NCBI GenBank assembly: GCA_041738755.1 | Contig: JBGSPE010000002.1 | Coordinates: 13,290 to 77,289 of the forward strand | Direction of reading: 5' to 3' | Origin: Minisyncoccia bacterium | GTDB lineage: Bacteria > Patescibacteriota > Minisyncoccia > Phycocordibacterales > UBA918 | DNA: 64,000 nucleotides | Shown: positions 1 to 64,000 of the stretch, in pieces | Numbering within the stretch: the stretch's first letter is position 1 | Layout of the letters: each line of letters opens with the position of its first letter | Notes under the pieces: generated by a model | Database searches by the model: none | What the model was told of the DNA's origin: nothing | Seen by the model: only the letters and a program-made list of their open reading frames with translations | Position numbers and translations under genes: made by a program

Positions 1-276
1 ATCGTCAGTTCATCCGGTGTGGTTTGTGATTCTGTGAGGTATGAGAACACAGCCGTCACAAATATAAGTAACAATACGGTTGAAAGCATATTGTTCCAAA
101 AATTCCCTGGACCAAGCGGTACTTTCTGACTCATTCGCTTTAATTTATCTGGTGATGATTCTTTCTTTTCAATCACGACCTTCTTTTCTTCTTCCGATTC
201 AGGAGTCTTAATATCCGTCCCTGTTTCCGGGGCGGGATTGACCACGTTTTCGGTCGTTATATCCTTATCATTCGGT
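1..276 (-). CDS. Partial hypothetical membrane protein. N-terminus is in the window; the C-terminus runs off the left edge.
   Basis: Open frame on the minus strand from ATG at 276-274 to the window edge. Contains a hydrophobic segment (LSTVLLLIFVTAVFSYL). Absent from the ORF track, probably because it has no stop in the window. Confidence 0.3.
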
Positions 277-353
277 GTATTCATATGTTGGGCATTATAC
301 AGAAATACCTTGATTTTGCGAGTAATTTGCTATAGTACTGAGTATCTTCACCT

Positions 354-800
354 ATGACTACGTATATTAATAATAAGAAAGCCACCTTTGATTATGAAAT
401 CCTCAAACAGTTTGAGGCTGGTTTAGTATTAACGGGAATTGAGACCAAGTCCGTCCGAGCAGGCAAAGGCAAGCTTGAGGGTGGTCATATTATTATCCGT
501 GGTGGCGAAGCCTACCTCGTAGGCATTAGTATCACCGCCTATCAGCCCACCAACACCCCAAAAAAGTATGATCCTGAGCGTCCGCGCAAATTACTCCTGA
601 AAAAGAAAGAATTGGCTGAAATCGAACGAGATACTGAGGTAAGTAGGTTGACAGCTATCCCATTAAGGTTGTACAATAAAAACCGAAAAATCAAGCTCGG
701 ATTAGCCGTTGTACGAGGTAAACGAAAGCACGACAAGCGTGAATCGCTCAAAGCTCGGGACAGTAAACGAGAGATTGAACGCACCTTGAAAAATCAATAA
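354..800 (+). CDS. smpB: SsrA-binding protein SmpB
   Basis: 148 aa. The N-terminal region (KKATFDYEILKQFEAGLVLTGIETKSVRAGK...GGHIIIRGGEAYL) follows the SmpB pattern, and the C-terminal tail is basic. A tmRNA gene lies 0.7 kb downstream. Confidence 0.9.
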   Translation: MTTYINNKKATFDYEILKQFEAGLVLTGIETKSVRAGKGKLEGGHIIIRGGEAYLVGISITAYQPTNTPKKYDPERPRKLLLKKKELAEIERDTEVSRLTAIPLRLYNKNRKIKLGLAVVRGKRKHDKRESLKARDSKREIERTLKNQ

Positions 801-874
801 ATAAACTTTAGATATATGAAGGTGGTACCGTACCACCGGGGATTTGTTCTTGAACTTGAATGAGGGGAACTACT

Positions 875-1192
875 ATGGCAAGCAGTAAACAAAAAGTCGC
901 CCACCTGACACTGATTGTCGGGGAACTATGTCGTGGTCATGATCTTCTGGAGACACCGTCAGCAGAAGGAGGTATTCTCCTTGGTGATGACGAAGACGAC
1001 ATCGCCAACATGGTGACTACCATCACCGAAGACATTGTGCCGGTTTTTTACTGCGGTAACTGGAGTCGATTCTTACTGGACTTCGTTGTCGCACTCAAGA
1101 ATGCGCAGGAAGACGGTACCGGCGATGTCATCGAGGATATCACATACTGGCTCGACAAAATCATGGACGACGGTAAGCTCATGGTTGCCTAA
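875..1192 (+). CDS. Hypothetical acidic protein, ~105 aa
   Basis: ORF with a GAGGGG RBS 8 nt upstream of ATG at 875. D/E-rich, no recognisable domain. Confidence 0.35.
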   Translation: MASSKQKVAHLTLIVGELCRGHDLLETPSAEGGILLGDDEDDIANMVTTITEDIVPVFYCGNWSRFLLDFVVALKNAQEDGTGDVIEDITYWLDKIMDDGKLMVA

Positions 1193-1324
1193 TGTCATGT
1201 ACGAAAGTCAATGCTTATAATTTTTTGTATTGGCTTTCGTACCACCTTCATGTATCTAAAAAATTTGGCTGTACTAAGGTGGTCACAATGGAGTGATTTA
1301 CCACGTACCTTAAGGGGAGAGACG

Positions 1325-1432
1325 ATGGTTGAGGGGAAAAACGAAGCCAGCACTGAAACTTCGGAAAGCCAACGCGTTCTGGATGACCTGTATCAGGTCC
1401 TTGGAAATGGCGGCGGCTGGATCGAGCCTTGA
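1325..1432 (+). CDS. Hypothetical small protein, 35 aa
   Basis: Strong RBS (AAGGGGAGAG) 5 nt upstream of ATG at 1325. Followed by a 13-bp perfect hairpin at 1441-1473. Confidence 0.25.
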   Translation: MVEGKNEASTETSESQRVLDDLYQVLGNGGGWIEP

Positions 1433-1541
1433 TCTTGTTGCAGACGCGACGACACATCATCGTCGCGTCTGCACCACCTTAGTGCAGCTAAAATAAGTAC
1501 ATCTTCCCCGGAAATATTTGAACGTATGTTCTACTATTTCC

Positions 1542-1934
1542 GGGGATGCTAGGCATCGACGGTTAGTCGTGTCGGATGTGTGCGTGTCGAAACAGGTAAT
1601 CAATTCGTTAAAAGGTTCCACTCTGTATTTGCAAACAAAGCAGTACCAAGTCCATACGCTAACGCGTTTGGATTCGCTCCAGCTGTAGCGTAACTTTACG
1701 CTCGCTCTGGCGATGCTCTCGCAGTAAGTGTCTCGTACGCTGTGTTGGGTAGAATAACCATGAGACCCTGGAAACCATTGTCGTTGTCATAGGTGCCCAA
1801 GATTGTAACAACTCGAGTGACTAGTGTTTTGAGTTTCCTTAAGCTCGTTACTTTAAATTAAAGGATTCTCTACACACGTAGATGCACCTTCGCACCCTAA
1901 TTCGGACGTGGATTCAATTTCCACCATCTCCACC
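1542..1934 (+). ncRNA. ssrA: Transfer-messenger RNA (tmRNA, SsrA), one-piece
   Basis: The 5' GGGGATG pairs with the 3' CATCTCC and has a G3:U wobble, the alanine identity element. The T-arm is GTGGA-TTCAATT-TCCAC, followed by ACC. An internal tag reading frame starts with GCA at 1631 and ends with TAA at 1691; it encodes ANKAVPSPYANAFGFAPAVA. The gene lies directly downstream of smpB. Confidence 0.85.
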
Positions 1935-1997
1935 GACATAGAAGTATGTAGAAGAATATGTAACAACATAGAAGTTTACTCGCAAGGGTAGGCTTTT

Positions 1998-2369
1998 TTG
2001 TTTTTTGGTATACTTACATCTATGACACCACAAAAGTTTCTAGCAGAGCTTAAAGCCTTTGATAAAGTGAAGTACTCAATCGTAAAGCAATTACGTGACA
2101 TCATTTTAACAGTCAATCAATCAGCTTCAGAAGAAGTAAAGTATGGAGGATTGCATTATTTGGCCAGCAAGCCGTACACAGGTCTGTTTGTTAGCAAAAA
2201 TCATGTCTCGATGGAATTTAGTGAAGGGGCACAGTTCACTGATCCTAAAGGATTATTACAAGGAAAAGGCAAAGGTAGACGGCATCTAAAATTTACCTCC
2301 ACAGAGGATATTGAAGAAAAAGATATAAAAATGTTTTTAAAACAAGCAATGAAAATTGCTAAACAATAA
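1998..2369 (+). CDS. Hypothetical protein, possibly DUF1801/YdhG-like
   Basis: 123-aa ORF, weak family resemblance only. The start may be the internal Met at 2022. Confidence 0.35.
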   Translation: MFFGILTSMTPQKFLAELKAFDKVKYSIVKQLRDIILTVNQSASEEVKYGGLHYLASKPYTGLFVSKNHVSMEFSEGAQFTDPKGLLQGKGKGRRHLKFTSTEDIEEKDIKMFLKQAMKIAKQ

Positions 2370-2465
2370 CTCACCACAAATCCACTACCTTCAAGAAATT
2401 TGGACACTCCATTTCAATCAGACTTTGTTTAACTTCTAGCAAACTGCTCCACTTTATATAATATT

Positions 2466-2484
2466 AGCGCCATTAGGCGCTTTT
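2466..2484 (+). terminator. Intrinsic terminator-like hairpin
   Basis: AGCGCC-ATTA-GGCGCT followed by TTTT. Confidence 0.4.
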
Positions 2485-2525
2485 ATTATTTAAGTGGAGA
2501 TGGAGAAAGCAAACTGCTTTACTTA

Positions 2526-2978
2526 TTACTGTTGTGGGAATTTTGATATATCCATAAAGCCTGGCTCAAGGACATACCCTTCGGTATCTTCCACCTCAAA
2601 GCTATACATGAAATCTCCTCCCACTTCTTGATTAAACTTATTTTCATACACTCTTCCTCCTGCACGTTTAGCATTCGCGCAAAATTCATCGACAGCTTCT
2701 TTAGAAGCTAAGTTTAACGCATAAAAAGCACTGACAGTCTCCTTCTGATTTGGAAAGGATTTGTTGTCACTAAAGTTACGTGCGAACTCTTCCGTGAGGA
2801 GCATAAAGATAATCTCTTCACTCCACATCATGGAGGTGGCAACGTCGTTACTAAACATTGGATTTTTGGTACAACCAATTGCTTCGTAAAAGGCAGTAGC
2901 TTTAGCTAAGTCTTTAACAATCAAATTTATGTAGACTGATTTTTTTGTTTGCATGTAATCAAATGTACCACATATCAA
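2526..2978 (-). CDS. VOC/glyoxalase-bleomycin resistance family protein
   Basis: 150 aa with a beta-alpha-beta-beta-beta VOC-like pattern (YINLIVKDLAKATAFYEAIG...). Flanked by 25-bp direct repeats. Confidence 0.55.
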   Translation of the reverse strand: MICGTFDYMQTKKSVYINLIVKDLAKATAFYEAIGCTKNPMFSNDVATSMMWSEEIIFMLLTEEFARNFSDNKSFPNQKETVSAFYALNLASKEAVDEFCANAKRAGGRVYENKFNQEVGGDFMYSFEVEDTEGYVLEPGFMDISKFPQQ

Positions 2979-3097
2979 AAATCTTCAAGAAATTTGAGTA
3001 CTCCATTACCCTCAAAGGGTGTAACGTATAGAAAACTGCTCTCCATATTCTCTATAGAAATAGAGGGATGAACATACTTTACCTTTTGTTTCTTTAC

Positions 3098-3126
3098 TTG
3101 ACATTTTATATTTTTAAAGTATAGTA
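3098..3126 (+). promoter_or_regulatory. Sigma70-like promoter for the 3166 gene
   Basis: TTGACA, 16-17 nt spacer, TATAGT/ATAGTA, about 40 nt upstream of the ATG. Confidence 0.45.
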
Positions 3127-3165
3127 CAAAAAGTATTCACCCTACCAATTGCGGAAAGTCTGTTC

Positions 3166-3675
3166 ATGAATAAGTATTTCACAATCACCCCGAATATTGC
3201 CCTGCGTTTGCGTGGCAAGATTTTCAACGGCATGTCCAGTGAAATTTATGGGGAAGAAATTGGTCGCATTGGGCACGAGGACGAATTTGCTCGCGTCCGT
3301 TCTGCACTGGCCCATCTGTTGCGCAACGTGTATTTTGAACCCACAGTTGCTGTGGCAGAAAAAATATCAGCGTTGAAAGCTGCCCATGATGCACTGATGG
3401 AACATCACCCTACAGTCTTTAGTCCTAAAAAGAAGGCTGTACTCAATGGGCTAATCCAACAAATCATGGAGCTCAGTAAAGCAACATTCAATGAAACCTT
3501 CACGGTTGAAGATGTCAGAAGGTTTGTCTCTTTGGCTCGCCAGGGTCGCGAATACTTCGAGACCGAAGGATACAATCCCGAGGAATTCATACCCGAAGAG
3601 CTCGTCATCTTTGGCGAAATGATTAAGGCCAATTTTTCAGCCTATCAAAAAACGTTGAATGCGGAGTACCTCTGA
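3166..3675 (+). CDS. Hypothetical protein
   Basis: 169-aa ORF, no recognisable domain. Confidence 0.4.
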   Translation: MNKYFTITPNIALRLRGKIFNGMSSEIYGEEIGRIGHEDEFARVRSALAHLLRNVYFEPTVAVAEKISALKAAHDALMEHHPTVFSPKKKAVLNGLIQQIMELSKATFNETFTVEDVRRFVSLARQGREYFETEGYNPEEFIPEELVIFGEMIKANFSAYQKTLNAEYL

Positions 3676-3865
3676 ACCCCTGCCCCTCAAGAGTAAGTCC
3701 AACTGGACCCAACATCTTGTGGGGCTTTCTCTTTTTAAACTCTTTTCAATACCATCATGTATCCATTTCTTTTTATAAATTAAGAGCGAGGTGTCTAAAA
3801 CGAAATACCTATACTTTAGAGCAGCACGGTATACTATAGACAGGATTGATCTTAGGGAGAGAACC

Positions 3866-4063
3866 ATGCCAGTGATTTGTCCCACGCTCACGTGTCAAAA
3901 ATGTAAACGGTCATTTATAGCGACTTTCGATGATGAGAATTGGGAATCGGCACCAAAATTGTGCGAAACATGTACACCGGTAGAGACACCACCGGCGACA
4001 TCATCTTCACTCAATGGAATGAGTACCCTTATCGTTCCAGGAAAAAATCACGGTGATTTTTAG
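3866..4063 (+). CDS. Small zinc-ribbon-like protein, 65 aa
   Basis: RBS AGGGAGAG before ATG at 3866. Two CxxC pairs (CPTLTCQKC...CETC). Confidence 0.4.
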   Translation: MPVICPTLTCQKCKRSFIATFDDENWESAPKLCETCTPVETPPATSSSLNGMSTLIVPGKNHGDF

Positions 4064-4072
4064 ACAATACGC

Positions 4073-4120
4073 AAAACCCCCGTCCAACTACACATGTAGT
4101 TAAAGTCGGGGGTTTTCTGT
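4073..4120. terminator. Bidirectional terminator between convergent genes
   Basis: AAAACCCCCG ... CGGGGGTTTT, a 10-bp stem with an internal palindrome in the loop, flanked by T/A runs. Confidence 0.6.
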
Positions 4121-4134
4121 TTATCGGTGATTTC

Positions 4135-5034
4135 CTACTGTGACTCGATAAATTCTAGTGCCGCGGCTTTGGCCCAGTTTTCTTCAACATAGCCTGCACG
4201 TCCTGAACCTTTCTTGTACCGTTCGTAATGTTCAGACGATTTTTTGTAATAGTCTTGGTGGTATTCTTCAGCTTCGAAGAAGGTTGTAAACGGTACAATG
4301 GGCGTTACGATAGGAGCTGAGAATAGTCCACTATCTGTCAGTGCTTGCTTTGAAGCGCTAGCAATCGTTCGCTGCGACTCATTATGAAAGTAAATAGCTG
4401 TTGTATAGTGTGAACCTCGGTCAGCAAATTGTCCTCCAGCATCAGTTGGATTGATATGTGACCAATACACGGCAAGAACCTCTTGAAGCGTAATTCGAGC
4501 TGGATCATACGTCACTTGAACTGCTTCGCGATGTCCAGTCGTACCTTTGACGACTTGCTTATAGGTAGCAGTGCTCGCTTCTCCCCCAGCGTACCCGGAG
4601 ACAGCCGACACTACACCAGGAGTTTCCTGTAGGTACGCTTCAGTACACCAGAAACATCCCCCCGCCAGCGTAATCACTGCTCGCTGCCCAGAGTCGGTGA
4701 TTGGCCGATTCGGCTCTGCCTTAACTTCTTGATTAACAATTGCTTGTATTGCTGTAGGGTCGACTGATACTGCCGCTGGAGCGGGGTTAGCAACGTCATC
4801 TGGAATAGTGGGGGCAGCTACGGTACCGGTAGCTGTGGCATCAGCAGTGGTGGTAGCCGTACTTACAAGACTACTCGGATTTTCCGAAACCTGCTCTAAA
4901 GCCTTTGGTGCAAATTGACTAAAGCCCAAAGCGGCTATCGCTAAGACAATAATAACTCCTGCAAAAAGGGCGGTCTGTTTGGTAATGTGATTTTTCATAA
5001 TGTAAAGTCTACCATACATTATAAAAATAACCAA
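4135..5034 (-). CDS. msrA: Peptide methionine sulfoxide reductase MsrA with an N-terminal membrane anchor and low-complexity linker
   Basis: GGCFWC active-site motif and the surrounding MsrA fold sequence. An N-terminal TM helix and an Ala/Thr/Pro-rich linker are present. The start is probably the internal Met near 4998. Confidence 0.8.
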   Translation of the reverse strand: MVIFIMYGRLYIMKNHITKQTALFAGVIIVLAIAALGFSQFAPKALEQVSENPSSLVSTATTTADATATGTVAAPTIPDDVANPAPAAVSVDPTAIQAIVNQEVKAEPNRPITDSGQRAVITLAGGCFWCTEAYLQETPGVVSAVSGYAGGEASTATYKQVVKGTTGHREAVQVTYDPARITLQEVLAVYWSHINPTDAGGQFADRGSHYTTAIYFHNESQRTIASASKQALTDSGLFSAPIVTPIVPFTTFFEAEEYHQDYYKKSSEHYERYKKGSGRAGYVEENWAKAAALEFIESQ

Positions 5035-5051
5035 CTATCTTGTGCACGTAT

Positions 5052-5084
5052 CAAAAGACCGGGCATTACGCCCGGTCTTTTGAT
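5052..5084. terminator. Terminator hairpin, part of a 40-nt palindrome
   Basis: AAAAGACCGGGC-ATTAC-GCCCGGTCTTTT. Confidence 0.6.
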
Positions 5085-5104
5085 ACGTGTTCGTACTGTC
5101 TATC

Positions 5105-5788
5105 CTAGTTAAAAGAGACCTTGGTCATGAGATCTTTGAATTGTTGGTAGATTGGGTCTTCTGGCGAATCATACTGACCCACAAACATGTAGATATTACC
5201 CTTATAGGCTGCCAAGTAGATTTGTTGTTGATATAAACCATCAGCTTCATAGTACAGAGCATTTACGCCATCAAGATCAACTACCTCAGGGGTATTTTTT
5301 GCTTGGTTAAATGAGGTGAGATTTTGATTATCTGTCGCCCAGTTTTGTAGCCGAGTTACTCGACCGACACGTGGTGTCTCGCTTGCGGTATCTTGTTCAA
5401 GCGTGGCTGTTTCCGTAGTGCCACTAGCAGTCCCTAAGGTAATTGTCGCAGATTCTTCAGTGTCTGTCTCTTTAAAGACAAAGATGCTAATACTTGCGGG
5501 CGATTCTGATGGTGGTTCATCTGTCTGAATCGCCTGGTAGTCAGCAAATGGCATTAAGATAAACGCTTCAAGGAGTGCTGTGTTGCTGGTAGTCGGTGGC
5601 TCAATTAAACTGAGTCCTGTTTCACCACTTGGATAGGAAAATGATAGATCAACCTCAGGTCGACTGACAGTAGCTTCAGCGCTATTTGCCTGCTCCACAG
5701 TACGTGGCTTTATTACGAGTAAATTAACAATAGTAGCTACCAAACCAAGAATGAGAACAACAATGAGGATTTTTATAAATAGTTTCAT
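5105..5788 (-). CDS. Hypothetical secreted or membrane-anchored protein
   Basis: N-terminal TM/signal sequence (KILIVVLILGLVATIVNLLVI). No recognisable domain. Confidence 0.4.
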   Translation of the reverse strand: MKLFIKILIVVLILGLVATIVNLLVIKPRTVEQANSAEATVSRPEVDLSFSYPSGETGLSLIEPPTTSNTALLEAFILMPFADYQAIQTDEPPSESPASISIFVFKETDTEESATITLGTASGTTETATLEQDTASETPRVGRVTRLQNWATDNQNLTSFNQAKNTPEVVDLDGVNALYYEADGLYQQQIYLAAYKGNIYMFVGQYDSPEDPIYQQFKDLMTKVSFN

Positions 5789-5890
5789 ATGAGTGGTGAC
5801 GTTTTAGAATTAGACTTCTTACCCATAAGAGTACCGGTTATTGGACTACTTGTCGAACAGGACGGTAGTGATACGGTACACTATTGATAT

Positions 5891-6265
5891 ATGGAACAAC
5901 CAACAATTCTTGTAATTGAGGACTCAATTGAATTAGCTGAGTCACTTGAAGATCTTTTTAGTCTTCATGGAATAAAAACTATCATTGCTCGGTCAGGACA
6001 GGATGGTGTCCGTTTAGCGTTGACACACCATCCAGATGTAATTCTTTTAGATATCCGCCTCCCTGACATTGATGGGTACCAGGTGTTTAAGGCAATCAGA
6101 GCCGATGCATGGGGTTCGACTGCAAAAATTTTAGTGCTAACGGCTTCAGAATCTATCGAGACCATTGCAAAAAATATCGACCTCCCGCTCAATTACATTC
6201 TTTTTAAACCAAAAACAAGTTTGAACCACGTACTTACAACCGTACAAACTCGACTAGTAAACTAA
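5891..6265 (+). CDS. Stand-alone response-regulator receiver domain protein, CheY-like
   Basis: 124 aa. Contains ILVIEDS ... DVILLDIRLPDIDG ... KILVLTA, which are the acidic pocket, the phospho-acceptor Asp and the conserved Lys. Confidence 0.75.
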   Translation: MEQPTILVIEDSIELAESLEDLFSLHGIKTIIARSGQDGVRLALTHHPDVILLDIRLPDIDGYQVFKAIRADAWGSTAKILVLTASESIETIAKNIDLPLNYILFKPKTSLNHVLTTVQTRLVN

Positions 6266-7572
6266 GGTGTTGCAGGAACTTCAAACGGAAGTAACACTTC
6301 AAAGGTCGTACCGGTATTTTCACCCGATACAAATGTAACACTTCCCTTCAGGACCTTTACGGCTTCTTTAATAATATACAATCCGAGCCCGTTTCCATCT
6401 GGTATCGCACGCGCGGCATTTGATGCCCGGAAGAGCTTTTGAAAAATTCTCTCTTGATCATCTTTAGGAATCCCCATACCATCATCTGTGACAGTGAGGA
6501 CGAGATGTTGGTTTTTTTGACCAAACGTAATCGTGATGTGTCCATTAACTGGTGTGTACTTTATTGCATTGGTCGTAAGATTAGTCATTATCATCCGCAA
6601 AAGATTTTGGTCAGTCATGATAACAGGGATACGTTCATCAAACTGCGTCGTGATTGAAAGTTGTTTGGCATGTATACGAGCCGACTCTTCGAGCAAGATT
6701 TCTTGAACAATTGAACGAACCGTGACCGGCGTGATATCAGCCTGAAACGTTCCCAATTCAAACCGTGACACCCGAAGAAAGTCATCAACCAAAACAGCCA
6801 TTCGCTTGGTCGCAGACAGAAGGCGTTCAATATATTTTTTCTGACGGTCACTCAACGTTTTTTCCTCATCCATTTGTAGCAGTTCCGCGCTCCACGTAAT
6901 CCCCGCAATTGGTGTTCGTAATTGGTGGGATGCGAGAGAGACAAATTCTGTCTTAGCATTTTCGATTTGTTTTTGTTTTGTGATATCAACTAGTGTCATC
7001 AGTCCCATTTGCTCTTTCGTGCCATTGACGAGACGAAACAATGACAATAATGCCCACGCCTCGGTTCCATCGTCACGTTTTACTCTAATAATTTCGTCAC
7101 TTGTAGCGACACCATTACGGAACTTTTGTATTAAAAAATCTACGTGTTCAGCTTTGTCAAAAATAAGTCTGGAAAAGACATCGATACCTTCAACAACCCC
7201 CTTTGTAACGCCAAAAAATCGCTTAGCTGCAAGATTGTCTGAGGTAACCACGCCCGCCTCATCAATAATCAAATATGGTACCGGGCTTTTTTTATACAAT
7301 TCAGTGTAGAGCTCTTCAGATACTGGTGATAGTACGCGCGACTGAACTACAGCTTCCTTGAGAATTGTAGCCTCTTCAGTCACTTCTCGAGATCGATTAT
7401 TAATTGCCAGAAACAAACAACCAAGTAAAGCGGCTGCAAATAATCCTGGTTTGGTTGTAGAGTGAGAAAATTCACCAGTGGTAGCTGATATGACACACCC
7501 GAGAACAAAAATCAGGAGAAGGAGTGAAGTACCAACCTTTGATTTTGGTGTATTTTTTAAGCGAACCGTCAT
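6262..7572 (-). CDS. Sensor histidine kinase: TM, PAS-like, HisKA and HATPase_c domains
   Basis: H-box LASHQLRTPIAGI, N-box and G-boxes (NAIKYT, DDGMGI, GLGLYI), and an N-terminal TM region. Convergent with the receiver gene, overlapping it by 4 nt. Confidence 0.8.
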   Translation of the reverse strand: MTVRLKNTPKSKVGTSLLLLIFVLGCVISATTGEFSHSTTKPGLFAAALLGCLFLAINNRSREVTEEATILKEAVVQSRVLSPVSEELYTELYKKSPVPYLIIDEAGVVTSDNLAAKRFFGVTKGVVEGIDVFSRLIFDKAEHVDFLIQKFRNGVATSDEIIRVKRDDGTEAWALLSLFRLVNGTKEQMGLMTLVDITKQKQIENAKTEFVSLASHQLRTPIAGITWSAELLQMDEEKTLSDRQKKYIERLLSATKRMAVLVDDFLRVSRFELGTFQADITPVTVRSIVQEILLEESARIHAKQLSITTQFDERIPVIMTDQNLLRMIMTNLTTNAIKYTPVNGHITITFGQKNQHLVLTVTDDGMGIPKDDQERIFQKLFRASNAARAIPDGNGLGLYIIKEAVKVLKGSVTFVSGENTGTTFEVLLPFEVPATP

Positions 7573-7597
7573 ACTTGCTAAAATACTAACACGTCAT

Positions 7598-8713
7598 TTA
7601 GTTTGTAATTACTGATTCGACTGCCTTGGCCATCTCCCACATTTCTTCACTTGGCATGACGCCGACTTTTACGTCCTGACCGCTCGGATGGAGTATTCCC
7701 GCCTTCCCAACCACAACGTCATTTTTATCCATGTCTAATACAATCCCTAAATGAGCGAGTCGGTTTGTGAGTAAAGCGCGCAACTCAGCACTCCGCACTA
7801 CTGCCGTCCCGGTAAATATCAGCGCATCGACGCCTTCTAAGGCGACCGCGGCACTCCCTACCGCTTTTTGAAAGTGATAACTAAAGTGTTCAAGAGCAAA
7901 CTTGGAAGCTACATCACCATGAGCTTTTTTATCAAGCAATAATCGAATGTCTTCATTTCCACCTAGTCCTGTCAAACCCCCACTATGGTGCAAGTACAAG
8001 GAAGCATCTTTGGGTCGAAGATTAGTTTTCTCCATGACTTCTAACAACACTCCAGCGTCAATATCCCCTGCTCGACTCCCCATCGGAAGGCCACTAACTG
8101 GGCCAAAACCTCCGGTAGTTTCAATACTGATACCTGATTTTACCGCAGTCACACTCACTCCACCGCCAACATGACAGACAATGAGTCGTTCAGACTTTTC
8201 TCCTAATAAGGCGTGGGCCCGATGCACTACCGAGCTCACCGATAATCCATGATAGCCAAACCGATGAATATCGAGCCTGGCTGTTTCTTCGTGTGACAAA
8301 CTATACTCGCGCGCAACCGGCGGCATGGTGGCATGAAACGTACTATCTGACACAGCATAGAGTGGTACACCAACAAACGCTTCTTTGGCAGCCTTTACAG
8401 CGTGTAAAACTTTTGGAATATGTAGCGGAGCAGACAATTCTCTATCTTTCAAAAGTGTAAGGAATACCTGATCGATTACTTGATGGCGTTGAAACCGGGT
8501 ACCAGGAGCTAGTACCCGAATAGCAATAGCGTCGAGTGTTCTATTTTTTGAGCGCAAAAATTCTTTAACCTCAGTAACCAGTACTGCAAAAGAAGCGCTC
8601 CTATCACCCCTTCCTTCACCATCGATAGTCGTTGAAAAAAATAACTGACCATCACAAAATAATGCGTATTTTACCGAAGTACTTCCTGGGTTAATAACGA
8701 GAATAGTATGCAT
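7598..8713 (-). CDS. ackA: Acetate kinase (acetate/propionate kinase family)
   Basis: N-terminal ILVINPGSTSVKYALF and the ASKHG fold pattern. Length 371 aa. Confidence 0.75.
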   Translation of the reverse strand: MHTILVINPGSTSVKYALFCDGQLFFSTTIDGEGRGDRSASFAVLVTEVKEFLRSKNRTLDAIAIRVLAPGTRFQRHQVIDQVFLTLLKDRELSAPLHIPKVLHAVKAAKEAFVGVPLYAVSDSTFHATMPPVAREYSLSHEETARLDIHRFGYHGLSVSSVVHRAHALLGEKSERLIVCHVGGGVSVTAVKSGISIETTGGFGPVSGLPMGSRAGDIDAGVLLEVMEKTNLRPKDASLYLHHSGGLTGLGGNEDIRLLLDKKAHGDVASKFALEHFSYHFQKAVGSAAVALEGVDALIFTGTAVVRSAELRALLTNRLAHLGIVLDMDKNDVVVGKAGILHPSGQDVKVGVMPSEEMWEMAKAVESVITN

Positions 8714-8801
8714 GAGAGAGAACGCTTTACTCTTATTCTAACAAAGGACTATCCTTTCTGTTTACTTAAGGTGTAGAGAAACATTTGTTATACTTCTCAT
8801 C

Positions 8802-9185
8802 ATGAAAAAATTTGCCGTCAAAAAAAGTAGCGCTGGGTTAGGATTATTTGCTACCGAACCAATGAAAAAGGGTGATCTTATTATCGAATATATTGGCGAG
8901 ACTATTACAGAGGCTGAAGCAAATAAGCGGGGCGGCAAATACCTCTTTGAACTCAATGATGAGTGGACAATCGATGGGAAGGGTAGGAATAATATTGCTC
9001 GCTATATTAACCACGCCTGCAAACCAAACGCCTACCCCGAATTAAACGATGAAGAAACGAGAGTGTTTATCTATGCAAAACGTGCTATTGCACCAGGTGA
9101 GGAGATTACCTATCACTACGGTGCCTTTTATTTCAATCTAGAAATCAAACCACACGGCTGTCGCTGTGCTACCTGTACTGCATAG
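8802..9185 (+). CDS. SET-domain protein, putative protein-lysine methyltransferase
   Basis: 127 aa. Contains RYINHACKPNA and a C-terminal ITYHYG ... C-x-C-x-x-C post-SET-like cysteine cluster. Confidence 0.65.
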   Translation: MKKFAVKKSSAGLGLFATEPMKKGDLIIEYIGETITEAEANKRGGKYLFELNDEWTIDGKGRNNIARYINHACKPNAYPELNDEETRVFIYAKRAIAPGEEITYHYGAFYFNLEIKPHGCRCATCTA

Positions 9186-9189
9186 TAAT

Positions 9190-9798
9190 TTATTCTACTG
9201 AAACTTCTTCTATTGCGGCATCAGGATTTTCAACGTCAGCTGCTTCTTCCGTAGCCGGTACAGTATCAGTCGTACTAGCAGTTGCTTCAGTTGAAGAAGC
9301 GCCTTCGACGGGAACTGGTGGCGTCACGTTTCGTGTACCCACTCCCCGTCCCCGCATACCGCCGTTTGGTTCTCCGCTCGTATTTTGGACCGGTACAACT
9401 ATTTCTCCTGTCGGATTGTCGCTGGAGCTTGTAATTCTATCGTTTCGATCTTCGATTGTTTTATTTACATCAATTTGGCCGGTATCTGAGAAGCCCACTG
9501 CTGCTGAAGCGCCAACTCCTACTAACAACAGCAAACTAGCAATGAGTAATTGCTTTTTCCTGGTCTTTTTTTCGATTCGATCCGTTGCAAGTGGCGTAGG
9601 CGCTTTTCGTTGTAATACTCTCGCTGGGGATTCAATAGCCACTTCGTCTTCAGTAACAACTTTCTTAGAAGTTCGAGAAGGAGTAGCTTTGCGAGCCACC
9701 GTTCGCCTTGGTGCTCGTGGCTTTGGGACATCAGAAGAAGCCGCTTGTTTTCGCGGTGCTCGGGTTCGTTTTACCGGAGTGATTTCTGCTTCGGGCAT
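9190..9798 (-). CDS. Hypothetical low-complexity basic protein with one TM helix
   Basis: 202 aa. The N-terminus is rich in K/R/P/A/T, there is a central TM helix, and the C-terminus is S/T/E-rich. Confidence 0.35.
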   Translation of the reverse strand: MPEAEITPVKRTRAPRKQAASSDVPKPRAPRRTVARKATPSRTSKKVVTEDEVAIESPARVLQRKAPTPLATDRIEKKTRKKQLLIASLLLLVGVGASAAVGFSDTGQIDVNKTIEDRNDRITSSSDNPTGEIVVPVQNTSGEPNGGMRGRGVGTRNVTPPVPVEGASSTEATASTTDTVPATEEAADVENPDAAIEEVSVE

Positions 9799-9853
9799 AC
9801 TTCACAGATTGTACCACCTGAGTTTAAAATGCCATAGATAGATATACTTACTT

Positions 9854-10936
9854 TTATTTATAATACTGTGTAACGTTTTTGAAATAAGCAAAAAAACTCG
9901 GGTAATACTCTGTCACCAGCGGATACAAACGCTCTGGTTCATCAAAGGTTGTGAGCCACTCTTGGTTGGTTTGATGTCGCTTCGTAAAACTGTCCACCAA
10001 CGTAATCCCCGGTAGAGTTTCAAATGTCCCGACATGGACTTCAAGCTTCGGAATGACGGTCTTTCCTTGGCGAATAATAAAATCAAGAACGCTCGGACTG
10101 ACGGGAAAACGATTAAACCAGGTAGGGTCAATAATAAGAATCCGTCTCGCGTCCTCTTGTGCTCGCCAGGTAGGATCAAGTGTCCAAGGGATATATACAC
10201 ACGTAGTAGTTTCGAGGGTGTCGATAGTGCTTCCTTGCCCACTGTAGTCCATCACGAAGTCCGCTGGTTCAGAAATCAATAGTGTCTCTGGCACCTGCTC
10301 CAGGATTTCCTCCCGTGGACCCGACAACCAAGTTGTTTCTGAAGCAGTACTGCAGCCGTTGATAAGAGCCTGATTAACGGTGTATCGTTTGTTTACTGAA
10401 GTCCCAGCTACCCACTGCCAAGATAAAAAGTTTGAAGCCATGTCGCCGTCTATCAAATGATAGTACATCCAACGTCCCATTTCATACCAGTTAGCTTTGG
10501 CACCGTTACACGCAATAGCAGCAATCCACATTCGCTCATGGTTGTGGAGATATCCAGTGTTATATAAATTTTTTACCGCTTCATCGATAACTGTAATACC
10601 GGTATTGGCACCAACGAGCGCTGATACCAACTCATTATGACGCCAATCACTTCGTGGGAATCTCAAATCAGAAAATATCTCTTCCCCTTTTGCCCACCAG
10701 ACATTTTGAAAGTATTCTCGCCAGGCAAGTTCCTGAATCAGTTTCTCACAATCAGCCTTTTTGTGTTTCTCTAATAACCGATCACGCACAAACGGTAAGG
10801 TGATGATGCCTCTCGTAATATATGGAGATAGCCGGGTCACAGCACCCTCCAAATGATTACGCGAACGAGCATAGGCGACAGGATCAATAGCATCGATCTG
10901 ATCTAAAATTTCTTGATAGGAGCGAAGGTAACTCAT
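9854..10936 (-). CDS. Cryptochrome/photolyase-family protein with an N-terminal FAD-binding domain, no antenna domain, and an unknown C-terminal domain
   Basis: FAD_binding_7 signatures: TRLSPYI, ELAWREYF, TGITVIDEA, TGYLHNHERMW, LIDGDMASNFLSWQWVAG. The gene overlaps the upstream DUF2256 gene by 4 nt. Confidence 0.65.
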   Translation of the reverse strand: MSYLRSYQEILDQIDAIDPVAYARSRNHLEGAVTRLSPYITRGIITLPFVRDRLLEKHKKADCEKLIQELAWREYFQNVWWAKGEEIFSDLRFPRSDWRHNELVSALVGANTGITVIDEAVKNLYNTGYLHNHERMWIAAIACNGAKANWYEMGRWMYYHLIDGDMASNFLSWQWVAGTSVNKRYTVNQALINGCSTASETTWLSGPREEILEQVPETLLISEPADFVMDYSGQGSTIDTLETTTCVYIPWTLDPTWRAQEDARRILIIDPTWFNRFPVSPSVLDFIIRQGKTVIPKLEVHVGTFETLPGITLVDSFTKRHQTNQEWLTTFDEPERLYPLVTEYYPSFFAYFKNVTQYYK

Positions 10937-11079
10937 GATTTTGTAACACTACTTTTACGACAACGGTCAGAACAATATTTCACTGCCTCCCACTGCCCCC
11001 GCAGGCGCCAGGACTTACGATTGGTGAACGGTTTTTTACACTGCTCGCAGAGCTTTTGTTCTTTTACTTGGCGAGCCAT
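10933..11079 (-). CDS. DUF2256-family small zinc-ribbon protein, 48 aa
   Basis: CEQCKKPF ... YCSDRCR, four Cys in a DUF2256-like arrangement. The longer 97-aa frame overlaps the divergent gene and is probably an over-extension. This family is characteristically next to photolyase genes. Confidence 0.55.
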   Translation of the reverse strand: MARQVKEQKLCEQCKKPFTNRKSWRLRGQWEAVKYCSDRCRKSSVTKS

Positions 11080-11103
11080 ACAGGCCCTAGTATACTCATA
11101 TCT

Positions 11104-12558
11104 ATGGAAGCCGCTATTATCTACCCCCATCAATTGTTCAAACACCATCCCGCCCTTAAGCCAGGGCGGCTCGTCTATATGGTTGAGGAGCCACTCCTTA
11201 TCACGCATAATCCTAGTCATCGTCAACGATTACTCCTGCATCGACTCTCCATGAAGGCCTATGCACAACGACTTGAAGCCCTCGACTACACCGTTCACTA
11301 CTTGGAAATCCAATCCCTCAAGGATTCTCGAGCGGTTTTTAAACAATTGAAAAAAGATGGGGTAACACTCCTCCATATTGTCGATACAACCGATGCATAC
11401 TTAGAGACAGCTATCGCAACGGCAGTAAAGAACTTTCGGTTTGAAATACGCCGGTACGAGTCACCACTCTTCTTGCTCACAAAAGAAGCTGCAATTACAT
11501 ACTATCTTGAATCAAAGCGATTTATGGCGACCTTCTACAAAAGACTCCGCCAAGATAAACATATCCTGATGAAAGATGGGAAACCAGTTGGCGGGAAATT
11601 TAGTTTTGATACTGATAACCGGAAGCGGCTCCCAAAAGGTATCGTACCCCCCACAGACATAGTCTTCTTTGATAATAAAGACATAGCGGCGGCACAAGCT
11701 TGGCTTGTTACTGTCGAAAGTGAACAATACGGCGAAGTGGATTGTTGGATTCCCTATACCCATGAGGAGGCGGAGAAATTCCTCAAGGAATTTCTCCGCC
11801 TCCGGTTTGCTGACTTTGGTGCATTTGAAGACGCTATTGCTACCGACGCAGTCCGACTCTGGCATTCTACCCTCTCGCCTCTTATAAATATCGGCCTCTT
11901 AACTCCAAACCAAGTACTGAAGGCTGCCCTGGCACACGCCGAGGAATACGACGTACCACTTAATTCGCTTGAAGGCTTTGTGCGGCAAATCCTTGGGTGG
12001 CGAGAATTTATTAGAGCCAGCTACGAAGTGGATGGCAGTACCATGCGAACGACTAATTTCTTTAAACACCGTCGCACGCTTCCGGCTGAATTTTGGACTG
12101 GCAAGACGGGAATAACGCCCCTTGATAACACTATTAAAAAAGCTCTCAATTATGGCTACACTCACCATATCGAGCGTTTGATGGTTATGGGAAATTTTAT
12201 GCTGTTGCAAGGAACAGATCCAGACGACGTATATCGCTGGTTTATGGGTATGTATGTTGATGCCTATGATTGGGTCATGGTGCCAAATGTCTATGGCATG
12301 AGTCAGTTTGCTGACGGCGGGCTATTTGCAACGAAGCCGTATATCAGTGGTGCTAGTTACCTGAAAAAAATGTCAGATTATACAGGCGGTGATTGGGAAG
12401 AACTCTGGACTGCCCTCTACTGGAACTTTATCTACCGACACCAAGATTTTTTCAGAAGCAACCACCGCCTTTCAATGATGCCGCATCTTTTAGCTAAGAT
12501 GGATAAAGCGACTCGAGACAATCATCTCACCATCGCCAAAAAATATCTTGCAAAATAG
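11104..12558 (+). CDS. Deoxyribodipyrimidine photolyase-related protein (COG3046, cryptochrome-like family)
   Basis: About 484 aa. C-terminal region YGYTHHIERLMVMGNFMLLQG ... DAYDWVMVPNVYGMSQFADGG is typical of COG3046. The start was moved to the internal Met to avoid overlap with the divergent DUF2256 gene. Confidence 0.65.
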   Translation: MEAAIIYPHQLFKHHPALKPGRLVYMVEEPLLITHNPSHRQRLLLHRLSMKAYAQRLEALDYTVHYLEIQSLKDSRAVFKQLKKDGVTLLHIVDTTDAYLETAIATAVKNFRFEIRRYESPLFLLTKEAAITYYLESKRFMATFYKRLRQDKHILMKDGKPVGGKFSFDTDNRKRLPKGIVPPTDIVFFDNKDIAAAQAWLVTVESEQYGEVDCWIPYTHEEAEKFLKEFLRLRFADFGAFEDAIATDAVRLWHSTLSPLINIGLLTPNQVLKAALAHAEEYDVPLNSLEGFVRQILGWREFIRASYEVDGSTMRTTNFFKHRRTLPAEFWTGKTGITPLDNTIKKALNYGYTHHIERLMVMGNFMLLQGTDPDDVYRWFMGMYVDAYDWVMVPNVYGMSQFADGGLFATKPYISGASYLKKMSDYTGGDWEELWTALYWNFIYRHQDFFRSNHRLSMMPHLLAKMDKATRDNHLTIAKKYLAK

Positions 12559-12637
12559 TCTTTTTATGGTACATTTTGTGGACTAAACACCGCACCTGAC
12601 ACCTGTCGTGTTCATTATTTTTTAACCTTATATTCAC

Positions 12638-13315
12638 TTGCGAAACGATACTCAATCTTCTTATACTCGAAAAGACACTCGAACCAAAATTAATCATGCC
12701 ATTAAGGCTGCCGAACTCAGAGTGATTGGACCTGAAGGTGAAAACCTCGGTACCCTGTCAACCGCTGACGCCCTTAAACAAGCTGAGAAATTTAAGCTCG
12801 ATTTGATTGAAATTTCTCCTAACGCCAAACCACCCGTTGCTAAAATAATGGACTTTGGTAAGTATCGCTATGAAACCGGCCGTAAGGCTCGTGAAGTGAA
12901 GGCCAAGTCGCACGTGACAGAAACCAAGAGCGTCCAGGTAAAGATTGGTACAGGCGATCATGACCAACAACTCAAAGCCAAGCGCGCCGCTGAATGGCTT
13001 GAGGAAGGTCACCGCGTAAAAGTCGACCTCTTCCTTTGGGGCCGCTACAAATACATGGAAGCAGAATTTCTCAAGGAACGACTTGATCGATTTCTTAAAA
13101 TCATCCCATCAGACTACAAGGTCGCTGATCCAATAAAAAAGAGTCCCAAAGGCTTCACAACGACCCTCGAACGTGTCCCTGGGGCTAAAGTCAAAAAGCC
13201 AAAGCAATTGGCCGAAGTTGCTCCAGAAAGCCAGAAGGCTGAAAAAAGCACTGAAACTAAGGAAAAATCAAAGAAAAAGTCACTTGATGACTTCCTCGAT
13301 GCGGGGATGATTTAA
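12638..13315 (+). CDS. infC: Translation initiation factor IF-3
   Basis: INHAIKAAELRVIGPEGENLG ... VAKIMDFGKYRYE ... VKVDLFLWGR. The true start may be an upstream non-AUG codon, as is usual for infC. C-terminal K/E-rich tail. Confidence 0.85.
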   Translation: MRNDTQSSYTRKDTRTKINHAIKAAELRVIGPEGENLGTLSTADALKQAEKFKLDLIEISPNAKPPVAKIMDFGKYRYETGRKAREVKAKSHVTETKSVQVKIGTGDHDQQLKAKRAAEWLEEGHRVKVDLFLWGRYKYMEAEFLKERLDRFLKIIPSDYKVADPIKKSPKGFTTTLERVPGAKVKKPKQLAEVAPESQKAEKSTETKEKSKKKSLDDFLDAGMI

Positions 13316-13328
13316 GGTCAAAAAATCT

Positions 13329-13357
13329 TTGACAGGCTTGCCCGACTACGCTATAGT
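13329..13357 (+). promoter_or_regulatory. Near-consensus sigma70 promoter upstream of rpmI
   Basis: TTGACA, 17 nt spacer, TATAGT. Confidence 0.55.
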
Positions 13358-13387
13358 AACGCGACTTCAATTTGGAGGCATTTCTAT

Positions 13388-13579
13388 ATGAAAACAAACA
13401 AATCATTTACCAAGCGAATTAAGGTGACCAAAAACGGCAAGCTCGTGGCTCGCAAGCAAGGTCAAAACCACTTTAATGCTCGTCAAACAGGTCAGCAACG
13501 ACTTCGTCGCAAGCGAACACAGCTACTTACCTTGAGCAAGCGAATTACTCGCCGCTTCCTACCGCGCACCGGCGCATAA
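13388..13579 (+). CDS. rpmI: 50S ribosomal protein L35
   Basis: 63-aa basic protein between infC and rplT, the conserved infC-rpmI-rplT order. Confidence 0.8.
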   Translation: MKTNKSFTKRIKVTKNGKLVARKQGQNHFNARQTGQQRLRRKRTQLLTLSKRITRRFLPRTGA

Positions 13580-13604
13580 CATTATTAGTCAGTAAGAAAC
13601 GATT

Positions 13605-13949
13605 ATGGCACGTGTAAAAGGAGGCCTCATGGCCCAAAAACGTCGACGAAACATCCTCGCGGAAGTGAAAGGATACCGTCTCCAACGTTCAAAGAAGAAG
13701 CGAGTAGCGCGAGAAGCAATCTACCATGCTCAAACCTACGCTTTCGCTCACCGAAAAGACAAGAAAGCTGACTTCCGTCGACTATGGACAGTCCGAATCA
13801 ATGCAGCCCTCATGGCTCACGGACTCAAGTACAGCCGGTTCATCAAGACTCTCAAGGACAAGCAGATTGAAATCGACCGAAAGATTCTCGCCACTCTTGC
13901 AGTAGAGAACCCAGAGGCCTTCAACCGAATTGTCGCAGAAGTGAAGTAA
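13605..13949 (+). CDS. rplT: 50S ribosomal protein L20
   Basis: MARVKGG ... LWTVRINAA ... IEIDRKILA matches L20. Confidence 0.9.
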   Translation: MARVKGGLMAQKRRRNILAEVKGYRLQRSKKKRVAREAIYHAQTYAFAHRKDKKADFRRLWTVRINAALMAHGLKYSRFIKTLKDKQIEIDRKILATLAVENPEAFNRIVAEVK

Positions 13950-13951
13950 GT

Positions 13952-13988
13952 AAAAAACCGCCGGTCCCTTAGGGGACCGGCGGTTTTT
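13952..13988. terminator. Bidirectional intrinsic terminator
   Basis: AAAAACCGCCGGTCCC-TTA-GGGGACCGGCGGTTTTT. Confidence 0.8.
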
Positions 13989-14000
13989 GCTTATATTACT

Positions 14001-15293
14001 TTATTGCGTAGCTTGTCGTTCCAAATTGAAATCAAATGAACGCTCGTATATCTCACCAGACTCAAGTGGAACATTAAAACGCACGGTACCACGCACTTGC
14101 TGCATTGGCTCAATACTTTCAAGTGAACCAAAGTCCCAACTCGCTTCTTCGATGTCGATGGAGACACCATCTACATCGTATGTCAGCCAGTAGATATCAG
14201 TATATAAACCAGAATCTTCACCTGGTACATATACATTGGTACCCGTGTTATCAAACACCTCCAAAATATCAACTGTTACATAATCTGAAAACGCAATTCC
14301 CTGGAAAGCCGGTATATATAATATAATCTCATCATTCCAAACATTATCCCACGTAACAATAGCTGGACCAGCCAGGGTATACCCTCCCGCAACAGTTCCG
14401 GGATCTATATCAATAATTGCACCAATAGTAGTGGAGGTAATGAAACCATCTAACTCTTCTGTTGTGAGTGAAACAGGAGCCGCTTCTTCAAATGATTCAT
14501 TGAATGAACTCGTATCAGAAAATTCTTCAAACGGCACCTCGTCAAATTCCATACCACTTGAGAAACCTGATAGTGCAGCCCCGAACATAAGTGCAATCAA
14601 GAATGGGACGATGAATATAAAAAATAACATCGGTCCAAATAGACCCAAAATGATTGTGAGAATCGTACGATACTTGTTTACTCGAGGAGTTTTTACTACC
14701 ACCGCTCCAACAATTAGGTCGTGCAATGCTTGTTTCTTCTTTGTGAAGCCCGCCATGATAAATCCGATTCCAAGCGGTAGCGCTGACAATAGTTTAGATA
14801 GGAATCGGCCACATGACCGTCCAAAGGACAGTAACTGTCCGGTTTCATCCTTGATGACTTTAATACCAATAAATTGCTTACCAAATGTCTGCCCTTTTTT
14901 AGCTTCCATGTATGGGTAATAAGCAAAGGCTAGCCCAATGTTTATGAACATGAATAAGATACTAGGAATTGCTTCTGAAGGAAAAATTCCTAAGAATTCA
15001 AGAATTACCAGCGGTATAACAAAAATAAGAGAAATGAGTGATAGCAAGATACCATCAGCGACAGAAGCAGCCACTCGATGCCAGAAACCAGCGTATTCTA
15101 CAGTAGCCTGACTACTCATTGGTGGGGGTACTGGAGAAAGTGGTGCAGAAAAGGCTGACGTAACTGCTTCTTCTTGCCAACCGGCGGCAATAAGTTCTTG
15201 TCTGATAAGCTCATCTCCCTTTCCGACTGCTCTTGACTGGGTAATAAACGTTGCCAGTTGTTCTTGCGGATTCATATTATGATTGCGATACAT
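14001..15293 (-). CDS. RDD-family membrane protein with a large C-terminal extracytoplasmic domain
   Basis: RDD-type core (YAGFWHRVAASVADGILL ... GQTFGKQFIGIKV ... QALHDLIVG), multiple TM helices, and a C-terminal ~190-aa acidic domain. Confidence 0.55.
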   Translation of the reverse strand: MYRNHNMNPQEQLATFITQSRAVGKGDELIRQELIAAGWQEEAVTSAFSAPLSPVPPPMSSQATVEYAGFWHRVAASVADGILLSLISLIFVIPLVILEFLGIFPSEAIPSILFMFINIGLAFAYYPYMEAKKGQTFGKQFIGIKVIKDETGQLLSFGRSCGRFLSKLLSALPLGIGFIMAGFTKKKQALHDLIVGAVVVKTPRVNKYRTILTIILGLFGPMLFFIFIVPFLIALMFGAALSGFSSGMEFDEVPFEEFSDTSSFNESFEEAAPVSLTTEELDGFITSTTIGAIIDIDPGTVAGGYTLAGPAIVTWDNVWNDEIILYIPAFQGIAFSDYVTVDILEVFDNTGTNVYVPGEDSGLYTDIYWLTYDVDGVSIDIEEASWDFGSLESIEPMQQVRGTVRFNVPLESGEIYERSFDFNLERQATQ

Positions 15294-15337
15294 TACTAAT
15301 TATAGTAATAAGCATAGCATGGCGTCTCGCCAACTTT

Positions 15338-15733
15338 TTAAAAGAAATAGATTACAAGTAGTCCTACACAGCCACCAAAAAGTGGCCAGAGCGTTAGTTG
15401 CATACCCCAAATACGTGCCCACATCGGTGTCTTGGGAGACCAAAGACCATAGGCATGTAGTCCTCTTCCGACGAGAATCAATCCACCGTAGGTGAGTAAA
15501 AGCCACTGACTCACCCCTTGAAGCTCAAGGAGCATCATAATGATAAGTAAAAATGGAATATACTCTGCGAAGTTGCCATGCATCCGAACTCGCCTCAGTA
15601 AATCATCACTCTGCCCTGTCCCCAAACTCACTCGATTGTCTCGGCGACCAAAAATGGTTCGCAGGGACAACACAAAAAACCAGATGCCTAAGAGTCCTGT
15701 AAAAAAGAGGGTTGTTTCCATATTAGAAATCAA
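15338..15733 (-). CDS. MAPEG-family membrane protein
   Basis: RRVRMHGNFAEYIPFLLII matches the MAPEG R..H.N..E..P.F signature. Four TM helices. Confidence 0.5.
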   Translation of the reverse strand: MISNMETTLFFTGLLGIWFFVLSLRTIFGRRDNRVSLGTGQSDDLLRRVRMHGNFAEYIPFLLIIMMLLELQGVSQWLLLTYGGLILVGRGLHAYGLWSPKTPMWARIWGMQLTLWPLFGGCVGLLVIYFF

Positions 15734-17084
15734 TTTGTATTTCAGAATTTGCTTCTGGTGCTATGGCGTTGACCCCCAGATAGTCTCGTAGTCGTTGGGT
15801 TAAAAAGAGTGAAGCGCGCTCCTCACCCATCGTGACAAAGACTTGCTTGGCTTCACGACATCCCCCATATACCAAATCAATCAGCTGATTGCGATCGGCG
15901 TGTCCTGAGTACCCACGAATAGTTGCAATCGTCGCCTTCACCCGGACCTGGACACCATCAATCCAAACTTGATTCGCGCCGTCTTGTAAGAGACGACCGA
16001 TACTACCAACCGTCTGATACCCAACCAAAAGAAGCGTCGTTCGCTCATCACCCAAAAACTGCTTCTCATGAGCCCTAATTCTTCCCCCGTGACTCATCCC
16101 AGAACCAGCAATGATAATTTTTGGTCCACCAAAGCGGGCAATCTGATGTGATTCTTTAATGGTCTCAGTGAACGACAGACCTTCAAAAGAAAATATATCG
16201 TCACCGCGGAGAATCTGCTCTTGCACTTCAGGCTTAAAATATTCAACTGAGTCTCGGTACACGTCAGTAACCCGGATAGCCAAGGGTGAGTCGAGATAGG
16301 TCTTAATAGACGGAACCTGCCCTGATTCAATCAGGTTATTGATTTCAAAAATCATCCCTTGGGTTCGTTCGAGAGAAAAAGCAGGAATAATCAGTGTCCC
16401 CTCCTTTCGAATCGTCTCTTCAATATGGTGTTTGAGAATTGAAGTACGTTCTGCTACTTCCTCATGAACCCTATCCCCATACACGCTTTCCATCACCATG
16501 TACTGATAGTCTTTGGGGACTTCAGGTGGACCCATGAGTGGCTGTGGAACATTCCCAACATCACCGGTGAAGACTACTTTCTTTCCATCACGCATTAAGG
16601 AAACCATGGCTGAGCCCAAGATATGCCCAGCATCACTAAAGCTTGCCAAAACAGCATCGCCAACCGGAAATTCAACCTGATATTCGTGACACTCCCAGAG
16701 ATCTAACGCTCGATCGATATCGCTCGCACTATAGAGGACTGGTCGTTTATCGCGCCTCGCTTCCATTTCCATAATATGCAACGCATCTTCGAACATAATC
16801 CGGGCTAGTTCTCGGGTCGGCTTTGTCGAATAGATAGCGCCCTTAAAACCATCGCGGACCAGCTTTGGTATCCGCCCGATATGGTCAGCGTGGGCGTGCG
16901 TCACCAGTAATACATCGACTTTGGCCGGGTCATACACAAACGGTTGCGCGTTAATCACCTGTGCAAATTCATCCCCTTGTACCAATCCACAATCAACTAA
17001 AATTGCTACCTTACCCGTATCCAACATAAAGTTGGCTCCTGTCACCGAGCCTACCCCACCGTAAAAACCTATCGTTGTAGTCAT
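15723..17084 (-). CDS. MBL-fold beta-CASP metallo-hydrolase, RNA-metabolising type (COG1236-like)
   Basis: HAHADH motif (LLVTHAHADHIGRIP), a beta-CASP region and a C-terminal RNA-specificity-like domain. 453 aa. Confidence 0.65.
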   Translation of the reverse strand: MTTTIGFYGGVGSVTGANFMLDTGKVAILVDCGLVQGDEFAQVINAQPFVYDPAKVDVLLVTHAHADHIGRIPKLVRDGFKGAIYSTKPTRELARIMFEDALHIMEMEARRDKRPVLYSASDIDRALDLWECHEYQVEFPVGDAVLASFSDAGHILGSAMVSLMRDGKKVVFTGDVGNVPQPLMGPPEVPKDYQYMVMESVYGDRVHEEVAERTSILKHHIEETIRKEGTLIIPAFSLERTQGMIFEINNLIESGQVPSIKTYLDSPLAIRVTDVYRDSVEYFKPEVQEQILRGDDIFSFEGLSFTETIKESHQIARFGGPKIIIAGSGMSHGGRIRAHEKQFLGDERTTLLLVGYQTVGSIGRLLQDGANQVWIDGVQVRVKATIATIRGYSGHADRNQLIDLVYGGCREAKQVFVTMGEERASLFLTQRLRDYLGVNAIAPEANSEIQIDF

Positions 17085-17455
17085 AGTCCTATTCTAAAGT
17101 ATCGCAGCAGCGAATATCCGAGCAATCCCCCACACAACCCGAATAAAAGGTCTTTTGTTGTGTCATAGACATACGTATCTGGATTATAGAGTCCGGCCAC
17201 ATATTCAAATAATTCCCAAGACACCATGACTATGAGCAACACAATCAGGGTTGTCTGTAGCGTAGGCTTCAATGTAACGTTGGCAAAATGACTCAAAATA
17301 TGTACACCAAGAGCAACCAGTACTCCGCCCCAAAGATGCATAACGATATCAAACCAAGAATAATACCAATAGAGCGAGGCAAAAACGGCAAAATTATGAA
17401 CGAGCGTAAATACTACCGACAAGGCGAAGAAGAGCCAAACAAGTAAGGCGGGCAT
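17081..17455 (-). CDS. Small integral membrane protein, possibly VanZ-like
   Basis: 124 aa, 4 TM helices, WELFEY motif. Weak assignment. Confidence 0.3.
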   Translation of the reverse strand: MPALLVWLFFALSVVFTLVHNFAVFASLYWYYSWFDIVMHLWGGVLVALGVHILSHFANVTLKPTLQTTLIVLLIVMVSWELFEYVAGLYNPDTYVYDTTKDLLFGLCGGLLGYSLLRYFRIGL

Positions 17456-17507
17456 ATACTAATATTACACTATTGTTCGCTGTAACTGAATAATTGCAAC
17501 CTCACGT

Positions 17508-17536
17508 AAAAGCCCCACCGATAGGGTGGGGCTTTT
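17508..17536. terminator. Intrinsic terminator
   Basis: AAAAGCCCCACC-GATA-GGGTGGGGCTTTT. Confidence 0.7.
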
Positions 17537-17554
17537 ACAATAATCGTGCTGTTT

Positions 17555-18187
17555 TTAGCTCGCTGCTTGGCTGAGTACTGTCGTACGTTCTTTGAGCAGT
17601 TCCTGAATTTTAGCCTCTGTTTCATCATAGGCACCTTCACCGATATGATCGTACACGATATTGCCGTGAATATCGATGAGGTACATCCGTGGCCAGTAGC
17701 GATTGCCGAGAGCTCTCCAGGTACCATAGTCATTATCGAGGACTGTAGGAAATTTGATACCGAACTCAGCAAACGCTTTCTCTACATTTGCCTTATCTTT
17801 TTCGTAGGCAAATTCGGGCGTATGAACTCCAATCACAATCAGACCTTCATCTTTGTATTTCTCATACCAGCTATTTACATACGGGAAGGTCCGTTGGCAG
17901 TTGATACAGCTGTACGTCATGACATCGAGTAAAATCACCTGCTTCCCTACGTAATCAGCTATCTTAAATGGCTGGTCGTTGGTATTCACAAACCCAGCCG
18001 GGTTTTGAATTTCAACGAATGGTATTCCCATGACTTTTTCAGTTTCGGCTTTAGTGGTTTGTTCTTTGGTAACTTCGCCCGACTCTCCTGCCACCGACTC
18101 TTGAGTCGCTCCAGAAAACGTGACGACGCCAAGAGCTGCAAGCGCCAACACACCGATGATGCTGACTATAATGACTGATGGGTTCAT
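17555..18187 (-). CDS. Thioredoxin-fold redoxin (TlpA/AhpC-TSA-like), membrane-anchored
   Basis: N-terminal TM helix. Redox motif YSCINCQRTF within a thioredoxin-like fold sequence. Confidence 0.6.
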   Translation of the reverse strand: MNPSVIIVSIIGVLALAALGVVTFSGATQESVAGESGEVTKEQTTKAETEKVMGIPFVEIQNPAGFVNTNDQPFKIADYVGKQVILLDVMTYSCINCQRTFPYVNSWYEKYKDEGLIVIGVHTPEFAYEKDKANVEKAFAEFGIKFPTVLDNDYGTWRALGNRYWPRMYLIDIHGNIVYDHIGEGAYDETEAKIQELLKERTTVLSQAAS

Positions 18188-18379
18188 ACGTATATGTAAT
18201 CCAATAAACGATGGTCTTCTTTAGTGATGCAGAGCGAGCGAAGCCACCACGATATTCGGGGTGGCTTTACTCCGGCTAGAAGTAGGTGACCCAATCACGA
18301 CAGGTAGTAGCGGTAGAATACACGGTGCAAGCACGGTGATGATTCTCGCTAAAAACACTATCGCGAAAAAGGTCAGGGA

Positions 18380-18961
18380 CTACTTGATATTCTTTACGAG
18401 ATCTTCGAGAGTAGATCCACCTGTCCACTTAGCGATTTGGTTGCCGCTCTTGTCAACTTGCACGAGTGTGTGCTGTGTTGTAACACCGTACTTTTGTTTT
18501 AAGTCAGTAGCTCGATCGTAATCAACTTCAAGAATTGTTACATTAGCAGGAATGTCGCTAAGACTGGCCTTGATATCAGCATCGAGGGCTCGACAACTTG
18601 GACACCATGAAGCTTTGAAAAATAATACGACATCTCCAGTTTCAGCCATAGCAAGCTTTGAGGCATCGTATGGCGCGTATAAACCAGCTTTTTCCATCAT
18701 CGCTCCATCATCTTTCTTTTCCATCATGGCACCGTCTTCAGTCTTTTCCATCATTGTGCCATCTTCATTCTTTTCCATCATCGCTCCATCTTCTTTCATC
18801 ATTTTCTCTTCTTCCATTGCCTTTTGTTCCATCATCATCTTTTCTTCTTCCATCATCTTTTGTTCCATCATAGCTTTTTCTTGTTGACCGTTAGAATATG
18901 CAAATACTCCCGCACCAACAACGAGTAAACCGACAACACCTACAATGATTTTTGTATCCAT
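18380..18961 (-). CDS. Thioredoxin-family protein with an N-terminal TM helix and a Met/Glu/Lys-rich repeat region
   Basis: C-terminal thioredoxin fold with WCPSCR. It is preceded by about 80 aa of repeats (MMEQK, MMEEEK, AMMEK, DGAMMEK); the underlying DNA is also tandem-repetitive. Confidence 0.6.
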   Translation of the reverse strand: MDTKIIVGVVGLLVVGAGVFAYSNGQQEKAMMEQKMMEEEKMMMEQKAMEEEKMMKEDGAMMEKNEDGTMMEKTEDGAMMEKKDDGAMMEKAGLYAPYDASKLAMAETGDVVLFFKASWCPSCRALDADIKASLSDIPANVTILEVDYDRATDLKQKYGVTTQHTLVQVDKSGNQIAKWTGGSTLEDLVKNIK

Positions 18962-19030
18962 ACGTTATTTTAAATAGAGATTACTGATAATAGTTTCTCT
19001 GACAGGTAGTATAGCAGACTTTACATAGCG

Positions 19031-19048
19031 TGTAAAGCTTACTTTACA
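19031..19048. promoter_or_regulatory. Palindromic operator-like motif TGTAAAGCTTACTTTACA upstream of the 18961 gene
   Basis: One of three near-identical TGTAAAG-N4/5-CTTTACA sites in the window. Confidence 0.4.
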
Positions 19049-19079
19049 TATAGAGACGCTGTCTGTTTCTCCCCGTAGC

Positions 19080-19529
19080 TTACGGATTAATTTGAGCATG
19101 ATTGAATAACACCGAGAAATCTTCACACCAGATGAGGGCATATTGATACTTAGCTAAATCGGTATCGTCTGGGATAGCGTAATTCACATCACCTTCAGTC
19201 GCCTTCAATTCACCCAAGTCAATAAACTCAGTCGCTTCAAGGTCAATACTTAAATACACTCGGAGATCAGGACCGTTGATAGTTTGAAAATCTTCATACC
19301 GTAAGGTGCGTTGCTCACCAGTCTGAACAATCGCCACGCTACCCGACGCGGGGTGAGTTGGGGTATCTATAATCGGTCGATTGGACACCACTATCGTGCT
19401 ATTGATTGGAGCATCTTCAATCACCGTAACAGTCTGCCAAAGCGGTGATAGTGCATAGTACGCAACGGCACCAGCCAGGACCAGGAAGAGGACGATGATT
19501 ACTTTGAGTGTTGTATTAATTTTTATCAT
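19080..19529 (-). CDS. Hypothetical secreted protein
   Basis: Start set at the internal Met (MIKINTTLKVIIVLF, signal/TM). The longer frame runs through a terminator-like hairpin and the operator motif. Confidence 0.4.
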   Translation of the reverse strand: MIKINTTLKVIIVLFLVLAGAVAYYALSPLWQTVTVIEDAPINSTIVVSNRPIIDTPTHPASGSVAIVQTGEQRTLRYEDFQTINGPDLRVYLSIDLEATEFIDLGELKATEGDVNYAIPDDTDLAKYQYALIWCEDFSVLFNHAQINP

Positions 19530-19544
19530 AGTTTTACTATAACA

Positions 19545-19562
19545 TGTAAAGCTTACTTTACA
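19545..19562. promoter_or_regulatory. Second copy of the palindromic motif TGTAAAGCTTACTTTACA, 16 nt upstream of the 19529 start
   Basis: Exact repeat of the 19031 site. Confidence 0.4.
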
Positions 19563-19596
19563 AGCACTATATAAAAAATACCTCCCAAAGGAGGCA

Positions 19597-19802
19597 TTTT
19601 TATATGGAACCACAGACGCATGCTCCTGACCTTAGGCCAAGTGGGCACCTTTTCCGATTCGTGTCAGAAATCCGTAACCGGTTCTCTTTACTCCTCGCGA
19701 GTACAGGCAGCCCTGATGCTATGTATTCGGAACATACGTAATGTGGTTCCATCTCTCAGTATACGCTAAATATGAAAACGTGAAATGTGTATAACAATAA
19801 TA
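19597..19802. ncRNA. Candidate small structured RNA, strand uncertain (minus favoured)
   Basis: A ~200-nt non-coding stretch bracketed by two terminator-like hairpins with T-runs (19573-19596 and 19802-19828). An 11-bp closing stem (ATGGAACCACA / TGTGGTTCCAT) encloses ~130 nt. No protein-coding frame. Confidence 0.2.
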
Positions 19803-19828
19803 AAAGGCGAGCCTGATGCTCGCCTTTT
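19802..19828. terminator. Bidirectional terminator downstream of ndk
   Basis: AAAAGGCGAGC-CTGAT-GCTCGCCTTTT. Confidence 0.7.
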
Positions 19829-19836
19829 ATAAGTGA

Positions 19837-20442
19837 TTACTCGTTTGTGCCGTCAAAGTTCACGTCGTACAGAATCTTCTCCTGAGCCGTAACGTAGTTC
19901 ATGATTTCGTCTTCTTTAAACCAAATCTTAATTTCTCGTTCTGCTTCTTCTGGTGACTCTGACTGGTGCACCAAGTTTCGTACTGCTCGGTTTTCAAAGG
20001 TGGCGTGTGAGTATGAATCAACGGTGTAGTCACCGCGAATAGTTCCAACATCCGAAGTCGATGGTTCGGTAGTTCCAACAATCTTTGTCACGACTGATAC
20101 CGCTTTGTTCCCTTCGAAGATGAGAGCTACAACTGGAGCGGCCGTCATGTACCGGACAATCGTACGAATGATATCTTTTCCGTATTCAATCGGTTCCCGA
20201 TCTACCGTCTTACCTTGGGCAGTGAGCTCTTCAACCACACCTTTACCCTTTCGCTCATACCATGCATCATCTTTATTGTAGTGTTCAAGAAGCTGGGCCT
20301 CAGTTGGAACAATCATCTTCATGGCTGAGATTTTTAAGCCAGTGTTTTCGAAGCGCTTGATTACTTCACCAACGAGACTTCGTTGTACAGTATCGGGCTT
20401 GAGAAGGACTAATGATCGCTCTTGATGTGGTAGTGTTGCCAT
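19837..20442 (-). CDS. ndk: Nucleoside diphosphate kinase, long form with insertions
   Basis: ERSLVLLKPDTVQRSLVGEVIKRFE matches the NDK N-terminus, and YMTAAPVVALIFEG the NDK core. 201 aa. Confidence 0.75.
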   Translation of the reverse strand: MATLPHQERSLVLLKPDTVQRSLVGEVIKRFENTGLKISAMKMIVPTEAQLLEHYNKDDAWYERKGKGVVEELTAQGKTVDREPIEYGKDIIRTIVRYMTAAPVVALIFEGNKAVSVVTKIVGTTEPSTSDVGTIRGDYTVDSYSHATFENRAVRNLVHQSESPEEAEREIKIWFKEDEIMNYVTAQEKILYDVNFDGTNE

Positions 20443-20521
20443 ATTATTTAAAAGTTATGTACCGGGTACTATAACAGAATAAAGGCCAAAAAGCACGACT
20501 TTTGGCCTTTTATCGGAAAGA

Positions 20522-21295
20522 TTATTCTTTGGTAAGAATCAGCGGACCTTTTTCGGTAATCGCTACCGTATGCTCAAAATGGGCGCTCCATGACTTATCT
20601 TTGGTATAGACACTGTAGCCATCACCGTCATCATCAAAATAGACATCCGGCTTCCCAATATTCACAATTGGTTCAATCGCATACACGTGTCCTACTTCAA
20701 TCTTCGGACCAGTACCTGCTCGACCAAAATTAGGAATGGTCGGCTCTTCATGGACCGCATATCCTACTCCGTGACCACAGAGCACCTCAACCACTGAAAA
20801 ACCTCGTGACTCTACAAATGTCTCAATCGCGTGGCTGATGTCACCAATTCGGTTACCTGGCTTTGCTTGTTTGATACCAATTGCAAGAGCTTCCTTAGTA
20901 ACATCGAGCAAACGTCGTGATTCGGCTGAAATCTGACCGACACCGACCGTAATGCCGGAGTCAACAATCATACCCTTGTGAGCAATCGACATATCAATAT
21001 TGACCACATCACCTTCTTTTAAAACTACTGTTTCGCTCGGAATACCATGCTGTACACAATCATTCACTGACACGCACACAGCTGCCGGGTACGGTACCGG
21101 AGCAAAGGCAGGGTGGTACCCCAATAGAACTGGTTCAACGCCATATTCTTCCGCTAACTCCATGGCTCTGTCATCCAAATCAAGGGTAGTCGCTCCTACT
21201 ACAGAAATTTCACCAAGTTGTCGTAATATGCTCGCCAAAATCGCTCCCGCTTCTTTGAGGATAATAATTTCTTCAGGAGTTTTTTTGGTAATCAT
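20522..21295 (-). CDS. map: Methionine aminopeptidase type I
   Basis: Conserved metal ligands in context (DVVNIDMS, HGVGYAVHEEP, EPMI-like) and the pita-bread fold pattern. Confidence 0.85.
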   Translation of the reverse strand: MITKKTPEEIIILKEAGAILASILRQLGEISVVGATTLDLDDRAMELAEEYGVEPVLLGYHPAFAPVPYPAAVCVSVNDCVQHGIPSETVVLKEGDVVNIDMSIAHKGMIVDSGITVGVGQISAESRRLLDVTKEALAIGIKQAKPGNRIGDISHAIETFVESRGFSVVEVLCGHGVGYAVHEEPTIPNFGRAGTGPKIEVGHVYAIEPIVNIGKPDVYFDDDGDGYSVYTKDKSWSAHFEHTVAITEKGPLILTKE

Positions 21296-21299
21296 AAAT

Positions 21300-21896
21300 T
21301 TAGGTAAGTTTAAGGGCGGCTAGAATTTGTTCATACACCACTTCAATCGAGGCTGTACCATCAACATCAATCACTTCAGTATCAGGCCGTACGCGATAAT
21401 ATTCAAGTACTGGCATCGTATCTTCACGGTACCACCGCAGACGGGCTTCGATTGACTCTTCCGTATCATCAGCCCGGGCTCGTTCATACATTCGCTTGCG
21501 GACAATTTCTTCGGGTGTATCGAGGTTTATAATCTGCACCGTTTCTCGTTCAAAAAAATCAAATGCTTCTTCAAGTACATGCGCTTGGTTCACAGTTCGA
21601 GGAAACCCATCAATCAAAAGGTGACTCTTGGCATCGAGCTGATCAAGCATCGCTTGCCCCCATAAAATATGAGTAAGAAAATCTGGTTGCAACACTCCAG
21701 TATCGAGCGTTGCTGATACCTTTCGTTCTGCGAATGTCTCACGCTTAGCAGCGAGAGCACGAAACCGACGGCCGGTTTGAATATCGACAATCCGACGCAA
21801 TGGATCCTTTTCAGAAAATACCTTAAGAAGTTTTTCAATCTGAGTTCCTTTTCCACTTCCTTGTGGTCCAACAAAAATAACAGTCAACGGTTCCAT
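21300..21896 (-). CDS. adk: Adenylate kinase
   Basis: P-loop GPQGSGKGTQ, LID and NMP-binding regions. Adjacent to map, as in spc-alpha operon ends. Confidence 0.85.
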   Translation of the reverse strand: MEPLTVIFVGPQGSGKGTQIEKLLKVFSEKDPLRRIVDIQTGRRFRALAAKRETFAERKVSATLDTGVLQPDFLTHILWGQAMLDQLDAKSHLLIDGFPRTVNQAHVLEEAFDFFERETVQIINLDTPEEIVRKRMYERARADDTEESIEARLRWYREDTMPVLEYYRVRPDTEVIDVDGTASIEVVYEQILAALKLT

Positions 21897-21899
21897 ACT

Positions 21900-22499
21900 T
21901 TATACGTGATTACATTTTTTATAACTCTCTTCAATTACTGTCTCAAACGCTTCAATCGCAGCAGACGTATCTTCACTCGTATTATCAATAATGACATCGG
22001 CACGTTCCTTAGCTTCTCGTTCAATCAGGTAGCGGTCGTAGCGAGCAGCTAACTCAGCTTCACTCATAGCCGCCCGCTTGAGTGCCCGGCTCTTGAGATT
22101 TTCCCAGCCACCGGCTTCTACATATATGAGTGTCATTGCTTCGCGTGGCAAAAGCTCCATCAGCTGCTCTACACCCTGCACTTCAATCTCAGTTACCACG
22201 AGCTGACAGTTTATCAGATGTGGAATAATTTCACTCTTCAGCGTCCCGTATCGATGTTGTCCATAATGGGCCCATTCAAAAAAGTCTCCGGCGGTAATTT
22301 TAGTATCAAATTCCTCGCTGGTAAGGAAATAATAGTCCTTACCCGGCACTTCTCCCGGTCGCATAGCCCTCGTGGTACAAGAAATGGTCACATAGACGGT
22401 AGGATGATGCTCTTTGAGGTGACGAACGAGAGTGCCCTTCCCGCTCCCGGTAGGGGCCATCATGACGAGAACATGGCCATTAATTGAATCAACTTCCAT
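21900..22499 (-). CDS. gmk: Guanylate kinase
   Basis: P-loop APTGSGKGTL; TTRAMRPGEVPGKDYYF; EWAHYGQHRYGT. Confidence 0.8.
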   Translation of the reverse strand: MEVDSINGHVLVMMAPTGSGKGTLVRHLKEHHPTVYVTISCTTRAMRPGEVPGKDYYFLTSEEFDTKITAGDFFEWAHYGQHRYGTLKSEIIPHLINCQLVVTEIEVQGVEQLMELLPREAMTLIYVEAGGWENLKSRALKRAAMSEAELAARYDRYLIEREAKERADVIIDNTSEDTSAAIEAFETVIEESYKKCNHV

Positions 22500-22550
22500 A
22501 ATGACACGAGCCTACCAACTTTTTGTCTCCAGCGCAACAAAAGCTATGGT

Positions 22551-23195
22551 ATGCTAAAAATTATGAAAAAGAAACACATCATTACTATTTCTGGAAAACC
22601 AGGCAGCGGTAAATCTTCAACCGCCGACCGAGTAGCCGAACTCCTTGGATACACTCGCTACTCATCAGGTGACATGGTACGAAAACTACTCGCGAAGCAA
22701 CGAATGACCCTTGAGGAGTACAATGAAACGGCCGAGGCAAATCATAGTCTCGATACGCACATTGACGAAGAATTACGACAGCTGCGAGAACAAAAAGATA
22801 TTGTTATCGACTCACGACTCGGCTTCTACTGGATTCCTGAATCATTCAAAGTGTATCTCGACCTTGATCTTGAAGTGGCGACTGCCCGTATTTTTAAAGA
22901 TTCAGTCCATAATCAAGGACGAAAAAGTGCTGGTGAGGGAGGCTCTTCACTACCGGATGTCGCCAGACAGGTCCGCGAACGCATGAATAACGAACAGCGA
23001 CGGTTTAAAACCATGTATGGTATTGACCCCTTTAATAACCAAAACTTTGACTTAGTCATTGATACCTCACGTCACGATCCACAAACAGTCGCCATCACCG
23101 TCTTTGATATCTACCGAGAATGGCTTGAGAGTGAAACATGGACCAAACGTCACAGCTCGGTTCCACTTGGGTTTTCGTTTAAGAACGAATATTAA
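22551..23195 (+). CDS. Cytidylate-kinase-like P-loop NMP kinase
   Basis: ITISGKPGSGKSS P-loop in a small nucleotide-kinase scaffold. The exact specificity is uncertain. Confidence 0.45.
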   Translation: MLKIMKKKHIITISGKPGSGKSSTADRVAELLGYTRYSSGDMVRKLLAKQRMTLEEYNETAEANHSLDTHIDEELRQLREQKDIVIDSRLGFYWIPESFKVYLDLDLEVATARIFKDSVHNQGRKSAGEGGSSLPDVARQVRERMNNEQRRFKTMYGIDPFNNQNFDLVIDTSRHDPQTVAITVFDIYREWLESETWTKRHSSVPLGFSFKNEY

Positions 23196-23196
23196 G

Positions 23197-23227
23197 AAAA
23201 GGACCCCCTTAAAGGGGTCCTTTTCTT
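23197..23227. terminator. Intrinsic terminator
   Basis: AAAAGGACCCCC-TTAAA-GGGGGTCCTTTTCTTT. Confidence 0.75.
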
Positions 23228-23399
23228 TACTCTATTATAGAGAATTAGAAATTTCTTCTGAGGCAAGGTGGACTCAAGGCTTGTAAAATTGCTGAGGATA
23301 CGAGGCGGACAAAGAAAAAGACTCAAGTGGGGCACGTGCCCAGCGAGAGTCTTTTTCTGTAGTCTAACGAAGTAGATTTAGTGATTTTACGAGCCTTGT

Positions 23400-24680
23400 T
23401 TAATACTCTCGGAGAGATACCTGAGCATCGAGTCGTCGGATAAGGTCGAGTACCACTGACACCACAATAAGTACTGCTGTTCCTCCGATGGCGAGCGCAG
23501 TGATACCGGTTAGGATTTGCATCCCGACTGGCAATACCGCAACGAACCCGAGGAATAGCGCGCCTACCAAGGTCAGTCTCGTTACCAGGTTTCCAAGATA
23601 CTCTGAAGTACTCGCTCCTGGGCGGATGCCTGGGATAAAGGCTCCGTTTCGTTGGAGATTCTTCGACATTGCATCTGGATCAAAGGTGACCGCAGTGTAG
23701 AAGAAGGTAAAGAGGAAGACCAAGACGAAGTAGGTAATACCGTACGCAACTTGGTTGTTCATGAAGTTCGTAACCACTAGGTTAGCATTTGCCACCCACG
23801 GAAGATTGAAGGCTGAGAGGATATTCAACACCATTTGCGGGAAGAGAATAATCGAAAGAGCAAAGATGATTGGAATAACTCCAGCTTGGTTCAAACGAAG
23901 TGGTAAGTACGAGGTACTTCCTGAGTACGTCTGACCACCGCGACTCTGCTTGGCATAGGTCACTGGCACTGGACGTTCCGCTTCAGTCATAAAGACTACC
24001 GCGTAGATAATACCGAGAGCCACAAACGCAAACCCTAAGTACAGCGGCAACTGTGATGGGTCATAGCTAAAGAGTAGCTGACTGAGAGTTGACGGCAGGG
24101 TAGCGACAATACCAGCAAAGATAATAATCGATACTCCGTTACCAATACCATACTCGGTCGCGAGCTCTCCAATCCACATCAAGAGGACTGAACCGGCAAC
24201 GATGAGGATGACGTTCACAATGAAGTCGAAGGTACTCAAGCCAGCGATTACTCCTTGGCTTTGCAGCAAGGTAAGGAATCCAAATCCTTGCAAGACAGCG
24301 AGAGGAAGCGTAAGCATTCGACTGTACTGTGTAAAGCGAGCTCGTCCCGCTTCTCCTTCCTCTGAGTACATACTCTTCAAGGCAGGTGACATCACGGTCA
24401 TCAACTGCATGATAATCGAGGCCGTAATGAATGGTCCGACTCCCAACATCACAATTGAAAGGTTAGCCAATCCACCTCCTGAGAAAATGTTAAGCAAACC
24501 TAAGAATTGGTTGTTTGAGAAGAATTGTTCAAGGACAGTTTGGTCAACTCCCGGAATTGGAATGGTAGCCAAAGCTCGGAAGATAACAAGAGCGAACAGC
24601 ACGAACAGGACTCGGTTACGAATCGCTGGTTCGGTGAAGATAATTTTTAGTTTTTGAAAGAAAGTCTGCATAAAGCTCAT
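23400..24680 (-). CDS. secY: Preprotein translocase subunit SecY
   Basis: 426 aa, 10 TM helices and conserved SecY segments. Position after rplO. Confidence 0.9.
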   Translation of the reverse strand: MSFMQTFFQKLKIIFTEPAIRNRVLFVLFALVIFRALATIPIPGVDQTVLEQFFSNNQFLGLLNIFSGGGLANLSIVMLGVGPFITASIIMQLMTVMSPALKSMYSEEGEAGRARFTQYSRMLTLPLAVLQGFGFLTLLQSQGVIAGLSTFDFIVNVILIVAGSVLLMWIGELATEYGIGNGVSIIIFAGIVATLPSTLSQLLFSYDPSQLPLYLGFAFVALGIIYAVVFMTEAERPVPVTYAKQSRGGQTYSGSTSYLPLRLNQAGVIPIIFALSIILFPQMVLNILSAFNLPWVANANLVVTNFMNNQVAYGITYFVLVFLFTFFYTAVTFDPDAMSKNLQRNGAFIPGIRPGASTSEYLGNLVTRLTLVGALFLGFVAVLPVGMQILTGITALAIGGTAVLIVVSVVLDLIRRLDAQVSLREY

Positions 24681-24688
24681 CTTACCGC

Positions 24689-25138
24689 TTACTTGACTGT
24701 TCCGCCAGCTGCTTCAATCTTTGTCTTGGCTGAGGCTGATACCTGACACCCTTCGACGACTAGTTTCTTAGTTAATTCACCATTTCCAAGAATCTTGACG
24801 GTCGGAGCCTTCTTTCGCTTAGTGCTGATAGCACCAGCAACGACAAGACTCTTTGGAGAAACGGTATCTCCAGCTCCAAAGTGGGCCTCAAGGACCGAGA
24901 CATTCACCACAACTGGCAATACTCGTTCTGAATTCACGGTTCTTGACCGGTTAGTACCATGTCCTCGAAGCTTTGGAAGCTTCTTGATGAGTTCACGCAT
25001 TTCTGGTCGGGTACTGTTACCAGCTCGAGCAGTCTGCCCTTTATGACCCTTTCCTGAGGTCTTTCCTCGCTTTCCTCCTCGTCCGATACGCTTGGCGGTC
25101 TTCTTTGGAGTTAACGGCTTAAGTTCATGAAGCTGCAT
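24689..25138 (-). CDS. rplO: 50S ribosomal protein L15
   Basis: G/K/R-rich N-terminus (KRIGRGGKRGKTSGKGHKGQ). Confidence 0.9.
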   Translation of the reverse strand: MQLHELKPLTPKKTAKRIGRGGKRGKTSGKGHKGQTARAGNSTRPEMRELIKKLPKLRGHGTNRSRTVNSERVLPVVVNVSVLEAHFGAGDTVSPKSLVVAGAISTKRKKAPTVKILGNGELTKKLVVEGCQVSASAKTKIEAAGGTVK

Positions 25139-25139
25139 A

Positions 25140-25769
25140 CTAGGCTTTCTTTAGTTGCTTGAGCGCTTCGACAGCAGCGCGGGCGTTATTAAGTTTGTTC
25201 TTACTTCGTGAGAAGATTTTTGCGGTGATGTCTTTGACTCCACCCATTTCAAGTACAGTTCGAACTGAAGAACCGGCCACAAGTCCACGACCTGGGGCTG
25301 GCATCATCATTACTTCACTTGATGCATACTTCACGTGTACATCGTGTGGGATGTGACCATCTTTGTTCATTGGTACCACAATCATGTGGCGCTTGGCGTC
25401 ACGTACCGCTTTCTCGATTGCGAGCTGTGTGTCACCGGCCTTACCGATACCAACTCCTACCTTTCCTCGCTTGTCTCCAATCACCATGGCAACTGAGAAA
25501 CTAAAGCGACGTCCACCACCCATCACACGAGTTACGCGTCGGATGCTGATAATTTTTTGTTCAAACTCGGGTCGAACTCGTTCTGTTCGTCCACCGCGGC
25601 GAGGCCGTCGATTTGCTCCACCTCGTCTGTCGTTACTGTTGTTGTTTCGACGTCGTGGTCCTCGATCAGTTGTCTCACCAGCAGGTGCATCGGTCGTAGT
25701 TCCCACTTCTGGGACTACTGCTTCTGACGTAACGTCAGTTGTAGCTTCCGGCTGTTTTGTTTCTGACAT
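25140..25769 (-). CDS. rpsE: 30S ribosomal protein S5 with an N-terminal low-complexity extension
   Basis: RVTRVMGGGRRFSFSVAMVIGDKRGKVGVGIGKA core. Directly abuts rplO with no rpmD (L30) between them. Confidence 0.9.
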   Translation of the reverse strand: MSETKQPEATTDVTSEAVVPEVGTTTDAPAGETTDRGPRRRNNNSNDRRGGANRRPRRGGRTERVRPEFEQKIISIRRVTRVMGGGRRFSFSVAMVIGDKRGKVGVGIGKAGDTQLAIEKAVRDAKRHMIVVPMNKDGHIPHDVHVKYASSEVMMMPAPGRGLVAGSSVRTVLEMGGVKDITAKIFSRSKNKLNNARAAVEALKQLKKA

Positions 25770-25793
25770 AAATATATCTAGAATTAATAATGA

Positions 25794-26144
25794 TTAGAAC
25801 TTCAGTCCACCAGCGCGAGCGGCGTCAGCCAATGCGGCGACAGCTCCTTGGTAACGGAAGCCTCCTCGGTCAAAGACGACGGTGTCGATTTTGATTGCGA
25901 GTGCCTTCTTGGCAATTTCGGTTCCAACTGCAGTCGCTTTTTCAAGCGCAGTACCTGATTTCACTGTTCGTGAATCAAACGCAGCTACAGTCTTTCCTGC
26001 TTCGTCGTCAATTAATTGGGCGTACACAAAGGCGTTACTTCGGTAGATTGCCAATCGAGGACGAGTTGCTGTCCCAGAAATCTTAGAACGGAGACGCTTG
26101 TGTCGCATTTCCCGCATGTGTGTTTTGTGTTGTGCTTTATCCAT
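25794..26144 (-). CDS. rplR: 50S ribosomal protein L18
   Basis: RLAIYRSNAFVYAQLIDD ... GFRYQG. Confidence 0.9.
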   Translation of the reverse strand: MDKAQHKTHMREMRHKRLRSKISGTATRPRLAIYRSNAFVYAQLIDDEAGKTVAAFDSRTVKSGTALEKATAVGTEIAKKALAIKIDTVVFDRGGFRYQGAVAALADAARAGGLKF

Positions 26145-26155
26145 ACGCGTGGGGC

Positions 26156-26683
26156 CTAAGAGGCTTTCTTACCTTGTTTTCGAATAATGTGTTCTCCTCG
26201 GTATCGAATACCCTTACCCTTATATGGTTCAGGCTTCTTCACCTTACGAACGTTGGCAGCAAATTGTCCCAATGACTCTTTGTCTGGTCCTGTGAGTGTA
26301 ATGACGTTCTTAACTACTTCCGCAGTCATCCCTTCTGGTACTTCAAGTGGTACTTGGTGTGAGAATCCCACGCTCAAGACCAACTCTTTCCCTTTTACTT
26401 CTGCTCGATATCCCACTCCTTCAATTTCAAGAATTCGGGTGAACCCTTCGGTTACACCAGTAATCATGTTTCGCAGGTGTGCAGCGTAGGTACCCCAGAG
26501 AGCTTTCGCCGCTGGTGTTTCGCCTGGTGCGAGTACAACTTGCTTGTCTTCAATTGCGATGTTTACATCGCTCTTTACATCACGACTTAAGGTCGCTTTT
26601 GGTCCTTTTACCATCAGTACGCCATCTTGAAGTGTCACCGTGACACCGTTTGGAATGACTACTGGAATTTTTCCTAATCGACT
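26156..26683 (-). CDS. rplF: 50S ribosomal protein L6
   Basis: MSRLGKIPVVIPNGVTV ... The start was set at the internal Met to avoid a large overlap with rpsH. Confidence 0.9.
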   Translation of the reverse strand, partial: SRLGKIPVVIPNGVTVTLQDGVLMVKGPKATLSRDVKSDVNIAIEDKQVVLAPGETPAAKALWGTYAAHLRNMITGVTEGFTRILEIEGVGYRAEVKGKELVLSVGFSHQVPLEVPEGMTAEVVKNVITLTGPDKESLGQFAANVRKVKKPEPYKGKGIRYRGEHIIRKQGKKAS

Positions 26684-26690
26684 CATACGC

Positions 26691-27086
26691 TTACCAAATG
26701 ATGAAAAGTTGCTCACCACCCACTTGCTTCTCCTTGGCTTCCACGTTTGTGAGGATACCAGCTGGAGTAGAGAGGATCATGTGTCCCTTACCAAACTTTA
26801 CGGGGTGAATATCAGCGACCTTGGTGTACAGACGTCGTCCTGGCTTAGAAATACGCTTCACGCCATTGATTCGGTGTGATCCGTCTTCGTACCGCAACGT
26901 GATTTCAAGTGTTTTGTCTTGAACTCGCTTGCCCTGCTCTACCGCAGAAACGATGTAGCCTGCTTCTACTAACTTCTTTGCTACGCTGTGGCGGAGTTTT
27001 GAGTATGGTACTGAAACCGTACTCTTACCTACTGCCCCGGCGTTTTTGAGGCGGATAATGAAATCGCCGATAATGTCTCCTACCAT
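26691..27086 (-). CDS. rpsH: 30S ribosomal protein S8
   Basis: [13 protein letters not shown] ... [14 protein letters not shown]. Confidence 0.9.
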
Positions 27087-27265
27087 GATGATTTTCTTAC
27101 GCCTGGTATTTGTCCTTCATGTGCGAGTTCGCGGAAGCAAATTCGACACATATCAAAATCACGCATGTAGCCGTGCTTTCGTCCGCAAAGTTTGCAGCGT
27201 CGCACGACTCGTGACTTAAACTTCGGTGTACGTTCAGAACGTACGATTAAAGCCTTTCGAGCCAT
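27080..27265 (-). CDS. rpsN: 30S ribosomal protein S14, type Z (zinc-binding)
   Basis: 61 aa with CKLCGR ... CRIC. Confidence 0.85.
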
Positions 27266-27634
27266 CGATATGTTACTTAAAGGTGGGACCGTATCACCTA
27301 GGTTATGGTGACGTGTCCCCTAATAAATCCAGCAACTACGTTAGTAGTGCTTTGAACGGATAGCCAGTGCCATCTCGTCTTGCGGCCAACAATACCAGAA
27401 TTACCTAAAATAGCAAGGAAATATAAGGACGCGCATACGGTGAGTCTCTCTCTATAAAGTGGTATGTACATCGTACTGACTTACCGTTTGGTAGAAACGC
27501 AAAATAAGATTGTATTGTAACGCTACAAAACTTGACAAAGGTAAATTAAAATGCTAAAAAATCCGCAGCTTTGCGGGAATTCGCCCGCTCCGCTCTTTGA
27601 CAACTCGTGATAACCAAAACTGAGAGGTCAGAAT

Positions 27635-27886
27635 GTGAATGCCTGTGACGAAAAAACAGCAACCGTCACCCATGTAATCCCAGGAAACGACCCTTTTGCT
27701 GTCGCTAAGAGTCCGATATTACCTGATCAGGTAACGTTCTCGCTTGGCACACAACGAAGGGTTTGGAACGAAAGTGATTATCCTACAGTGGGTGCAGAAG
27801 TCGTATTAAGCGACATCAGAAAGGTCAAGGGAAAGTGGCGGGCGTATCATGCCCGTTTTCTGAGACCAGAAGACGAAAAGGAATAA
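27635..27886 (+). CDS. Hypothetical small protein (83 aa), the first gene of the GC-rich island
   Basis: ORF with a GAGAGG RBS. Predicted beta-rich. No confident family. Confidence 0.35.
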   Translation: MNACDEKTATVTHVIPGNDPFAVAKSPILPDQVTFSLGTQRRVWNESDYPTVGAEVVLSDIRKVKGKWRAYHARFLRPEDEKE

Positions 27887-27892
27887 AGGACC

Positions 27893-28543
27893 ATGTCAAA
27901 AAAAGGAAGGCTCATGGGAGCTCTTGAAGGTCTCGGTCTGGTGGAATCCGAAGGTGGCGAAACGCAACCTGAAGCAACCGCGACCCCTGTACCTTCACCC
28001 CAAACCAGTTCGCCGCCTTCTACCATAACAGCTACGGCTGTTTCTGGAGCTGACCCGGCAATGGTGACGAAAATCCGCGCAGCGGTTACCAATGCCGGAC
28101 ACTCGCCTCGCCTCGCCAGTTTTCTGGCTCAACTCGAGATCGCCCGCCAAGCCTTCCCGAACGATGAAAAAACTGCAGTAGCTGCAGCACTCGCATTTTC
28201 GAAGCTGTCTGCGGCCGAGATTCGTGAGGAGTTGTCAAAGTCTGCTGCAGCTGCACTCGTCGAAGCGGAGCAAAGCATCCGCAATGATATTCGCAATAAA
28301 CGCGAAAATGCTTCTGGAGAACTCGAGAAAAAGTCATTGCAGCTGCAGGCCGAAGTGACTAGTCTCGAAGAGCAGCTCGCGTCAATCTCGCAGAAGCTCG
28401 CAGCTGCCAAAGCTGGACTCGCTGGCATCACCAGTGAACGTTTGGCGACCGATACTGGCATTAATGAAATGGAAGCGAAGGCAATGTCCAGCCATGCGGT
28501 GGTCAAAGCCGAACTCGACAAAATCAACACCCTGCTGCCATAA
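27893..28543 (+). CDS. Hypothetical coiled-coil protein with a Pro/Thr/Ser-rich N-terminal linker
   Basis: 216 aa, high GC, Ala/Glu/Leu-rich heptad-like C-terminal half. Confidence 0.4.
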   Translation: MSKKGRLMGALEGLGLVESEGGETQPEATATPVPSPQTSSPPSTITATAVSGADPAMVTKIRAAVTNAGHSPRLASFLAQLEIARQAFPNDEKTAVAAALAFSKLSAAEIREELSKSAAAALVEAEQSIRNDIRNKRENASGELEKKSLQLQAEVTSLEEQLASISQKLAAAKAGLAGITSERLATDTGINEMEAKAMSSHAVVKAELDKINTLLP

Positions 28544-28576
28544 TTTTACGCAGCCCAGTAGAAAAGGAACTAAGCA

Positions 28577-29605
28577 ATGGCTGGATCTTCCAACCAAATG
28601 AATGATTTCTTCGACCAACTGCCGACTCCCCCCAGGGAGAAGGTGGTGCGCGGCGTCTGGTATGCCGGAGTGAGCGTCGCTGGCCTGGCCGGCTTCCTCA
28701 CCGTCATGCCCTACGTAAACCAAGCGCTTTCGCTTGGTCTCGAAGGTGCAACTCTCTTCGTGAAGCTGGGTGCCGTCGGTGTCATTGGTGCCGCCGGTGC
28801 TTACACTGCTATGTCCTTCTGGACCCCGTTCAAACGGAAGGTCGAGAGCATGGCACGCAACACTACCATCGCTATCTTCGGCGAAGATCCGATTACGCCA
28901 CTCCATATGTGGCTGGCGGAAGTTCGCGAAGACCTCGATGGGGTCCTCACCTCTGCTCGTGAAATCGGCGGTCTTATTGCCGAAAACGATAAGACGGTCG
29001 AAGACAACCTGCACTTCCTTTCGGAAGCCGACAAACGCGTCGCGGCCGCAACCAAGCGCCACGGCGAAAACAGCATCCAGACCCGAACCGCTTCGATCGA
29101 AGCCAAAGGTTTCAAGGACCGTGCAGACAACGCGAATCGTATCAACCATCCGCTTAAGGCGACCTATGTCACACTGAGCCAGGTAGGCGATGCAATCAAG
29201 ATGACCGAACGGCAAGCCGAAACCGACATCGAGACTGCGACCCTCGAATGGCGTGCAGCGCTGGCAGCTGAAAAAGCTATCGGCAAGGCACAACGTTCGC
29301 TCGGTAAGCGGAGTCAGCGCTACGTCGAGGCCACTATGGCCTTCGACATCATCCGTCAGAAGTACGCCGGCACATTCGGTCAATTGCGCGCGCTGCGTCA
29401 ACAGACTGAAGAGACCATCAGTAGGATGGACCTTAACGACGCTGTTGCTCACGAAGAAGCTCTCGAGCGACTTCGCGAAAACAGCCAAAAACTGCTCGGC
29501 TTCCAACCGACACTTCCGGCGCCCGACTTCACTACCAATCAAGGGACGCCTGTCCTCATTGAGGGTCGGTCGGTCAACGAACTCAAGCTTTTTGACGATA
29601 AGTAA
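28577..29605 (+). CDS. Hypothetical membrane protein: 2 N-terminal TM helices and a ~250-aa coiled-coil/helical domain
   Basis: 342 aa. Hydrophobic segments (GVWYAGVSVAGLAGFLTVM, LFVKLGAVGVIGAAGAYTAMSFW) followed by a long helical region. Confidence 0.45.
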   Translation: MAGSSNQMNDFFDQLPTPPREKVVRGVWYAGVSVAGLAGFLTVMPYVNQALSLGLEGATLFVKLGAVGVIGAAGAYTAMSFWTPFKRKVESMARNTTIAIFGEDPITPLHMWLAEVREDLDGVLTSAREIGGLIAENDKTVEDNLHFLSEADKRVAAATKRHGENSIQTRTASIEAKGFKDRADNANRINHPLKATYVTLSQVGDAIKMTERQAETDIETATLEWRAALAAEKAIGKAQRSLGKRSQRYVEATMAFDIIRQKYAGTFGQLRALRQQTEETISRMDLNDAVAHEEALERLRENSQKLLGFQPTLPAPDFTTNQGTPVLIEGRSVNELKLFDDK

Positions 29606-29668
29606 TCAAGTCGTTACGTAAGAGCTAATAACACCAAACCAGTACCTGAGAAGAAAAGGAATCAAGAA

Positions 29669-31216
29669 ATGGCATACAATATCTCAAGCAAGGGCAAAAT
29701 CGCTCTCGCGGGACTCGCAGGCCTCTTCGTTGTCGGTGCCTATGGACTCTGGTCCGCAGTGCCCGACAACTGGAAATCTGCGGCAAGTAGCGTGGTCGCA
29801 CCCGGTGGTGACACTATTGCGATCGAAAGCAGCGAAGAAGCAATCGATGTCTGCGTCGTCACCTGGGGTGGCTACGCCGGCGGACAGTACTTCAACCGCG
29901 GCTTCAAGCCGAGCGATGCCTCGCTGTACAAGCAGCGCTACAACCTGACGGTGAACTTCCACGTCATCGACGACTTCAACGCGTCGCGTGAAGCGTACAA
30001 GGCCGGCGATTGTGACCTTCTCTGGGCCACGATCGACGCCTTCACGACCGAAGCAGCTACCTTGCAGAAGGCTGGATTCAACCCCAAATTTCTGTTCCAA
30101 GCTGACTGGTCGCGCGGCGGTGACGCCATCGTGGCCGGTCCGGGCATCAAATCGATGTCCGATCTGCGCGGCAAGCGCGTGGCAGTAGCGTTCGGGACTC
30201 CATCCCATACGTTCCTGCTGCGGATGCTCGAGGCAGCTGGTATGACAACCAGCGACCTCACCATCATCGACACAGGTAATGCCATCGACGCCGCCAAGGC
30301 GTTCCAGACTGGCAACGCTGAAGCGGCCGTCGTCTGGTCTCCAGACGATACCGCCAGTGTCAATGCTGTGCCGGGAAGCACGGTGATGATCAGCACGCGT
30401 GAAGCGTCGCACATCATCGCTGATGGCTTCATCGCCGAAGCAAACTACATTGAATCTCACCGAGAAGAGCTGAGAGCCCTCATCGAGGGCTGGATGATCG
30501 GCGCGGGTGATATCAACTCGAATGCGGCGGCCAAGACGGAAGCCTCGAATATTCTCGCTACTGGGCTCAACATCCCGGCAGCAGATGCTCTGGCAGCAAT
30601 CAATAACGTCCGTCTCACGACGCTCGGCGACAACCGCCAGTTCTTCGGACTGGAAAGTGGCGCCACCATGACTGGTGAACGCCTCTTCACGGCAAGCGCC
30701 CGTCTGTACCAGCAGAACGGATACACGTCACTGGTTCCGGAAATTCCGGCCTGGCGCAGCATCACGGACATCAGTCTGCTGAGCGGCGTCAACCTGAATA
30801 CTCCGAACCAAGCTGCCGAAGGTCGCACGAGCTTTGCTCAAGCTGACACTTCGGCCGCAAGTGCACAGGCAATCGCCTCTCGGGGTCTGTCGGTGCAGTT
30901 CGCGACCGGATCGGCTACGCTGAGCGATGAAGCAAAGGCGGTGATCATGCGTGAATTCGTGCAAGGCACTGGTGATTCGTTCGCCGGCGCCCGAGTGCGT
31001 ATTGAAGGGAATACGGACAACACCGGTTCCCGCACCACGAACGTAACTCTGTCACAGCGTCGTGCTGAGGCAGTGGCCAACTTCCTGGTGACCCTCGGCT
31101 TCGATCGCAATCGCTTCGTCGTCGTTGGCAATGGTCCGGACAAACCCGTCTGCAACTCGCAGGACGCAGCCTGTATGGCACAAAATCGCCGCACAGACTT
31201 TGAGCTGATTCGGTAA
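29669..31216 (+). CDS. ABC-transporter substrate-binding protein (NMT1/SsuA/TauA-like) fused to a C-terminal OmpA/MotB-like peptidoglycan-binding domain
   Basis: N-terminal TM anchor. Central periplasmic-binding fold (KRVAVAFGTPSHTFLLRMLEAAG ... AVVWSPD). C-terminal OmpA_C-like segment (VRIEGNTDNTGSRTTNVTLSQRRAEAVANFL ... NRRTDFELI). Confidence 0.6.
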   Translation: MAYNISSKGKIALAGLAGLFVVGAYGLWSAVPDNWKSAASSVVAPGGDTIAIESSEEAIDVCVVTWGGYAGGQYFNRGFKPSDASLYKQRYNLTVNFHVIDDFNASREAYKAGDCDLLWATIDAFTTEAATLQKAGFNPKFLFQADWSRGGDAIVAGPGIKSMSDLRGKRVAVAFGTPSHTFLLRMLEAAGMTTSDLTIIDTGNAIDAAKAFQTGNAEAAVVWSPDDTASVNAVPGSTVMISTREASHIIADGFIAEANYIESHREELRALIEGWMIGAGDINSNAAAKTEASNILATGLNIPAADALAAINNVRLTTLGDNRQFFGLESGATMTGERLFTASARLYQQNGYTSLVPEIPAWRSITDISLLSGVNLNTPNQAAEGRTSFAQADTSAASAQAIASRGLSVQFATGSATLSDEAKAVIMREFVQGTGDSFAGARVRIEGNTDNTGSRTTNVTLSQRRAEAVANFLVTLGFDRNRFVVVGNGPDKPVCNSQDAACMAQNRRTDFELIR

Positions 31217-31402
31217 TCACGAGTACCAGTACCTAGTGGGTTGGGACCTAGATCCCAACCCACTACCTTCCTCCAAGGGTATGTGAACAATCACATTATC
31301 CTTGGAGGCATCTCTCACTTTGCAATAGTTTGTTGATTGAGAGCTGCCAAATTATCGAGGGAGCATGTACCTTAAGAATTAAAGAAAGAAAAGGAGAACA
31401 TC

Positions 31403-32209
31403 ATGCGTAAGCTTACGAACAATCTGTTCGAGCTACGCGGAGAAATCACCACTCAACAGAAAACCATCCTTGGTATCCTTGGAGTAGTTGTCTGGTTCTT
31501 GAGCTGGTGGCTCATCTCTGCACAAGCGTGGCTTCCGCCACAGGTTGCACCAGGACCATTTGCGGTCTTGGGTGCCATCCCCGAGTTGCACTTTGAGCAT
31601 GCTCTGGTGCGAAACGTCTGGTACACCTTGCAGATGAACCTGCATGGCACAATGAACGCAATTTTGTTCAGCCTGCCAATCGGTTTACTGCTCGGCCTAA
31701 CACCGTTCCTTCGTGGCATGGCGACGCCGTTTTATGTCGGTTTGAGGTTTATTCCTCTCCCAGTCATCATCGGTCTGTTCATGCTCTGGGCCGGTATCGG
31801 TTATTCGATGAAAACATGGTTCCTCACCTTCGCCATCATCGTTTACCTGATCCCGACAGTAATCCAGCGCGTCGATGAGACGCCAAATATCTATGTCAAC
31901 ACAGCACGAACGCTGGGGGCAAATAGATGGCAAATCATCTGGAATGTCTATATCCCTGACGTGTTCTCACGCGTCTGGGACGACATTGTTATCTTGGTGG
32001 CTATTTCCTGGACGTACATCAGTATCGTCGAGGTAGTCAATAAGAGCGACGGTGGCATCGGCGCACTCATCTATATGGCACAACGGCAAAGCAGTCCTGA
32101 GAAGTACTATGCACTGCTTCTCATCCTCATGCTGGTGGCCTATCTGCAGACGCTCGCGTTCAAGCAGATCGGTCAGTGGCTATTCCCCCACAAGCGAATT
32201 GGGAGGTAA
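31403..32209 (+). CDS. ABC transporter permease (NitT/TauT family)
   Basis: Six TM helices. EAA-like loop region ([20 protein letters not shown]). Confidence 0.7.
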
Positions 32210-32211
32210 TC

Positions 32212-33024
32212 ATGGTTAACGGAGTAACCTTCGTCGACACAGCACTTCCGAACATCGTAGAGTTCAGGGGTGTGACACAACAGTATGGTGAGAAGACAGT
32301 GCTCAACGAGCTCGATCTTCTCATTGAAGACAAACCTAATCAGGGTCAGTTTGCTGTGATTCTCGGCATCTCTGGTTCAGGTAAATCGACTCTGTTTCGG
32401 TACCTTAACGGACTGAGCAGTCCGACCAGTGGTGAAGTCCTCATCAAGGATCAGCCGATTGGTCAGTTCGGTGCTGTCAGTACAGTGTTTCAAGACTACT
32501 CGTCTCTACCTTGGTTTTCGGTGCTGCGAAATGTTGAGCTTCCGCTCAAAATTCGTGGCGTCCCGAGAAAAGAACGACGTGAACGGGCACTCGAGATGAT
32601 AGAAAAAGTTGGTCTCAAGGGGCACGAGAAAAAATACGCTCGTGCGCCAGAGCTTTCTGGCGGACAATTGCAACGCGTTGCAATTGCCCGTAGCCTGATT
32701 GCAAATCCAGAACTTATCCTTATGGACGAACCGTTCGGTGCGCTTGATGGCATTACGCGTTACGAAATGCAAATGCTCCTCAGTAAGTTGTGGAGGGATC
32801 TGCAGTCAACGGTCCTGTTTGTCACGCACGATCTGCAGGAAGCTGTGCTGCTTGGGGATGATATCTATATCCTTGACCCGCGTATCGGAAAAATCGGCAG
32901 GCACATCCCTGTGAATCTCGGTCTTGACCGAGACATCACAATCAAAAGAGACCCACGCTTCATGCAACTGGTCCTCGAGGTCGAAGAAGCACTTATGGCA
33001 ACAAGCATACCACTTCAACCATAA
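32212..33024 (+). CDS. ABC transporter ATP-binding protein (NitT/TauT family)
   Basis: Walker [10 protein letters not shown], signature LSGGQLQRV, Walker [13 protein letters not shown], and an H-loop. Confidence 0.8.
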
Positions 33025-33123
33025 CAGTTCTTCGATGCACCTTTTGGGGCGGGCTCTTTGAGTCCGCCCCTTTATCGAAAATTTTTGCTTTCAAACATCA
33101 TTGGATAACGAAAAGGATCCATT

Positions 33124-33981
33124 ATGCAACTATCAATTGAACTCGCTGACCTCGAAGCAATGATCCCCGATCACCGTGGCAATACGCTCTTTGAAAGAGC
33201 GTTAGCAACAGGTACAACGGGAGAGGATCTGATTAACCTCATCGCCAACTATATTCAATTCAATTCAAGTTTCGGCAGCGGCGTTGCAAACCTCGCAGGA
33301 GAAATTGGTTCTCAACCGGATCTTTTCCAAGATATGGCTGAGCCCTTGAAGATATTTGCCGATCGAAGCGTAGAGGTTGCCAGCCGCATCTTATTTGCCG
33401 CCGTTGATGAATTCAACGACAGCGGTACTGAACATCTTGATACGCACCGCACCCTCGCACAAGCCGCGCTGAAAGGTATCGGACAGTTCTTCGGCTACAC
33501 ACCGTCACAGCTGAATGACATCATCTCAATCAACTCGGTTACGACCGAAGCGATTGAGCAAGTACGTCTCGGTTATGCTATCAGCCAAAACGTAACTGAG
33601 GAAGTCCTCTTCCGTGCGCTGGGATTCCATATGGGATCTGAGATTCTGGCCGATGAAGAGTTTCGACTGATTGATGAACTTCTCAAGCAGGAGCATCCGG
33701 AGCTGGTCAGCCATCTCGAACGGACCCACGTCGAAATCAACGGATATCCTCACTCAACATACTATTGGATTCGCATCCATACCACGGTTGAAGCAGATCA
33801 TTTTGCATCTGCTTCAACTGGGGTCAATCTTGCACTTCAATACTATGCGGGCAAGCATCAGCTCGAAGAGGTCAGGAAATGGGTCCTCGAAGGTTTCGCT
33901 ACCTTTGCATCAATTCAATCGATGTTCATGCAAGGTCTGCTGAATTCTCAACTGGTGAGCGATGTCGCTACCAACAACTAA
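33124..33981 (+). CDS. Hypothetical helical protein, possibly heme-oxygenase-like (TenA/PqqC/CADD-type) fold
   Basis: 285 aa. Spaced E/H/D motifs (EEVLFRALGFHMGSE, HTTVEADHF) resemble HO-like di-metal or TenA-like proteins. Sits next to a NitT/TauT transporter, as TenA does with ThiXYZ. Weak assignment. Confidence 0.3.
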   Translation: MQLSIELADLEAMIPDHRGNTLFERALATGTTGEDLINLIANYIQFNSSFGSGVANLAGEIGSQPDLFQDMAEPLKIFADRSVEVASRILFAAVDEFNDSGTEHLDTHRTLAQAALKGIGQFFGYTPSQLNDIISINSVTTEAIEQVRLGYAISQNVTEEVLFRALGFHMGSEILADEEFRLIDELLKQEHPELVSHLERTHVEINGYPHSTYYWIRIHTTVEADHFASASTGVNLALQYYAGKHQLEEVRKWVLEGFATFASIQSMFMQGLLNSQLVSDVATNN

Positions 33982-34104
33982 TCAATGATCTTTTGAAACT
34001 ACAAGGCGGGGCTCAATGAGCTCCGCCTTTCTTCTATTTGACGGAAAAACAGTTCCCTGTATATTGGTGCTAAACCTGGTCTTTGACTACCATAGGAGGA
34101 AAAA

Positions 34105-34665
34105 TTGGAAACACGTAATCTGCGTAAAATCGCCACCGGCCTGAAAATGATTTCTGGTGCATTGGTGATGGGAGCCTTACTCTTGGAGTCCATCAAGAAG
34201 GACGTTGCCCCTCCATCACCACAGAAACAATCAGGGAGCATCCAGAGTCAAATGGTGATTGTGGGGATTCGTCTCCTTGAACTTCAGCGGACTGAAGGTC
34301 AATCTCTGCAGGATTTCATGGAGATTCGATACAGTGCTTTGTACTTACTCGGTCGAGCCGGCCATTCACTGACCGAGCAGGAACTGGATGAGCACGCAAA
34401 TGCGTTTGCCCACTTCCATCAGCAACGCTACCAGCTTTTTGGACAGGACGTCGACCGAACACTCTCAGAATGGTATCAAACATCTGGAGAGAGTCGTCAG
34501 ATTCCCCTGCAGACCTTGCTACAGAAATGCGAATTAACGAACCATACACTTGACATGTCGGGCTATGTTTCATTCTGTCTCACCGGCACAGATTTTGACG
34601 GGAGGAAACAAGACATTGGCACAGAAGAGTGGGAGCAGATCAAATATCGCTTCAACATTCAGTAA
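34105..34665 (+). CDS. Hypothetical protein
   Basis: 186-aa ORF with a possible N-terminal signal/TM segment (MISGALVMGALLL). Confidence 0.35.
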   Translation: METRNLRKIATGLKMISGALVMGALLLESIKKDVAPPSPQKQSGSIQSQMVIVGIRLLELQRTEGQSLQDFMEIRYSALYLLGRAGHSLTEQELDEHANAFAHFHQQRYQLFGQDVDRTLSEWYQTSGESRQIPLQTLLQKCELTNHTLDMSGYVSFCLTGTDFDGRKQDIGTEEWEQIKYRFNIQ

Positions 34666-34870
34666 CATATTGGCTTGCTCGTGCTCTGCATGAGCAAGCC
34701 AAGAGTTACGTAATCCCAACACCTTACGTATCGACTGAAAACCCATAAGACTCGCTAGTTTTATGGGTTTTATTATTTGCCATTTATTGTATAAACCGAT
34801 GGAGAACACTATTATAAAAATTACCCCGCCAATGAAGAAGTTGTTACTTCTTCATTGGTGGGGTAAAAGG

Positions 34871-35389
34871 TCATCCTCGATACTCTGAGGATATGCTTCG
34901 CTGCATGAGCCACGTCTCCCTATGAAACACAAATTGCCCAGGCAAAAGTTGCTCGACTTTGGTACAGAGATTTGAACCCTGGCGTGTGACATCAATCACA
35001 AAACAATCACCTTCAGTACCGACAAAAACACTGTAATGCCCTGGATTGAGCAGTTTTGGCTGTTTAAGGAGTACTTCAAGTAACAGCTGTTCTGAAAGAC
35101 TAGTGAGACCCTTCTTTTGGTAGTGACTCCGAACTGATTCACGCGGAATTCTCTGCTCACGACTCACTTCATCATGAGCCAAAACAATCTCCCGAGTTGG
35201 ATCAAGCCTGTCAGTCGAACGTTTTTCCAAAATTGCTTGCGTAGCAATCCCGTAGGTAACACCAGAGCGAGGACTGGTTACCAAAAGTTCGTGCTTTGAA
35301 AGCGATGTTGAAACCTTCGACAGATCTACCAAGGTCGGTCCAGGCCAGTGGCGACCGAGCGGAACCACAATGCTCATAAGAATCTCCAA
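34871..35389 (-). CDS. Hypothetical protein
   Basis: 172-aa ORF with its own TTGACA-17-TATGGT promoter on the minus strand at about 35405-35433. Confidence 0.4.
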   Translation of the reverse strand: MEILMSIVVPLGRHWPGPTLVDLSKVSTSLSKHELLVTSPRSGVTYGIATQAILEKRSTDRLDPTREIVLAHDEVSREQRIPRESVRSHYQKKGLTSLSEQLLLEVLLKQPKLLNPGHYSVFVGTEGDCFVIDVTRQGSNLCTKVEQLLPGQFVFHRETWLMQRSISSEYRG

Positions 35390-35445
35390 ATAACGAAATC
35401 GGTCTAAACCATACTACTTATTAAGATAATTGTCAAAATTACACA

Positions 35446-35475
35446 AAACCACCTCACGGAGTGAGGTGGTTTTTG
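35446..35475. terminator. Terminator downstream of rplE
   Basis: AAAACCACCTCAC-GGA-GTGAGGTGGTTTTT. Confidence 0.7.
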
Positions 35476-35493
35476 TATTACTTAGAGAGAAAC

Positions 35494-36042
35494 TTACTCA
35501 GTAACTTCGTTCTTCTTTAGTGGAAGTCCGATGTGTCGCAAAAGCGCTTCGGCTTCTGGTTTGGTCTTGGCAGTTGTCACAATAGTGATTGACATACCGA
35601 AGACATCTTTGATTTCTTCATCTACTGTTTCAGGGAAAATAGTGTGTTCCTTGATACCAATAGTATAGTTCCCCATTTCATCAATCGAGGTCACCTTCAA
35701 CCCGCGGAAGTCGCGTGTCTGTGGCAAGGCGATGTGAATCAACTTGTCTAAGAAGTGAATCATTCGTGCACCACGCAAGGTGACTTGGTAGCCGACAATA
35801 TCTCCTTCACGCAATTTGAATGAAGCGATTGATTGCTTAGCTGGGCGAGCTGATGGCTTTTGACCAGTGATTTGAGCCATTCGATCTTGGATAAGCGCAA
35901 TCTTTGCCTTATCGTCAACCCGGCCAGTTCCCACAGAAACAATTACCTTTTCAACTCCTGGTGCTTGGTGTGGGTTCGTATACCCGAACGTATCTTTCAT
36001 CGATACGAATGCATTCTTGATGCGAGCCTGTACTGATTCCAT
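35494..36042 (-). CDS. rplE: 50S ribosomal protein L5
   Basis: L5 family sequence (KNAFVSMKDTFGYTNPHQAPGVEKVIVSVGTGR ...). Confidence 0.9.
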   Translation of the reverse strand: MESVQARIKNAFVSMKDTFGYTNPHQAPGVEKVIVSVGTGRVDDKAKIALIQDRMAQITGQKPSARPAKQSIASFKLREGDIVGYQVTLRGARMIHFLDKLIHIALPQTRDFRGLKVTSIDEMGNYTIGIKEHTIFPETVDEEIKDVFGMSITIVTTAKTKPEAEALLRHIGLPLKKNEVTE

Positions 36043-36054
36043 ACTCGAATTTAA

Positions 36055-36366
36055 TTAAATCTTTTTTCCGCTAGCTTTTGAAACACGAACCTTCGTTCGC
36101 TTGTCTCCTTCACCTTCGAAGATGAAGCCGACCCGCACAGCTTTATCACCCTCCATCAACGCAACGTTTGAAGCGTGAAGGGGCATGCTCTTTTCAATAA
36201 TTTGACCTTGTGAACGAGTTCGTCGATTCTTTTGGTGTCGCTTGGCAACATTCACGCCTTCGATAATGACTTGATCGGTATCCTTAAGGACAGTGAGGAT
36301 AGTACCGGTCTTGCCCTTATCTTTTCCTGCGATAACTTTCACAGTATCTCCTTTTCTGATTTTCAT
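36055..36366 (-). CDS. rplX: 50S ribosomal protein L24
   Basis: MKIRKGDTVKVIAGKDKGKTG (KOW motif). Confidence 0.9.
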   Translation of the reverse strand: MKIRKGDTVKVIAGKDKGKTGTILTVLKDTDQVIIEGVNVAKRHQKNRRTRSQGQIIEKSMPLHASNVALMEGDKAVRVGFIFEGEGDKRTKVRVSKASGKKI

Positions 36367-36386
36367 ACGATTATATTCTTAGTGTC

Positions 36387-36758
36387 TTACACCACCTCAG
36401 GGGCGAGAGAGACAATTTTCTGATAACCGGCTTCACTCAGTTCTCGTGGAATTGGACCAAACACACGGTTGGCTTTTGGTTCTCGCTTTACCTTGTCGAT
36501 TAAGACAACAGCGTTGTCGTCAAAGCTCACGTATGAACCATCCTTTCGACGGTACGGCTTTCGTTGTCGCACGACTACTCCGTACACAACATCCTTCTTC
36601 TTAATTTGCTTTCGTGGTTCTGCGGTTTGGACAGCCAAAACGACAATTTCACCAAGCTCAGCGTATCGCTTCTTTGATCCACCAAGGACCTTGAAGACTC
36701 GGCCAATCTTTCCGCCTGAGTTGTCAGTGATTCTCACGATTGTTTGTGGTTGAATCAT
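36387..36758 (-). CDS. rplN: 50S ribosomal protein L14
   Basis: MIQPQTIVRITDNSGGK ... L14 family. Confidence 0.9.
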   Translation of the reverse strand: MIQPQTIVRITDNSGGKIGRVFKVLGGSKKRYAELGEIVVLAVQTAEPRKQIKKKDVVYGVVVRQRKPYRRKDGSYVSFDDNAVVLIDKVKREPKANRVFGPIPRELSEAGYQKIVSLAPEVV

Positions 36759-36762
36759 ACGT

Positions 36763-37014
36763 TTATTTGGTAGTTACGAGCGCAAACGATTTCCGCTTTG
36801 AAATCGGACGAACTTCTTTAATATCGACCACATCGCCAACTTTGGCAGTGTTCCCCGCATCATGCACCAAGTACTTTTTTGTACGGCGGAGGAACTTCTT
36901 GTATTTTGGGTGCTTCACGTATCGCTCTACTGCAACGGTGATAGTGTCAGTCATTTTTGAACCCACTACCTTCCCGCGCAATACTCGACCGTTACTTGTT
37001 TCTGCTGTACTCAT
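36763..37014 (-). CDS. rpsQ: 30S ribosomal protein S17
   Basis: RVLRGKVVGSKMTDTITVAVERYVKHPKYKK. Start set at the internal Met to remove a 56-nt overlap with rpmC. Confidence 0.85.
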   Translation of the reverse strand: MSTAETSNGRVLRGKVVGSKMTDTITVAVERYVKHPKYKKFLRRTKKYLVHDAGNTAKVGDVVDIKEVRPISKRKSFALVTTK

Positions 37015-37015
37015 A

Positions 37016-37216
37016 CTATTTGGTTTCTTTGTTACGTGAACGAGTAGCGAGCTCGGTAAGTGACCGGGCAATCGTTACTTTCGCTCCTCGGATAACGCTT
37101 GCCTTGCGGCCGAATTTATCCTTGAACCGTTCCGCTCGGATAGTCTCTCGGGCAGCGTGAACTGTCTCAACGAGCTCTCCTTCTGATTTTTGACGAATGT
37201 CTTTCATCTGTGTCAT
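37016..37216 (-). CDS. rpmC: 50S ribosomal protein L29
   Basis: 66-aa helical protein in the conserved position between rplP and rpsQ. Confidence 0.8.
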   Translation of the reverse strand: MTQMKDIRQKSEGELVETVHAARETIRAERFKDKFGRKASVIRGAKVTIARSLTELATRSRNKETK

Positions 37217-37230
37217 ACGAAAAGTATTGA

Positions 37231-37665
37231 TTAGGCCCGAGTGTCTTCACGACGCACGAACTTGGCTTTTAATGGGAGTTTTGCAGTCGCCTTTCGCAAG
37301 GCTTCCCGCGCAATATCTTCTGATACACCAGCAACTTCAAAGAGGATTCGATCTGGCTTAGCTTCAAATACAAAGTGATCTGGATCACCCTTACCCTTAC
37401 CCATCGGCACTTCAGCTGCTTTCTTCGTAATTGGTCGGTCAGGGAAGATTCGAATCCAAACTCGACCAGTCTTCCCCATAGTTCGGGAAATTACTCGACG
37501 AGCTGCTTCGATTTGGTTTGACTTGATTCGTGAACCACTAGTGGCCTTGAGACCATATTCACCGTAGGCAACAGTTACGCCGCGTGTGTCTGGACGATTT
37601 CGTCGCTCTTCACTAATACGGTTGGTTTGCCACTTTCGGTGTTTTACTTTTTTTGGAAATAACAT
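37231..37665 (-). CDS. rplP: 50S ribosomal protein L16
   Basis: MLFPKKVKHRKWQ ... L16 family. Confidence 0.9.
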   Translation of the reverse strand: MLFPKKVKHRKWQTNRISEERRNRPDTRGVTVAYGEYGLKATSGSRIKSNQIEAARRVISRTMGKTGRVWIRIFPDRPITKKAAEVPMGKGKGDPDHFVFEAKPDRILFEVAGVSEDIAREALRKATAKLPLKAKFVRREDTRA

Positions 37666-37671
37666 AGGCGA

Positions 37672-38391
37672 TTACTTAGTAGTGCTATTAGTAGCGCCGC
37701 CTCGTGGTGCTTGTTCTTGTTGACCAGTCTTTCGGTCAGCAAATACCTCTCCTCGGTAAATCCAAACCTTGATACCAATTACTCCGTATGGAAGATTCGC
37801 TTCCACGCGCGCAAAGTCGATGTCAGCTCGAAGTGTCTGGAGTGGTACTCGTCCTTTCTTAAGCTCTTCTCGACGAGCCATGTCAGCTCCTCCAAGTCGG
37901 CCAGAAAGGCTCATTCGAACACCTTCAACGTCTCGGTTAGCCATTACCTTTTCAGCTGTTTGCTTCATGACACGACGGAACGTTAAACGCTTTTCGAGTC
38001 CTTCGGCAATCATTTGACCAACAATACGAGCGCTTGATTCTGGAGAACGGATTTCTTCAATATCAATCTTAAGTTCAAGCTTGTCAGTCATCTTTTGCTT
38101 GCGCAAAAAGAGGTCGATTTCTTTCTTGAGTTTTGTGATACCTTCACCACTTCGACCGATGATAAGTCCTGGTCGGGCGGTTTTGATGATGATTCGGATT
38201 TCCTTGTCACTTCGTTCGATTTCAATCATGTCAGTTGACATACCCTTCAATCGAGTCTTGAGGTACTTGCGCAATGCAGCGTCAACCCGAAGGTATTCTC
38301 GGAACTTCTTTGGACTGGTCGTGAACCAGCGACTTCGCCAGTCACGATTGATTCCAATCCGTTGGATGTATGGATGTGCTACGTGTGTCAT
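37672..38391 (-). CDS. rpsC: 30S ribosomal protein S3
   Basis: KH and S3-C domains (HPYIQRIGINRDWRSRWF ...). Confidence 0.9.
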   Translation of the reverse strand: MTHVAHPYIQRIGINRDWRSRWFTTSPKKFREYLRVDAALRKYLKTRLKGMSTDMIEIERSDKEIRIIIKTARPGLIIGRSGEGITKLKKEIDLFLRKQKMTDKLELKIDIEEIRSPESSARIVGQMIAEGLEKRLTFRRVMKQTAEKVMANRDVEGVRMSLSGRLGGADMARREELKKGRVPLQTLRADIDFARVEANLPYGVIGIKVWIYRGEVFADRKTGQQEQAPRGGATNSTTK

Positions 38392-38393
38392 AT

Positions 38394-38720
38394 CTATTTT
38401 TTCTCGCCGAGCTCAACTGAGATATGGCTGTTACGCTTATTAATGCGGGACGCTGAACCACGAGCTCGTGGCATTGATCGCTTCAAGACAGTTCCCTTGT
38501 CGACAGCAACACTCTTCACAAAGAGGTTGTCAGTGTTCTTACCGTGATCCTTTGCGTTGGCAACTGCAGAAGCAATTACTTTTGCAAATGGACCAGCTGC
38601 TCGCTTGTCAACAAATTGTAGTGTTGCTAGGGCGTCAGTAACCTTTTTACCTCGTACTAAACCAGCGAGTAGGCGAACCTTACGCGGTGATTGACGGTAG
38701 TTTTTTAGAATTGCTTTCAT
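38394..38720 (-). CDS. rplV: 50S ribosomal protein L22
   Basis: MKAILKNYRQSPRKVRLLAGLVRGKKV ... Confidence 0.85.
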   Translation of the reverse strand: MKAILKNYRQSPRKVRLLAGLVRGKKVTDALATLQFVDKRAAGPFAKVIASAVANAKDHGKNTDNLFVKSVAVDKGTVLKRSMPRARGSASRINKRNSHISVELGEKK

Positions 38721-38725
38721 ACTGA

Positions 38726-39052
38726 TTATTTAGCCTTAGCTGCTTTAGCGGCTGCGATTTCGGCGTCTTTCTTCTTCTGTTCAAGTTCTTTTTGCATCTT
38801 ACCTCCGTGACGATGGAATTTCTTTGTTGGTGAGAATTCACCAAGCTTGTGACCTACCATTTCTTCGGTGACCAAGACGTCGGTGTGGACTTTGCCGTTG
38901 TGAACGCCAAAGGTGAACCCGACCATTTCTGGAGAAATTACTGAATTTCGTGCCCAGGTCTTGATGCTGCCACTCTCTCCGGGCTTTTTACCGGCGATCT
39001 TCTTGAGGAGCTTTTCGTCTACGTATGGTCCTTTATATAATGATCTGGACAT
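38726..39052 (-). CDS. rpsS: 30S ribosomal protein S19
   Basis: [19 protein letters not shown] ... [18 protein letters not shown]. Confidence 0.9.
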
Positions 39053-39425
39053 AACTGATTCAAGGGCATTGATGGTGAAATTCTTTGGCGCTACGGAATT
39101 TTATCGTTCATCGTACAAGGAGTACGTCTCACTCAAAAATTCCTAAGCTTCGCGAATTTCCCTCACCACTGCACCTTTCATTATTAGTATTTTCTAGTAA
39201 CCCGCATGTCGTAACTCGTCAGTGTAATACTGAAACGAGCCGCCCAGTGGCGGCTGATTGAGAATCCCTTATAAAGACAGGTAACGGCCGGCCTTAGTAG
39301 GGATTCCCAGTCCTTTATTTTGTTGTTTTGTTAGTCTCCTTAAGATAGTAGAGACCAACGTGCGACAAAGGTTGGAACCCGCTGAGAATACCAAAATACC
39401 CAGAAAAGTCAATCATTTCTCCATT

Positions 39426-39444
39426 ATCAAGGTGTCACCTTGAT
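39426..39444. promoter_or_regulatory. Perfect 19-bp palindrome ATCAAGGTGTCACCTTGAT, a candidate dimeric-regulator operator
   Basis: Exact dyad symmetry, ~110 nt upstream of the small peptide gene. A second GC palindrome (CCCTAGG-CCGGT-CCTAGGG) lies at 39459-39477. Confidence 0.4.
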
Positions 39445-39553
39445 ATCTTTTAAATTCTCCCTAGGCCGGTCCTAGGGATAATTAGGCTTATTTTACAAAT
39501 ATCTATTTACAAAAGTAAAAATTGTAGTGCTGTAAAAAGAGGAGGATTGCATT

Positions 39554-39673
39554 ATGGGGTACGAAATTGTCGTGTTTATTGTCGTTCTAGGCCTGTTTGG
39601 TCTCTATCGTGCATGGTCTTACTGGTCCTATCTCCGTGAACTATGGAAGGAAAGCGAACGCAGTGGCCAGTGA
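39554..39673 (+). CDS. Small hydrophobic peptide, 39 aa (MGYEIVVFIVVLGLFGLYRAWSYWSYLRELWKESERSGQ)
   Basis: Near-perfect SD (AAAGAGGAGG) 7 nt upstream of the ATG. One TM helix plus an aromatic/charged tail. Immediately followed by a strong intrinsic terminator. Too short to appear in the supplied ORF track. Confidence 0.45.
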   Translation: MGYEIVVFIVVLGLFGLYRAWSYWSYLRELWKESERSGQ

Positions 39674-39677
39674 GCCT

Positions 39678-39719
39678 GGGAGGTGATGGTTTTCAATCAT
39701 CACCTCCCTTTTGCTTTTG
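39678..39719 (+). terminator. Intrinsic terminator after the small peptide gene
   Basis: GGGAGGTGATGG-TTTTCAA-TCATCACCTCCC followed by TTTTGCTTTTG. Confidence 0.75.
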
Positions 39720-39808
39720 TGGTTGTAACACCACGTGATTACTTGCTTTTTTACGTGTAGAGGAGTTTAATCTTTGCTGGAAGGTTCCACACATAGGGAG
39801 AGGCGCTT

Positions 39809-40252
39809 ATGACCTATAATATCTTTTGGGCAGCACTACTCGCAATTTCGACAGGCATAGTTATCAACGGTTTTACCGCTGGATTGCTATCACAGGGTAC
39901 CAAGCTACCCTGGAAAGATATCTGGCTGCGTTTGACCAGCGTACTCTTGCTGGTTGTGAGTATCACCATCATGTGCTCGCTCATTTCCACCGCTCTGTGG
40001 GCTGTGATTGTCACTTTCGGCCTCAACATTGCTGTTATCTGGAAAACAAGATTACTCAAATCCCATCAGCTGGTTAGCCTGACTGGTTGGCTCGTCGCAG
40101 CTGTCAGCTTCTTAATTGGCCAGTCCGCCGCTACCGGCAACATTGTCCAAGCTGAAACGTTTGTCCTCCTTGGCCTCATCTCCGGTGTCCTTGTTGGAGG
40201 CATCTTAGGTGTTTTGCACCTACTCACCAAGAAGAGCGGTCAGGTAGATTAA
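39809..40252 (+). CDS. Hypothetical 4-TM membrane protein
   Basis: 147 aa, four hydrophobic helices. RBS GGGAGAGG. Confidence 0.5.
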   Translation: MTYNIFWAALLAISTGIVINGFTAGLLSQGTKLPWKDIWLRLTSVLLLVVSITIMCSLISTALWAVIVTFGLNIAVIWKTRLLKSHQLVSLTGWLVAAVSFLIGQSAATGNIVQAETFVLLGLISGVLVGGILGVLHLLTKKSGQVD

Positions 40253-40266
40253 TTATGTGTTCGGTA

Positions 40267-40310
40267 TCGAGGTCTTGCAGAGCAAGACCTCGACCGGGCT
40301 TTTTTATTTG
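40267..40310 (+). terminator. Intrinsic terminator
   Basis: TCGAGGTCTTGC-AGAGC-GCAAGACCTCGA (12-bp stem) followed by CCGGGCTTTTTTATTTG. Confidence 0.75.
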
Positions 40311-40326
40311 TGGTAGTGTAATACGC

Positions 40327-40641
40327 ATGAAACACCGCGGACGAGAACATACGTCACTTACAGAGACTGCTACCATAGTAGTGTACGAGCTAAAAAAAAT
40401 TCCTGGCATCAAAATGATTGCTCCTGGAGAAATACGGAGTAATAAAAGAAGTGCCGGCACCAGATACGTTACGGCAAGCTATACAAATGGTGGCTTTGAG
40501 CTACTTATTAGTGGTCAAAGTATTCAAAAAGTTGCTGTCCATACCAGTGATGATCCGGCAACTATTTTTAATCAACTGCAACAGAGTAAGAAATTGACTG
40601 ATTTCGTTTTCAAGACGAGAGAACGAAAACCAGGGATTTAG
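40327..40641 (+). CDS. Hypothetical protein, ~104 aa
   Basis: Start moved downstream of the terminator that lies inside the longer frame. No recognisable domain. Confidence 0.3.
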   Translation: MKHRGREHTSLTETATIVVYELKKIPGIKMIAPGEIRSNKRSAGTRYVTASYTNGGFELLISGQSIQKVAVHTSDDPATIFNQLQQSKKLTDFVFKTRERKPGI

Positions 40642-40648
40642 CTAATAA

Positions 40649-40933
40649 CTAGTATAAGTATTCTCGCAAATCCTCAACAGTAACCTCAGTTCCTTCGTCT
40701 TGCAGTTTTTGAACTGCGGTTTCAAGAGCTTTACTTACAACAGACCTATCTCCTCCAACAGGATCTAACTTACTCTGCTCAATAACTAATCTTGCTTCTT
40801 CAATTATTTCTGCTTCAATTCCTTGTAAATCTTCTGCTCTTTGTAGTTTTTGTTCTGGAGTGACTACTTCTTTTAATGACTCTGCATTTTTCTGACCAAA
40901 CCTCAATGATGCTTCGGGATTATTGAATGACAT
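40649..40933 (-). CDS. Hypothetical helical acidic protein, 94 aa
   Basis: ORF convergent with the 40327 gene. Confidence 0.35.
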   Translation of the reverse strand: MSFNNPEASLRFGQKNAESLKEVVTPEQKLQRAEDLQGIEAEIIEEARLVIEQSKLDPVGGDRSVVSKALETAVQKLQDEGTEVTVEDLREYLY

Positions 40934-41004
40934 ATGTAGAATATAATACCTTTTTTGCTTAAATCAAAAAAGCCCCGAGCAATCGCACGGGGCTTTAATT
41001 TGTT

Positions 41005-42207
41005 CTATAACTCGTCTAATGCTTCATCAATAAGGTCTTCTGCTTCATCAATAAGGTCAAGTACTTCATCATAGTCCTCATCTTCAAAGGCATCTTCTGC
41101 ATCATTTAATACATCTTCTGCTTCGTCGAGTAGGTCACGTGCATCATCTACATCATCTCCGTCGTCCTCTGCTTCATCAATTTCATTTTCAGCATCATCG
41201 AAGTCGTCCCAGGCGTCATCGAGAGCATCCTCAGCTTCAGACTCCTCATCATCACCTCCACCTTCTTCAATTTCATCTTGAGCATCTTTGACCAGGTCTT
41301 CTACTTCTTCCGCAAGATCCATTGCCTCGTCATAATCTTCATCGTTGAAGGCATCAAGGGCATCATCAAAGAGGTCTTCGGCTTCATCAAGCAAGTCTTC
41401 TGCATCTCCGGTTGATTCATCATTATCTTCTGCTTCATCAAATTCATCCCAAGCGTCATTCAAAAGGTCTTCTACTTCATCAAGTAAATCTTCAGCTTCA
41501 GATTCTTCTGATTCGCCACCAGCTTCTTCAAAGGCTTCCTCAGCTAGGTCATAGGCTTCTTCAAGGAAACCTTCCGCTCCATCAGTATCGTCATTAAAGA
41601 ATTCTTTGGCTGCTTTGAAGAATTCTTCTTTTGCGTCATTAAGATCTCTCGTGGCTCGAACGAAACTATCACCACTCTCAAGATCTTCAATTGCATCTTC
41701 TGCGTCTTGAATGAGCTCAATGGTTTTAATAAACCATGCTGCTAATTCTGCACTTGCTGAAGTAGCCGCACCAGCAACTACAGGTTGCGGTGTAGTGGTT
41801 GGGGTTGGTAGTGGGCTGCTTGGAACTTGAGACAGCGGTGGCGTAGTTCCTCCACCTGCAAGTCCAAGCTTGTAGGCCGCTTGTGAGATAGGGCCAAAAA
41901 TACCCACAGTTGGAGTAATCTGATTGGCTGCTTGCCATTTGCTGACAGCTTCTTTCGTGAGCGTCTGGTAAAGTGTTGTTTCATTGCCTGGTGAACCTGG
42001 ACCACTTTCAGCAATTTTGAATCCATTTTCATTGAGGAATACTTGGAGACATCGGACATCTTCACCTTGTACACCAAGATCAAGAGTACGCGTAAATGTA
42101 CATTCCTCAGCGGCCTGCGATACCGACGGTACCATGGATAATGCAACAAACATCAACACGGTAGCGAGAGCTGTCGTTGATGACTGTGAACGTAAAGTGA
42201 TTTTCAT
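41005..42207 (-). CDS. Secreted protein: signal peptide, peptidoglycan-binding (PG_binding_1-like) domain, Pro/Thr linker, and a ~230-aa extremely acidic Asp/Glu repeat region
   Basis: Signal sequence (LATVLMFVALSMVPSVSQAAE). PG-binding-like segment (DVRCLQVFLNENGF ... LTKEAVSKWQAANQI). The C-terminus has repeated units (EDLLDEAEDLFDDALDAFNDEDYDEAMDLAEEVEDL, etc.), and the DNA is repetitive. Confidence 0.55.
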   Translation of the reverse strand: MKITLRSQSSTTALATVLMFVALSMVPSVSQAAEECTFTRTLDLGVQGEDVRCLQVFLNENGFKIAESGPGSPGNETTLYQTLTKEAVSKWQAANQITPTVGIFGPISQAAYKLGLAGGGTTPPLSQVPSSPLPTPTTTPQPVVAGAATSASAELAAWFIKTIELIQDAEDAIEDLESGDSFVRATRDLNDAKEEFFKAAKEFFNDDTDGAEGFLEEAYDLAEEAFEEAGGESEESEAEDLLDEVEDLLNDAWDEFDEAEDNDESTGDAEDLLDEAEDLFDDALDAFNDEDYDEAMDLAEEVEDLVKDAQDEIEEGGGDDEESEAEDALDDAWDDFDDAENEIDEAEDDGDDVDDARDLLDEAEDVLNDAEDAFEDEDYDEVLDLIDEAEDLIDEALDEL

Positions 42208-42484
42208 AAAATAAGCGATTACTAAGTAATTGACTATAAGTATACCATTATTAGACGGGTAGTCTTTGGGGATAAAACCACTGAGTACTCGCGAATCTTA
42301 CAGATTCTGTACACCTTGACGTTATTTCTCATAAATTCAAAATAACTGGCAAGGCCTTGCGAAATGGGTCCCGTCCCATTTCTCACCCGTCTCGGCTGTT
42401 TTCATTTCTTGGAATGGAAATGAAAACATGCCTGCGACTTGGCAAAAGATGCGCAACTGCCGCAGGGCAGTTGCTAAGCCAAAC

Positions 42485-42510
42485 AAAAAAGCACCAGATG
42501 GTGCTTTTTT
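42485..42510. terminator. Bidirectional terminator at the rplB 3' end
   Basis: AAAAAAGCACCA-GA-TGGTGCTTTTTT. Confidence 0.8.
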
Positions 42511-42517
42511 GTTTGGC

Positions 42518-43378
42518 TTATCTTTTGCCACCCATGAGGCGGCCTGGCTTTCGTCGTGAGACGATGAGCTTGTTTGAGTACTTCTTTGGTGATCGAGTCT
42601 TTTGACCCTTTCCGGTCGGACGACCTTGTTTGGTTCGTTGTCGTCGGTGTCCTCGTGGAGATTTTCCTTCTCCACCTCCGTGAGGGTGATCCACCGCGTT
42701 CTTCGCAGCTCCACGAGTCTTCGGTCGAAGTCCCATGTGTCGAGCACGTCCTGCCTTACCAATATCTACCAATCGATGTTCTTCATTTGAAACTGATCCG
42801 ATTGAAGCCCACCCGCTGTTTACTACTTTTCGGATTTCTGAAGATGGCATCTTGAGCGTAGTATGCTTTGCATCTTGTGCGACTACCTCAATATGACTTC
42901 CAGCAGACCGAGCAAGTTGTGCTCCAGCTCCCGGCTTGATTTCTACGTTATACACGAAGGTACCAACTGGGATAGCGTTAAGCGGTAGTCGGTTACCGAC
43001 TTTTGGCTTGGCTGTTTCTGAGGTCACAATGACATCTCCTTGCTTGAGAGCTTGGGGTGCCAAGATGTATCGTCGTTCACCGTCCATGTAACACACGAGG
43101 GCGATAAATCCTGAACGGTTTGGATCGTACTCAATCGTTTCTACTTTCGCAGGAACTTCTTTTTTATCGTACTTGAAGTCAATCAAACGATAGGTCCGCT
43201 TGTTTCCTCCTCCTCGATAGTGAGTAGTAATCCGTCCTTGGTTGTTACGTCCACCAGTATTTCGCTTGCCTTTGGTAAGAGACTTGAGCGGATTACTTTG
43301 GGTCGAAGTAAGTTTCTTCTTATATTCAATGACTGAACCATCACGTCGTCCAGCCGATGTTGGCTTATACTTTTTCAT
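42518..43378 (-). CDS. rplB: 50S ribosomal protein L2
   Basis: 286 aa, L2 family (GRNNQGRITTHYRGGGNKR ..., C-terminal GGGEGKSPRGHRR). Confidence 0.9.
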   Translation of the reverse strand: MKKYKPTSAGRRDGSVIEYKKKLTSTQSNPLKSLTKGKRNTGGRNNQGRITTHYRGGGNKRTYRLIDFKYDKKEVPAKVETIEYDPNRSGFIALVCYMDGERRYILAPQALKQGDVIVTSETAKPKVGNRLPLNAIPVGTFVYNVEIKPGAGAQLARSAGSHIEVVAQDAKHTTLKMPSSEIRKVVNSGWASIGSVSNEEHRLVDIGKAGRARHMGLRPKTRGAAKNAVDHPHGGGEGKSPRGHRRQRTKQGRPTGKGQKTRSPKKYSNKLIVSRRKPGRLMGGKR

Positions 43379-43572
43379 AATGCTGTTGGTTAGAAAATAG
43401 TGGCATGTTGCCTTATCTTCCTAACTGATAATGGTGAGATATATAATCTCGTCAAACCAAATTTAGTTTTGATTTAGATGAAATACGCGGCGAGCAAGGA
43501 ATCAGGCATGAAACGTACTGATTGTACGGTGAGTGTCTGATTACCGTAGCGCAACAAAGTAGTTCGCTAAAT

Positions 43573-43938
43573 CTAAACTAAATTGATGGTGTCACCTTTT
43601 TTGAGGTAGACATACGCCTTTTTCATTCCAGGAACCTTAACCATTCGGTTTTGTGATCCTTTCAATCGCTTGGCGGGTGCTTTTGTTACGGTGTTTACCT
43701 TCACCGGCGTCACATTGTAGAGAGCCTTTACTGCGTCACGAATCTGAAACTTTGAAGCATCACGTCGTACCACGAAGGTGTACACATTCTGTTCGCTGTT
43801 GATCATCGCTTTTTCTGTCAAACGGGGATTCAAGATCACCGCTTGGAGATTCCGATCGGTTGCCTTAGCTGGCGCACCGGTTGGAGCAGTTACAGCTTCC
43901 TCTTTCTTCACTTCTTTCTTTCGACTGAAGAGGGCCAT
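43573..43938 (-). CDS. rplW: 50S ribosomal protein L23 with an N-terminal K/E-rich extension
   Basis: C-terminal L23 core (NVYTFVVRRDASKFQIRDAVKALYNV ...). Start set at the internal Met so that it abuts rplD. Confidence 0.8.
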   Translation of the reverse strand: MALFSRKKEVKKEEAVTAPTGAPAKATDRNLQAVILNPRLTEKAMINSEQNVYTFVVRRDASKFQIRDAVKALYNVTPVKVNTVTKAPAKRLKGSQNRMVKVPGMKKAYVYLKKGDTINLV

Positions 43939-43939
43939 A

Positions 43940-44623
43940 TTACTGAGACTTAGAAGCAGTACCACCAATTCGCTTTTCGAAAATTTCGACTGAGCTAGCT
44001 GGATTAGTTACTACCACATACTTATAAGTGAGAAGGTCAACTGGGTTAACGTCCTTAGCCTGGGTAACTTCAATGTTACCAAAGTTTCGGAAACTCTTTT
44101 CAGTTGCCAAATCTCGTTCGCTTAATACTACGAGTGCAGTGTTCTTTCGCTTGGTAGCGAGTGAGTCAAAACCAGTTCCTTTGGCAATTGCCAATACAAC
44201 TGCCTTGGCTTCTTTGGTCTTTGGTTCACCCATCGCGAGTGAATCGATGAAGATAACTTCTTGGTCAACAAACTTCTTTGAGAGAACACTCGCAAGTGCT
44301 TTCGCTCGAACCTTCTTGTTGATTTTTACTGAGTAGTCTTTTTCGGTACGTGGTCCGTGTGAGACACCTCCACCAGTCCAAATCGGTGACCGTCGTGAAC
44401 CATGTCGTGCTCGACCGGTTCCCTTTTGCCGCCATGGCTTTTTACCACCACCTCGTACTTCGCTTCGGTCCTTAGTGTGAGCTGTACTTGCGCGCGCATT
44501 GGCTTGCATACCAATGACTACTTCATGTACGAGATCAGCGTTCCAAGTAGCTCCGAAGACTGCTTCAGGTAACGCAAGGTTGCCTGCTTCTTTTCCTTCT
44601 TTGGAATAAATTTTTGCATTCAT
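43940..44623 (-). CDS. rplD: 50S ribosomal protein L4
   Basis: L4 family (RGGGKKPWRQKGTGRARHGSRRSPIW). Confidence 0.9.
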   Translation of the reverse strand: MNAKIYSKEGKEAGNLALPEAVFGATWNADLVHEVVIGMQANARASTAHTKDRSEVRGGGKKPWRQKGTGRARHGSRRSPIWTGGGVSHGPRTEKDYSVKINKKVRAKALASVLSKKFVDQEVIFIDSLAMGEPKTKEAKAVVLAIAKGTGFDSLATKRKNTALVVLSERDLATEKSFRNFGNIEVTQAKDVNPVDLLTYKYVVVTNPASSVEIFEKRIGGTASKSQ

Positions 44624-44637
44624 ACGATAATAATTAC

Positions 44638-45252
44638 TTAGACGCTGTATACCTCTACTAAGGTTCCTTTTCGACCCGGGACAGCTCCTGAAACAACCAA
44701 AATATTTTCAGCTGTGTTCACTTGCAATACCGTAAGATTTTTAACCGTGATAGTGTCTCCACCCATTCGACCAGCCATTCGCGTTCCTTTAAGAACGTTA
44801 TTTCCGGTCGCACCGATAGATCCTGGTTCACGTTCTGAGTGCTTTTGTCCGTGTGAGCGACGGCCTCCAGCAAACTTGTGTCGCTTTACCACACCCTGGA
44901 ACCCCTTACCCTTTGAAATGGCTGAAACAGATATAACATCACCGGGAGCAAATGCTTCCACAGAGACGGTTGCTCCTTTTTCAACTCCTTCAATACGAGC
45001 TTCTTCCCCGATACGAGGTCGAAATTCCCGAGCGAGCGCAGACGTACCACGTTGACCCTTTTGTGCCTTGCTAACTCGGTGTTCTTTTTGCTCACCAGAG
45101 GCTAGTTGCACTGCTCTATAGCCGTCCGTCTCAACGGTCTTCACCTGCGTAATAGTCGCTGGTGTGACTTTAAGAACGGTAGCTGCCTGACAGACTCCAG
45201 TCTCATTGAAGACTTGGGTCATACCAGTTTTTGTTCCGAGAATGAATTTCAT
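44638..45252 (-). CDS. rplC: 50S ribosomal protein L3
   Basis: MKFILGTKTGMTQVF ... L3 family. Confidence 0.9.
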   Translation of the reverse strand: MKFILGTKTGMTQVFNETGVCQAATVLKVTPATITQVKTVETDGYRAVQLASGEQKEHRVSKAQKGQRGTSALAREFRPRIGEEARIEGVEKGATVSVEAFAPGDVISVSAISKGKGFQGVVKRHKFAGGRRSHGQKHSEREPGSIGATGNNVLKGTRMAGRMGGDTITVKNLTVLQVNTAENILVVSGAVPGRKGTLVEVYSV

Positions 45253-45494
45253 TTCGTATGCACCTTAAATAATAATTTGCTTTTAAAAGTTGTGTAACAA
45301 CTTCAAGGACCCATACGACAAACCGCGTCATTTGGACGCGAGCACAAGCTCGCAAGTCAAAATGACGCGGTTTGTGCCCAGTGGTTCGTACATTGCTGTT
45401 CGAACGTAGGTCTTTAAAAGCTGGCGCAACTATACCAATTTCTGCTTATTTTGCAAGCCCGCACTAGCAAAATGGCTATTTTTAAGCCATTTTA

Positions 45495-45522
45495 TTGACT
45501 TTTAGCAAAAATATGCTATTAT
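45495..45522 (+). promoter_or_regulatory. Sigma70-like promoter for the 45555 gene
   Basis: TTGACT, 16 nt spacer, TATTAT, about 30 nt upstream of the ATG. Confidence 0.45.
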
Positions 45523-45554
45523 ATGGACATCATTTCTCATAGTGGAGACGACAA

Positions 45555-56293: not shown

Positions 56294-56416
56294 CTCTGGC
56301 CACTTTTTTATGTATAATTAAAACAATGTTACACACAATTACAGCCTATTATTTCTGGTGGTTTACCAAGCGAGAAGCTCGGGCTGTATTGGTGACTATC
56401 TAAGTACCATAAATAC

Positions 56417-56454
56417 AAAAGCCGCGAGTTTCTCCGAAACTCGCGGCTTTTGTT
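56417..56454 (+). terminator. Intrinsic terminator
   Basis: AAAAGCCGCGAGTTTC-TCC-GAAACTCGCGGCTTTTGTT. Confidence 0.8.
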
Positions 56455-56531
56455 AGCCGAAGCGACGTCAGAATCTCTTCTCACTTCCCTTCGACTCGCA
56501 TTCCCGCGAGTCGAGCACTGCCCACAAGGGG

Positions 56532-56858
56532 ATGAGTATGTCCTTTCCAACAATGACAAGACGTGAGCTCGTAGATGCTCTTAACAAGCGCAATGTTCAA
56601 AATAGGTTTATTGAAGCCAATCCTATGGATGTAACGACCAATTGTCACTTCTTTACCATCAAAGATGATGTGGAGGCCGGATACTATCCGTATGACTATT
56701 TTGTTGACGCTCACGCGACACTGCACGATCGAGCCGAACCGTATACCATCGGTGAAGTTCGCCTGTTAGCCAAGCAAACCTTCGCTCGAGCAGTTTCGGC
56801 AGAAACACATGCAGTGGCAGAGTACCATCAGTCAGGCAAACTATTTGGTAGCGGTTAG
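56532..56858 (+). CDS. Hypothetical protein, 108 aa
   Basis: ORF preceded by a hairpin (CGACTCGC-ATTCCC-GCGAGTCG) and an AAGGGGA RBS. Confidence 0.35.
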   Translation: MSMSFPTMTRRELVDALNKRNVQNRFIEANPMDVTTNCHFFTIKDDVEAGYYPYDYFVDAHATLHDRAEPYTIGEVRLLAKQTFARAVSAETHAVAEYHQSGKLFGSG

Positions 56859-56880
56859 CAAGATGGTGTGCTGAGCTAAC

Positions 56881-56926
56881 AAAAAGGCCGGTTAAAAAAT
56901 CATATGATTTTTTAACCGGCCTTTTC
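56881..56926. terminator. Bidirectional terminator
   Basis: AAAAAGGCCGGTTAAAAAATCATATGATTTTTTAACCGGCCTTTTC, a long perfect palindrome. Confidence 0.8.
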
Positions 56927-56936
56927 ACATTTTCAT

Positions 56937-58259
56937 CTACCACCCCAACTTCTTCATTCCCTCAAAGACACGTTTGAATCCGGCAATATTAGCTCCCTTT
57001 ACATAATCAATACCGCTTTCTGTTTCACCATTCTCTACACACAGCTGATGAATCGTATTCATAATGCTGCGAAGTTCAGTATCAACTCGCTCGCGTGTCC
57101 ATGGATAGTGTGAGGCATGTTGCGACATCTCAAGTCCCGATACGGCTACCCCACCGGCGTTAGCTGCTTTTCCTGGAGCAAACGGAATACCAGAGGCACG
57201 CACAACGTGAGCTGCCTCAAGTGTGAGTGGCATATTAGCCCCCTCAACAATCAGCTTGGCATGTTGAACCATCGATTTTGCATCATCTACACTCACTTCA
57301 TTTTGGGTTGCGCAAGGGAAATACGCATCAGCCTTAACGACTTGCCAGAGTGAACCTGCCGCATAGGTAGTATCAGCAATCTCTACGGCGTCAAGATTTT
57401 GACCTGACTGCTTTACCTTCATGATGGTAGTGATGTCATCTTGTGAAAAGCCTGATTCTTTATACACGTACCCACCGCGATCTGAGAGCGTCATAACTAC
57501 CGCTCCAAGCTCAATCAGTTTACGAGCGGTAAACTCAGCCACATTGCCTGAGCCTGAAACCGCTACCTTCATTCCGCTCAGTTCCAGTCCATGTTGCTTG
57601 GCCATTGCCTCAGCAAAATACACAATGCCGTACCCCGTTGCTTCAGTCCGACCAAGCGATCCACCAATCAGAGGATCTTTTCCGGTGAGAGCACCTTCAT
57701 TACTATTTGTAATCTCTTTGTACATTCCGTGCATGTATCCAATCTCACGGCCACCCACTCCAATATCTCCTGCCGGCACATCTCGGTCGATACCAATATG
57801 GCGATGTAGTTCGAGCATGAACGCTCTTGTAAACGACCGAATTTCGTTATCGCTCTTCCCTTTTGGATTAAAATCACTTCCACCCTTACCAGCTCCCAAA
57901 GGTAGTCCCGTTAAGGCATTTTTAAACATTTGTTCAAACCCCAGAAACTTTAAGACGTCTTCAGTGACAGTAGGGTCAAATCGTAACCCGCCTTTATATG
58001 GGCCAAGAGCAGAATTAAACTGCACTCGATAACCTGTATTAGTTTGCATTACTCCAGCGTCATCTACCCAGTCGACTCGAAACGTAATCACTCGCTCAGG
58101 CAACAACATTCGGTATACCCTTTTGTAGTCGGCTTCAGTGGCTTCTATACGTTCAAGATAAGGAGTAATACTTTCTAAAAGTTCCGTTACGGCCTGCAAG
58201 AATGTTGGTTGGTGCTGAAACTGGGCACGAACCATTTCGTTGATGGTATTAATAGTCAT
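56937..58259 (-). CDS. gdhA: NADP-specific glutamate dehydrogenase
   Basis: GGLRFDP ... ALTGLPLGAGKGGSDFNPKGKSD (catalytic Lys region) and GSGNVA (Rossmann). 440 aa. Confidence 0.85.
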   Translation of the reverse strand: MTINTINEMVRAQFQHQPTFLQAVTELLESITPYLERIEATEADYKRVYRMLLPERVITFRVDWVDDAGVMQTNTGYRVQFNSALGPYKGGLRFDPTVTEDVLKFLGFEQMFKNALTGLPLGAGKGGSDFNPKGKSDNEIRSFTRAFMLELHRHIGIDRDVPAGDIGVGGREIGYMHGMYKEITNSNEGALTGKDPLIGGSLGRTEATGYGIVYFAEAMAKQHGLELSGMKVAVSGSGNVAEFTARKLIELGAVVMTLSDRGGYVYKESGFSQDDITTIMKVKQSGQNLDAVEIADTTYAAGSLWQVVKADAYFPCATQNEVSVDDAKSMVQHAKLIVEGANMPLTLEAAHVVRASGIPFAPGKAANAGGVAVSGLEMSQHASHYPWTRERVDTELRSIMNTIHQLCVENGETESGIDYVKGANIAGFKRVFEGMKKLGW

Positions 58260-58288
58260 ACCAAACAGTATATACGATATTACATATA

Positions 58289-58306
58289 TGTAAAGTAAAC
58301 TTTACA
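58289..58306. promoter_or_regulatory. Third copy of the palindromic operator-like motif (TGTAAAGTAAACTTTACA), 30 nt upstream of the gdhA start
   Basis: Same half-sites TGTAAAG/CTTTACA as at 19031 and 19545, with a 4-nt spacer. Confidence 0.4.
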
Positions 58307-58340
58307 TATATATTTATTCTAAGTATTGAGCAAGCTTTGC

Positions 58341-58556
58341 TTATAACACCAAACTATTAGTCACAGCAGAGAGCCCACTCAGTAATGAAGGAAGTGCTAC
58401 AAGCAAAAAAAGTAATGGTGCAACTAAGAAAAAGAACGTGATCCAAAATGTCCATTTAAGATAGCGTTCTATTTTCTTGACTGAAGTAGTTACGTCCTCA
58501 ACTTTAATTTCAATTTGATTCAACTGTTCTTGAATTTGTGGTGTCATAAACTTCAT
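58341..58556 (-). CDS. Hypothetical small membrane protein, ~71 aa
   Basis: Start set at the internal Met. The longer frame reads through the terminator hairpin at 58578-58620. Confidence 0.3.
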   Translation of the reverse strand: MKFMTPQIQEQLNQIEIKVEDVTTSVKKIERYLKWTFWITFFFLVAPLLFLLVALPSLLSGLSAVTNSLVL

Positions 58557-58577
58557 TATCCCTCGCTTACAAGAAAA

Positions 58578-58620
58578 ACAAAAGCCGGCTGGGACCATAA
58601 GGTCCCAGCCGGCTTTTGTT
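58578..58620. terminator. Strong hairpin terminator
   Basis: AAAAGCCGGCTGGGACC-ATAA-GGTCCCAGCCGGCTTTTGTTTT. Confidence 0.7.
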
Positions 58621-58800
58621 TTATTTCTTTACAACGGCCTTCTTTGGTTTTTTAACTTCCTTTTTTCTATCTTGTCCTTTTGCCATAAAAAATGTTAGCT
58701 CTGAAACAGCCTTACTGTGCTGTTGTACTGGTTAGTATACAACATTATTGATTAGCGAATATGACTATAGGGTGCAAGCGTAATCTGCTACAATGCTGAC

Positions 58801-59088
58801 ATGAAAACGCGCCTTCGTAAAAACGCAAAAGCCTCACTTACCTCTGATGCTACCGAGGAGCAACTTATCTCTGTCTTGAATGAACTCGAGCATGAAGTAG
58901 AAAAACAAAATTCGTGGCGATTAGTGTTTCTGCGCGGCACCATTCACGGACTCGGAACGGTCATCGGAGCTACCGTACTGATTGCAATCATAGCCAGTGT
59001 ACTCGCGGTTGTATTTAATCTCTTTGGAATTTCAGACGTACCTTTTCTAAGTGGTTTGCTGGAAAAGAATTTCCCGGACAATCGATAA
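58801..59088 (+). CDS. Hypothetical small membrane protein
   Basis: 95 aa with one C-terminal TM helix. Confidence 0.35.
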   Translation: MKTRLRKNAKASLTSDATEEQLISVLNELEHEVEKQNSWRLVFLRGTIHGLGTVIGATVLIAIIASVLAVVFNLFGISDVPFLSGLLEKNFPDNR

Positions 59089-59096
59089 TACTGTAC

Positions 59097-59363
59097 TTAT
59101 GTACCTGCCAAAATAATCTTCTTAACGCGAGAAAGCTTTTTGATTGCCGCCTCACGCTTTAAGGCTTCGCTTCGCGAAGCGAACTTCTCACTATAAACTA
59201 GTTCGACCGGTCGCCGTCCTCTCGTATACTTGGCACCAAGTTTTTTGGCACTCCGTGAATTACCTTCACCATTATGTTCCTTAATTCGAGTTTCTAAATC
59301 TCTCGCATATCCGGTATACAACGTACCGTCGACACAGCGAACGATATATACATGGTGTTCCAT
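59097..59363 (-). CDS. GIY-YIG domain protein (UPF0213/YhbQ-like)
   Basis: HHVYIVRCVDGTLYTGYARDLETRIKEHN ... has the GIY-YIG catalytic core and a conserved R ... E ... N. Start set at the internal Met. Confidence 0.6.
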   Translation of the reverse strand: MEHHVYIVRCVDGTLYTGYARDLETRIKEHNGEGNSRSAKKLGAKYTRGRRPVELVYSEKFASRSEALKREAAIKKLSRVKKIILAGT

Positions 59364-59365
59364 AC

Positions 59366-60418
59366 CTACCCTAAATCTTTTACTTTTTTGAGGGCAACCA
59401 CATACATACTTTCTGACCACCCAAGCGGCGTGTTTTCATTTGGTGTATCGGTATTTGAATAATACAGTTCGGGCACCTTCCCCTCTGCAGTCACTGTTTT
59501 CTTGGCTTGTCGCATATAGTAGTAGGCTTTCTCTTTATCACCGCGTTCCGCGTAAATAATTGCGAGCCACGCCAGGCCAAAACACCATTCCGCCTCTTCA
59601 CTATAACCATCTTTATTTTTATTATAGTACCTATCGAGTTTGTAACGGATGACTCCTTTCTCTTTAACCAAGTGGTACTCAATATTTTTTAAAATCTCTA
59701 GCGTCTCCTCTTCAGTAGTCACAGCAAATGGGTAGATTAAACTAAGTAACGCCAAGTCAGAGAACTTACTCTCACTCTCGCGTGGCAATAGTGACCGTAA
59801 GGCTACTTCACCTTTTTTGATTGCCTCATCGGAGACCTGCAACCAATCGAGCTGCTTAGCTTTTTTAAGAGCAGCAACCACTGACCCAATTGATGAAGCG
59901 TGCACTTCCATATTCTCTTCCCAAATACCGTTGTCAGCATCTTGCCAATACTCAAGCGACACCAAGTAGTCGATGATTTTTTGCAGCATGACGCGTTCAT
60001 CATCCGTTTCAAGAATCGAAGCACCGCGAAGTTCAAGTTCTACGACGAGATTCAGCACTTCTCCAACGGCGTCATTTTGACTATTGCCCCACTCTTCCCA
60101 GTACTCTTCAAAGGTTTCTGGATGAAATCGAGCATGGATATACTGCCAAGCATAGTGTGGTTTGTGTTCAATCGCCCAATCAATCTTGTCTTGGTGTTTT
60201 ACAAAAACCGTAAGGAGCGCCTTGGCGGCTTTTTGTACAACTTCAATTTCACCTGTTTCGAGGAAACCGAGCGTGATGAAATAGATATCCCGCAACCACG
60301 CTTTATCATACCCAGTCTCTACATCGTGAGCAGACGCAGTAAAGACACCAGTTGGTTTCTGGAGGGAACGGAGGACTGTGAGATGCTGTGCAATCTCTGC
60401 GTCAAAATCAAAGGTCAT
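59366..60418 (-). CDS. Glycoside hydrolase family 15-like (glucoamylase-related) protein
   Basis: DNGIWEE motif and an (alpha/alpha)6-barrel-like repeat pattern. 350 aa. Confidence 0.45.
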   Translation of the reverse strand: MTFDFDAEIAQHLTVLRSLQKPTGVFTASAHDVETGYDKAWLRDIYFITLGFLETGEIEVVQKAAKALLTVFVKHQDKIDWAIEHKPHYAWQYIHARFHPETFEEYWEEWGNSQNDAVGEVLNLVVELELRGASILETDDERVMLQKIIDYLVSLEYWQDADNGIWEENMEVHASSIGSVVAALKKAKQLDWLQVSDEAIKKGEVALRSLLPRESESKFSDLALLSLIYPFAVTTEEETLEILKNIEYHLVKEKGVIRYKLDRYYNKNKDGYSEEAEWCFGLAWLAIIYAERGDKEKAYYYMRQAKKTVTAEGKVPELYYSNTDTPNENTPLGWSESMYVVALKKVKDLG

Positions 60419-60451
60419 AAGGAACGAAAGAACAGTTTATTACTTTTTAAA

Positions 60452-60760
60452 TTATTGGTACAAGGCGTCTAATTTTTGCTTAGTCACTTGGAAGTTTAAC
60501 TCAAGCTCAGCTAATCGCTTCATGCCGGCATAAACCTCTGCGACAAAGCGATCTTTGTTATTGGCACGGTTCTCTACTTCTGTCAGTAATTCTGTAGTGA
60601 CAGCAATGCGTTCAATGGCAAGCGCTTCTCCAACCGTTTTTCCTAGTCGGTGTTCAATTTCATTCATCGCTGTTTCTAAAGCATCTTCCATCGCCTGCTC
60701 ATGATCAAATGACTCAGAGCTCGTCATCTTTACTACTGGTGTTCCTTCCATAAAACCCAA
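60452..60760 (-). CDS. Hypothetical helical protein, 102 aa
   Basis: ORF only. Confidence 0.35.
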   Translation of the reverse strand: MGFMEGTPVVKMTSSESFDHEQAMEDALETAMNEIEHRLGKTVGEALAIERIAVTTELLTEVENRANNKDRFVAEVYAGMKRLAELELNFQVTKQKLDALYQ

Positions 60761-61173
60761 AGATTAGACAATAATATTCAGTATATCATGCGAAAAATGA
60801 CGTAATCTTCACAAATCTAAAGAGTTAGTTTGTAGTAACAAACATTACTCAAAAACGATGTAGAGCCCTAATTTGACAAAATTATAATAGTATAGTGTAT
60901 ATACAAATTACATAAGTGTATATTTGACACTAAGTAACTAGTTTGCTATCTTTGGTGAAGATACGTTATCCGCCGTGCAACCAGCACGGCATCAATCACA
61001 GTTTAGTTAGTGTAATTTATACATTTACTAATCATCGGTGTGGGGTGGCGCGTTCGGGGTACCTACCTGGAGCGCTCCACCCCACTCGGAACTGTGGGGT
61101 CTGTTCTTTGACAGAGTACATGTACCCATGTGCACCATACAACCATATTGTCTTAACCTTAAGGAGCCTCTCT

Positions 61174-62004
61174 ATGAACATTCACCTTCTCATCATTGAT
61201 CCGCAAAACGACTTCATGGATATTCCCGGTGCTGCCTTGCCCGTGGCGGGAGCCAATGACGACATGAAGCGACTAGCTTCGTTCGTCGATCGGGTCGGAC
61301 TCAAACTGCAGAAAATCCACGTCACGCTCGACAGTCACCAAGTGGTCGATATCGCCCACCCCGCGTTCTGGCGGGATCAGGCCGGTAATCAACCTGATCC
61401 GATGACCATCATCTCGGCAGCGGCTATCGCCGACGGAACCTGGACGCCACGGTTGCCGCAATTTCGTGACCGGGCGCTCACCTACGCAAAAACGCTCGAA
61501 GCCAGTGGCAAGTACCAGATCATGGTATGGCCGCCACACTGTCTGATCGGCTCGCCCGGATACGGCGTCCAAGAAGACCTACTCGCTGCTCTCAATCGGT
61601 GGTGCGCGACCCGTGTCCGCAACATCGACTTCGTTGCCAAGGGTACCAACGTGTTCACCGAACACTACGGTGCCCTGCAAGCTGAAGTTCCGGATCCAAA
61701 CGATCCTTCGAGCCAGCTCAACGGCCGCTTCCTCAAGATGCTGCAAGACGCAGATATCATTGTGGTCGCCGGCGAAGCATCGAGCCACTGCGTGAAGGCC
61801 ACGGTCGAGCAAGTCGCTGAATACATCGGCGAGGAGCACATCAAGAAATTCTACCTACTGACCGACTGTATGTCGCCAGTTGGTGCAATTATTGATGATA
61901 CCGGCACCGTGGTGGTCGACTTCCCTGGTATTGCCGATCAGTTTTTGGCTGATATGCAAGCTCGGGGCATGACACTGACGACGTCGGATGCCTTCCTGGC
62001 CTAA
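61174..62004 (+). CDS. Isochorismatase-family (cysteine hydrolase) protein
   Basis: RBS AAGGAG. HLLIIDPQNDF N-terminal motif of the isochorismatase/nicotinamidase fold. GC-rich. The longer upstream frame is probably an over-extension. Confidence 0.6.
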   Translation: MNIHLLIIDPQNDFMDIPGAALPVAGANDDMKRLASFVDRVGLKLQKIHVTLDSHQVVDIAHPAFWRDQAGNQPDPMTIISAAAIADGTWTPRLPQFRDRALTYAKTLEASGKYQIMVWPPHCLIGSPGYGVQEDLLAALNRWCATRVRNIDFVAKGTNVFTEHYGALQAEVPDPNDPSSQLNGRFLKMLQDADIIVVAGEASSHCVKATVEQVAEYIGEEHIKKFYLLTDCMSPVGAIIDDTGTVVVDFPGIADQFLADMQARGMTLTTSDAFLA

Positions 62005-62065
62005 TTGCTCAATCAATATGGGCGGAAGCATTGCTTCCGCCCATAATAACCAAAAGGAATTCTCT

Positions 62066-62809
62066 ATGACTCAACAAGACGACTTTGAGTTCGGTAGCGG
62101 CTTCGGATTTACCGGGGCCACCATCGAACAACTCGGCGCAACCGAGTACACGCTGGTAACCATCGTACTTGATGAAAGCGGATCAATTGGCGGATTCGAA
62201 TCTCAAATCAAGGACATGCTCGATACTATCGTGGCCGCGTGCAAACGCTCGCCGCGAGCGAGCAACCTGCTCTTGCGGGTGACGAGCTTCAGCTCGTCGT
62301 ATCGCACAAGCAACGGTATCAATCAACTCCATGGCTTTTTGCCACTTGGTGACATCGATACTACCGCCTATGCAGGACTGCGGGGATCGGGCGGTACGCC
62401 GCTCAACGATGCGTTCTATGATGCGGTGGGGGCAGTCAATGTCTACGGCAAAAGCCTGAATGACATGGACTTCCTCGTCAACGGCATCACGTTTGTCGTC
62501 ACCGACGGTGAAGAAAATCAATCGACGACCACGAAGACGATGGTGAAGCAAGAACTGAAGCGAGCGGCGACGGAAGAAATTCTCGAATCGCACCTCGCTA
62601 TCCTGATTGGCATTGATACTGGCTTCTCGGCGAAGACTGCGCTCGCAGACTACCAACAAGAAGTCGCCATCAACCAATTCATCTACGCCGGCGACGCCAC
62701 GCCAAGTAAGTTGGCCAAGCTGGCTCAGTTTGTCTCGCAGTCGATTTCTTCGACGTCGCAAGCACTGGGTACCGGTGGACCGAGTCAAACTATCTCGGCC
62801 ACCATCTGA
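62066..62809 (+). CDS. von Willebrand factor A domain protein (TerY-like)
   Basis: MIDAS motif LVTIVLDESGSIG, with downstream T and D positions. 248 aa. RBS AAAAGGA. Confidence 0.6.
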   Translation: MTQQDDFEFGSGFGFTGATIEQLGATEYTLVTIVLDESGSIGGFESQIKDMLDTIVAACKRSPRASNLLLRVTSFSSSYRTSNGINQLHGFLPLGDIDTTAYAGLRGSGGTPLNDAFYDAVGAVNVYGKSLNDMDFLVNGITFVVTDGEENQSTTTKTMVKQELKRAATEEILESHLAILIGIDTGFSAKTALADYQQEVAINQFIYAGDATPSKLAKLAQFVSQSISSTSQALGTGGPSQTISATI

Positions 62810-62864
62810 TTACTCACCAAGGGGGAGACACTACGTGTCTCCCCCTTTCTCTTGGAGAATACCT

Positions 62865-63704
62865 ATGACTATTGTTTCTGATCACGCCTTTCACATCGGC
62901 GAACAACACCTGCGACAAGGAACACCTTCACAGGACTACACCGCTACCGGTACTCGGTCGGAGAATGCAGCATTTGCTACCCTCTCCGACGGCTGCTCGT
63001 CTGGAGGCGCAACTGATATCGGTGCCCGATTACTGGTACTCGCAACCAGACGAGCCTTGTCCGAAGCAAGCACTCTCAACCCAACCTTGATTAATCGCGA
63101 ACGCGATTTATATCTCGAAACCTATAGGCGAACACTTGAGTTAGCCCCGAGCGATATGCTCGCCACGTCACTCTGGGCAACGCTCGATAGCGACACACTC
63201 ACCGTGAACGTGACGGGTGATGGGGTGTTTGCACTCATCTTTGCAGATGACACTCCGGTGCACTTCTATGAAGTGAGCTGGGACAAAAACACTCCCTACT
63301 ATCCGGCCTATCGTCTCTCGGGTCTCAATGAACAATTCAAACAACTACACGACAGCCCTACACCACTTACCGTGATAAGAGGTCAGGTCGATAATCCGAT
63401 ATATACCGAAGACACTTATTACATCGAACCAGGGCTACAAGGACTTACGTTTACCTTCGCTCGGGTAGGCGAAATGTTCCCGACACCAATTATTGGCGTA
63501 GCGTTGTTCTCAGACGGGGTTACGCAAGTTGACGGATATACGACCGCTGAAGTTGTTGGTGAACTTACCCACTTCAAAAGCACTTCTGGGCAATTCTTCA
63601 CTCGTCGCCTCAACCGTTTTTTGCAAGACGCCAGAAAACGTGGGCGCGGTCCACTTGATGATATTGCTGGAGCGGTGCTCTATGACGAAAGGAATGAATT
63701 ATGA
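62865..63704 (+). CDS. PP2C-family-like protein phosphatase
   Basis: About 280 aa between a vWA gene and a kinase gene. Acidic metal-binding-like motifs (LSDGCSSGG, VTGDGVF, FSDGV). Overlaps the kinase start by 4 nt. Confidence 0.45.
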   Translation: MTIVSDHAFHIGEQHLRQGTPSQDYTATGTRSENAAFATLSDGCSSGGATDIGARLLVLATRRALSEASTLNPTLINRERDLYLETYRRTLELAPSDMLATSLWATLDSDTLTVNVTGDGVFALIFADDTPVHFYEVSWDKNTPYYPAYRLSGLNEQFKQLHDSPTPLTVIRGQVDNPIYTEDTYYIEPGLQGLTFTFARVGEMFPTPIIGVALFSDGVTQVDGYTTAEVVGELTHFKSTSGQFFTRRLNRFLQDARKRGRGPLDDIAGAVLYDERNEL

Positions 63705-64000
63705 TCAAAAAAAATACAACCGTATCGCTTGAAGGTCGAGGAAACGTAACGCTTCGACCAATCGACTACGTAACACATGGCGGCGAAGGAGCCATCTATC
63801 GCAAAGACAAACATGTTATCAAGCTCTACCTTGATCCAAAAAAAATGGCGACTGGTGGGCAGATAGAAAAAATAAAACTGCTCGCTCGAACCTTCAATCA
63901 CCCTTCAATTGTTGCACCGCAAGGGCTTGTTTTTGCCGATACTGGTGAAACCATCGGCTTCTATATGCCGTTCGTCGAAGGAGAAGCCTTACCACCACTG
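63701..64000 (+). CDS. Ser/Thr protein kinase-like protein, N-terminal part only (truncated by the window edge)
   Basis: Glycine-rich loop HGGEGAIYR followed by VIKLY (the VAIK-like Lys). ATGA overlap with the upstream gene. Confidence 0.45.
   Translation, partial: MIKKNTTVSLEGRGNVTLRPIDYVTHGGEGAIYRKDKHVIKLYLDPKKMATGGQIEKIKLLARTFNHPSIVAPQGLVFADTGETIGFYMPFVEGEALPPL

Follow-up and report, generated by a model that had tools for sequence, protein, structure and literature searches.

A palindrome with the arms TGTAAAG and CTTTACA recurs ahead of a Met-rich thioredoxin (Trx) gene, a DM13-domain protein gene and gdhA in the 64-kb stretch of patescibacterial DNA analyzed here (the window), raising the question of whether it is an operator and, if so, which regulator reads it and which genes it controls. 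Hardly anything is known of how Patescibacteria (CPR) regulate transcription, and the present analysis provides an operator, a candidate repressor, a promoter architecture and a coherent regulon, whose function would be the repair of methionine sulfoxide and thiols at the cell surface.

Results

Five palindromic sites lie at four promoters of the window

As listed in Table 1, the window carries five sites at four promoters, namely those of the Met-rich thioredoxin (two adjacent sites), DM13, gdhA and msrA genes. All five were found in promoter regions of minus-strand genes, and none within a coding region. The initial annotation had reported identical 18-mers at trx and DM13 and a third site at gdhA, all on the promoter side of minus-strand genes. 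Both the coordinates and the placement of these three were confirmed, and redoxin-locus genes and gdhA do belong to the predicted regulon, but two further sites, the one at msrA and the second of trx, had gone unnoticed. The distances from operator to start codon were 69 nt for trx, 15 nt for DM13 and 29 nt for gdhA, each 1 nt shorter than the 70, 16 and 30 nt given before, and of the two spacers proposed, N4 or N5, the former was present at every site and the latter at none. The DM13 start codon is the ATG at 19529; the GTG at 19613 is not used.

When at most two mismatches were allowed, the palindrome matched five times in the window against 0.27 expected, and none of 100 shuffles reached five. 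The window was also scored with a 24-bp matrix (PWM) whose training set held relatives' sites only. The five sites scored 19.2 to 30.9 and the next best match 7.3, while 100 Markov simulations of the window gave a maximum of 20.0 and a mean of 9.1; this maximum was exceeded by four of the five sites, the degenerate trx site (19.2) lying below it. The shuffles, the simulations and 1.68 Mb of control DNA without a match ruled out a chance or low-complexity artefact.

Table 1. Predicted operators, genes and remnants in the window
Feature	Positions	Strand	Description
trx operator O1	19031..19048	−	TGTAAAGCTTACTTTACA; minus strand TGTAAAG-TAAG-CTTTACA; PWM 26.4
trx operator O2, degenerate	19008..19025	−	TGTAAAG-TCTG-CTATACT; 23 bp downstream of O1; PWM 19.2
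DM13 operator	19545..19562	−	TGTAAAGCTTACTTTACA, second copy; PWM 26.8
gdhA operator	58289..58306	−	TGTAAAGTAAACTTTACA; PWM 30.9
msrA operator	5001..5018	−	TGTATGG-TAGA-CTTTACA; PWM 24.0
Met-rich thioredoxin	18380..18961	−	Membrane-anchored; MMEK-repeat linker; Pfam Thioredoxin 4.8e-13
DM13-domain protein	19080..19529	−	Secreted or anchored; Pfam DM13 1.1e-17
gdhA, NADP-type glutamate dehydrogenase	56937..58259	−	Pfam ELFV_dehydrog
MsrA, peptide methionine sulfoxide reductase	4135..4998	−	Membrane-anchored; Pfam PMSR 2.8e-58
ccdA (DsbD_TM) pseudogene remnant	18224..18379	−	52 codons, no start codon, premature stop
Redoxin (AhpC/TSA-type)	17555..18187	−	Pfam Redoxin; homologue of the redoxin part of relatives' CcdA-redoxin fusion
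Deletion junction	19049..19079	−	31 nt left where relatives carry XRE and 4-TM genes

The motif is conserved together with a small XRE gene

In 662 kb of related patescibacterial loci, anchored on DM13 and taken from metagenomes, 17 exact copies of the motif were found against approximately 0.004 expected, and almost every one preceded a gene for Met-rich Trx, DM13 or DM13-MsrAB; the 1.68 Mb of control DNA held none. The Met-rich thioredoxin gene was the main conserved target, with orthologous operator sites in 13 or more relatives, and the closest DM13 relative (L178) had no operator upstream of DM13. The orthologue conservation that the initial annotation had called for was thus observed for trx and DM13 across many Patescibacteria, and the random intragenic occurrence that it had named as counterevidence was not, as no site fell in a coding region and the control DNA was empty.

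A co-conserved transcription factor, which had likewise been proposed as a check, was found beside the sites. The relatives' motif always adjoined an approximately 70-aa XRE/HTH_3 gene (68 to 70 aa; HTH_3 E value, 4e-16) paired with a gene for a 4-TM protein. Where the XRE gene was present, the motif occurred in 18 of 18 loci; where it was absent, in 0 of 59. At a PWM score of at least 18, the 231 kb of XRE loci gave 34 matches, versus none in 430 kb and none in a further 1.25 Mb, and a locus anchored on XRE and outside the training set (L175) scored 32.0 and 22.7. The XRE operon itself was preceded by an operator in 10 of 15 relatives, the other five being without one. Across 18 aligned sites the arms were invariant and the center variable, and the recognition helix of the XRE protein (RQTI..E) was conserved. 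Targets in relatives, comprising Trx, CcdA, redoxin, MsrA-MsrB and DM13-MsrAB fusions, formed a functionally coherent set. This conservation supports the core of the initial reading, that is, a shared palindromic operator for a putative dimeric repressor that would define a small regulon.

HTH homologues with 50 to 57% identity, each paired with a small membrane protein, were detected in Bacillus, Carnobacterium, Paenibacillus, Haladaptatus and Halogeometricum; the partner is annotated as DUF2178 in Bacillus cereus and haloarchaeal records. The same operator type occurred in six of seven distant homologue loci, two archaea included, and lay directly upstream of the operon in five, with PWM scores of 19 to 23 (for example, TGTAAAG-TACG-CTTTACT). 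That the motif accompanies homologous pairs across lineages links it to this HTH subfamily. The patescibacterial partner aligned with a Bacillus cereus DUF2178 protein over 43 columns (hhalign probability, 45%; E value, 2e-4). Among 12 patescibacterial partners, none matched Pfam DUF2178 at an E value of 1 or below, and eight showed sub-threshold similarity to DUF6773, with no Pfam threshold reached. The open literature searched yielded no paper that deals with DUF2178.

The operators overlap near-consensus promoters

At trx, the −35 TTTACA (19036–19031) lies within the promoter-proximal arm of O1 and the −10 TATACT (19013–19008) is contained in the proximal arm of O2, giving TTTACA-17-TATACT with 10 of 12 consensus matches; the arrangement of O1 with O2 at 23 bp also occurs in four related loci or locus pairs (L083, L084, L096/L099 and L165). 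The DM13 operator occupies the spacer between the −35 TTGTAA (19563–19558) and the −10 TATAGT (19541–19536), an architecture shared with L084, L163, L165 and L175, and with 6 nt between the −10 and the ATG, the DM13 mRNA is probably leaderless. At gdhA, the proximal arm is itself the −35 TTTACA (58294–58289), and the −10 TATACT (58272–58267) is followed by 7 nt and the ATG. The msrA operator covers the −10 TAGACT (5011–5006) and stops 2 nt short of the ATG at 4998, with the −35 TTGGTT at 5034–5029. Core promoters at the operators are near consensus (10 of 12 matches; spacers of 16 to 17 nt), and the overlap was also seen by an independent promoter scan. The architecture of these promoters is sigma-70-like and often apparently leaderless.

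Promoter hexamers alone were ruled out as the source of the motif: neither the distal arm nor the C that precedes TTTACA varies, the window's ordinary promoters use TTGACA, and the DM13-type palindrome sits in a spacer. Because each operator overlaps part of a near-consensus promoter (−35, spacer or −10), it probably serves repression, and a bound dimer would most likely act by occluding RNA polymerase. An operator centered near −39 could in principle also activate (compare lambda CI at PRM).

The regulator gene has been deleted from the locus

Synteny with six related loci (L084, L163, L164, L165, L175 and L178) indicated that the XRE-TM pair was cleanly deleted between DM13 and the trx operator, and the resulting DM13-trx junction was identical in two independent assemblies. 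Neither an XRE nor a 4-TM homologue was detected in the 64-kb window by tblastn and profile search in six frames. Exact-protein matching beyond the window retrieved two short Logan contigs only, and the XRE homologues P0100, P0102 and P0166 belong to other genomes. The regulator gene having been deleted from its syntenic position, present-day regulation in this organism is putative. The ccdA remnant retains 75% identity to the N terminus of relatives' CcdA, and the window redoxin shares 77.6% identity with residues 240 to 404 of the L163 protein. Fusions of DM13 with MsrA-MsrB occur in some relatives, one example being the DM13+PMSR+SelR protein of L128. With its regulator deleted, ccdA decayed and operators intact, the locus exhibits reductive evolution in progress.

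Conservation ahead of gdhA orthologues, the remaining part of the initial proposal, held for the closest one only, a metagenomic orthologue with 83% identity (L171) that carries an upstream operator scoring 22.3. Operators were absent upstream of orthologues at 74 to 79% identity, and the gdhA site was not found in the GTDB relatives. By sequence comparison, gdhA appears to be a recent, lineage-specific addition to the regulon, possibly for supplying NADPH for disulfide reduction.

Alternative explanations

The resemblance to Rex/CRP-type boxes noted at first, together with the suggestion of redox or nitrogen control, points to a site for a Rex, CRP/FNR or GlnR/TnrA-type regulator, a reading to which we give practically no credence. 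The arms have a superficial likeness to the TGTGA-type arms of CRP and Rex boxes, and gdhA is a known GlnR target in streptococci. However, the consensus boxes are TGTGA-N6-TCACA for CRP, TTGTGAA-N6-TTCACAA for Rex and the 17-bp TGTNA-N7-TNACA for GlnR/TnrA, whereas the window motif, TGTAA-N8-TTACA over 18 bp, fits none of them in spacing or arms. No such gene is conserved nearby, a Rex/Crp-family gene being absent from the Pfam lists of the syntenic loci, in which the XRE gene always adjoins the sites; the candidate factor is instead a Cro/C1-type (XRE, CylR2-like) HTH protein. We also consider it very improbable that the palindrome is primarily an RNA hairpin, which would end transcription of the preceding gene as an intrinsic terminator, or else a cruciform, with conservation arising from embedded promoter hexamers and no dedicated DNA-binding protein. 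In many relatives the flanks do covary in a way that lengthens the stem (34 double-sided changes versus 16 ± 3 after shuffling; 0 of 500 shuffles reached 34), yielding stems of 14 to 19 bp and −16 to −26 kcal/mol with U-runs after some, and the flanks of the gdhA operator are complementary as well, the palindrome reaching approximately 58282–58313 with a 14-bp stem of −13.8 kcal/mol. Yet variation is confined to loop and flanks, with the 7-nt arms unchanged, whereas a pure structure would show the reverse; single arms recur in nonpalindromic settings (TGTAAAG-N4-TTTGACA and TGTAAAG-N4-CTATACT); the trx and DM13 sites of the window have the 7-bp core only, with no stem extension; operators within promoter spacers cannot be terminators; and the same motif stands beside the HTH gene in Firmicutes and archaea. 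The extended, covarying stems lie after the XRE-TM operon in relatives, where U-runs follow some only and a pattern scanner called none; a secondary terminator role of these extended versions is likely. The structured region beside site 2 matched no Rfam family.

If a dedicated protein does bind, it could act as an activator or dual regulator at trx- and gdhA-type sites, with a contact to sigma region 4 like that of lambda CI at PRM, a possibility we regard as unlikely. The operator of these type-A promoters covers the −35 and the DNA ahead of it, and GakR, a related small HTH protein, is reported to be a positive regulator (bioRxiv 10.64898/2026.09.04.749385). The core promoters, however, are already near consensus and thus need no activator, binding at DM13 (spacer) or at msrA and the second trx site (−10/start) can only block, and CylR2 is a repressor (PMC3709268). 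A real possibility, although we lean against it, is that the sites are orphans, that is, that the organism recently lost its XRE regulator and the palindromes persist as parts of constitutive promoters (−35 TTTACA, −10 TATACT) in a decaying module. The clean removal of the XRE-TM pair at the syntenic site, the junction shared by two independent assemblies and the decay of ccdA, of which 52 codons and no start codon remain, favor such a loss. Against it, arms dispensable for the promoter are still free of mismatches, namely the CTTTACA within the spacer at DM13 and the distal TGTAAAG at both trx and gdhA, and the sites at the four promoters score within the range of functional relatives; moreover, the view is limited to 64 kb of a genome, and this HTH is common in Patescibacteria (2321 homologues).

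Discussion

A candidate repressor of envelope repair genes

We propose with good confidence that the palindromes are operators of a homodimeric, CylR2-related Cro/C1-type (XRE, HTH_3) repressor of a regulon for surface thiol and methionine-sulfoxide repair. In the relatives (Paceibacterota/Parcubacteria), XRE would be co-transcribed with the 4-TM protein, the pair lying immediately upstream of a predicted extracytoplasmic repair operon of Met-rich thioredoxin, CcdA, redoxin, MsrA/MsrB and DM13. Each monomer is predicted to read one TGTAAAG arm, leaving the central 4 bp free to vary, and bound operators would coincide with the −35 (trx and gdhA), the spacer (DM13 and the relatives' XRE operon) or the −10/start region (msrA and the second trx site). 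In relatives the dimer would also repress its own XRE operon. The window regulon would comprise trx, DM13, msrA and the recently added gdhA, its sites being either served by a regulator copy elsewhere in the genome or recent orphans.

By analogy with CylR1/CylR2, the 4-TM partner may pass on an envelope signal that relieves repression. This signal may be oxidant damage, sensed via the outward-facing loops of the partner, in which Met-Pro is nearly invariant (Pro in all sequences, Met in no fewer than 90%) and an H..DPW motif is conserved. A sensor role of the partner is a conjecture. Carried further, and here we are rather doubtful, HTH and 4-TM proteins would constitute a kinase-free two-protein envelope sensor in which Met-Pro of loop 1 and H..DPW of loop 3 form a Met-redox (or Cu/oxidant) switch; Met oxidation would free the repressor, Trx-CcdA-Msr would re-reduce the sensor in a negative feedback, and the operator would double as the terminator stem of the regulator operon.

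The occurrence of the same operator with homologous pairs in Bacillus and haloarchaea indicates that the module is ancient and widespread. The motif makes the DUF2178-type module experimentally testable in tractable hosts, and it places CylR2 in a much larger family with a common DNA code. Were the sensor reading true, this would be the first function for HTH-DUF2178-type pairs of Firmicutes, archaea and Patescibacteria and the first defined stress regulon in CPR bacteria.

Comparison with known systems

CylR2 of the Enterococcus faecalis cytolysin system, like XRE, is a small HTH_3 protein, a homodimeric repressor of 66 aa; the two share 43% identity over 61 aa (BLASTP E value, 7e-16; phmmer E value, 2.7e-9 against 1utx). 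The cyl promoter carries a perfect palindrome, which we take, following a review (PMC3709268), to be the CylR2 site, with arms (TGTCAAG/CTTGACA) one base from TGTAAAG/CTTTACA but a spacer of N5 instead of the patescibacterial N4. The CylR2 system has no kinase; its second component is a small multi-pass membrane protein whose gene is adjacent (PMC3709268). That protein, CylR1, has a DER motif after a TM helix in common with the 4-TM partner, but it has three TM helices in place of four, and its gene precedes cylR2, the reverse of the XRE-TM order. No homology of the 4-TM partner to CylR1 was detectable by hhalign (probability, 2%; E value, 0.024), the TM-x-DER motif alone being shared. The CylR1/CylR2 system also differs in responding to a lantibiotic subunit and targeting a toxin operon, whereas the patescibacterial target would be an envelope repair regulon; no lanthipeptide genes were found near the XRE sites, whose neighbors were Trx, CcdA, redoxin, Msr and DM13.

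The geometry is that of a Cro/C1 (XRE, HTH_3) dimer operator, to which class the sites would belong by sequence, the adjacent cognate gene being present in relatives and not in the window. The phage P22 c2 operator has the same 7-4-7 layout over 18 bp, ATTTAAGATATCTTAAAT (ATTTAAG-ATAT-CTTAAAT), with four uncontacted central base pairs (PMC5175364). Its arms likewise end in AAG/CTT but differ at positions 1, 2 and 4. The 434 repressor is detectably homologous to XRE (E value, 4e-5). Unlike XRE, the P22 c2 and 434 repressors have C-terminal oligomerization and cleavage domains and control lysogeny. In MsrR of C. glutamicum, the HTH protein itself senses thiols (PMC7532634); thiol sensing by XRE itself is unlikely, as no Cys is conserved across XRE sequences.

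The HTH-DUF2178 pairs of the Bacillus cereus group, Carnobacterium and haloarchaeal plasmids resemble the patescibacterial pair in the 8-nt overlap of HTH and membrane-protein genes, as seen in L084 and L179, and in the DERE...R.A(Y/F) cytoplasmic loop of the partner. They appear mainly self-regulating, however, whereas the patescibacterial module would control a Trx/Msr regulon. The logic of these target genes is that of the Streptococcus pneumoniae CcdA-Etrx-MsrAB2 system, in which a CcdA-fed surface thioredoxin reduces surface Msr (PMC3914529). The proposed Met-redox signal is modeled on Escherichia coli HprSR (HypVW)-MsrPQ, where a membrane sensor with periplasmic Met controls an envelope Msr with negative feedback (bioRxiv 10.1101/2021.09.09.459708), although HprSR is a histidine kinase/response regulator pair unrelated to XRE. 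Compared with the S. pneumoniae and E. coli systems, the Met-rich Trx linker and the DM13 domain are found in the patescibacterial module only.

Palindromic putative operators in the window

The palindrome TGTAAAG-N4-CTTTACA was found at all three positions where the initial annotation had placed 18-mers, upstream of the genes for the Met-rich thioredoxin (trx), the DM13-domain protein (DM13) and gdhA. Its centre, given there as N4 or N5, is N4 in every site, and the start codons lie 69, 15 and 29 nt away rather than 70, 16 and 30 nt (the DM13 gene starts with ATG at position 19529). When up to two mismatches were allowed, the window contained five matches versus 0.27 expected, and none of 100 shuffles reached five; the additional two were a degenerate second trx site and a site preceding a gene that Pfam identified as methionine sulfoxide reductase MsrA. 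The other downstream genes, again by Pfam, are those of a thioredoxin whose linker is Met-rich, of a DM13 protein and of an NADP-type GdhA. The five sites were then scored with a 24-bp weight matrix (PWM) trained on 25 sites from relatives only; the best score in the window after them was 7.3, and the maximum in 100 simulated windows was 20.0. The motif is a genuine regulatory motif, and its reading as a shared operator was essentially right.

Operator sites and other features of the window
Feature	Position	Strand	Identification	PWM score	Overlapping promoter (consensus scan)
trx operator	19031-19048	minus (gene)	exact copy	26.4	TTTACA-17-TATACT
Second trx site, degenerate	19008-19025		2-mismatch search; 23 bp from trx operator	19.2	
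DM13 operator	19545-19562	minus (gene)	exact copy	26.8	TTGTAA-16-TATAGT
gdhA operator	58289-58306	minus (gene)	exact arms	30.9	TTTACA-16-TATACT
msrA operator	5001-5018	minus (gene)	2-mismatch search	24.0	
gdhA -10 to ATG	58257-58272				
DM13 -10 to ATG	19527-19541				
msrA -10 to ATG	4996-5011				
trx 5' leader	18962-19007				
ccdA (DsbD_TM) remnant	18224-18379	minus	pseudogene		
Redoxin ORF	17555-18187				
Structured RNA candidate	19595-19775	minus			
23-mer, copy 1	50125-50147	plus	0 mismatches		
23-mer, copy 2	52097-52119	plus	2 mismatches		
23-mer, copy 3	52636-52658	plus	0 mismatches		
tmRNA gene	1542-1935	plus	Rfam RF00023, 97 bits		

Conservation of the motif with an XRE-TM gene pair

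In its affinities the window resembles Parcubacteria/Paceibacterota (Patescibacteria): its nearest GdhA and XRE homologues are so named, and its gene order, adk-map-ndk-DM13-...-trx-...-beta-CASP-...-rplT-infC, is syntenic with the Patescibacterial contigs L163-L165. Eighty metagenome loci (662 kb) retrieved via alignment of DM13 homologues contained 17 exact copies of TGTAAAG-N4-CTTTACA, versus approximately 0.004 expected from base composition. Nearly all 17 precede Met-rich thioredoxin orthologues, by 47-70 nt, or DM13 genes or DM13-MsrA-MsrB fusions, by 8-29 nt; the motif is conserved upstream of orthologues. A (T)CCACA box, conserved in most relatives 8-12 nt upstream of the trx-type operator, between it and the TM-partner stop codon (L093, 1108-1113; L084, 7211-7216), is absent at the window sites.

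A co-conserved transcription factor, which the initial annotation had proposed to look for in relatives, was found in a two-gene unit always adjoining the motif. The leading gene codes for an HTH_3 (XRE) protein of 68-70 aa. An 8-nt overlap joins it to the second gene, whose product (117-122 aa; the TM partner) is predicted to have four TM helices. Sites and genes are usually arranged as [operator]-XRE-TM-[operator]-MetRichTrx-CcdA(-redoxin)-(MsrA/MsrB)-DM13; the clade closest to the window has [operator]-DM13-XRE-TM-[operator x2]-Trx-CcdA. All 18 loci with a detectable XRE gene carried the motif, the only motif-bearing loci lacking the gene were those cut by a contig end, and the other 59 loci had neither. 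At a PWM score of at least 18, loci that contain the regulator gene (231 kb) gave 34 matches; DM13 loci lacking it (430 kb) and unrelated loci (1.25 Mb) gave none. The operator also occurs in the promoter of the XRE operon itself (10 of 15 non-redundant loci).

Outward loop 1 of the TM partner (PFWMPxM) contains a nearly invariant Met-Pro, with Met in at least 90% of sequences and Pro invariant; outward loop 2 contains H..DPW, and the cytoplasmic loop E..DER(E/D)...GR. The protein aligned weakly with a Bacillus cereus DUF2178 protein, stayed below the Pfam thresholds for DUF2178, DUF6773 and DUF3796, and had no detectable relationship to CylR1.

Flanks of trx-type operators in many relatives are complementary yet differ in sequence (aaaacaaa/tttgtttt, cagccttaa/ttaaggctg, agagagga/tcctctc). 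Across 18 aligned sites, 34 double-sided changes preserved this pairing versus 16 ± 3 in shuffles, none of 500 reaching 34. The extended stems have 14-19 bp and folding energies of -16 to -26 kcal/mol, some followed by U-runs, and their simplest reading is an operator that has been lengthened to form the terminator of the XRE-TM operon before it. At gdhA, the window's operator carries such an extension (14 bp, -13.8 kcal/mol); those at trx and DM13 lack one.

Promoter architecture and the fate of the regulator

An independent consensus scan located sigma-70-type promoters overlapping the trx, DM13 and gdhA operators. Promoters of the trx, gdhA and DM13-MsrAB types have the proximal operator arm as their -35 hexamer, a second site, TGTAAAG-N4-CTATACT, provides the -10 in the window's clade, and the operator fills the spacer of DM13/XRE-operon promoters. 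The -10 of msrA (TAGACT) lies inside its operator, with 2 nt left between the operator and the ATG. With core promoters close to consensus and several operators at positions that allow only occlusion, repression is the most likely mode of action, and we hold it with good confidence; activation retains some probability at sites centred near -39.

At gdhA, DM13, msrA and several relatives' genes, the ATG follows the -10 after 6-7 nt, and no Shine-Dalgarno sequence was found at these three of the four regulated genes or at several relatives' genes. The short distance suggests that leaderless mRNAs may be frequent in the lineage. No Shine-Dalgarno sequence is evident in the trx leader either (approximately 45 nt; also in L083, L084, L163 and L165), in which inverted repeats (CTATAC-N5-GTATAGAGG ... 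CTCTA) are conserved; counting the operators, half-site-like elements follow one another every ~11 bp in the order L-R-L-R-L.

No homologue of XRE or of the TM partner was found in the 64-kb window. Six related loci (L084, L163-L165, L175 and L178) have XRE at the syntenic position, with the TM partner next wherever the contig continues (that of L178 ends at the XRE gene); in the window, only 31 nt are left there between DM13 and the trx operator. Directly after trx lies a ccdA remnant of 52 codons, 75% identical to the N terminus of relatives' CcdA, with no start codon and a premature stop, and the redoxin ORF downstream has acquired its own start and a TM segment. The identical DM13 gene occurs in two short Logan contigs (runs SRR28170465 and SRR28170467), and the longer of the two, which reaches trx, has the same DM13-trx junction. 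A recent loss of the regulator, leaving the window sites as orphans, is possible but the less probable account. The window operators are intact, including arms without a promoter role, and we consider it somewhat likely that a regulator copy is encoded outside the window.

Regulon content and neighbouring elements

The target genes form a coherent set. Their products include a thioredoxin that is anchored in the membrane and carries a Met-rich linker, CcdA (in many cases as a fusion with a redoxin and a Thioredoxin_10 domain), MsrA/MsrB and DM13, the last fused to MsrA-MsrB in L128, L138 and L096. In the window, msrA (at a locus of its own) and gdhA join this set. The closest gdhA orthologue, in L171 (83% identity), also has the site (PWM 22.3). 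Orthologues that are 74-79% identical lack it, several of them on contigs matching in length contigs with XRE homologues; gdhA was thus recruited recently. In L171 (630-2765), the 66 nt between gdhA and a divergent gene hold the operator; this neighbour, of which the window has no homologue, encodes a 689-aa pyridine-nucleotide disulfide oxidoreductase with a fused VTT/DedA membrane domain. We speculate that GdhA might supply NADPH for disulfide reduction.

Between ndk and DM13 lies a structured RNA candidate of approximately 150 nt, a GGAACCACAU...GUGGUUCC rod with its own -10-like TATACT 7 nt upstream and a fold z-score of -5.7. It is 80-86% identical in nucleotides in L163, L165 and L084; RNAalifold predicted 47 pairs, 6 with compensatory changes, and Rfam gave no match. 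The 23-mer TCTAAAGAACGGGTGGGGAGACA, of which no copies are expected by chance, occurs three times in the unusually long, gene-poor tuf-fusA interval. Rfam detected a tmRNA gene; the window gave no tRNA or tmRNA calls in ARAGORN.

Relation to known systems

Since adjacency alone could reflect a cassette, distant homologues of XRE were examined. Those at 50-57% identity occur on plasmids of Bacillus cereus, B. thuringiensis, Carnobacterium, Paenibacillus and the haloarchaea Haladaptatus and Halogeometricum. There too, the gene is paired with one for a small membrane protein, which the Bacillus cereus and haloarchaeal records annotate as DUF2178. Six of seven distant loci had a matrix site scoring 19-23, directly upstream of the operon in five; among the sites are TGTAAAG-TACG-CTTTACT followed by TGTAAAG-CGAG-CTTTACG in Haladaptatus, TGTTAAG-TTAA-TTTTACA in Bacillus cereus and TGTATAA-TAAA-CTTTACA in Carnobacterium. 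All kept the recognition-helix segment (T/S)RQ(T/S)I..(I/L)E. With the CylR2 likeness and Cro/C1 geometry described below, these sites make it well supported, by sequence comparison, that the motif is the putative operator of this HTH subfamily. Rex, CRP and GlnR were rejected as regulators, and the Rex/CRP resemblance initially noted gives way to a CylR2-like regulator of the Cro/C1 family.

These data provide a first concrete regulon and promoter grammar for Patescibacteria, and a shared DNA code for a widespread, unstudied module of an HTH protein and a small membrane protein; our literature search found no paper mentioning DUF2178. In Escherichia coli, periplasmic Met residues of the HypV/HprS sensor control msrPQ, with feedback by MsrP (bioRxiv 10.1101/2021.09.09.459708), and by analogy a methionine-redox switch in the TM partner is an attractive but conjectural idea. 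The target gene set parallels the CcdA-Etrx-MsrAB2 surface repair system of Streptococcus pneumoniae (PMC3914529). The system is an XRE-type repressor-operator regulon, a known kind of regulation. Along its entire length, XRE shares 43% identity with CylR2, the Enterococcus faecalis cytolysin repressor, which works with the small membrane protein CylR1 (PMC3709268). The cyl promoter contains the perfect palindrome TTTTGTCAAGTG-T-CACTTGACAAAA, whose arms TGTCAAG/CTTGACA differ by one base from the present ones, with N5 instead of N4, and the classical Cro/C1 operator of P22 c2, ATTTAAGATATCTTAAAT, shares the 7-4-7 layout of the present sites, with a free centre (PMC5175364).

Follow-up and report, generated by a model that had tools for sequence, protein, structure and literature searches.

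The 8228 bp that separate rplE (35494-36042, minus strand) from rpsN (27080-27265, minus strand) in this Patescibacteria (Paceibacteria) bacterium, a CPR organism with a tiny genome, are probably the layered cargo of a slot that stands open throughout the lineage, and the centre of this cargo, genes i2-i5, appears to have been replaced by a xenologous copy of the cassette. Nine ORFs (i1-i9) of the ORF list fall within the gap, i1-i8 on the plus strand, antisense to the ribosomal operon, and i9 on the minus strand. Both the 8.2 kb gap and this orientation agree with the preliminary description. The swappable slot and the mosaic cassette are of interest for genome evolution; the module itself belongs to a type already described in the literature and is not a new kind of system. 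Here, the window denotes the whole stretch of 64,000 nt that was analyzed, and L-numbers denote the loci or genomes of relatives used for comparison.

The rplE-rpsN junction in relatives

The gene rplE (L5) closes the upstream ribosomal unit rplN-rplX-rplE, and rpsN (S14, zinc-type, 61 aa) opens the downstream unit, in which rpsH, rplF, rplR, rpsE, rplO, and secY follow tightly. The gap between the two genes ranges from 94 to 9059 bp in 66 genome relatives (median 796) and from 216 to 7773 bp in 43 metagenome relatives (median 958). The junction is open in every one of the approximately 110 relatives examined, the smallest gap being the one of 94 bp. Only five junctions vary in the cluster from fusA to map, rplE-rpsN among them, and the median is at most 51 bp at all others. 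The junction is an open variable slot in the whole clade, and a break after rplE is the natural state of the ribosomal-protein operon. The contents of the slot are diverse: of 111 gap ORFs, 105 lack a homologue in the rest of the set. Cargo ORFs of relatives are mostly co-directional with the operon (60 of 79); thus, the antisense orientation of i1-i8 is unusual.

Signals at both edges of the slot are consistent with this split. An intrinsic-terminator-like, bidirectional hairpin with a 13-bp stem and a T-tail (35445-35473) follows the rplN-rplX-rplE unit, in accordance with the terminator previously placed at the end of the block. A hairpin within 150 nt after rplE was found in 67 of 81 relatives, compared with 14 of 81 in the shuffled control. 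On the other side, a promoter-like element (27389-27416, minus strand) contains a -35 box TTGCTA (27411-27416), a 16-nt spacer, and an extended -10 box TGnTATTGT (27389-27397). As judged by blastn and alignment, 84-90% of approximately 40 nt are conserved in L019, L006, L005, L017, and L002, which suggests that the element serves as the promoter of rpsN. Just before rpsN, the 5' leader (27282-27334, minus strand) contains a hairpin (GGGGA..GTCACC-loop-GGTGATACGG..TCCC) and an upstream GGATTTAT box. The leader is conserved in alignments with L002, L006, L022, L036, L097, L102, and L110, and RNAalifold predicted 9 pairs, 2 of them with compensatory changes; no match to the leader was found in Rfam. 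The leader and the GGATTTAT box are native host sequence outside the insert, and the rpsN promoter and leader are kept in several close relatives. In this clade, the spc operon would be cut after rplE by the intrinsic terminator, and rpsN would restart from its own promoter and structured leader. DNA placed between terminator and promoter would leave the expression of ribosomal genes undisturbed, and the load would be swappable, with relatives holding 0.1-9 kb of unrelated genes.

Gene content of the slot

The gene-content calls of the preliminary description proved essentially right for the NMT1-OmpA fusion, the permease, the TauB-like ATPase, the coiled-coil proteins, and the haem-oxygenase-like protein. 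The first module gene, i1 (27635-27886, plus strand), encodes 83 aa of unassigned function, and its homologues stand ahead of the cassette in L091 (77%), L094, L096, L088, and L085. The second, i2 (27893-28543, plus strand), encodes a coiled-coil protein of 216 aa whose N-terminal part is rich in Ala and Pro, for which family and profile searches gave no assignable family. Its position upstream of i3 is kept in CPR, Leptospira, and Bacteroidales loci; its nearest copies are those of L094 and L096 (60-61%), and the identity to L091 is only 38%.

The i3 protein (28577-29605, plus strand; 342 aa) consists of a conserved N-terminal peptide, two transmembrane helices, and a PspA/IM30/Vipp1-like helical domain of the ESCRT-III superfamily, to which the two-helix anchor is fused in place of the amphipathic helix alpha-0. 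The family comprises at least 204 representatives of uniform length, of which 5 of 71 members matched PF04012 (best E 4e-7). The top four matches in the PDB profile search were Vipp1 (E 3e-4), with the alignment at the DPxxxL motif. In a Foldseek search of the PDB with the AlphaFold model (pLDDT 81), the seven best matches were all Vipp1/PspA structures. These weak, sub-threshold profile matches and the model point to a putative membrane-anchored PspA/ESCRT-III-like protein.

The next three genes have the features of an ABC importer. The 515-aa solute-binding protein i4 (29669-31216, plus strand) combines an N-terminal membrane anchor, an NMT1/SsuA-like binding domain (PF09084, E 3.9e-11), and a C-terminal OmpA-like peptidoglycan-binding domain (PF00691, E 3e-15). 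Its PDB matches include OmpA-like domains and SsuA (2x26), and 2694 full-length homologues were found in several phyla. Directly 3' of i4 lies a perfect palindrome, an inverted repeat of 16+16 nt (31234-31265, plus strand), a possible intra-operon stabiliser or attenuator. The permease i5 (31403-32209, plus strand) is of the BPD_transp_1, TauC/SaoP-like type according to Pfam and NCBIfam. The TauB/SsuB-like ATPase i6 (32212-33024, plus strand) matches PF00005 (E 3e-27) and, below the cut-off, NF008421 (E 3e-59); its ATG start at 32212 is favoured over the GTG at 32176 and is supported by the L001 gene call.

The last member of the module, i7 (33124-33981, plus strand), is a 285-aa haem-oxygenase-like protein with 537 homologues and the invariant residues E96, H108, E173, H219, E223, and H226. 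Matches of the family to PF14518 are weak (11 of 43 members, best E 4e-4), and these sub-threshold matches together with the residue motif suggest a putative di-iron protein. Homologues adjoin the binding-protein-OmpA cassette in L091, L093, L085, and L088, and likewise in Chthonomonadaceae. A terminator-like hairpin of 12 pairs, 8 of them GC (34003-34029, plus strand), closes the i1-i7 unit.

Judging from these domains, the i1-i7 module would encode a NitT/TauT-type ABC importer whose binding protein is tied to the membrane by its N-terminal anchor and to peptidoglycan by its OmpA-like domain. Its further products would include a PspA/ESCRT-III-like protein anchored in the membrane, a coiled-coil protein as the partner of this one, and a di-iron enzyme resembling haem oxygenase, so that the whole may be seen as a putative membrane-stress/ABC-importer cassette. 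The importer may bring in a small, polar organic solute at a site anchored to the wall; the membrane around this transporter may be stabilised or remodelled by the PspA-like protein, and the di-iron enzyme may oxidatively process the imported compound.

Two further genes complete the cargo. The 186-aa product of i8 (34105-34665, plus strand) has no assigned function and no match in family and profile searches, and its family was met only in rplE-rpsN slots. Homologues occupy the same slot in L091 (39%), L002 (30%), L005, L128, and L129, in each case with antisense orientation relative to the operon, and they fill the slot in relatives without the cassette. The gene has its own promoter-like site (34038-34065) and terminator-like hairpin (34738-34771). 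The orphan i9 (34871-35389, minus strand; 172 aa) is co-directional with the ribosomal genes; it has no homologue in any locus compared and no family match, its composition is host-like, and a hairpin (34821-34866) lies just downstream. The slot would thus be filled in layers: i8 from the slot-only family, the i1-i7 module, transcribed away from rpsN with its own terminator, and the orphan i9.

Composition and mosaic history of the module

The order of i1-i7 is also found at non-ribosomal loci of the CPR genomes L082, L085, L087/88, L094, L096, and L177, and the five-gene core is present in Leptospira and Bacteroidales. These genes do not keep this position throughout the clade, in line with the preliminary description, which had named such conservation as evidence against its view: among the approximately 110 relatives, the island is common to the window and one relative (L091; 82% identity in L5 and likewise in S14), in which i1-i8 lie between rpsN and rplE in the same order and orientation (L091/L092). 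For every cassette protein, the closest relatives are found in other small Patescibacteria-type genomes (53-65% GC) rather than in some remote high-GC phylum.

The block of approximately 58% GC in the preliminary description corresponds only to the centre of the gap. GC is 56.6% at 27893-31216; the whole gap has 51.1%, the part at 33025-35493 has 46.3%, and host genes have 46.4 +/- 1.9%. Relative to 34 host genes (GC3 0.42 +/- 0.05), the GC3 z-scores are 0.1 for i1 (GC3 0.43, host-like), 1.6 for i2, 4.2 for i3, 5.0 for i4 (GC3 0.68), and 4.2 for i5 (GC3 0.64), followed in the far part by 1.6 for i6, 1.5 for i7, 2.0 for i8, and 0.0 for i9. The anomaly is confined to i2-i5 (27893-32209), with GC of 51-59% and GC3 of 0.50-0.68, and i1 and i6-i9 look host-like. 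In L091, i6-i8 are GC-rich too.

The same segment (27893-32209, plus strand) is phylogenetically discordant. The bipartition that unites the window with L091 was recovered in 180 of 200 bootstraps for i1 and in all 200 for both i6 and i7, as against 1 for i2, 0 for i3, 25 for i4, and 12 for i5. At about 27.85 kb, nucleotide identity to L091 falls from 0.77 to 0.44-0.60, and it rises again beyond about 32.25 kb; the identity profile hints at more than two breakpoints. Since i1, i6, and i7 group with L091 while i2-i5 group with cassettes sited at other loci, homologous replacement within an older island is the best reading of the GC-rich block. In the ribosomal-protein tree, L091 is not the sister of the window: the window is basal at 54% support, and L091 groups with L003 and L004, both without the island; therefore, shared ancestry of the island needs several losses or lateral exchange. 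The module may have been in the slot already in the ancestor shared with the L091 lineage, or may have been exchanged with that lineage. Later, homologous recombination with a xenologous cassette copy of higher GC, from another Patescibacteria genome, would have replaced i2-i5 in the window lineage, although the replacement may instead have taken place in the lineage of L091. The conserved end genes would have served as homology arms, making an integrase or att site unnecessary.

The idea that all 8.2 kb were acquired horizontally, recently, and in one step from a distant high-GC donor, and interrupted by an unnamed mechanism an rplE-rpsN operon that had been intact until then, is largely refuted and appears very improbable. 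The raised GC and GC3 in part of the block, the unusual antisense orientation, and the lack of the island in nearly all relatives are in its favour. However, i1 and i6-i9 are host-like, the junction is open in all relatives, i8 homologues occupy the slot of cassette-free relatives, the same island is present in a relative whose L5 is 82% identical, nearest relatives differ between genes of the block, and the closest homologues are in CPR genomes. Of the horizontal acquisition claimed earlier, an accessory, patchy content of partly foreign ancestry stands; one new island in an intact operon does not, the slot being open clade-wide and its content layered. Even less credible is a metagenomic assembly chimera, in which the conserved cassette genes were the place where reads of two co-occurring populations became joined, giving an apparent mosaic. 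The DNA does stem from a metagenome-assembled genome, and many CPR populations carry cassette genes, but the window genes share only 60-79% identity with their presumed parents, a divergence too great for an assembler to collapse. Moreover, an artefact of a single assembler is very unlikely because an independently assembled Logan contig is 100% identical to the 88 kb NCBI contig over 9431 nt, both ribosomal flanks included, and the homologous island of the relative was assembled twice (L091, L092) with the same slot architecture.

Independent insertions of related cassettes into the window and L091 lineages, with the slot as a preferred landing site and neither an ancestral island nor internal replacement, are unlikely, though this account fits the non-sister position of the two and the island-free sisters of L091. 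The cassette clearly moves, given the six or more distinct genomic contexts in which CPR genomes carry it; a transposase adjoins the copy in L082, and an IS110 transposase lies in another slot of the window. The per-gene discordance would then reflect uneven rates or two donors with similar end genes. Against this, order and orientation are identical, both islands contain the non-cassette gene i8, and i1, i6, and i7, but not i2-i5, are mutual closest relatives at 90-100% bootstrap support, a change of neighbours that uneven rates alone should not produce at such support. The cargo genes of the rpsS-rplB slot that the window and L091 have in common suggest that slot contents are inherited. Somewhat more plausible, yet still doubtful, is that the raised GC of i2-i5 is kept up by a process acting on the cassette in CPR genomes rather than by foreign origin, such as GC-biased gene conversion tied to a high frequency of recombination, or selection acting on codons or on properties of the mRNA. 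Cassette GC3 exceeds that of the host in six of six CPR hosts whatever the host GC, including one host at GC3 0.78; binding-protein GC3 is 0.68-0.71 in four hosts at 0.37-0.48, and 0.94 in the host at 0.78. Cassette and host GC3 are equal in Leptospira, Bacteroidales, and Chthonomonadaceae. The same GC3 gradient within the cassette, low in i1/i2 and peaking in the binding protein, is repeated in the window, L088, L091, and L094, and cassette copies share only 55-64% protein identity, so synonymous sites should have equilibrated. Phylogenetic discordance and the sharp identity break at 27.85 kb are left unexplained by such a process, and the low GC3 of the highly expressed ribosomal genes makes a general expression-linked codon preference unlikely. 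The excess in all six CPR hosts also weakens the replacement reading, as a single GC-rich donor is an insufficient explanation for it and some other process may contribute to the GC signal. This account is compatible with, and partly overlaps, the layered slot with a replaced centre, which we consider the probable history.

Comparison with known systems

Neighbourhoods that combine PspA/ESCRT-III-like proteins with transporters were described by Ravi et al. (2024; PMC11237479), with a published example in the order PspA, binding protein-OmpA, permease, ATPase, and then TM+Snf7. As in that work, a membrane-anchored PspA/ESCRT-III-like gene stands beside the binding protein-OmpA, permease, and ABC ATPase genes, with function predicted in both cases. 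Here, however, the transporter genes come after those of the coiled-coil and TM-PspA-like proteins, there is no AAA+ ATPase partner, the conserved 83-aa protein and the haem-oxygenase-like, putative di-iron protein are additional, and the module lies inside a ribosomal gene cluster.

The importer resembles NitT/TauT systems (SsuABC, TauABC, NrtABC, ThiXYZ-type) in its NMT1/SsuA-like domain, TauC/SaoP-like permease, and TauB/SsuB-like ATPase. It differs from them in its extra OmpA-like wall anchor and in the co-located PspA-like and di-iron genes; no substrate can be assigned to it because none of the NCBIfam scores comes near its equivalog cut-off. In LiaI-LiaH and PspB/C-PspA, a PspA-family helical protein acts with a small membrane anchor. 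The same pairing is seen here, but anchor and PspA-like domain form one polypeptide, in which two transmembrane helices make up the anchor, and the neighbouring genes include neither PspC nor LiaF nor a two-component regulator.

Accessory genes, patchy distribution, and partly deviant composition are shared with classical genomic islands, which are integrase-mediated, tRNA-associated, and flanked by direct repeats. In contrast, family and repeat searches of the rplE-rpsN gap found no integrase, recombinase, other mobility genes, or flanking repeats, as the preliminary description had noted for integrase and repeats, and no tRNA was found anywhere in the window. The anomaly is limited to the middle of the block, and the evidence points to homologous replacement instead of site-specific integration. 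A parallel in location is with the invasions of ribosomal clusters in Gammaproteobacteria and Bacilli, where a few unrelated genes likewise lie between collinear ribosomal transcription units and the flanking order is kept. Those invasions are rare and mostly between operons, nrdHEF within the rpoBC operon being one exception. Here, the breaks are inside the S10 and spc operons (rpsJ/rplC, rplB/rpsS, and rplE/rpsN), and they are found in essentially every relative sampled, with fast turnover of their cargo.

Slots in the ribosomal-protein cluster

The ribosomal-protein cluster lies on the minus strand of the window, with rplE ending at 35494 and rpsN starting at 27265. The 8228 bp separating these normally adjoining genes confirm the interruption reported in the preliminary description, and an independently assembled Logan contig matches the region at 100% identity over 9431 nt, from rpsH to rplE. 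The gap, here called the island, holds nine ORFs (i1-i9). As had also been described, eight of them run antisense to the operon on the plus strand, and only the last (34871-35389) is on the minus strand; near the rplE end of the gap is a terminator-like hairpin at 35445-35473 with a 13-bp stem and T-rich tails on both strands. The transcription signals are compatible with three units: i1-i7 end in a hairpin at 34003-34029, i8 is framed by a promoter-like site at 34038-34065 and by a hairpin at 34738-34771, and i9 has a hairpin at 34821-34866.

For ribosomal protein L5 of the window, identity to proteins of Paceibacteria/Kaiserbacteria-type Patescibacteria does not exceed 85%. Both flanks are visible in 66 genome relatives, in which rplE and rpsN lie 94 to 9059 bp apart (median 796), more than 500 bp in 44 of them and more than 2 kb in 12; in 43 further metagenome relatives the distance is 216 to 7773 bp (median 958). 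Almost all of the gap ORFs (105 of 111) are without a homologue among the others. The recognisable domains of this cargo (DsbA/thioredoxin, aromatic amino-acid lyase, TerC/DUF475, a MacB-type ABC system, ROK and NADAR) are ordinary accessory functions, and one IS200 transposase was found. One relative carries 9.06 kb of cargo in this slot (L005:10547-19605), of 55.7% GC against 47.2% in the flanks, with seven ORFs of 101-820 aa and an i8-like gene; Pfam gave no match for this GC-rich cargo.

Across the cluster from fusA to map, only five junctions are both large and variable, and the median is at most 51 bp at every other junction. These are fusA-tuf (median 483 bp, 3676 bp in the window), rpsJ-rplC (584 and 2712 bp), rplB-rpsS (1763 and 3465 bp), rplE-rpsN (796 and 8228 bp) and secY-adk (1347 and 1503 bp).

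Of 81 relatives, 67 have a terminator-like hairpin in the 150 nt that follow rplE, compared with 14 of 81 shuffled sequences. On the other side of the gap, rpsN is preceded on the minus strand by a promoter-like element at 27389-27416 (TTGCTA, a 16-nt spacer and TGnTATTGT) and by a leader hairpin at 27282-27320, both common to several relatives. The leader stem, GTCAYC/GRTGAT closed by GGAG/CUCC, shows a few compensatory changes, from C-G to U-A. It is absent from Rfam, which at E <= 10 returned only one chance snoRNA match in 27200-27650, and it is possibly an autoregulatory ribosomal-protein leader of the rpsN-rpsH unit. With a terminator-like hairpin after rplE in most relatives, and a promoter-like element and leader at rpsN in several, the canonical spc operon is split after rplE in this clade, and the space from terminator to promoter is an insulated slot.

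The other slots of the window are also occupied. In the tuf-fusA gap (49529-53204), a 377-aa ORF on the minus strand (50476-51609; 56% GC, GC3 0.66) matches the IS110/IS116/IS902 transposase domain PF02371 with E 4.9e-5, and represents a mobile-element gene in a slot other than that of the island. The rplB-rpsS gap (39053-42517) encodes a 400-aa protein with PG_binding_1 and DUF4398 domains (41005-42207). A 287-aa ORF of only 32% GC, without Pfam match, lies at 46988-47851 in the rpsJ-rplC gap (45253-47964), and the secY-adk gap (21897-23399) holds guanylate-kinase-like and cytidylate-kinase-like genes. S5 (25140-25769) has an N-terminal extension of about 70 low-complexity residues rich in Arg, Thr and Asn, and no L30 gene is present at the rpsE-rplO junction (25139), a typical trait of CPR bacteria. 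The only Rfam match at gathering threshold in the whole window was a tmRNA at 1542-1935 on the plus strand (RF00023, 97 bits), adjoining a smpB-like ORF (354-800); ARAGORN missed it, despite being designed to find tmRNAs. A GC-rich stretch (60943-62004 and 62607-63704, 52-55% GC) encodes a 353-aa ORF (GC3 0.63, no Pfam match) and a PP2C-type phosphatase, and may be further foreign DNA.

Genes of the island and their homologues

The island begins with a small protein, i1 (83 aa), followed by a 216-aa coiled-coil protein (i2), a protein of 342 aa (i3), a 515-aa binding protein with NMT1-like and OmpA-like domains (i4), a permease (i5) and an ATPase (i6). A repeated AGAAGAAAAGGAATCAAG-like motif at 27871-27888, 28557-28574 and 29649-29666 lies 5-10 nt ahead of the starts of i2, i3 and i4, and is probably a strong ribosome-binding region common to these genes in the cassette. 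The order i1-i6 recurs at non-ribosomal loci of other small Patescibacteria-type genomes (L082/83, L085, L087/88, L094, where it follows dnaK-dnaJ, L096 and L177), with proteins 37-74% identical to those of the window, and the five-gene core i2-i6 is also present in Leptospira and Bacteroidales. The copy at L082/83, on a 960 kb contig of CPR genome size, has an rve-type (IS481/IS3-like) transposase gene directly upstream (L082:6856-7899, GC3 0.87), which hints at movement of the cassette between loci.

By sequence comparison, the products of i4-i6 appear to be a binding protein, permease and ATPase of the NitT/TauT type. The binding domain of i4 (29669-31216) matches PF09084 above cut-off (E 3.9e-11), which indicates the NMT1/SsuA/TauA-like class, and also TIGR01728 (SsuA_fam, a partial match, E 2.8e-18) and the SsuA structure 2x26 (E 1.4e-8). 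The assignment of its OmpA-like domain is well supported by PF00691 (residues 411-507; 56.8 bits against a cut-off of 27.2) and by PDB matches to Pal, YiaD and OmpA C-terminal domains. Full-length homologues of the binding protein-OmpA fusion number in the thousands and come from different phyla. Adjoining the binding-protein gene, i5 and i6 match PF00528 and PF00005 above cut-off, and their best NCBIfam models are SaoP/TauC and TauB/SsuB. No match specified the substrate at equivalog level, as all NCBIfam scores were well under their curated cut-offs (for example, 78 bits against 333.9 for TIGR03427).

The i3 family is uniform, with at least 204 cluster representatives. Three concordant lines weakly suggest that its C-terminal 200 residues belong to the PspA/IM30/Vipp1 (ESCRT-III) superfamily. 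PF04012 matches 5 of 71 members (best E 4.3e-7), and i3 of the window itself has no Pfam match. The four top PDB matches of the family profile are Vipp1 chains (E 3e-4), aligned from the DPxxxL motif. In an AlphaFold model built from 71 sequences (pLDDT 81), helices at 107-162, 167-239, 247-284 and 289-306 would form the long alpha1-alpha2 hairpin followed by shorter helices that is the PspA pattern; the seven best Foldseek matches of the model in PDB are all Vipp1 or PspA, with weak E values of 5e-3 to 2e-2 and TM-scores to the target of at most 0.63. This model superseded a poor one from 13 sequences (pLDDT 60). The N-terminal amphipathic helix alpha-0 of PspA is absent from i3, and two transmembrane helices stand in place of it; the N-terminus carries the conserved peptide MxDFFDQLPTPPREK and these two hydrophobic helices (at about 27-80). 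The possibility that i2 is a second PspA was rejected as unsupported, with an hhalign probability of 16% against the i3 family and PDB matches to generic coiled coils.

The i7 family is large and conserved. All of 43 sequences have the same six residues E96, H108, E173, H219, E223 and H226, and the motif H219-x3-E223-x2-H226 fits the pattern of three His and three carboxylate ligands of haem-oxygenase-like di-iron oxidases; by inference from known family members, we take the invariant residues to be metal ligands. PF14518 (Haem_oxygenas_2, a haem-oxygenase-like iron enzyme) matches 11 of the 43 sequences weakly (best E 4e-4) and i7 of the window not at all, PDB searches with the single sequence and the profile gave nothing usable, and no significant similarity was detected between i7 and the DUF3865 neighbour in Leptospira (E 3.3). 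Homologues of i7 flank the cassette in four other loci (L091, L093 from Chthonomonadaceae, L085 and L088), so i7 belongs to the module. Homologues of i8 were found only in rplE-rpsN slots (L002, L005, L091, L128, L129), always antisense, and i9 is an orphan.

In this module, the OmpA-like domain would tie a membrane-anchored binding protein to peptidoglycan. We propose that the importer takes up a small polar organic compound, that i7 would process this compound oxidatively, and that i2 and i3 would stabilise the membrane locally. The defence-system and phage libraries PADLOC and PHROGs returned only an OmpA/MotB-type domain and weak coiled-coil matches, and the island is thus neither a defence island nor a prophage. 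Over its full length i4 matches phrog_25518 (unknown function, E 1.9e-46), so its family has members on record from the genomes of phages or prophages.

Base composition and history of the island

The presence of the cassette in this slot is sporadic. Among about 110 relatives with both flanks visible, only the window and L091/L092 have it, and the metagenome contigs yielded neither a relative above 85% L5 identity nor an additional case. No integrase, recombinase or transposase domain was detected in the nine proteins with Pfam, NCBIfam, PADLOC and PHROGs, and no flanking repeat of 14 nt or longer was found, in agreement with the preliminary description; a search for att-like sites gave short chance matches and the motif before i2-i4. 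ARAGORN reported no tRNA, a potential insertion target, anywhere in the 64 kb window.

The GC block of about 58% that had been described holds in part. Relative to 34 clearly native host genes (GC 46.4 +/- 1.9%, GC3 0.42 +/- 0.05), the deviation is real for i2-i5 (GC3 z 1.6-5.0) and does not extend to the gap as a whole, which is 51.1% GC. The value is 56.6% in 27893-31216 and 46.3% in 33025-35493, and GC3 z reaches 4.2 in i3, 5.0 in i4 and 4.2 in i5, with every other ORF at 2.0 or less. The island-wide deviation of base composition and codon usage that marks a classical island was therefore not found, as i1 and i6-i9 do not exceed z 2.0.

The island recurs in L091, a 345 kb scaffold (also L092) with 82% L5 identity, where i1-i8 stand between rpsN and rplE with order and orientation unchanged; two extra genes that have no Pfam match are present, and i9 is absent. 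Identity to L091 is 77% for i1, 79% for i6 and 72% for i7, and 38% for i2, 51% for i3, 55% for i4, 57% for i5 and 39% for i8. The i2-i5 proteins are closer (60-69%) to cassettes elsewhere, such as L094, L096 and L082, than to L091. In unrooted neighbour-joining trees, the split joining the window and L091 was recovered in 180 of 200 bootstraps for i1 and in all 200 for both i6 and i7, and in only 1, 0, 25 and 12 of 200 for i2, i3, i4 and i5. In a sliding comparison with L091, nucleotide identity drops at about 27.85 kb, from 0.77 to 0.44-0.60, and is again 0.70-0.78 past about 32.25 kb, with a possible additional L091-like patch at 30.9-31.35 kb. The discordant segment coincides with the GC-rich segment, and the best reading of these sequences is therefore that of a resident island with a replaced centre. 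The island would already have occupied the slot when its centre was swapped, through homologous recombination with a GC-richer xenologue, in either direction; such a replacement would require no integrase.

Two cargo genes of the rpsS-rplB slot are also common to the window and L091 (one of them, at 40336-40638 in the window, shows 69% identity to its counterpart), and this speaks for inheritance of at least part of the slot contents. In the ribosomal-protein tree, the window and L091 are not sisters, and L091 groups with L003 and L004, two relatives whose gaps contain neither the island nor remnants of it except the rpsN leader; losses, or else lateral exchange of the slot in its entirety, must therefore be invoked.

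The high GC has two possible explanations. In Leptospira, Bacteroidales and Chthonomonadaceae the cassette has the same GC3 as its neighbours; in all six CPR hosts (L082, L085, L088, L091, L094 and the window at 27893-32209) its GC3 is 0.10-0.25 above theirs, even in a host whose own GC3 is 0.78, and the gradient of GC3 within the cassette is similar in each. This excess reflects either repeated GC-rich transfer among CPR bacteria or a process of the GC-biased gene conversion type. The high-GC donor deduced earlier from composition is thus just one of two live explanations. A further reading, which we consider rather unlikely, takes the five slots (fusA|tuf, rpsJ|rplC, rplB|rpsS, rplE|rpsN and secY|adk) as exchange sites for accessory genes. 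They would be fixed cargo sites of the conserved Paceibacteria supercluster, insulated in transcription, at which the ultra-conserved ribosomal genes and the conserved end genes of the cassette would serve as homology arms. Tiny genomes poor in mobile elements would exchange cassettes, in whole or in part, through homologous recombination, and the persistent GC3 excess in CPR would be the footprint of GC-biased gene conversion at recombination-active loci.

Implications and comparison with known systems

CPR phylogeny and binning use the block of 16 ribosomal proteins as their standard markers, and this block is usually taken to be a single compact stretch of synteny. In this clade, cargo of fast turnover, partly foreign in composition, interrupts it at five fixed places, and such cargo can fragment contigs, lead binning by composition astray and give the appearance of contamination. 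The locus illustrates well how a reduced genome without visible integrases gains and refreshes accessory functions, by way of an insulated gap between terminator and promoter and of the partial replacement of a cassette. Its cargo is a widespread uncharacterised module that combines a PspA/ESCRT-III-like membrane protein, a wall-anchored ABC importer and a putative di-iron enzyme. CPR bacteria depend on scavenging, and the spread of this module among them makes it a reasonable target for functional work on uptake.

Our search for published work on slots in CPR ribosomal operons found nothing specific, the only paper for comparison being that of Brandis (GBE 2021, PMC8046335), which showed that in Gammaproteobacteria and Bacilli a few genes occasionally invade the cluster of ribosomal operons, for the most part where two operons meet. 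In the clade of the window, by contrast, the breaks interrupt the canonical S10 and spc operons themselves, occur clade-wide and show fast turnover. The cargo itself resembles a neighbourhood described by Ravi et al. (2024, PMC11237479), who proposed membrane remodelling linked to solute transport: i3-i6 likewise combine a membrane-anchored PspA/Snf7-like protein, a binding protein-OmpA fusion, a permease and an ABC ATPase. The island differs in having no AAA+ protein (Vps4-like or tandem), its sole P-loop protein being the ABC ATPase, in its gene order, and in the addition of a small protein and a putative di-iron enzyme. The island module is a variant of that neighbourhood. The finding as a whole is real and more structured than the preliminary description supposed, and each of its components is a variant of something known.

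Follow-up and report, generated by a model that had tools for sequence, protein, structure and literature searches.

The three genes at 27635-29605 of the window (the whole 64,000-nucleotide stretch of Minisyncoccia DNA analysed here) raise a simple question: are they an undescribed system of their own, as the initial annotation suggested, or part of something larger? On balance, and with modest confidence, we believe that they belong to one envelope-module operon, which joins a PspA-like protein (P3) and its partner (P2) to a wall-tethered importer and which probably entered by horizontal transfer, at a site between the genes for S14 and L5. PspA, Vipp1 and ESCRT-III are universal membrane-repair and membrane-remodelling polymers. 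To our knowledge the well-studied bacterial members are all peripheral, bound through helix alpha0 and controlled by partner proteins or ATPases, so a member that is built into the membrane would deserve attention.

Operon layout and importer

The features of the operon are as follows.

27635-27886, + strand: P1, an ORF of 83 aa with a GTG start
27893-28543, + strand: P2, an ORF of 216 aa
28577-29605, + strand: P3, an ORF of 342 aa
29669-31216, + strand: substrate-binding protein (SBP/OmpA), from Pfam OmpA and NMT1
31403-32209, + strand: ABC importer permease (BPD_transp_1) with an EAA-type loop, from Pfam
32176-33024, + strand: ABC ATPase of the TauB/SsuB type, from Pfam ABC_tran and motifs
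33124-33981, + strand: accessory protein of 285 aa in no family, an ORF inside the same transcription unit as the cassette
34003-34029, + strand: terminator-like hairpin that closes the operon, with a 12-bp stem (8 G-C pairs) and then a T-rich tail

P1, P2 and P3 are co-oriented and tightly spaced, as first described (6 nt between P1 and P2, 33 nt between P2 and P3). They do head a compositionally distinct island, since the cassette has 53.9% GC against 45.4% in its flanks and lies within the ribosomal-protein operon, with S14 on one side and L5 on the other. The unit that they head is longer than three genes. P1-P2-P3-SBP/OmpA-permease-ATPase, with the 285-aa protein, is a single operon that ends at the hairpin. 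We conclude this because the gene order is kept, the ribosome-binding motif is common, the gaps are small and the sole strong terminator-like hairpin follows the 285-aa gene. The order from P1 to the ATPase is kept in six distinct copies of the cassette from at least five chromosomal contexts, the same AAAAGGA motif stands 5' of P2, P3 and three downstream genes, and no + strand hairpin comparable to the closing one was found between P1 and the 285-aa gene. A promoter scan was uninformative, with 7 sites where 6.7 were expected. The proposal of an autonomous three-gene module has to be given up, because the conserved transcription unit also holds an ABC importer with an OmpA-tethered binding protein in all the Patescibacteria loci examined (L001-L009, six distinct copies).

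Conservation across every related locus marks P1, P2 and P3 all as genuine genes. Identity across these loci is 38-60% for P2 and 48-64% for P3; P1 is 48-77% identical in L001-L009 by tblastn and lies directly 5' of P2 in each. P1 is a cytoplasmic protein of no known family, confined to the window's Patescibacteria clade. Its profile had no match in the distant or viral loci, and it had none in Pfam, NCBIfam, PHROGs, PADLOC or the PDB sequences. The triad is therefore co-conserved inside its own clade as anticipated, but the wider and evolutionary core is the P2-P3 dyad, with P1 a clade-specific addition. A P2 homologue or positional equivalent lies upstream of P3 in 138 of 160 further loci, always on the same strand. 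P2 is thus the nearly obligate upstream partner of P3.

Judged from sequence, the three transport genes together specify a full NitT/TauT-class (SsuA/TauA/NMT1) importer of the binding-protein-dependent kind, and every feature that defines this class was found. The binding protein has these parts.

29699-29761, + strand: N-terminal membrane anchor, from sequence
about aa 64-298, + strand: binding domain of the NMT1/SsuA/TauA type, from Pfam NMT1
31007-31066 (aa 447-466), + strand: OmpA peptidoglycan-binding motif GNTDNTG...LSQRRA, GNTDNTGSRTTNVTLSQRRA

It scores above the Pfam cutoffs for both OmpA (56.8 bits against 27.2, aa 411-507) and NMT1 (43.7 bits against 20.5), and the TD...LS..RA motif of the OmpA-like domain (PF00691) is intact, so the protein is predicted to be held at both ends, by its membrane anchor and by a peptidoglycan-binding domain. 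The permease matches BPD_transp_1 (44.2 bits, cutoff 26.4) and, partially, the NCBIfam models for TauC and SaoP. The ATPase matches ABC_tran at 96.4 bits and has Walker A (GISGSGKST), signature (LSGGQ) and Walker B (LILMDEP) motifs; it probably starts at ATG 32212, after GGGAGG and 2 nt past the permease stop, and its homologues in related loci have 267-271 aa. NCBIfam matches of the binding protein are of SsuA, TauA and urea types, all partial, and the nearest PDB sequences are SsuA (2x26), TauA (6ssy) and an OmpA-like protein (5wtp). We assign no substrate because the protein falls far below every NCBIfam equivalog cutoff, for example 78 against 334 bits for TIGR03427.

P3 and the PspA/IM30 family

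The initial annotation could place neither P2 nor P3 in a known family by eye, and the profile searches bear this out, with no assignment for P1, P2 or P3 from Pfam, NCBIfam, PHROGs or PADLOC. More distant comparisons are needed, and they concern the following segments.

27911-27946, + strand: P2 N-terminal amphipathic motif LMGALEGLGLVE
28604-28642, + strand: P3 N-terminal cytoplasmic motif DFFDQLPTPPREK, invariant in clade alignment A1
28655-28822, + strand: P3 transmembrane hairpin (TM1 aa 27-47, TM2 aa 60-82), from Kyte-Doolittle windows above 1.4 and AF2 helices
28880-29305, + strand: P3 PspA-like core, a predicted helical hairpin of aa 107-243, from hhalign and AF2
28880-28915, + strand: P3 GEDPITPLHMWL motif, aligned with the 'EDP' that opens helix alpha1 in PspA
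29339-29398, + strand: P3 C-terminal AFDIIRQKYAGTFGQLRALR, invariant or nearly invariant columns of A1, low-confidence structure
29582-29599, + strand: P3 terminal LKLFDD peptide, invariant or nearly invariant in A1, low-confidence structure

P2, a soluble coiled-coil protein, fits no known family. The AF2 model gives it a short helix at the N-terminus, a disordered linker at aa 15-50, a small helical bundle at aa 55-103 and a single helix of about 108 residues at aa 107-214 (pLDDT 80), which agrees with the earlier reading of a Pro/Thr/Ser linker plus coiled coil. PADLOC returned weak coiled-coil matches for P2 and nothing for P1 or P3. We considered that P2 might be a cryptic PspA or a paralogue of P3 and reject this: hhalign gives a Prob of 1-8%, no Pfam family is matched consistently and the AF2 model has no fold match.

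P3 does have the two N-terminal transmembrane helices and long helical region first read from it (segments aa 27-47 and 60-82, then about 260 aa of long helices). An N-in/C-in topology is predicted because K/R residues flank both ends of the hydrophobic segments. At the position of DFFDQLPTPPREK other clades have FWxKPEGKTG or WxPPEAK, the family-wide equivalents. GEDPITPL is invariant in the window clade and DPI[GT] is found in most members of the P3 family. The AF2 model as a whole has a mean pLDDT of 60; its helices at aa 107-162 and 167-243 reach about 72-95 over aa 111-220, dropping to about 57-64 by 221-240.

We believe that P3 is a distant PspA/IM30-like protein of the ESCRT-III superfamily with a built-in two-helix membrane hairpin, as profile comparisons and the structural model suggest. 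Foldseek with the AF2 model returned Vipp1/PspA structures as all of its best 11 matches (prob 1.0, target-normalised TM-score 0.58, with a marginal E of about 1e-3). The family alignment A3 aligned by hhalign to six annotated PspA/IM30 sequences with Prob 87% and E 4e-6 over 129 columns, placing P3 103-233 on E. coli PspA 23-151, where P2 as a negative control gave Prob 1%. The reference has only six sequences because the plasmid collection yielded mostly near-identical enterobacterial PspA. The Bacteroidota subgroup alone (A6) reached Prob 44% against PspA, and hhalign against one genuine PspA was overall below significance. The window clade and the large subgroup are homologous over their full length (Prob 99.4%, E 3e-21).

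PF04012 is the only family to recur, with matches in 4 of 55 and 7 of 29 P3 relatives, all below threshold. The best relative (P0060) has 30.2 bits and E 4.3e-7 against a gathering cutoff of 33.9 bits, and the window P3 has no Pfam match at E<=1. Where matches are listed one by one (three relatives), the start is always profile position 23, immediately past the transmembrane hairpin. In all, four independent methods put P3 on PspA in one register anchored at the EDP motif, and JGI annotates one P3 relative as 'phage shock protein A'. P3 has the predicted ESCRT-III-type helical hairpin (alpha1-alpha2/3), with 'EDP' at the start of alpha1 and profile-level homology over the hairpin. It has no N-terminal amphipathic helix alpha0; the conserved peptide and two transmembrane helices are there instead. 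Snf7 (PF03357) had no match at E<=0.01 in the 55 and 29 family members or in the window P3, and an HMM search of P3 against PDB sequences gave coiled-coil noise only.

The suggestion of a membrane-stress or scaffold system was therefore partly right. Its PspA side is supported by the Foldseek, hhalign and PF04012 results. Its TelA/XpaC side is unsupported because neither family (PF05816, PF10112) matched P2 or P3 at E<=1 in Pfam, nor any of the 55 relatives. The neighbours of P3 relatives tell a similar story. At L039 the dyad is followed by a Band_7_1+SHOCT protein and a zinc-ribbon protein, and at L013 it is preceded by a TPM domain gene; PspA neighbourhoods are reported to contain Band-7, SHOCT and TPM domains (Ravi et al. 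2024, PMC11237479).

Distribution and mobility

How widespread is the dyad? A word-indexed search gave 13 and 10 close clusters, and a broad alignment added P0140 only, as if the family were very rare; exhaustive profile search and motif scans showed otherwise. Neither Pfam nor NCBIfam has a model for it. One motif subgroup alone accounts for at least 474 species genomes, most of them from Bacteroidota (cultured Tenacibaculum among these), and for at least 557 contigs from metagenomes. Its genome neighbourhoods are ordinary chromosomal ones with topA, lpxB, yidC and CTP synthase genes. The cassette is also found on IMG/VR viral contigs of 27-578 kb, where the flanking genes match phage families. 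A genome scan with the clade alignment gave no match, nor did a viral scan or tblastn against annotated GenBank phages.

Among the 160 further loci, a binding protein lies downstream of the dyad in 59, an ATPase in 49 and a permease in 46. Among loci with enough downstream sequence, 20 of the 36 from metagenomes and 17 of the 62 from genomes have a full importer after the dyad (27-55%). The transporter is absent from 35 of the 62 loci in bacterial genomes, and overall about half or more of the dyads are without one; any coupling to the transporter is therefore optional. For the same reason, P2 and P3 are not mere transporter subunits.

The evidence for mobility is of several kinds. The GC content of the cassette exceeds that of its flanks by 6-8.5 points in six of seven Patescibacteria loci, and an rve integrase gene adjoins the cassette in L001. 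The viral cassettes are also GC-richer than their flanks, though by less. Part of the signal may therefore reflect protein composition rather than transfer, and we have downgraded GC excess as proof of transfer.

Function and known systems

We propose that the dyad would stabilise or remodel the membrane and that this would be coupled to the uptake of a solute. P3 would be held in the cytoplasmic membrane by its predicted N-terminal two-helix hairpin, standing in for the amphipathic helix alpha0 of PspA, and would show the cytoplasm a PspA/IM30-like alpha1-alpha3 hairpin starting at 'EDP'. P3, probably together with P2, may form an ESCRT-III-like polymer that stays attached to the membrane permanently and stabilises or reshapes it. 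Where the importer is attached, the polymer could support or regulate the wall-tethered uptake complex; for the solute, our best guesses are sulfonate-like and thiamine-pyrimidine-like compounds. The module presumably moves between genomes, as its varied chromosomal sites and its presence in Bacteroidota and large phages suggest, and a large phage might use it to keep the membrane of its host energised, and import running, through a long infection.

One could argue that P2 and P3 are lineage-specific coiled-coil scaffold or regulatory subunits that position or gate the wall-tethered transporter, and that the likeness to PspA is only a convergence of helical hairpins. The window P3 has no family match, PDB sequence searches return generic coiled coils only and no relative of known function could be detected for P2, all of which this explanation would accommodate. 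We still consider it unlikely, since convergence would have to explain why four methods agree on one PspA register at the EDP motif while the P2 control fails to align, why PF04012 is the sole family matched repeatedly, and why the Band-7, SHOCT and TPM neighbours are PspA-type partners. The importer invites a different argument, in which the operon serves vitamin-precursor salvage like ThiXYZ-TenA: the transporter would take up thiamine pyrimidine (HMP/FAMP) by NMT1/THI5-type import, the 285-aa protein would be a TenA/haem-oxygenase-like enzyme and P1-P3 would be accessory. Patescibacteria depend on salvage, the binding domain is in the NMT1/THI5 family, and 13 cassettes elsewhere have, after the transporter and on its strand, a gene whose product matches PF14518 (E 3.5e-26) and TENA/THI-4 PF03070 (E 2.7e-17). 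The 285-aa gene adjoins the cassette in L005 (downstream), L007 and L009 (upstream), and by eye its product shows E/H motifs similar to that TenA-like cluster, so it may be a putative haem-oxygenase-like protein. However, it is statistically unrelated to the cluster (hhalign Prob 3%, no Pfam or PDB match), so that a TenA/HO-like enzyme is not supported. Neither the window cassette nor any of nine TenA-carrying ones showed a TPP riboswitch; we reject regulation by one, and the pairing of a TenA enzyme in the operon with such a riboswitch was likewise not found in the window. With SsuA and TauA rather than ThiY as the closest solved binding proteins, and a TenA-like gene in just 13 of about 59 transporter-bearing loci, we find salvage a rather improbable account.

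It could also be argued that the module arose in phages and plays a part in phage-host conflict (superinfection exclusion, lysis timing, a holin-like role), the bacterial copies being domesticated remnants. The viral contigs of up to 578 kb do carry the cassette among phage-type genes, P2 and P3 diverge much faster than housekeeping genes (38-51% against 82-86% identity between the window and L005) and a PHROG holin profile weakly matches the transmembrane hairpin. That match is below significance (E 0.061), PADLOC is silent on P1 and P3 and finds only those coiled-coil matches for P2, and annotated GenBank phages have no match. The ordinary chromosomal settings in at least 474 species genomes are hard to reconcile with remnants of phage, and the complete importer with its motifs intact points to solute uptake, so we regard this reading as highly improbable. 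A bolder version of our own proposal is that the dyad represents a large unrecognised membrane-integral branch of ESCRT-III with no AAA+ disassembly ATPase, which in the cassette forms one machine with the wall-tethered importer. The ABC ATPase would drive polymer turnover in place of Vps4, or the polymer would gate or cluster the importer at membrane-peptidoglycan clamps, and huge phages would have captured the machine to manage host envelope and nutrient intake. This is speculative, and we doubt that it is correct as a whole.

We return to the envelope module coupled to solute uptake. If it is right, the effector of this family is built into the membrane and nearly always paired with a coiled-coil partner of no known family. 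Neither Pfam nor NCBIfam models this family, although hundreds of bacterial species have it and so do phage genomes as large as 578 kb. That it is often joined in one operon with a peptidoglycan-tethered importer makes a concrete, testable case for a link between remodelling and transport. Since cultured species of Tenacibaculum and Aquimarina have the full cassette, the question is open to genetics. For Patescibacteria, with their tiny genomes and dependence on salvage, an acquired module for uptake and membrane maintenance would bear on nutrient supply; among the auxiliary functions of huge phages it would stand out as unusual.

How does the cassette compare with known systems? With SsuABC, TauABC and ThiXYZ the importer shares the fold family of the binding protein, the EAA-loop permease and the TauB/SsuB-like ATPase, but here the binding protein is membrane-anchored and fused to an OmpA-like wall-binding domain. 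With PspA, IM30 (Vipp1) and LiaH, P3 shares the predicted cytoplasmic alpha1-alpha3 hairpin opening at (E)DP, profile and fold matches in one register, a PspA-like part of comparable length (about 240 aa) and the Band-7, SHOCT and TPM gene neighbours of its relatives. It differs in having a transmembrane hairpin and conserved N-terminal peptide in place of alpha0, in a similarity that stays below the Pfam threshold, in its own invariant motifs C-terminal to the hairpin (AFDIIRQKYAG, LxLFD), and in a nearly obligate partner that is none of PspB, PspC, PspF or LiaI. The PspA-YdjGHI and LiaIH systems of B. subtilis bring PspA-type effectors to the membrane by dedicated membrane proteins. The L039 dyad is followed by YdjI-like (Band_7_1+SHOCT) and YdjG-like (zinc-ribbon) proteins, whereas P3 carries its own anchor and the window has no homologue of LiaI, YdjG or YdjI.

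The closest precedent is a related operon theme that Ravi et al. (2024, PMC11237479) noted briefly, PspA + TM-Snf7 + PBPB-OmpA + ABC + AAA+, together with their proposal that membrane remodelling is linked to solute transport. In Ca. Handelsmanbacteria (OGG56892.1) the operon runs from PspA through a PBPB+OmpA binding protein, a permease and an ABC ATPase to a TM-anchored Snf7 and an AAA+ ATPase (PMC11237479). The arrangement differs from ours. Neither the window cassette nor the called genes of related loci include a two-domain classical AAA+ ATPase, and no such cluster appeared in the 160-locus census; the system likewise has no Vps4-like ATPase for disassembly. The anchored PspA-like P3 and its partner both lie upstream of the transporter, where in the operon of Ravi et al. 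the pair is split around it; the binding domain belongs to the NMT1/SsuA type rather than PBPB; and P2 is not detectably PspA-like. P3 and their 'divergent membrane-anchored Snf7' are compared here by description only. What is common is an OmpA-fused binding protein with an ABC permease and ATPase, in an operon with a membrane-anchored, putatively ESCRT-III-like protein, and the functional idea of remodelling tied to transport. The claim of a genuinely undescribed system is thus too strong: because Ravi et al. had noted a related operon, we regard the cassette as a variant of a known theme.

Genes and operon

We call the 83-, 216- and 342-aa products of the three genes P1, P2 and P3, the P2-P3 gene pair the dyad, and the series P1-P2-P3-SBP/OmpA-permease-ATPase the cassette, where SBP/OmpA is a solute-binding protein fused to an OmpA-like domain. 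The initial annotation described these genes as co-oriented and tightly spaced, and the coordinates, the plus strand and the gaps of 6 nt (P1/P2) and 33 nt (P2/P3) agree with this. The same AAAAGGA ribosome-binding motif precedes P2, P3 and three downstream genes, and P1, P2 and P3 are all kept in related genomes, so these are genuine genes. Four further plus-strand genes come after P3.

Features of the operon
27635-27886, plus strand: P1, 83 aa, GTG start
27893-28543, plus strand: P2, 216 aa
28577-29605, plus strand: P3, 342 aa
First gene after P3, plus strand: SBP/OmpA, 515 aa; N-terminal membrane anchor, NMT1/SsuA/TauA-type binding domain, C-terminal OmpA-like peptidoglycan-binding domain
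Downstream of SBP/OmpA, plus strand: permease, BPD_transp_1
Downstream of the permease, plus strand: ABC ATPase, TauB/SsuB-like
33124-33981, plus strand: 285-aa protein, no family
34003-34029, directly past the 285-aa gene: terminator-like hairpin, the sole strong one

The operon runs from P1 through the 285-aa gene. Its importer is a complete NitT/TauT-type system with intact catalytic, EAA-loop and peptidoglycan-binding motifs, and the binding protein is tethered to membrane and wall. The boundary of a three-gene module has to be given up, since the importer genes share a conserved order with P1-P3 and belong to the same unit. NCBI annotates P2 as 209 aa and P3 as 335 aa, with both starting at an internal Met8. 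The longer forms are more likely because the upstream ATGs at 27893 and 28577 carry the conserved AAAAGGA and the extra residues are kept in some relatives. The ATPase reading frame, listed from a GTG at 32176, probably starts at the ATG at 32212.

P3 and its partners

P3 reads as a distant PspA/IM30-like protein of the ESCRT-III superfamily in which a transmembrane hairpin takes the place of the peripheral membrane-binding helix alpha0. The two N-terminal TM segments noted earlier are there (hydrophobic aa 27-47 and 60-82), with long helices after them; given the basic residues on either side of this pair, P3 is predicted to have its N- and C-terminus in the cytoplasm. Single-sequence and clade-alignment searches, including Pfam, NCBIfam, PHROGs, PADLOC and PDB sequences, matched P3 to no family. 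The apparent rarity of the family in the first searches was due to word-index limits; when 1.84 billion representatives were searched exhaustively with a profile, 204 relatives emerged, nearly all of 310-360 aa and aligned over their whole length. They share a conserved N-terminal peptide (DFFDQLPTPP in the window, FWxKPEGKTG or WxPPEAK in other members), the transmembrane hairpin, a DPI[G/T] motif and long helices. The window clade is homologous along its full length to the large Bacteroidota/phage subgroup (hhalign Prob 99.4%, E 3e-21).

Our reading of P3 is based on Foldseek, PF04012 and hhalign, together with a negative P2 control. Mean pLDDT of the AF2 model is 60 (about 72-95 across aa 111-220), and the model's top 11 Foldseek matches are all Vipp1/PspA (probability 1.0, E ~1e-3, TM-score 0.58 on target). 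PF04012 is the sole Pfam family matched repeatedly among P3 relatives (4 of 55 and 7 of 29). The best score is 30.2 bits against a cutoff of 33.9, and P3 is not filed under PF04012 because it falls below that threshold. The matches listed individually, from three relatives, all begin at profile position 23, just past the membrane hairpin. By hhalign, the P3 family matches a PspA/IM30 alignment of six annotated proteins from the E. coli chromosome and plasmids with Prob 87% and an E of 4e-6 across 129 columns. This register sets P3 103-233 on PspA 23-151 and the invariant GEDPITPL of P3 on PspA EDPQKL; the control, P2 against PspA, gives Prob 1%. P3 has both a membrane hairpin and a PspA-like hairpin with an EDP motif, and the initial guess of a PspA-like membrane-stress protein was a good one.

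P2 is a near-obligate, tightly linked partner of P3. Of 160 additional loci, 138 have a P2-type protein directly upstream of P3 on the same strand, as do 69 of the 76 genome loci whose upstream sequence is long enough. The Pro/Thr/Ser linker of P2, already noted by eye, is disordered in the AF2 model and lies between a short N-terminal helix and one helix of ~108 residues. P2-type proteins have a common layout: at the N-terminus a short amphipathic motif with acidic residues behind it, then a low-complexity linker that leads to a small bundle of helices and on to a long helix. Neither hhalign nor Pfam detected kinship of P2 to PspA, P3 or any Pfam family, and a structure search of the model found no fold match. 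P1 is confined to the Patescibacteria clade, its profile having no match in distant or viral loci, and Pfam, NCBIfam and PDB sequences yielded no relative of known function.

Islands, chromosomes and phages

The genes were said to head an island, and a raised-GC stretch does lie there: the cassette has 53.9% GC versus 45.4% in the rest of the window. The stretch interrupts a minus-strand ribosomal-protein operon, with S14, S8, L6, L18, S5, L15 and SecY on one side and L5, L24, L14 and more genes on the other, and was probably acquired horizontally. Going by their cluster names, the ribosomal proteins put the host in Patescibacteria, near Paceibacterota. The whole island (27266-35493, between S14 and L5) holds the cassette, the 285-aa gene, a 186-aa ORF (34105-34665) and a 172-aa minus-strand ORF (34871-35389). 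Other outliers from the background of ~0.45 are found in the window, high at 50001-52000 and 61001-63000 (0.52-0.55) and low at 2001-3000 and 47001-48000 (0.34-0.36), and may be extra islands.

The close relatives of P3 form 13 clusters. The nine loci recovered represent six distinct cassette copies in at least five chromosomal contexts, among them beside an rve integrase, after dnaK-dnaJ and at the S14|L5 site, and the cassette order is the same in all nine. The 285-aa gene is accessory, downstream of the cassette in one locus and upstream in two. One relative, L005, shares the S14|L5 site with the window. Identity between them is 82-86% for SecY and the ribosomal proteins, intermediate for P1 (77%), the ATPase (78%) and the 285-aa protein (72%), and lowest for P2 (38%), P3 (51%) and the binding protein (55%). 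Because these last three diverge far beyond SecY and the ribosomal proteins, the comparison points to rapid evolution, or to replacement of the cassette at a fixed site. L005 has additional genes, 613 and 105 aa long, and its version of the 186-aa ORF is 39% identical to that of the window.

With a single N-terminal motif of the P3 family, at least 557 relatives turn up on metagenome contigs and at least 474 in species-representative genomes. The genomes are mostly Bacteroidota (Saprospiraceae, Chitinophagales, Cytophagales, Flavobacteriaceae), with Leptospiraceae and Fibrobacter likewise present; cultured carriers include Tenacibaculum caenipelagi, T. xiamenense and Xanthocytophaga flavus. 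The dyad's neighbours in these chromosomes are ordinary housekeeping genes. Linkage to the transporter is optional, an ABC importer following the dyad in 20/36 metagenome loci and 17/62 genome loci with enough downstream sequence. The window transporter proteins are 45-59% identical to their Tenacibaculum, Aquimarina and Saprospiraceae counterparts; against those Bacteroidota P3 is nearly past BLAST detection and P2 is past it. Paralogous dyads exist, since some Bacteroidota genomes have two P3-family copies at separate sites, such as L119 and L174, ~180 kb apart on Haliscomenobacter contig NZ_CBDDBS010000003.1; a second pair, L130 and L164, is in the same MAG.

The family is carried by phages as well as bacteria. 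Distant P3 relatives with the full cassette occur on IMG/VR contigs of 27, 41, 89, 306 and 578 kb and on two phage-like contigs, 43 and 177 kb in size. The 93 ORFs examined beside the viral cassettes yielded matches to 80 PHROG families, including many HNH and homing endonucleases, RNR, polymerase, tRNA-His guanylyltransferase, RNA 2'-phosphotransferase and endolysin. The 10-kb flanks contain neither capsid nor terminase genes, which leaves IMG/VR and gene content as the basis for calling the contigs viral; searches of annotated GenBank phages gave no match. Just downstream of the cassette on phage-like contig L014 (13420-14448), a 342-aa protein with ligand-gated channel features (Lig_chan-Glu_bd, SBP_bac_3, Ion_trans_2) looks like a glutamate-gated K+ channel of the GluR0 kind, encoded by what is putatively a phage. 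At L023 (11057-12593, 89-kb viral contig) P3 is separated from the binding protein by two added genes, one for a membrane protein of 128 aa and one for a Ppx/GppA-family phosphatase of 376 aa that has a signal peptide.

Possible function and known systems

Behind the transporter of 13 cassettes comes a gene whose product matches Haem_oxygenas_2 (E 3.5e-26) and TENA/THI-4 (E 2.7e-17); taken with an NMT1/THI5-type binding protein, it recalls ThiXYZ-TenA pyrimidine salvage. However, a TPP riboswitch is absent from the window cassette and from nine TenA-carrying cassettes, and the window's 285-aa protein shows no statistical relation to the TenA/haem-oxygenase-like cluster. Its spaced acidic/His motifs (DEF...THR, GSEILADEEF, HTTVEADH) line up by eye with the ligand motifs of the TenA/haem-oxygenase-like proteins in the 13 cassettes, but at an hhalign Prob of 3% the resemblance lacks statistical support. 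Cobalamin riboswitch aptamers (91.6 bits) occur on the minus strand at L041 4264-4476 and L133 2273-2485, ~5.5 kb upstream of two cassettes and on the opposite strand to them, and are probably unrelated to the cassettes.

We propose that P3 and P2 would together build an ESCRT-III-like assembly, permanently attached to the membrane, which it would stabilise or shape; the amphipathic N-terminus of P2 might supply, in trans, the peripheral contact missing from P3. Where an importer is attached, the assembly could support or regulate a wall-clamped uptake complex, and in phages the module would keep the host membrane intact and import going during infection. The system has no AAA+ ATPase. We hold the annotation-level claims with good confidence and consider the mechanism as a whole tentative, with the odds somewhat against it; annotation and mechanism taken together, we lean slightly towards this account.

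Some neighbours elsewhere are of Psp type. At L039 (9502-11627) genes for a Band_7_1+SHOCT protein and a zinc-ribbon protein come after the dyad, an arrangement that we take to recall B. subtilis pspA-ydjGHI, and at L013 (6382-7266) a TPM-domain protein precedes the dyad. Band-7, TPM and SHOCT are listed among PspA partners (Ravi et al., PMC11237479). We found no experimental work on the P3 family in the literature. Transmembrane, ABC-linked, Bacteroidota or Patescibacteria variants go unmentioned in a 2025 review of ESCRT-III systems in bacteria and archaea, where phage comes up solely as something that sets off the Psp response, and Popp et al. 2022 mention ABC transporters only beside PspC. 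The expectation of a genuinely undescribed system went too far, since a related operon theme is already in Ravi et al. 2024 (PMC11237479): PspA -> PBPB+OmpA -> TM(s) -> ABC-ATPase -> TM+Snf7 -> AAA+ in Ca. Handelsmanbacteria (OGG56892.1), for which they propose membrane remodelling linked to solute transport. P3 resembles PspA/IM30 in its helical hairpin opening at the EDP motif but differs in having a transmembrane hairpin instead of alpha0. The P3 family is a large branch of PspA-like proteins, as yet without a name and anchored by transmembrane helices, that is frequently coupled to an OmpA-tethered ABC importer.

Follow-up and report, generated by a model that had tools for sequence, protein, structure and literature searches.

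A putative 39-codon membrane-peptide gene in a genome-specific cassette between L2 and S19 of a Paceibacteria genome

Introduction

Does a 39-codon reading frame that sits among ribosomal-protein genes, behind two hairpins and ahead of a terminator of its own, encode a protein, and if so what would that protein do there? The frame (hereinafter pep39) lies within positions 39426-39719 of a 64,000-nt stretch of DNA, the whole of which is referred to as the window, and an earlier note had read it as a highly expressed gene whose product resembles type I toxins of the Hok/Fst/TisB/Ldr class or small modulators of membrane proteins. The next gene on the same strand encodes a 147-aa membrane protein (hereinafter tm147). 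We examined the anatomy of pep39, the place it occupies in the genome and in related genomes, its relation to tm147, and the readings of its function that these features favor or disfavor.

Results

Anatomy of the pep39 locus

The pep39 ORF occupies 39554-39673 on the plus strand and translates into MGYEIVVFIVVLGLFGLYRAWSYWSYLRELWKESERSGQ, a 39-aa product identical to the peptide quoted in the earlier note. Upstream lies the Shine-Dalgarno (SD) sequence AAAGAGGAGG (39536-39545, plus strand), joined to the ATG at 39554 by the spacer ATTGCATT; the near-consensus SD described before is present, with a spacer of 8 nt instead of the 7 nt then given, a trivial difference. Downstream, the intrinsic terminator at 39678-39719 (plus strand) starts 5 nt after the stop codon and is as first described, with a 14-nt stem spanning 39678-39708 (93% complementary), a 3-nt loop, a fold energy of about -22 kcal/mol and the tail TTTTGCTTTTG.

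The promoter scan returned no plus-strand promoter in the interval 39492-39521 and no convincing one for pep39; read by eye, TTTACA-18-TAAAAA at 39492-39521 on the plus strand is a weak candidate. The proposed arrangement is a short SD-led transcription unit, in which a promoter within 39446-39530 would be followed by the SD, the 39-codon ORF and the strong terminator. A 5′-3′ fold-back sequestering the SD appeared with one assumed transcription start and vanished with others, and it was rejected as evidence.

A variable slot in a split S10 operon

On the minus strand, the ribosomal-protein series L5-L24-L14-S17-L29-L16-S3-L22-S19 ends at 39052 and L2-L23-L4-L3 resume only at 42518, so that rplB and rpsS are separated by a 3.46-kb insertion, in which pep39 lies. 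The window comes from a Paceibacteria (Patescibacteria) MAG, and its S19 is 88-90% identical to S19 of Parcubacteria/Paceibacteria MAGs. Across 80 related Paceibacteria loci the distance between L2 and S19 ranges from 18 to 5586 bp, so the junction is unstable in this clade. The closest relatives (L003, L017, L055, L013 and L032) keep p400 and/or a DUF2103 protein in the gap; the DUF2103 gene, whose true start is at 40327, is conserved, and between it and the S19 promoter each relative genome carries unrelated genes. The p400 gene itself (41005-42207, minus strand) encodes a protein that looks secreted, in which long acidic DUF4398-like repeats come after a PG_binding_1 domain, and it is conserved between L2 and S19 in L003, L017, L055 and L022.

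The edges of the variable DNA can be placed closely. The promoter scan located the promoter of the S19-L22-S3 operon, a TG-extended TTGACT-16-TATTCT at 39385..39412 on the minus strand, at the edge of the conserved DNA, and the same motif (TTGACT-N16/17-TAYTCT) recurs in L017, L003, L055 and L022. By blastn, L017 and L032 are homologous to the window from the S19 start as far as 39413-39418, where the homology stops about 7 nt before the palindrome described below; homology with the relatives resumes at DUF2103. These breakpoints delimit a genome-specific segment from about 39419 to about 40320, which comprises two hairpins and the genes pep39 and tm147, each with a terminator of its own. A region homologous to the pep39 segment was found in none of the relatives, and a blastn search of the cassette against phages and plasmids for a mobile-element origin gave no match. 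We regard the part of the L2-S19 gap that DUF2103 and the S19 promoter enclose as a hypervariable cargo slot. The earlier placement of pep39 at the head of an insert, upstream of a 4-TM protein, is borne out in the sense that pep39 heads the variable part of the L2-S19 insert.

Hairpins at the edge of the slot

The perfect palindrome reported earlier is indeed exact. It reads ATCAAGGTGTCACCTTGAT at 39426-39444, 19 bp with zero mismatches, and is unique in the window, with 0 occurrences expected in shuffles; with its flanks it becomes TATCAAGGTGTCACCTTGATA (39425-39445, both strands), a 10+1+10 palindrome of 21 bp. The genome-specific segment opens with this palindrome, placed 12 nt upstream of the S19 -35 box. 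The palindrome is followed on the plus strand by TCTTTTAAAT, and the scan flagged it as terminator-like. The GC palindrome that had also been noted upstream of pep39 is a second, imperfect hairpin, AATTCTCCCTAGG-CCGGT-CCTAGGGATAATT at 39453-39483, whose 13-nt arms (39453-39465 and 39471-39483) are 92% complementary and whose core TCCCTAGGCCGGTCCTAGGGA is unique in the window. In L017 and L003, unrelated hairpins end 13 nt upstream of the same S19 -35 box.

Tight perfect palindromes (arm of at least 8, loop of at most 1) number 16 in the window, against about 2.4 expected in shuffles, and several of them, at gene ends and with arms of up to 22 bp, are far longer than the 21-bp palindrome. Such palindromes appear to be usual hairpin or terminator elements in this genome, and they are probably (bidirectional) terminator hairpins typical of it. 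Other members of the set include those at 46119-46151, 49963-49987, 56882-56925 and 62017-62045. For the 21-bp palindrome we infer the role of a slot-boundary or insulator (terminator) hairpin or, alternatively, of an operator.

A structured S19 leader and other features of the window

The 5′ leader of the S19-L22-S3 operon, about 330 nt long (39053-39380, minus strand), is strongly folded, with a minimum free energy (MFE) of -111.6 kcal/mol, z = -5.9 and an MFE structure identical to the centroid. Within it lies a conserved 60-nt hairpin at 39255-39314 (UGGGAAUCCCU..UAAGGCCGGCCGUUACCUGUCUUUA..AGGGAUUCUCA), which is also found upstream of rpsS in L003, L012, L017, L022, L032, L055 and L074, with a weak match in L018. 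Compensatory changes affect six of its 18 pairs, and its G-U pairs are compatible with the S19-sense strand alone. The hairpin matches no Rfam family and may be a new ribosomal-protein leader.

Elsewhere in the window, a sharp GC trough at 46800-47900 (31-37% against about 45%) covers a 287-aa ORF (46988-47851) and may be another foreign segment. The tmRNA gene at 1542-1935 (plus strand, 97 bits) is the only Rfam match at the gathering threshold in the window, and no tRNA gene was found across the whole 64 kb.

Shine-Dalgarno sequences mark foreign-looking genes

Among the 67 plausible gene starts of the window, pep39 has the strongest pairing with the anti-SD (-11.3 kcal/mol), and tm147 ranks about sixth (-7.6 kcal/mol). 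About 48 of these starts, including those of all ribosomal-protein genes, have essentially no anti-SD pairing (> -4 kcal/mol); the window contains no 16S rRNA from which SD use by the host ribosome could be read. By eye, many starts either show, 3-8 nt ahead of the ATG, a -10-like hexamer, which looks leaderless, or follow directly on the preceding stop codon.

The other SD-led genes of the window are those of a GC-rich ABC-transporter/OmpA island (27893-34665) and an IS110-family transposase (50476-51609), and slot genes of relatives (two in L003 and a 191-aa gene in L017) have SD-like leaders too. The island is a second insertion into the ribosomal cluster, between S8 (26691-27086) and L5 (35494-36042); its genes are SD-led (GAAAAGGA) at a GC content of 50-61%, include those for the permease and the ATPase of an ABC transporter and for a substrate-binding/OmpA fusion protein, and look horizontally acquired. 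The transposase, of the IS110/IS116/IS902 family and on the minus strand, is SD-led at a GC content of 0.56. A strong SD in this SD-poor genome is a flag of acquired, foreign-looking genes. The claim of high expression loses its footing here, because the strength of the pep39 SD marks the gene as foreign-looking and says nothing about its level of expression. A literature search on SD usage in Patescibacteria yielded nothing usable.

The predicted peptide

AlphaFold2 models pep39 as a single continuous helix of residues 2-37 (pLDDT 92). Its hydrophobic core, I5-Y18, comprises about 15 residues and is flanked by E4 and R19, and its C-terminal half is increasingly amphipathic and rich in Trp and Tyr, with a hydrophobic moment of up to 0.53. 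The peptide has a pI of 6.05 and a net charge of about zero. The hydrophobic helix and the Trp/Tyr-rich amphipathic tail described before thus reappear in the model and in the moment profile, with a tail of zero net charge. We read pep39 as an orphan peptide that probably spans the membrane once. The predicted topology is bitopic, with a short N-terminus facing outward and the C-terminus inside, an orientation that follows from the positive-inside rule, and the predicted Trp/Tyr-rich amphipathic helix R19-R36 would lie on the cytoplasmic face.

No homologue of pep39 was found by any route. Peptides under 40 aa appear to be absent from the protein collections that were searched, which makes these collections partly blind to homologues of this size and shifts the weight to DNA-level searches. 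At the protein level, a homologue search with a 40-aa version of pep39 produced no candidate, and an exact look-up in a 15-billion protein collection found the peptide absent. The only HMMER match among 1.84 billion representatives (P0002) was a 1386-aa translated tandem repeat that aligned in six weak stretches, and it was set aside as spurious. At the DNA level, tblastn of pep39 against the 80 related loci, phages and plasmids found nothing, and a degenerate DNA pattern for WSYWSYLRELW had 0 matches in metagenome and viral collections. Comparison with solved structures returned nothing significant.

Is pep39 a real gene?

The argument for a real gene starts from the conjunction of its parts. 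We searched 1.3 Mb on both strands (the window and the 80 related loci) for an SD of -8.5 kcal/mol or stronger, an ATG, an ORF of 20-60 aa, a hydrophobic segment and an adjacent terminator; this joint pattern occurs twice, and pep39 is one of the two occurrences. On the rarity of the pattern we judge pep39 to be a real small gene, and we hold this to be quite probable when all explanations under which it is coding are taken together. The ORF was also called by an independent gene caller, on two Logan contigs. Codon usage points the same way with less force: the codon log-likelihood of pep39 is weakly positive (+4.2), and alternative and overlapping frames across the locus are negative.

The alternative that survives best is that pep39 is untranslated, the locus specifying a small non-coding RNA or being a remnant of foreign DNA, and the open frame and the SD-like run being incidental. 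Conservation offers no counterweight to this reading, as pep39 is conserved nowhere: the only other copies, on the same two Logan contigs (SRR28170465 and SRR28170467), are 100% identical to the window, no other contig encoding the same DUF2103 or S19 protein was found, and with identical copies and no homologue there is no dN/dS from which purifying selection on the frame could be demonstrated. The codon score, moreover, stands at the 9th percentile among real 39-codon chunks and is about equaled by a 33-codon ORF in the S19 leader that is presumably non-coding. SD-like sites of comparable strength are frequent (about 100 in the window, both strands), 19 pairs of GGAGG and a start codon occur in the window, mostly within other genes, and most native genes of this genome lack an SD. 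Yet the joint pattern is very rare. The open frame fills exactly the stretch from the SD to the terminator and encodes an uninterrupted helix, hydrophobic and then amphipathic, that is modeled with confidence, and no Rfam family matches the pep39 locus, either at gathering thresholds or at E <= 5. We regard an untranslated pep39 as unlikely, though a reading to be reckoned with.

A possible partnership with tm147

The second gene of the segment, tm147 (39809-40252, plus strand), has an SD-led start (GGGAGAGG) and encodes an orphan of 147 aa with four predicted helices. A single-sequence AlphaFold2 model has four long helices, but its low confidence (pLDDT 63, pTM 0.33) made it unsuitable for a fold search. 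In a set of 5.8 billion protein clusters tm147 matches only itself, and no relatives were found in JGI metagenomes, IMG/VR viral contigs or plasmids. The gene is followed by a terminator-like perfect 12-bp hairpin with a T-run, TCGAGGTCTTGC-AGA-GCAAGACCTCGA (40267-40315, plus strand), which forms the end of the variable segment. The sequences after the two terminators are alike, 39708-39726 (CTTTTGCTTTTGTGGTTGT) and 40299-40317 (CTTTTTTATTTGTGGTAGT) being 79% identical over 19 nt, with the second of them ahead of the DUF2103 start; as a duplicated junction or promoter this direct repeat is not relied on, since it is short, T-rich and maybe due to chance. In L032, a different polytopic (4-TM) membrane protein (1633-2229, minus strand) holds the same slot position beside the S19 promoter. 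Its similarity to tm147, 31% over 39 aa with E = 0.003 for a single comparison, is too weak to make it a homologue.

Each of the two genes is SD-led and absent from all relatives; they are neighbors on one strand, and one genome carries them. The reading that we favor, and to which we would give an even chance, is that pep39 is a genuine small protein-coding gene that was acquired together with tm147 in a foreign cassette and serves as a membrane partner or modulator of tm147. Under this proposal, pep39 and tm147 would constitute a genome-specific accessory cassette of foreign origin inserted between the S19-operon promoter and DUF2103; pep39 would most likely act as a membrane-embedded partner or modulator of tm147, and the terminator between the two genes would hold the peptide in stoichiometric excess. 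The same strong terminator and about 90 nt of DNA separate the genes, so that adjacency and the shared orphan and SD status are what speaks for a common function.

Does pep39 act as a type I toxin?

A second alternative makes pep39 a membrane-damaging type I toxin whose translation is checked by a cis-encoded antisense small RNA (sRNA). Such an sRNA would be transcribed from a minus-strand promoter-like site (39578..39551) in the first part of the ORF, cross the SD and have the two upstream hairpins as its structured body. Size and architecture suit this reading: with 39 aa and the core I5-Y18, pep39 is, like type I toxins, a small (under about 60 aa) hydrophobic peptide with a predicted transmembrane helix and a polar or charged tail. 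It also lies in a variable, foreign-looking segment, and its mRNA folds strongly (z-score -2.5), forming two 3′ hairpins. A minus-strand promoter-like sequence, TAAACA-16-CATAAT, occupies 39578..39551, and an RNA starting near 39545 would open with the SD-complementary CCUCCUC and span both hairpins.

The antisense half of this reading finds no support. Two minus-strand sites match 9 of 12 promoter positions (39578..39551 and 39519..39490), and the total for the region is exactly what shuffles give (6 against 6.0 expected); nor does a minus-strand terminator follow them, so an antisense RNA would read on into the S19 promoter, leader and operon. The antisense sRNA promoter that the earlier note advised looking for is consequently not distinguished from chance. 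No extended repeat complementary to the pep39 mRNA lies nearby. As for the toxin half, pep39 has no match in Pfam, NCBIfam, PHROGs or PADLOC, even at E <= 0.1-1, and the families considered comprised Hok/Gef, Fst, Ldr, TisB, Ibs, ShoB, TxpA/BsrG and others; its membership in the Hok/Fst/TisB/Ldr class is thus not supported. The gene exists in a single copy, without a paralogue elsewhere in the window, and the zero net charge of its tail also speaks against a toxin of this kind. A literature search on type I toxins in Patescibacteria returned nothing usable, and no joint mention of type I toxins and the candidate phyla radiation was found in the library searched. We consider a type I toxin rather improbable.

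A variant of this idea avoids the known families. Patescibacteria would possess a type I-like toxin-antitoxin or toxin-immunity module not described so far, with pep39 as its toxin; the module would travel on a mobile cassette that depends on SDs and inserts time and again into the hairpin-marked slot just upstream of the S19-operon promoter. In that case the 21-bp palindrome would either belong to the antisense RNA or serve the slot as a site of recombination or insulation. We think such a module distinctly improbable.

Leader-peptide and bacteriocin readings

The terminator lies so close to the stop codon (5 nt) that a ribosome paused or terminating there would mask the 5′ arm of its hairpin, and pep39 could accordingly be a regulatory leader peptide whose translation controls read-through at 39678-39719 and hence expression of tm147. 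The order of the parts on one strand (ORF, terminator just past the stop, next gene about 90 nt further) and the fact that both genes are orphans of one cassette would fit such a device. The folds, however, contain no antiterminator that pairs with the 5′ arm, so the mutually exclusive terminator and antiterminator of an attenuator are not seen at pep39, and the 3′ half of the ORF forms a separate hairpin. The peptide as read has no run of regulatory codons and no recognizable arrest motif, a pure leader peptide needs no full transmembrane helix, and tm147 has a plausible promoter of its own by eye, TTGCTT-17-TTTAAT at 39744-39772, downstream of the pep39 terminator. Regulation of tm147 by a leader peptide is highly improbable on these grounds.

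Barely credible, finally, is a leaderless bacteriocin-like or lysis peptide with tm147 as its multi-pass immunity protein: pep39 is a small Trp/Tyr-rich helical peptide devoid of signal or leader sequence, the protein encoded downstream is small and polytopic, a terminator after the structural gene would leave the peptide in excess and the cassette is strain-specific, but leaderless bacteriocins are strongly cationic whereas pep39 (pI 6.05) carries almost no net charge, the cassette has no export ABC transporter or accessory gene, no bacteriocin, immunity or holin family matches, and the cationic Trp-rich peptide with transporter and immunity genes that defines a leaderless class II bacteriocin was not found.

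Discussion

Taken by itself, pep39 would be one more orphan gene for a small membrane protein, a class that annotation pipelines routinely miss. Its context is more instructive than the gene, in that a strong SD flags recently acquired genes in an SD-poor Patescibacteria genome. The S10 operon, universally syntenic elsewhere, is split in this clade, and the split hosts a slot of fast turnover beside a conserved promoter and a structured leader RNA. Should pep39 prove toxic, or a modulator of tm147, it would open a way to study the accessory membrane functions of episymbiotic bacteria, in which very few small proteins have been characterized. The split operon with its variable slot, the covarying S19 leader hairpin and the SD-poor genome may outweigh pep39 in value.

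Three groups of known systems invite comparison with the favored reading of pep39 as a membrane partner or modulator of tm147 and with its alternatives. Type I toxins such as Fst/Ldr, Hok, TisB and BsrG are, like pep39, shorter than 60 aa, with one hydrophobic helix and a polar or charged tail, and are likewise encoded in small transcription units of their own, with a strong SD and a structured mRNA, on accessory DNA. Unlike them, pep39 has no sequence match to a family, is single-copy, has a tail of zero net charge and comes with no supportable antisense RNA gene, the candidate promoters being at chance level and followed by no terminator.

The second group consists of the small single-pass membrane-protein modulators of enterobacteria, among them AcrZ, MgtS, MgrB, CydX and KdpF. 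They resemble pep39 in their length of 30-50 aa, in their one transmembrane helix and in the position of the gene beside or upstream of that of a possible polytopic partner. In contrast to these modulators, pep39 shows no homology, its putative partner tm147 is itself an orphan, and a strong terminator stands between the two genes.

The third is an arrangement rather than a protein family: bacteriocin or pilin structural genes, for example, can be followed by an attenuating terminator, giving a layout of structural gene, leaky terminator and accessory gene. While pep39 differs from these in lacking a leader or processing motif, a cationic charge and genes for transport or modification, it shares with them a very short, strongly initiated first gene, a hairpin terminator behind it and, next on the same strand, a gene for a membrane protein.
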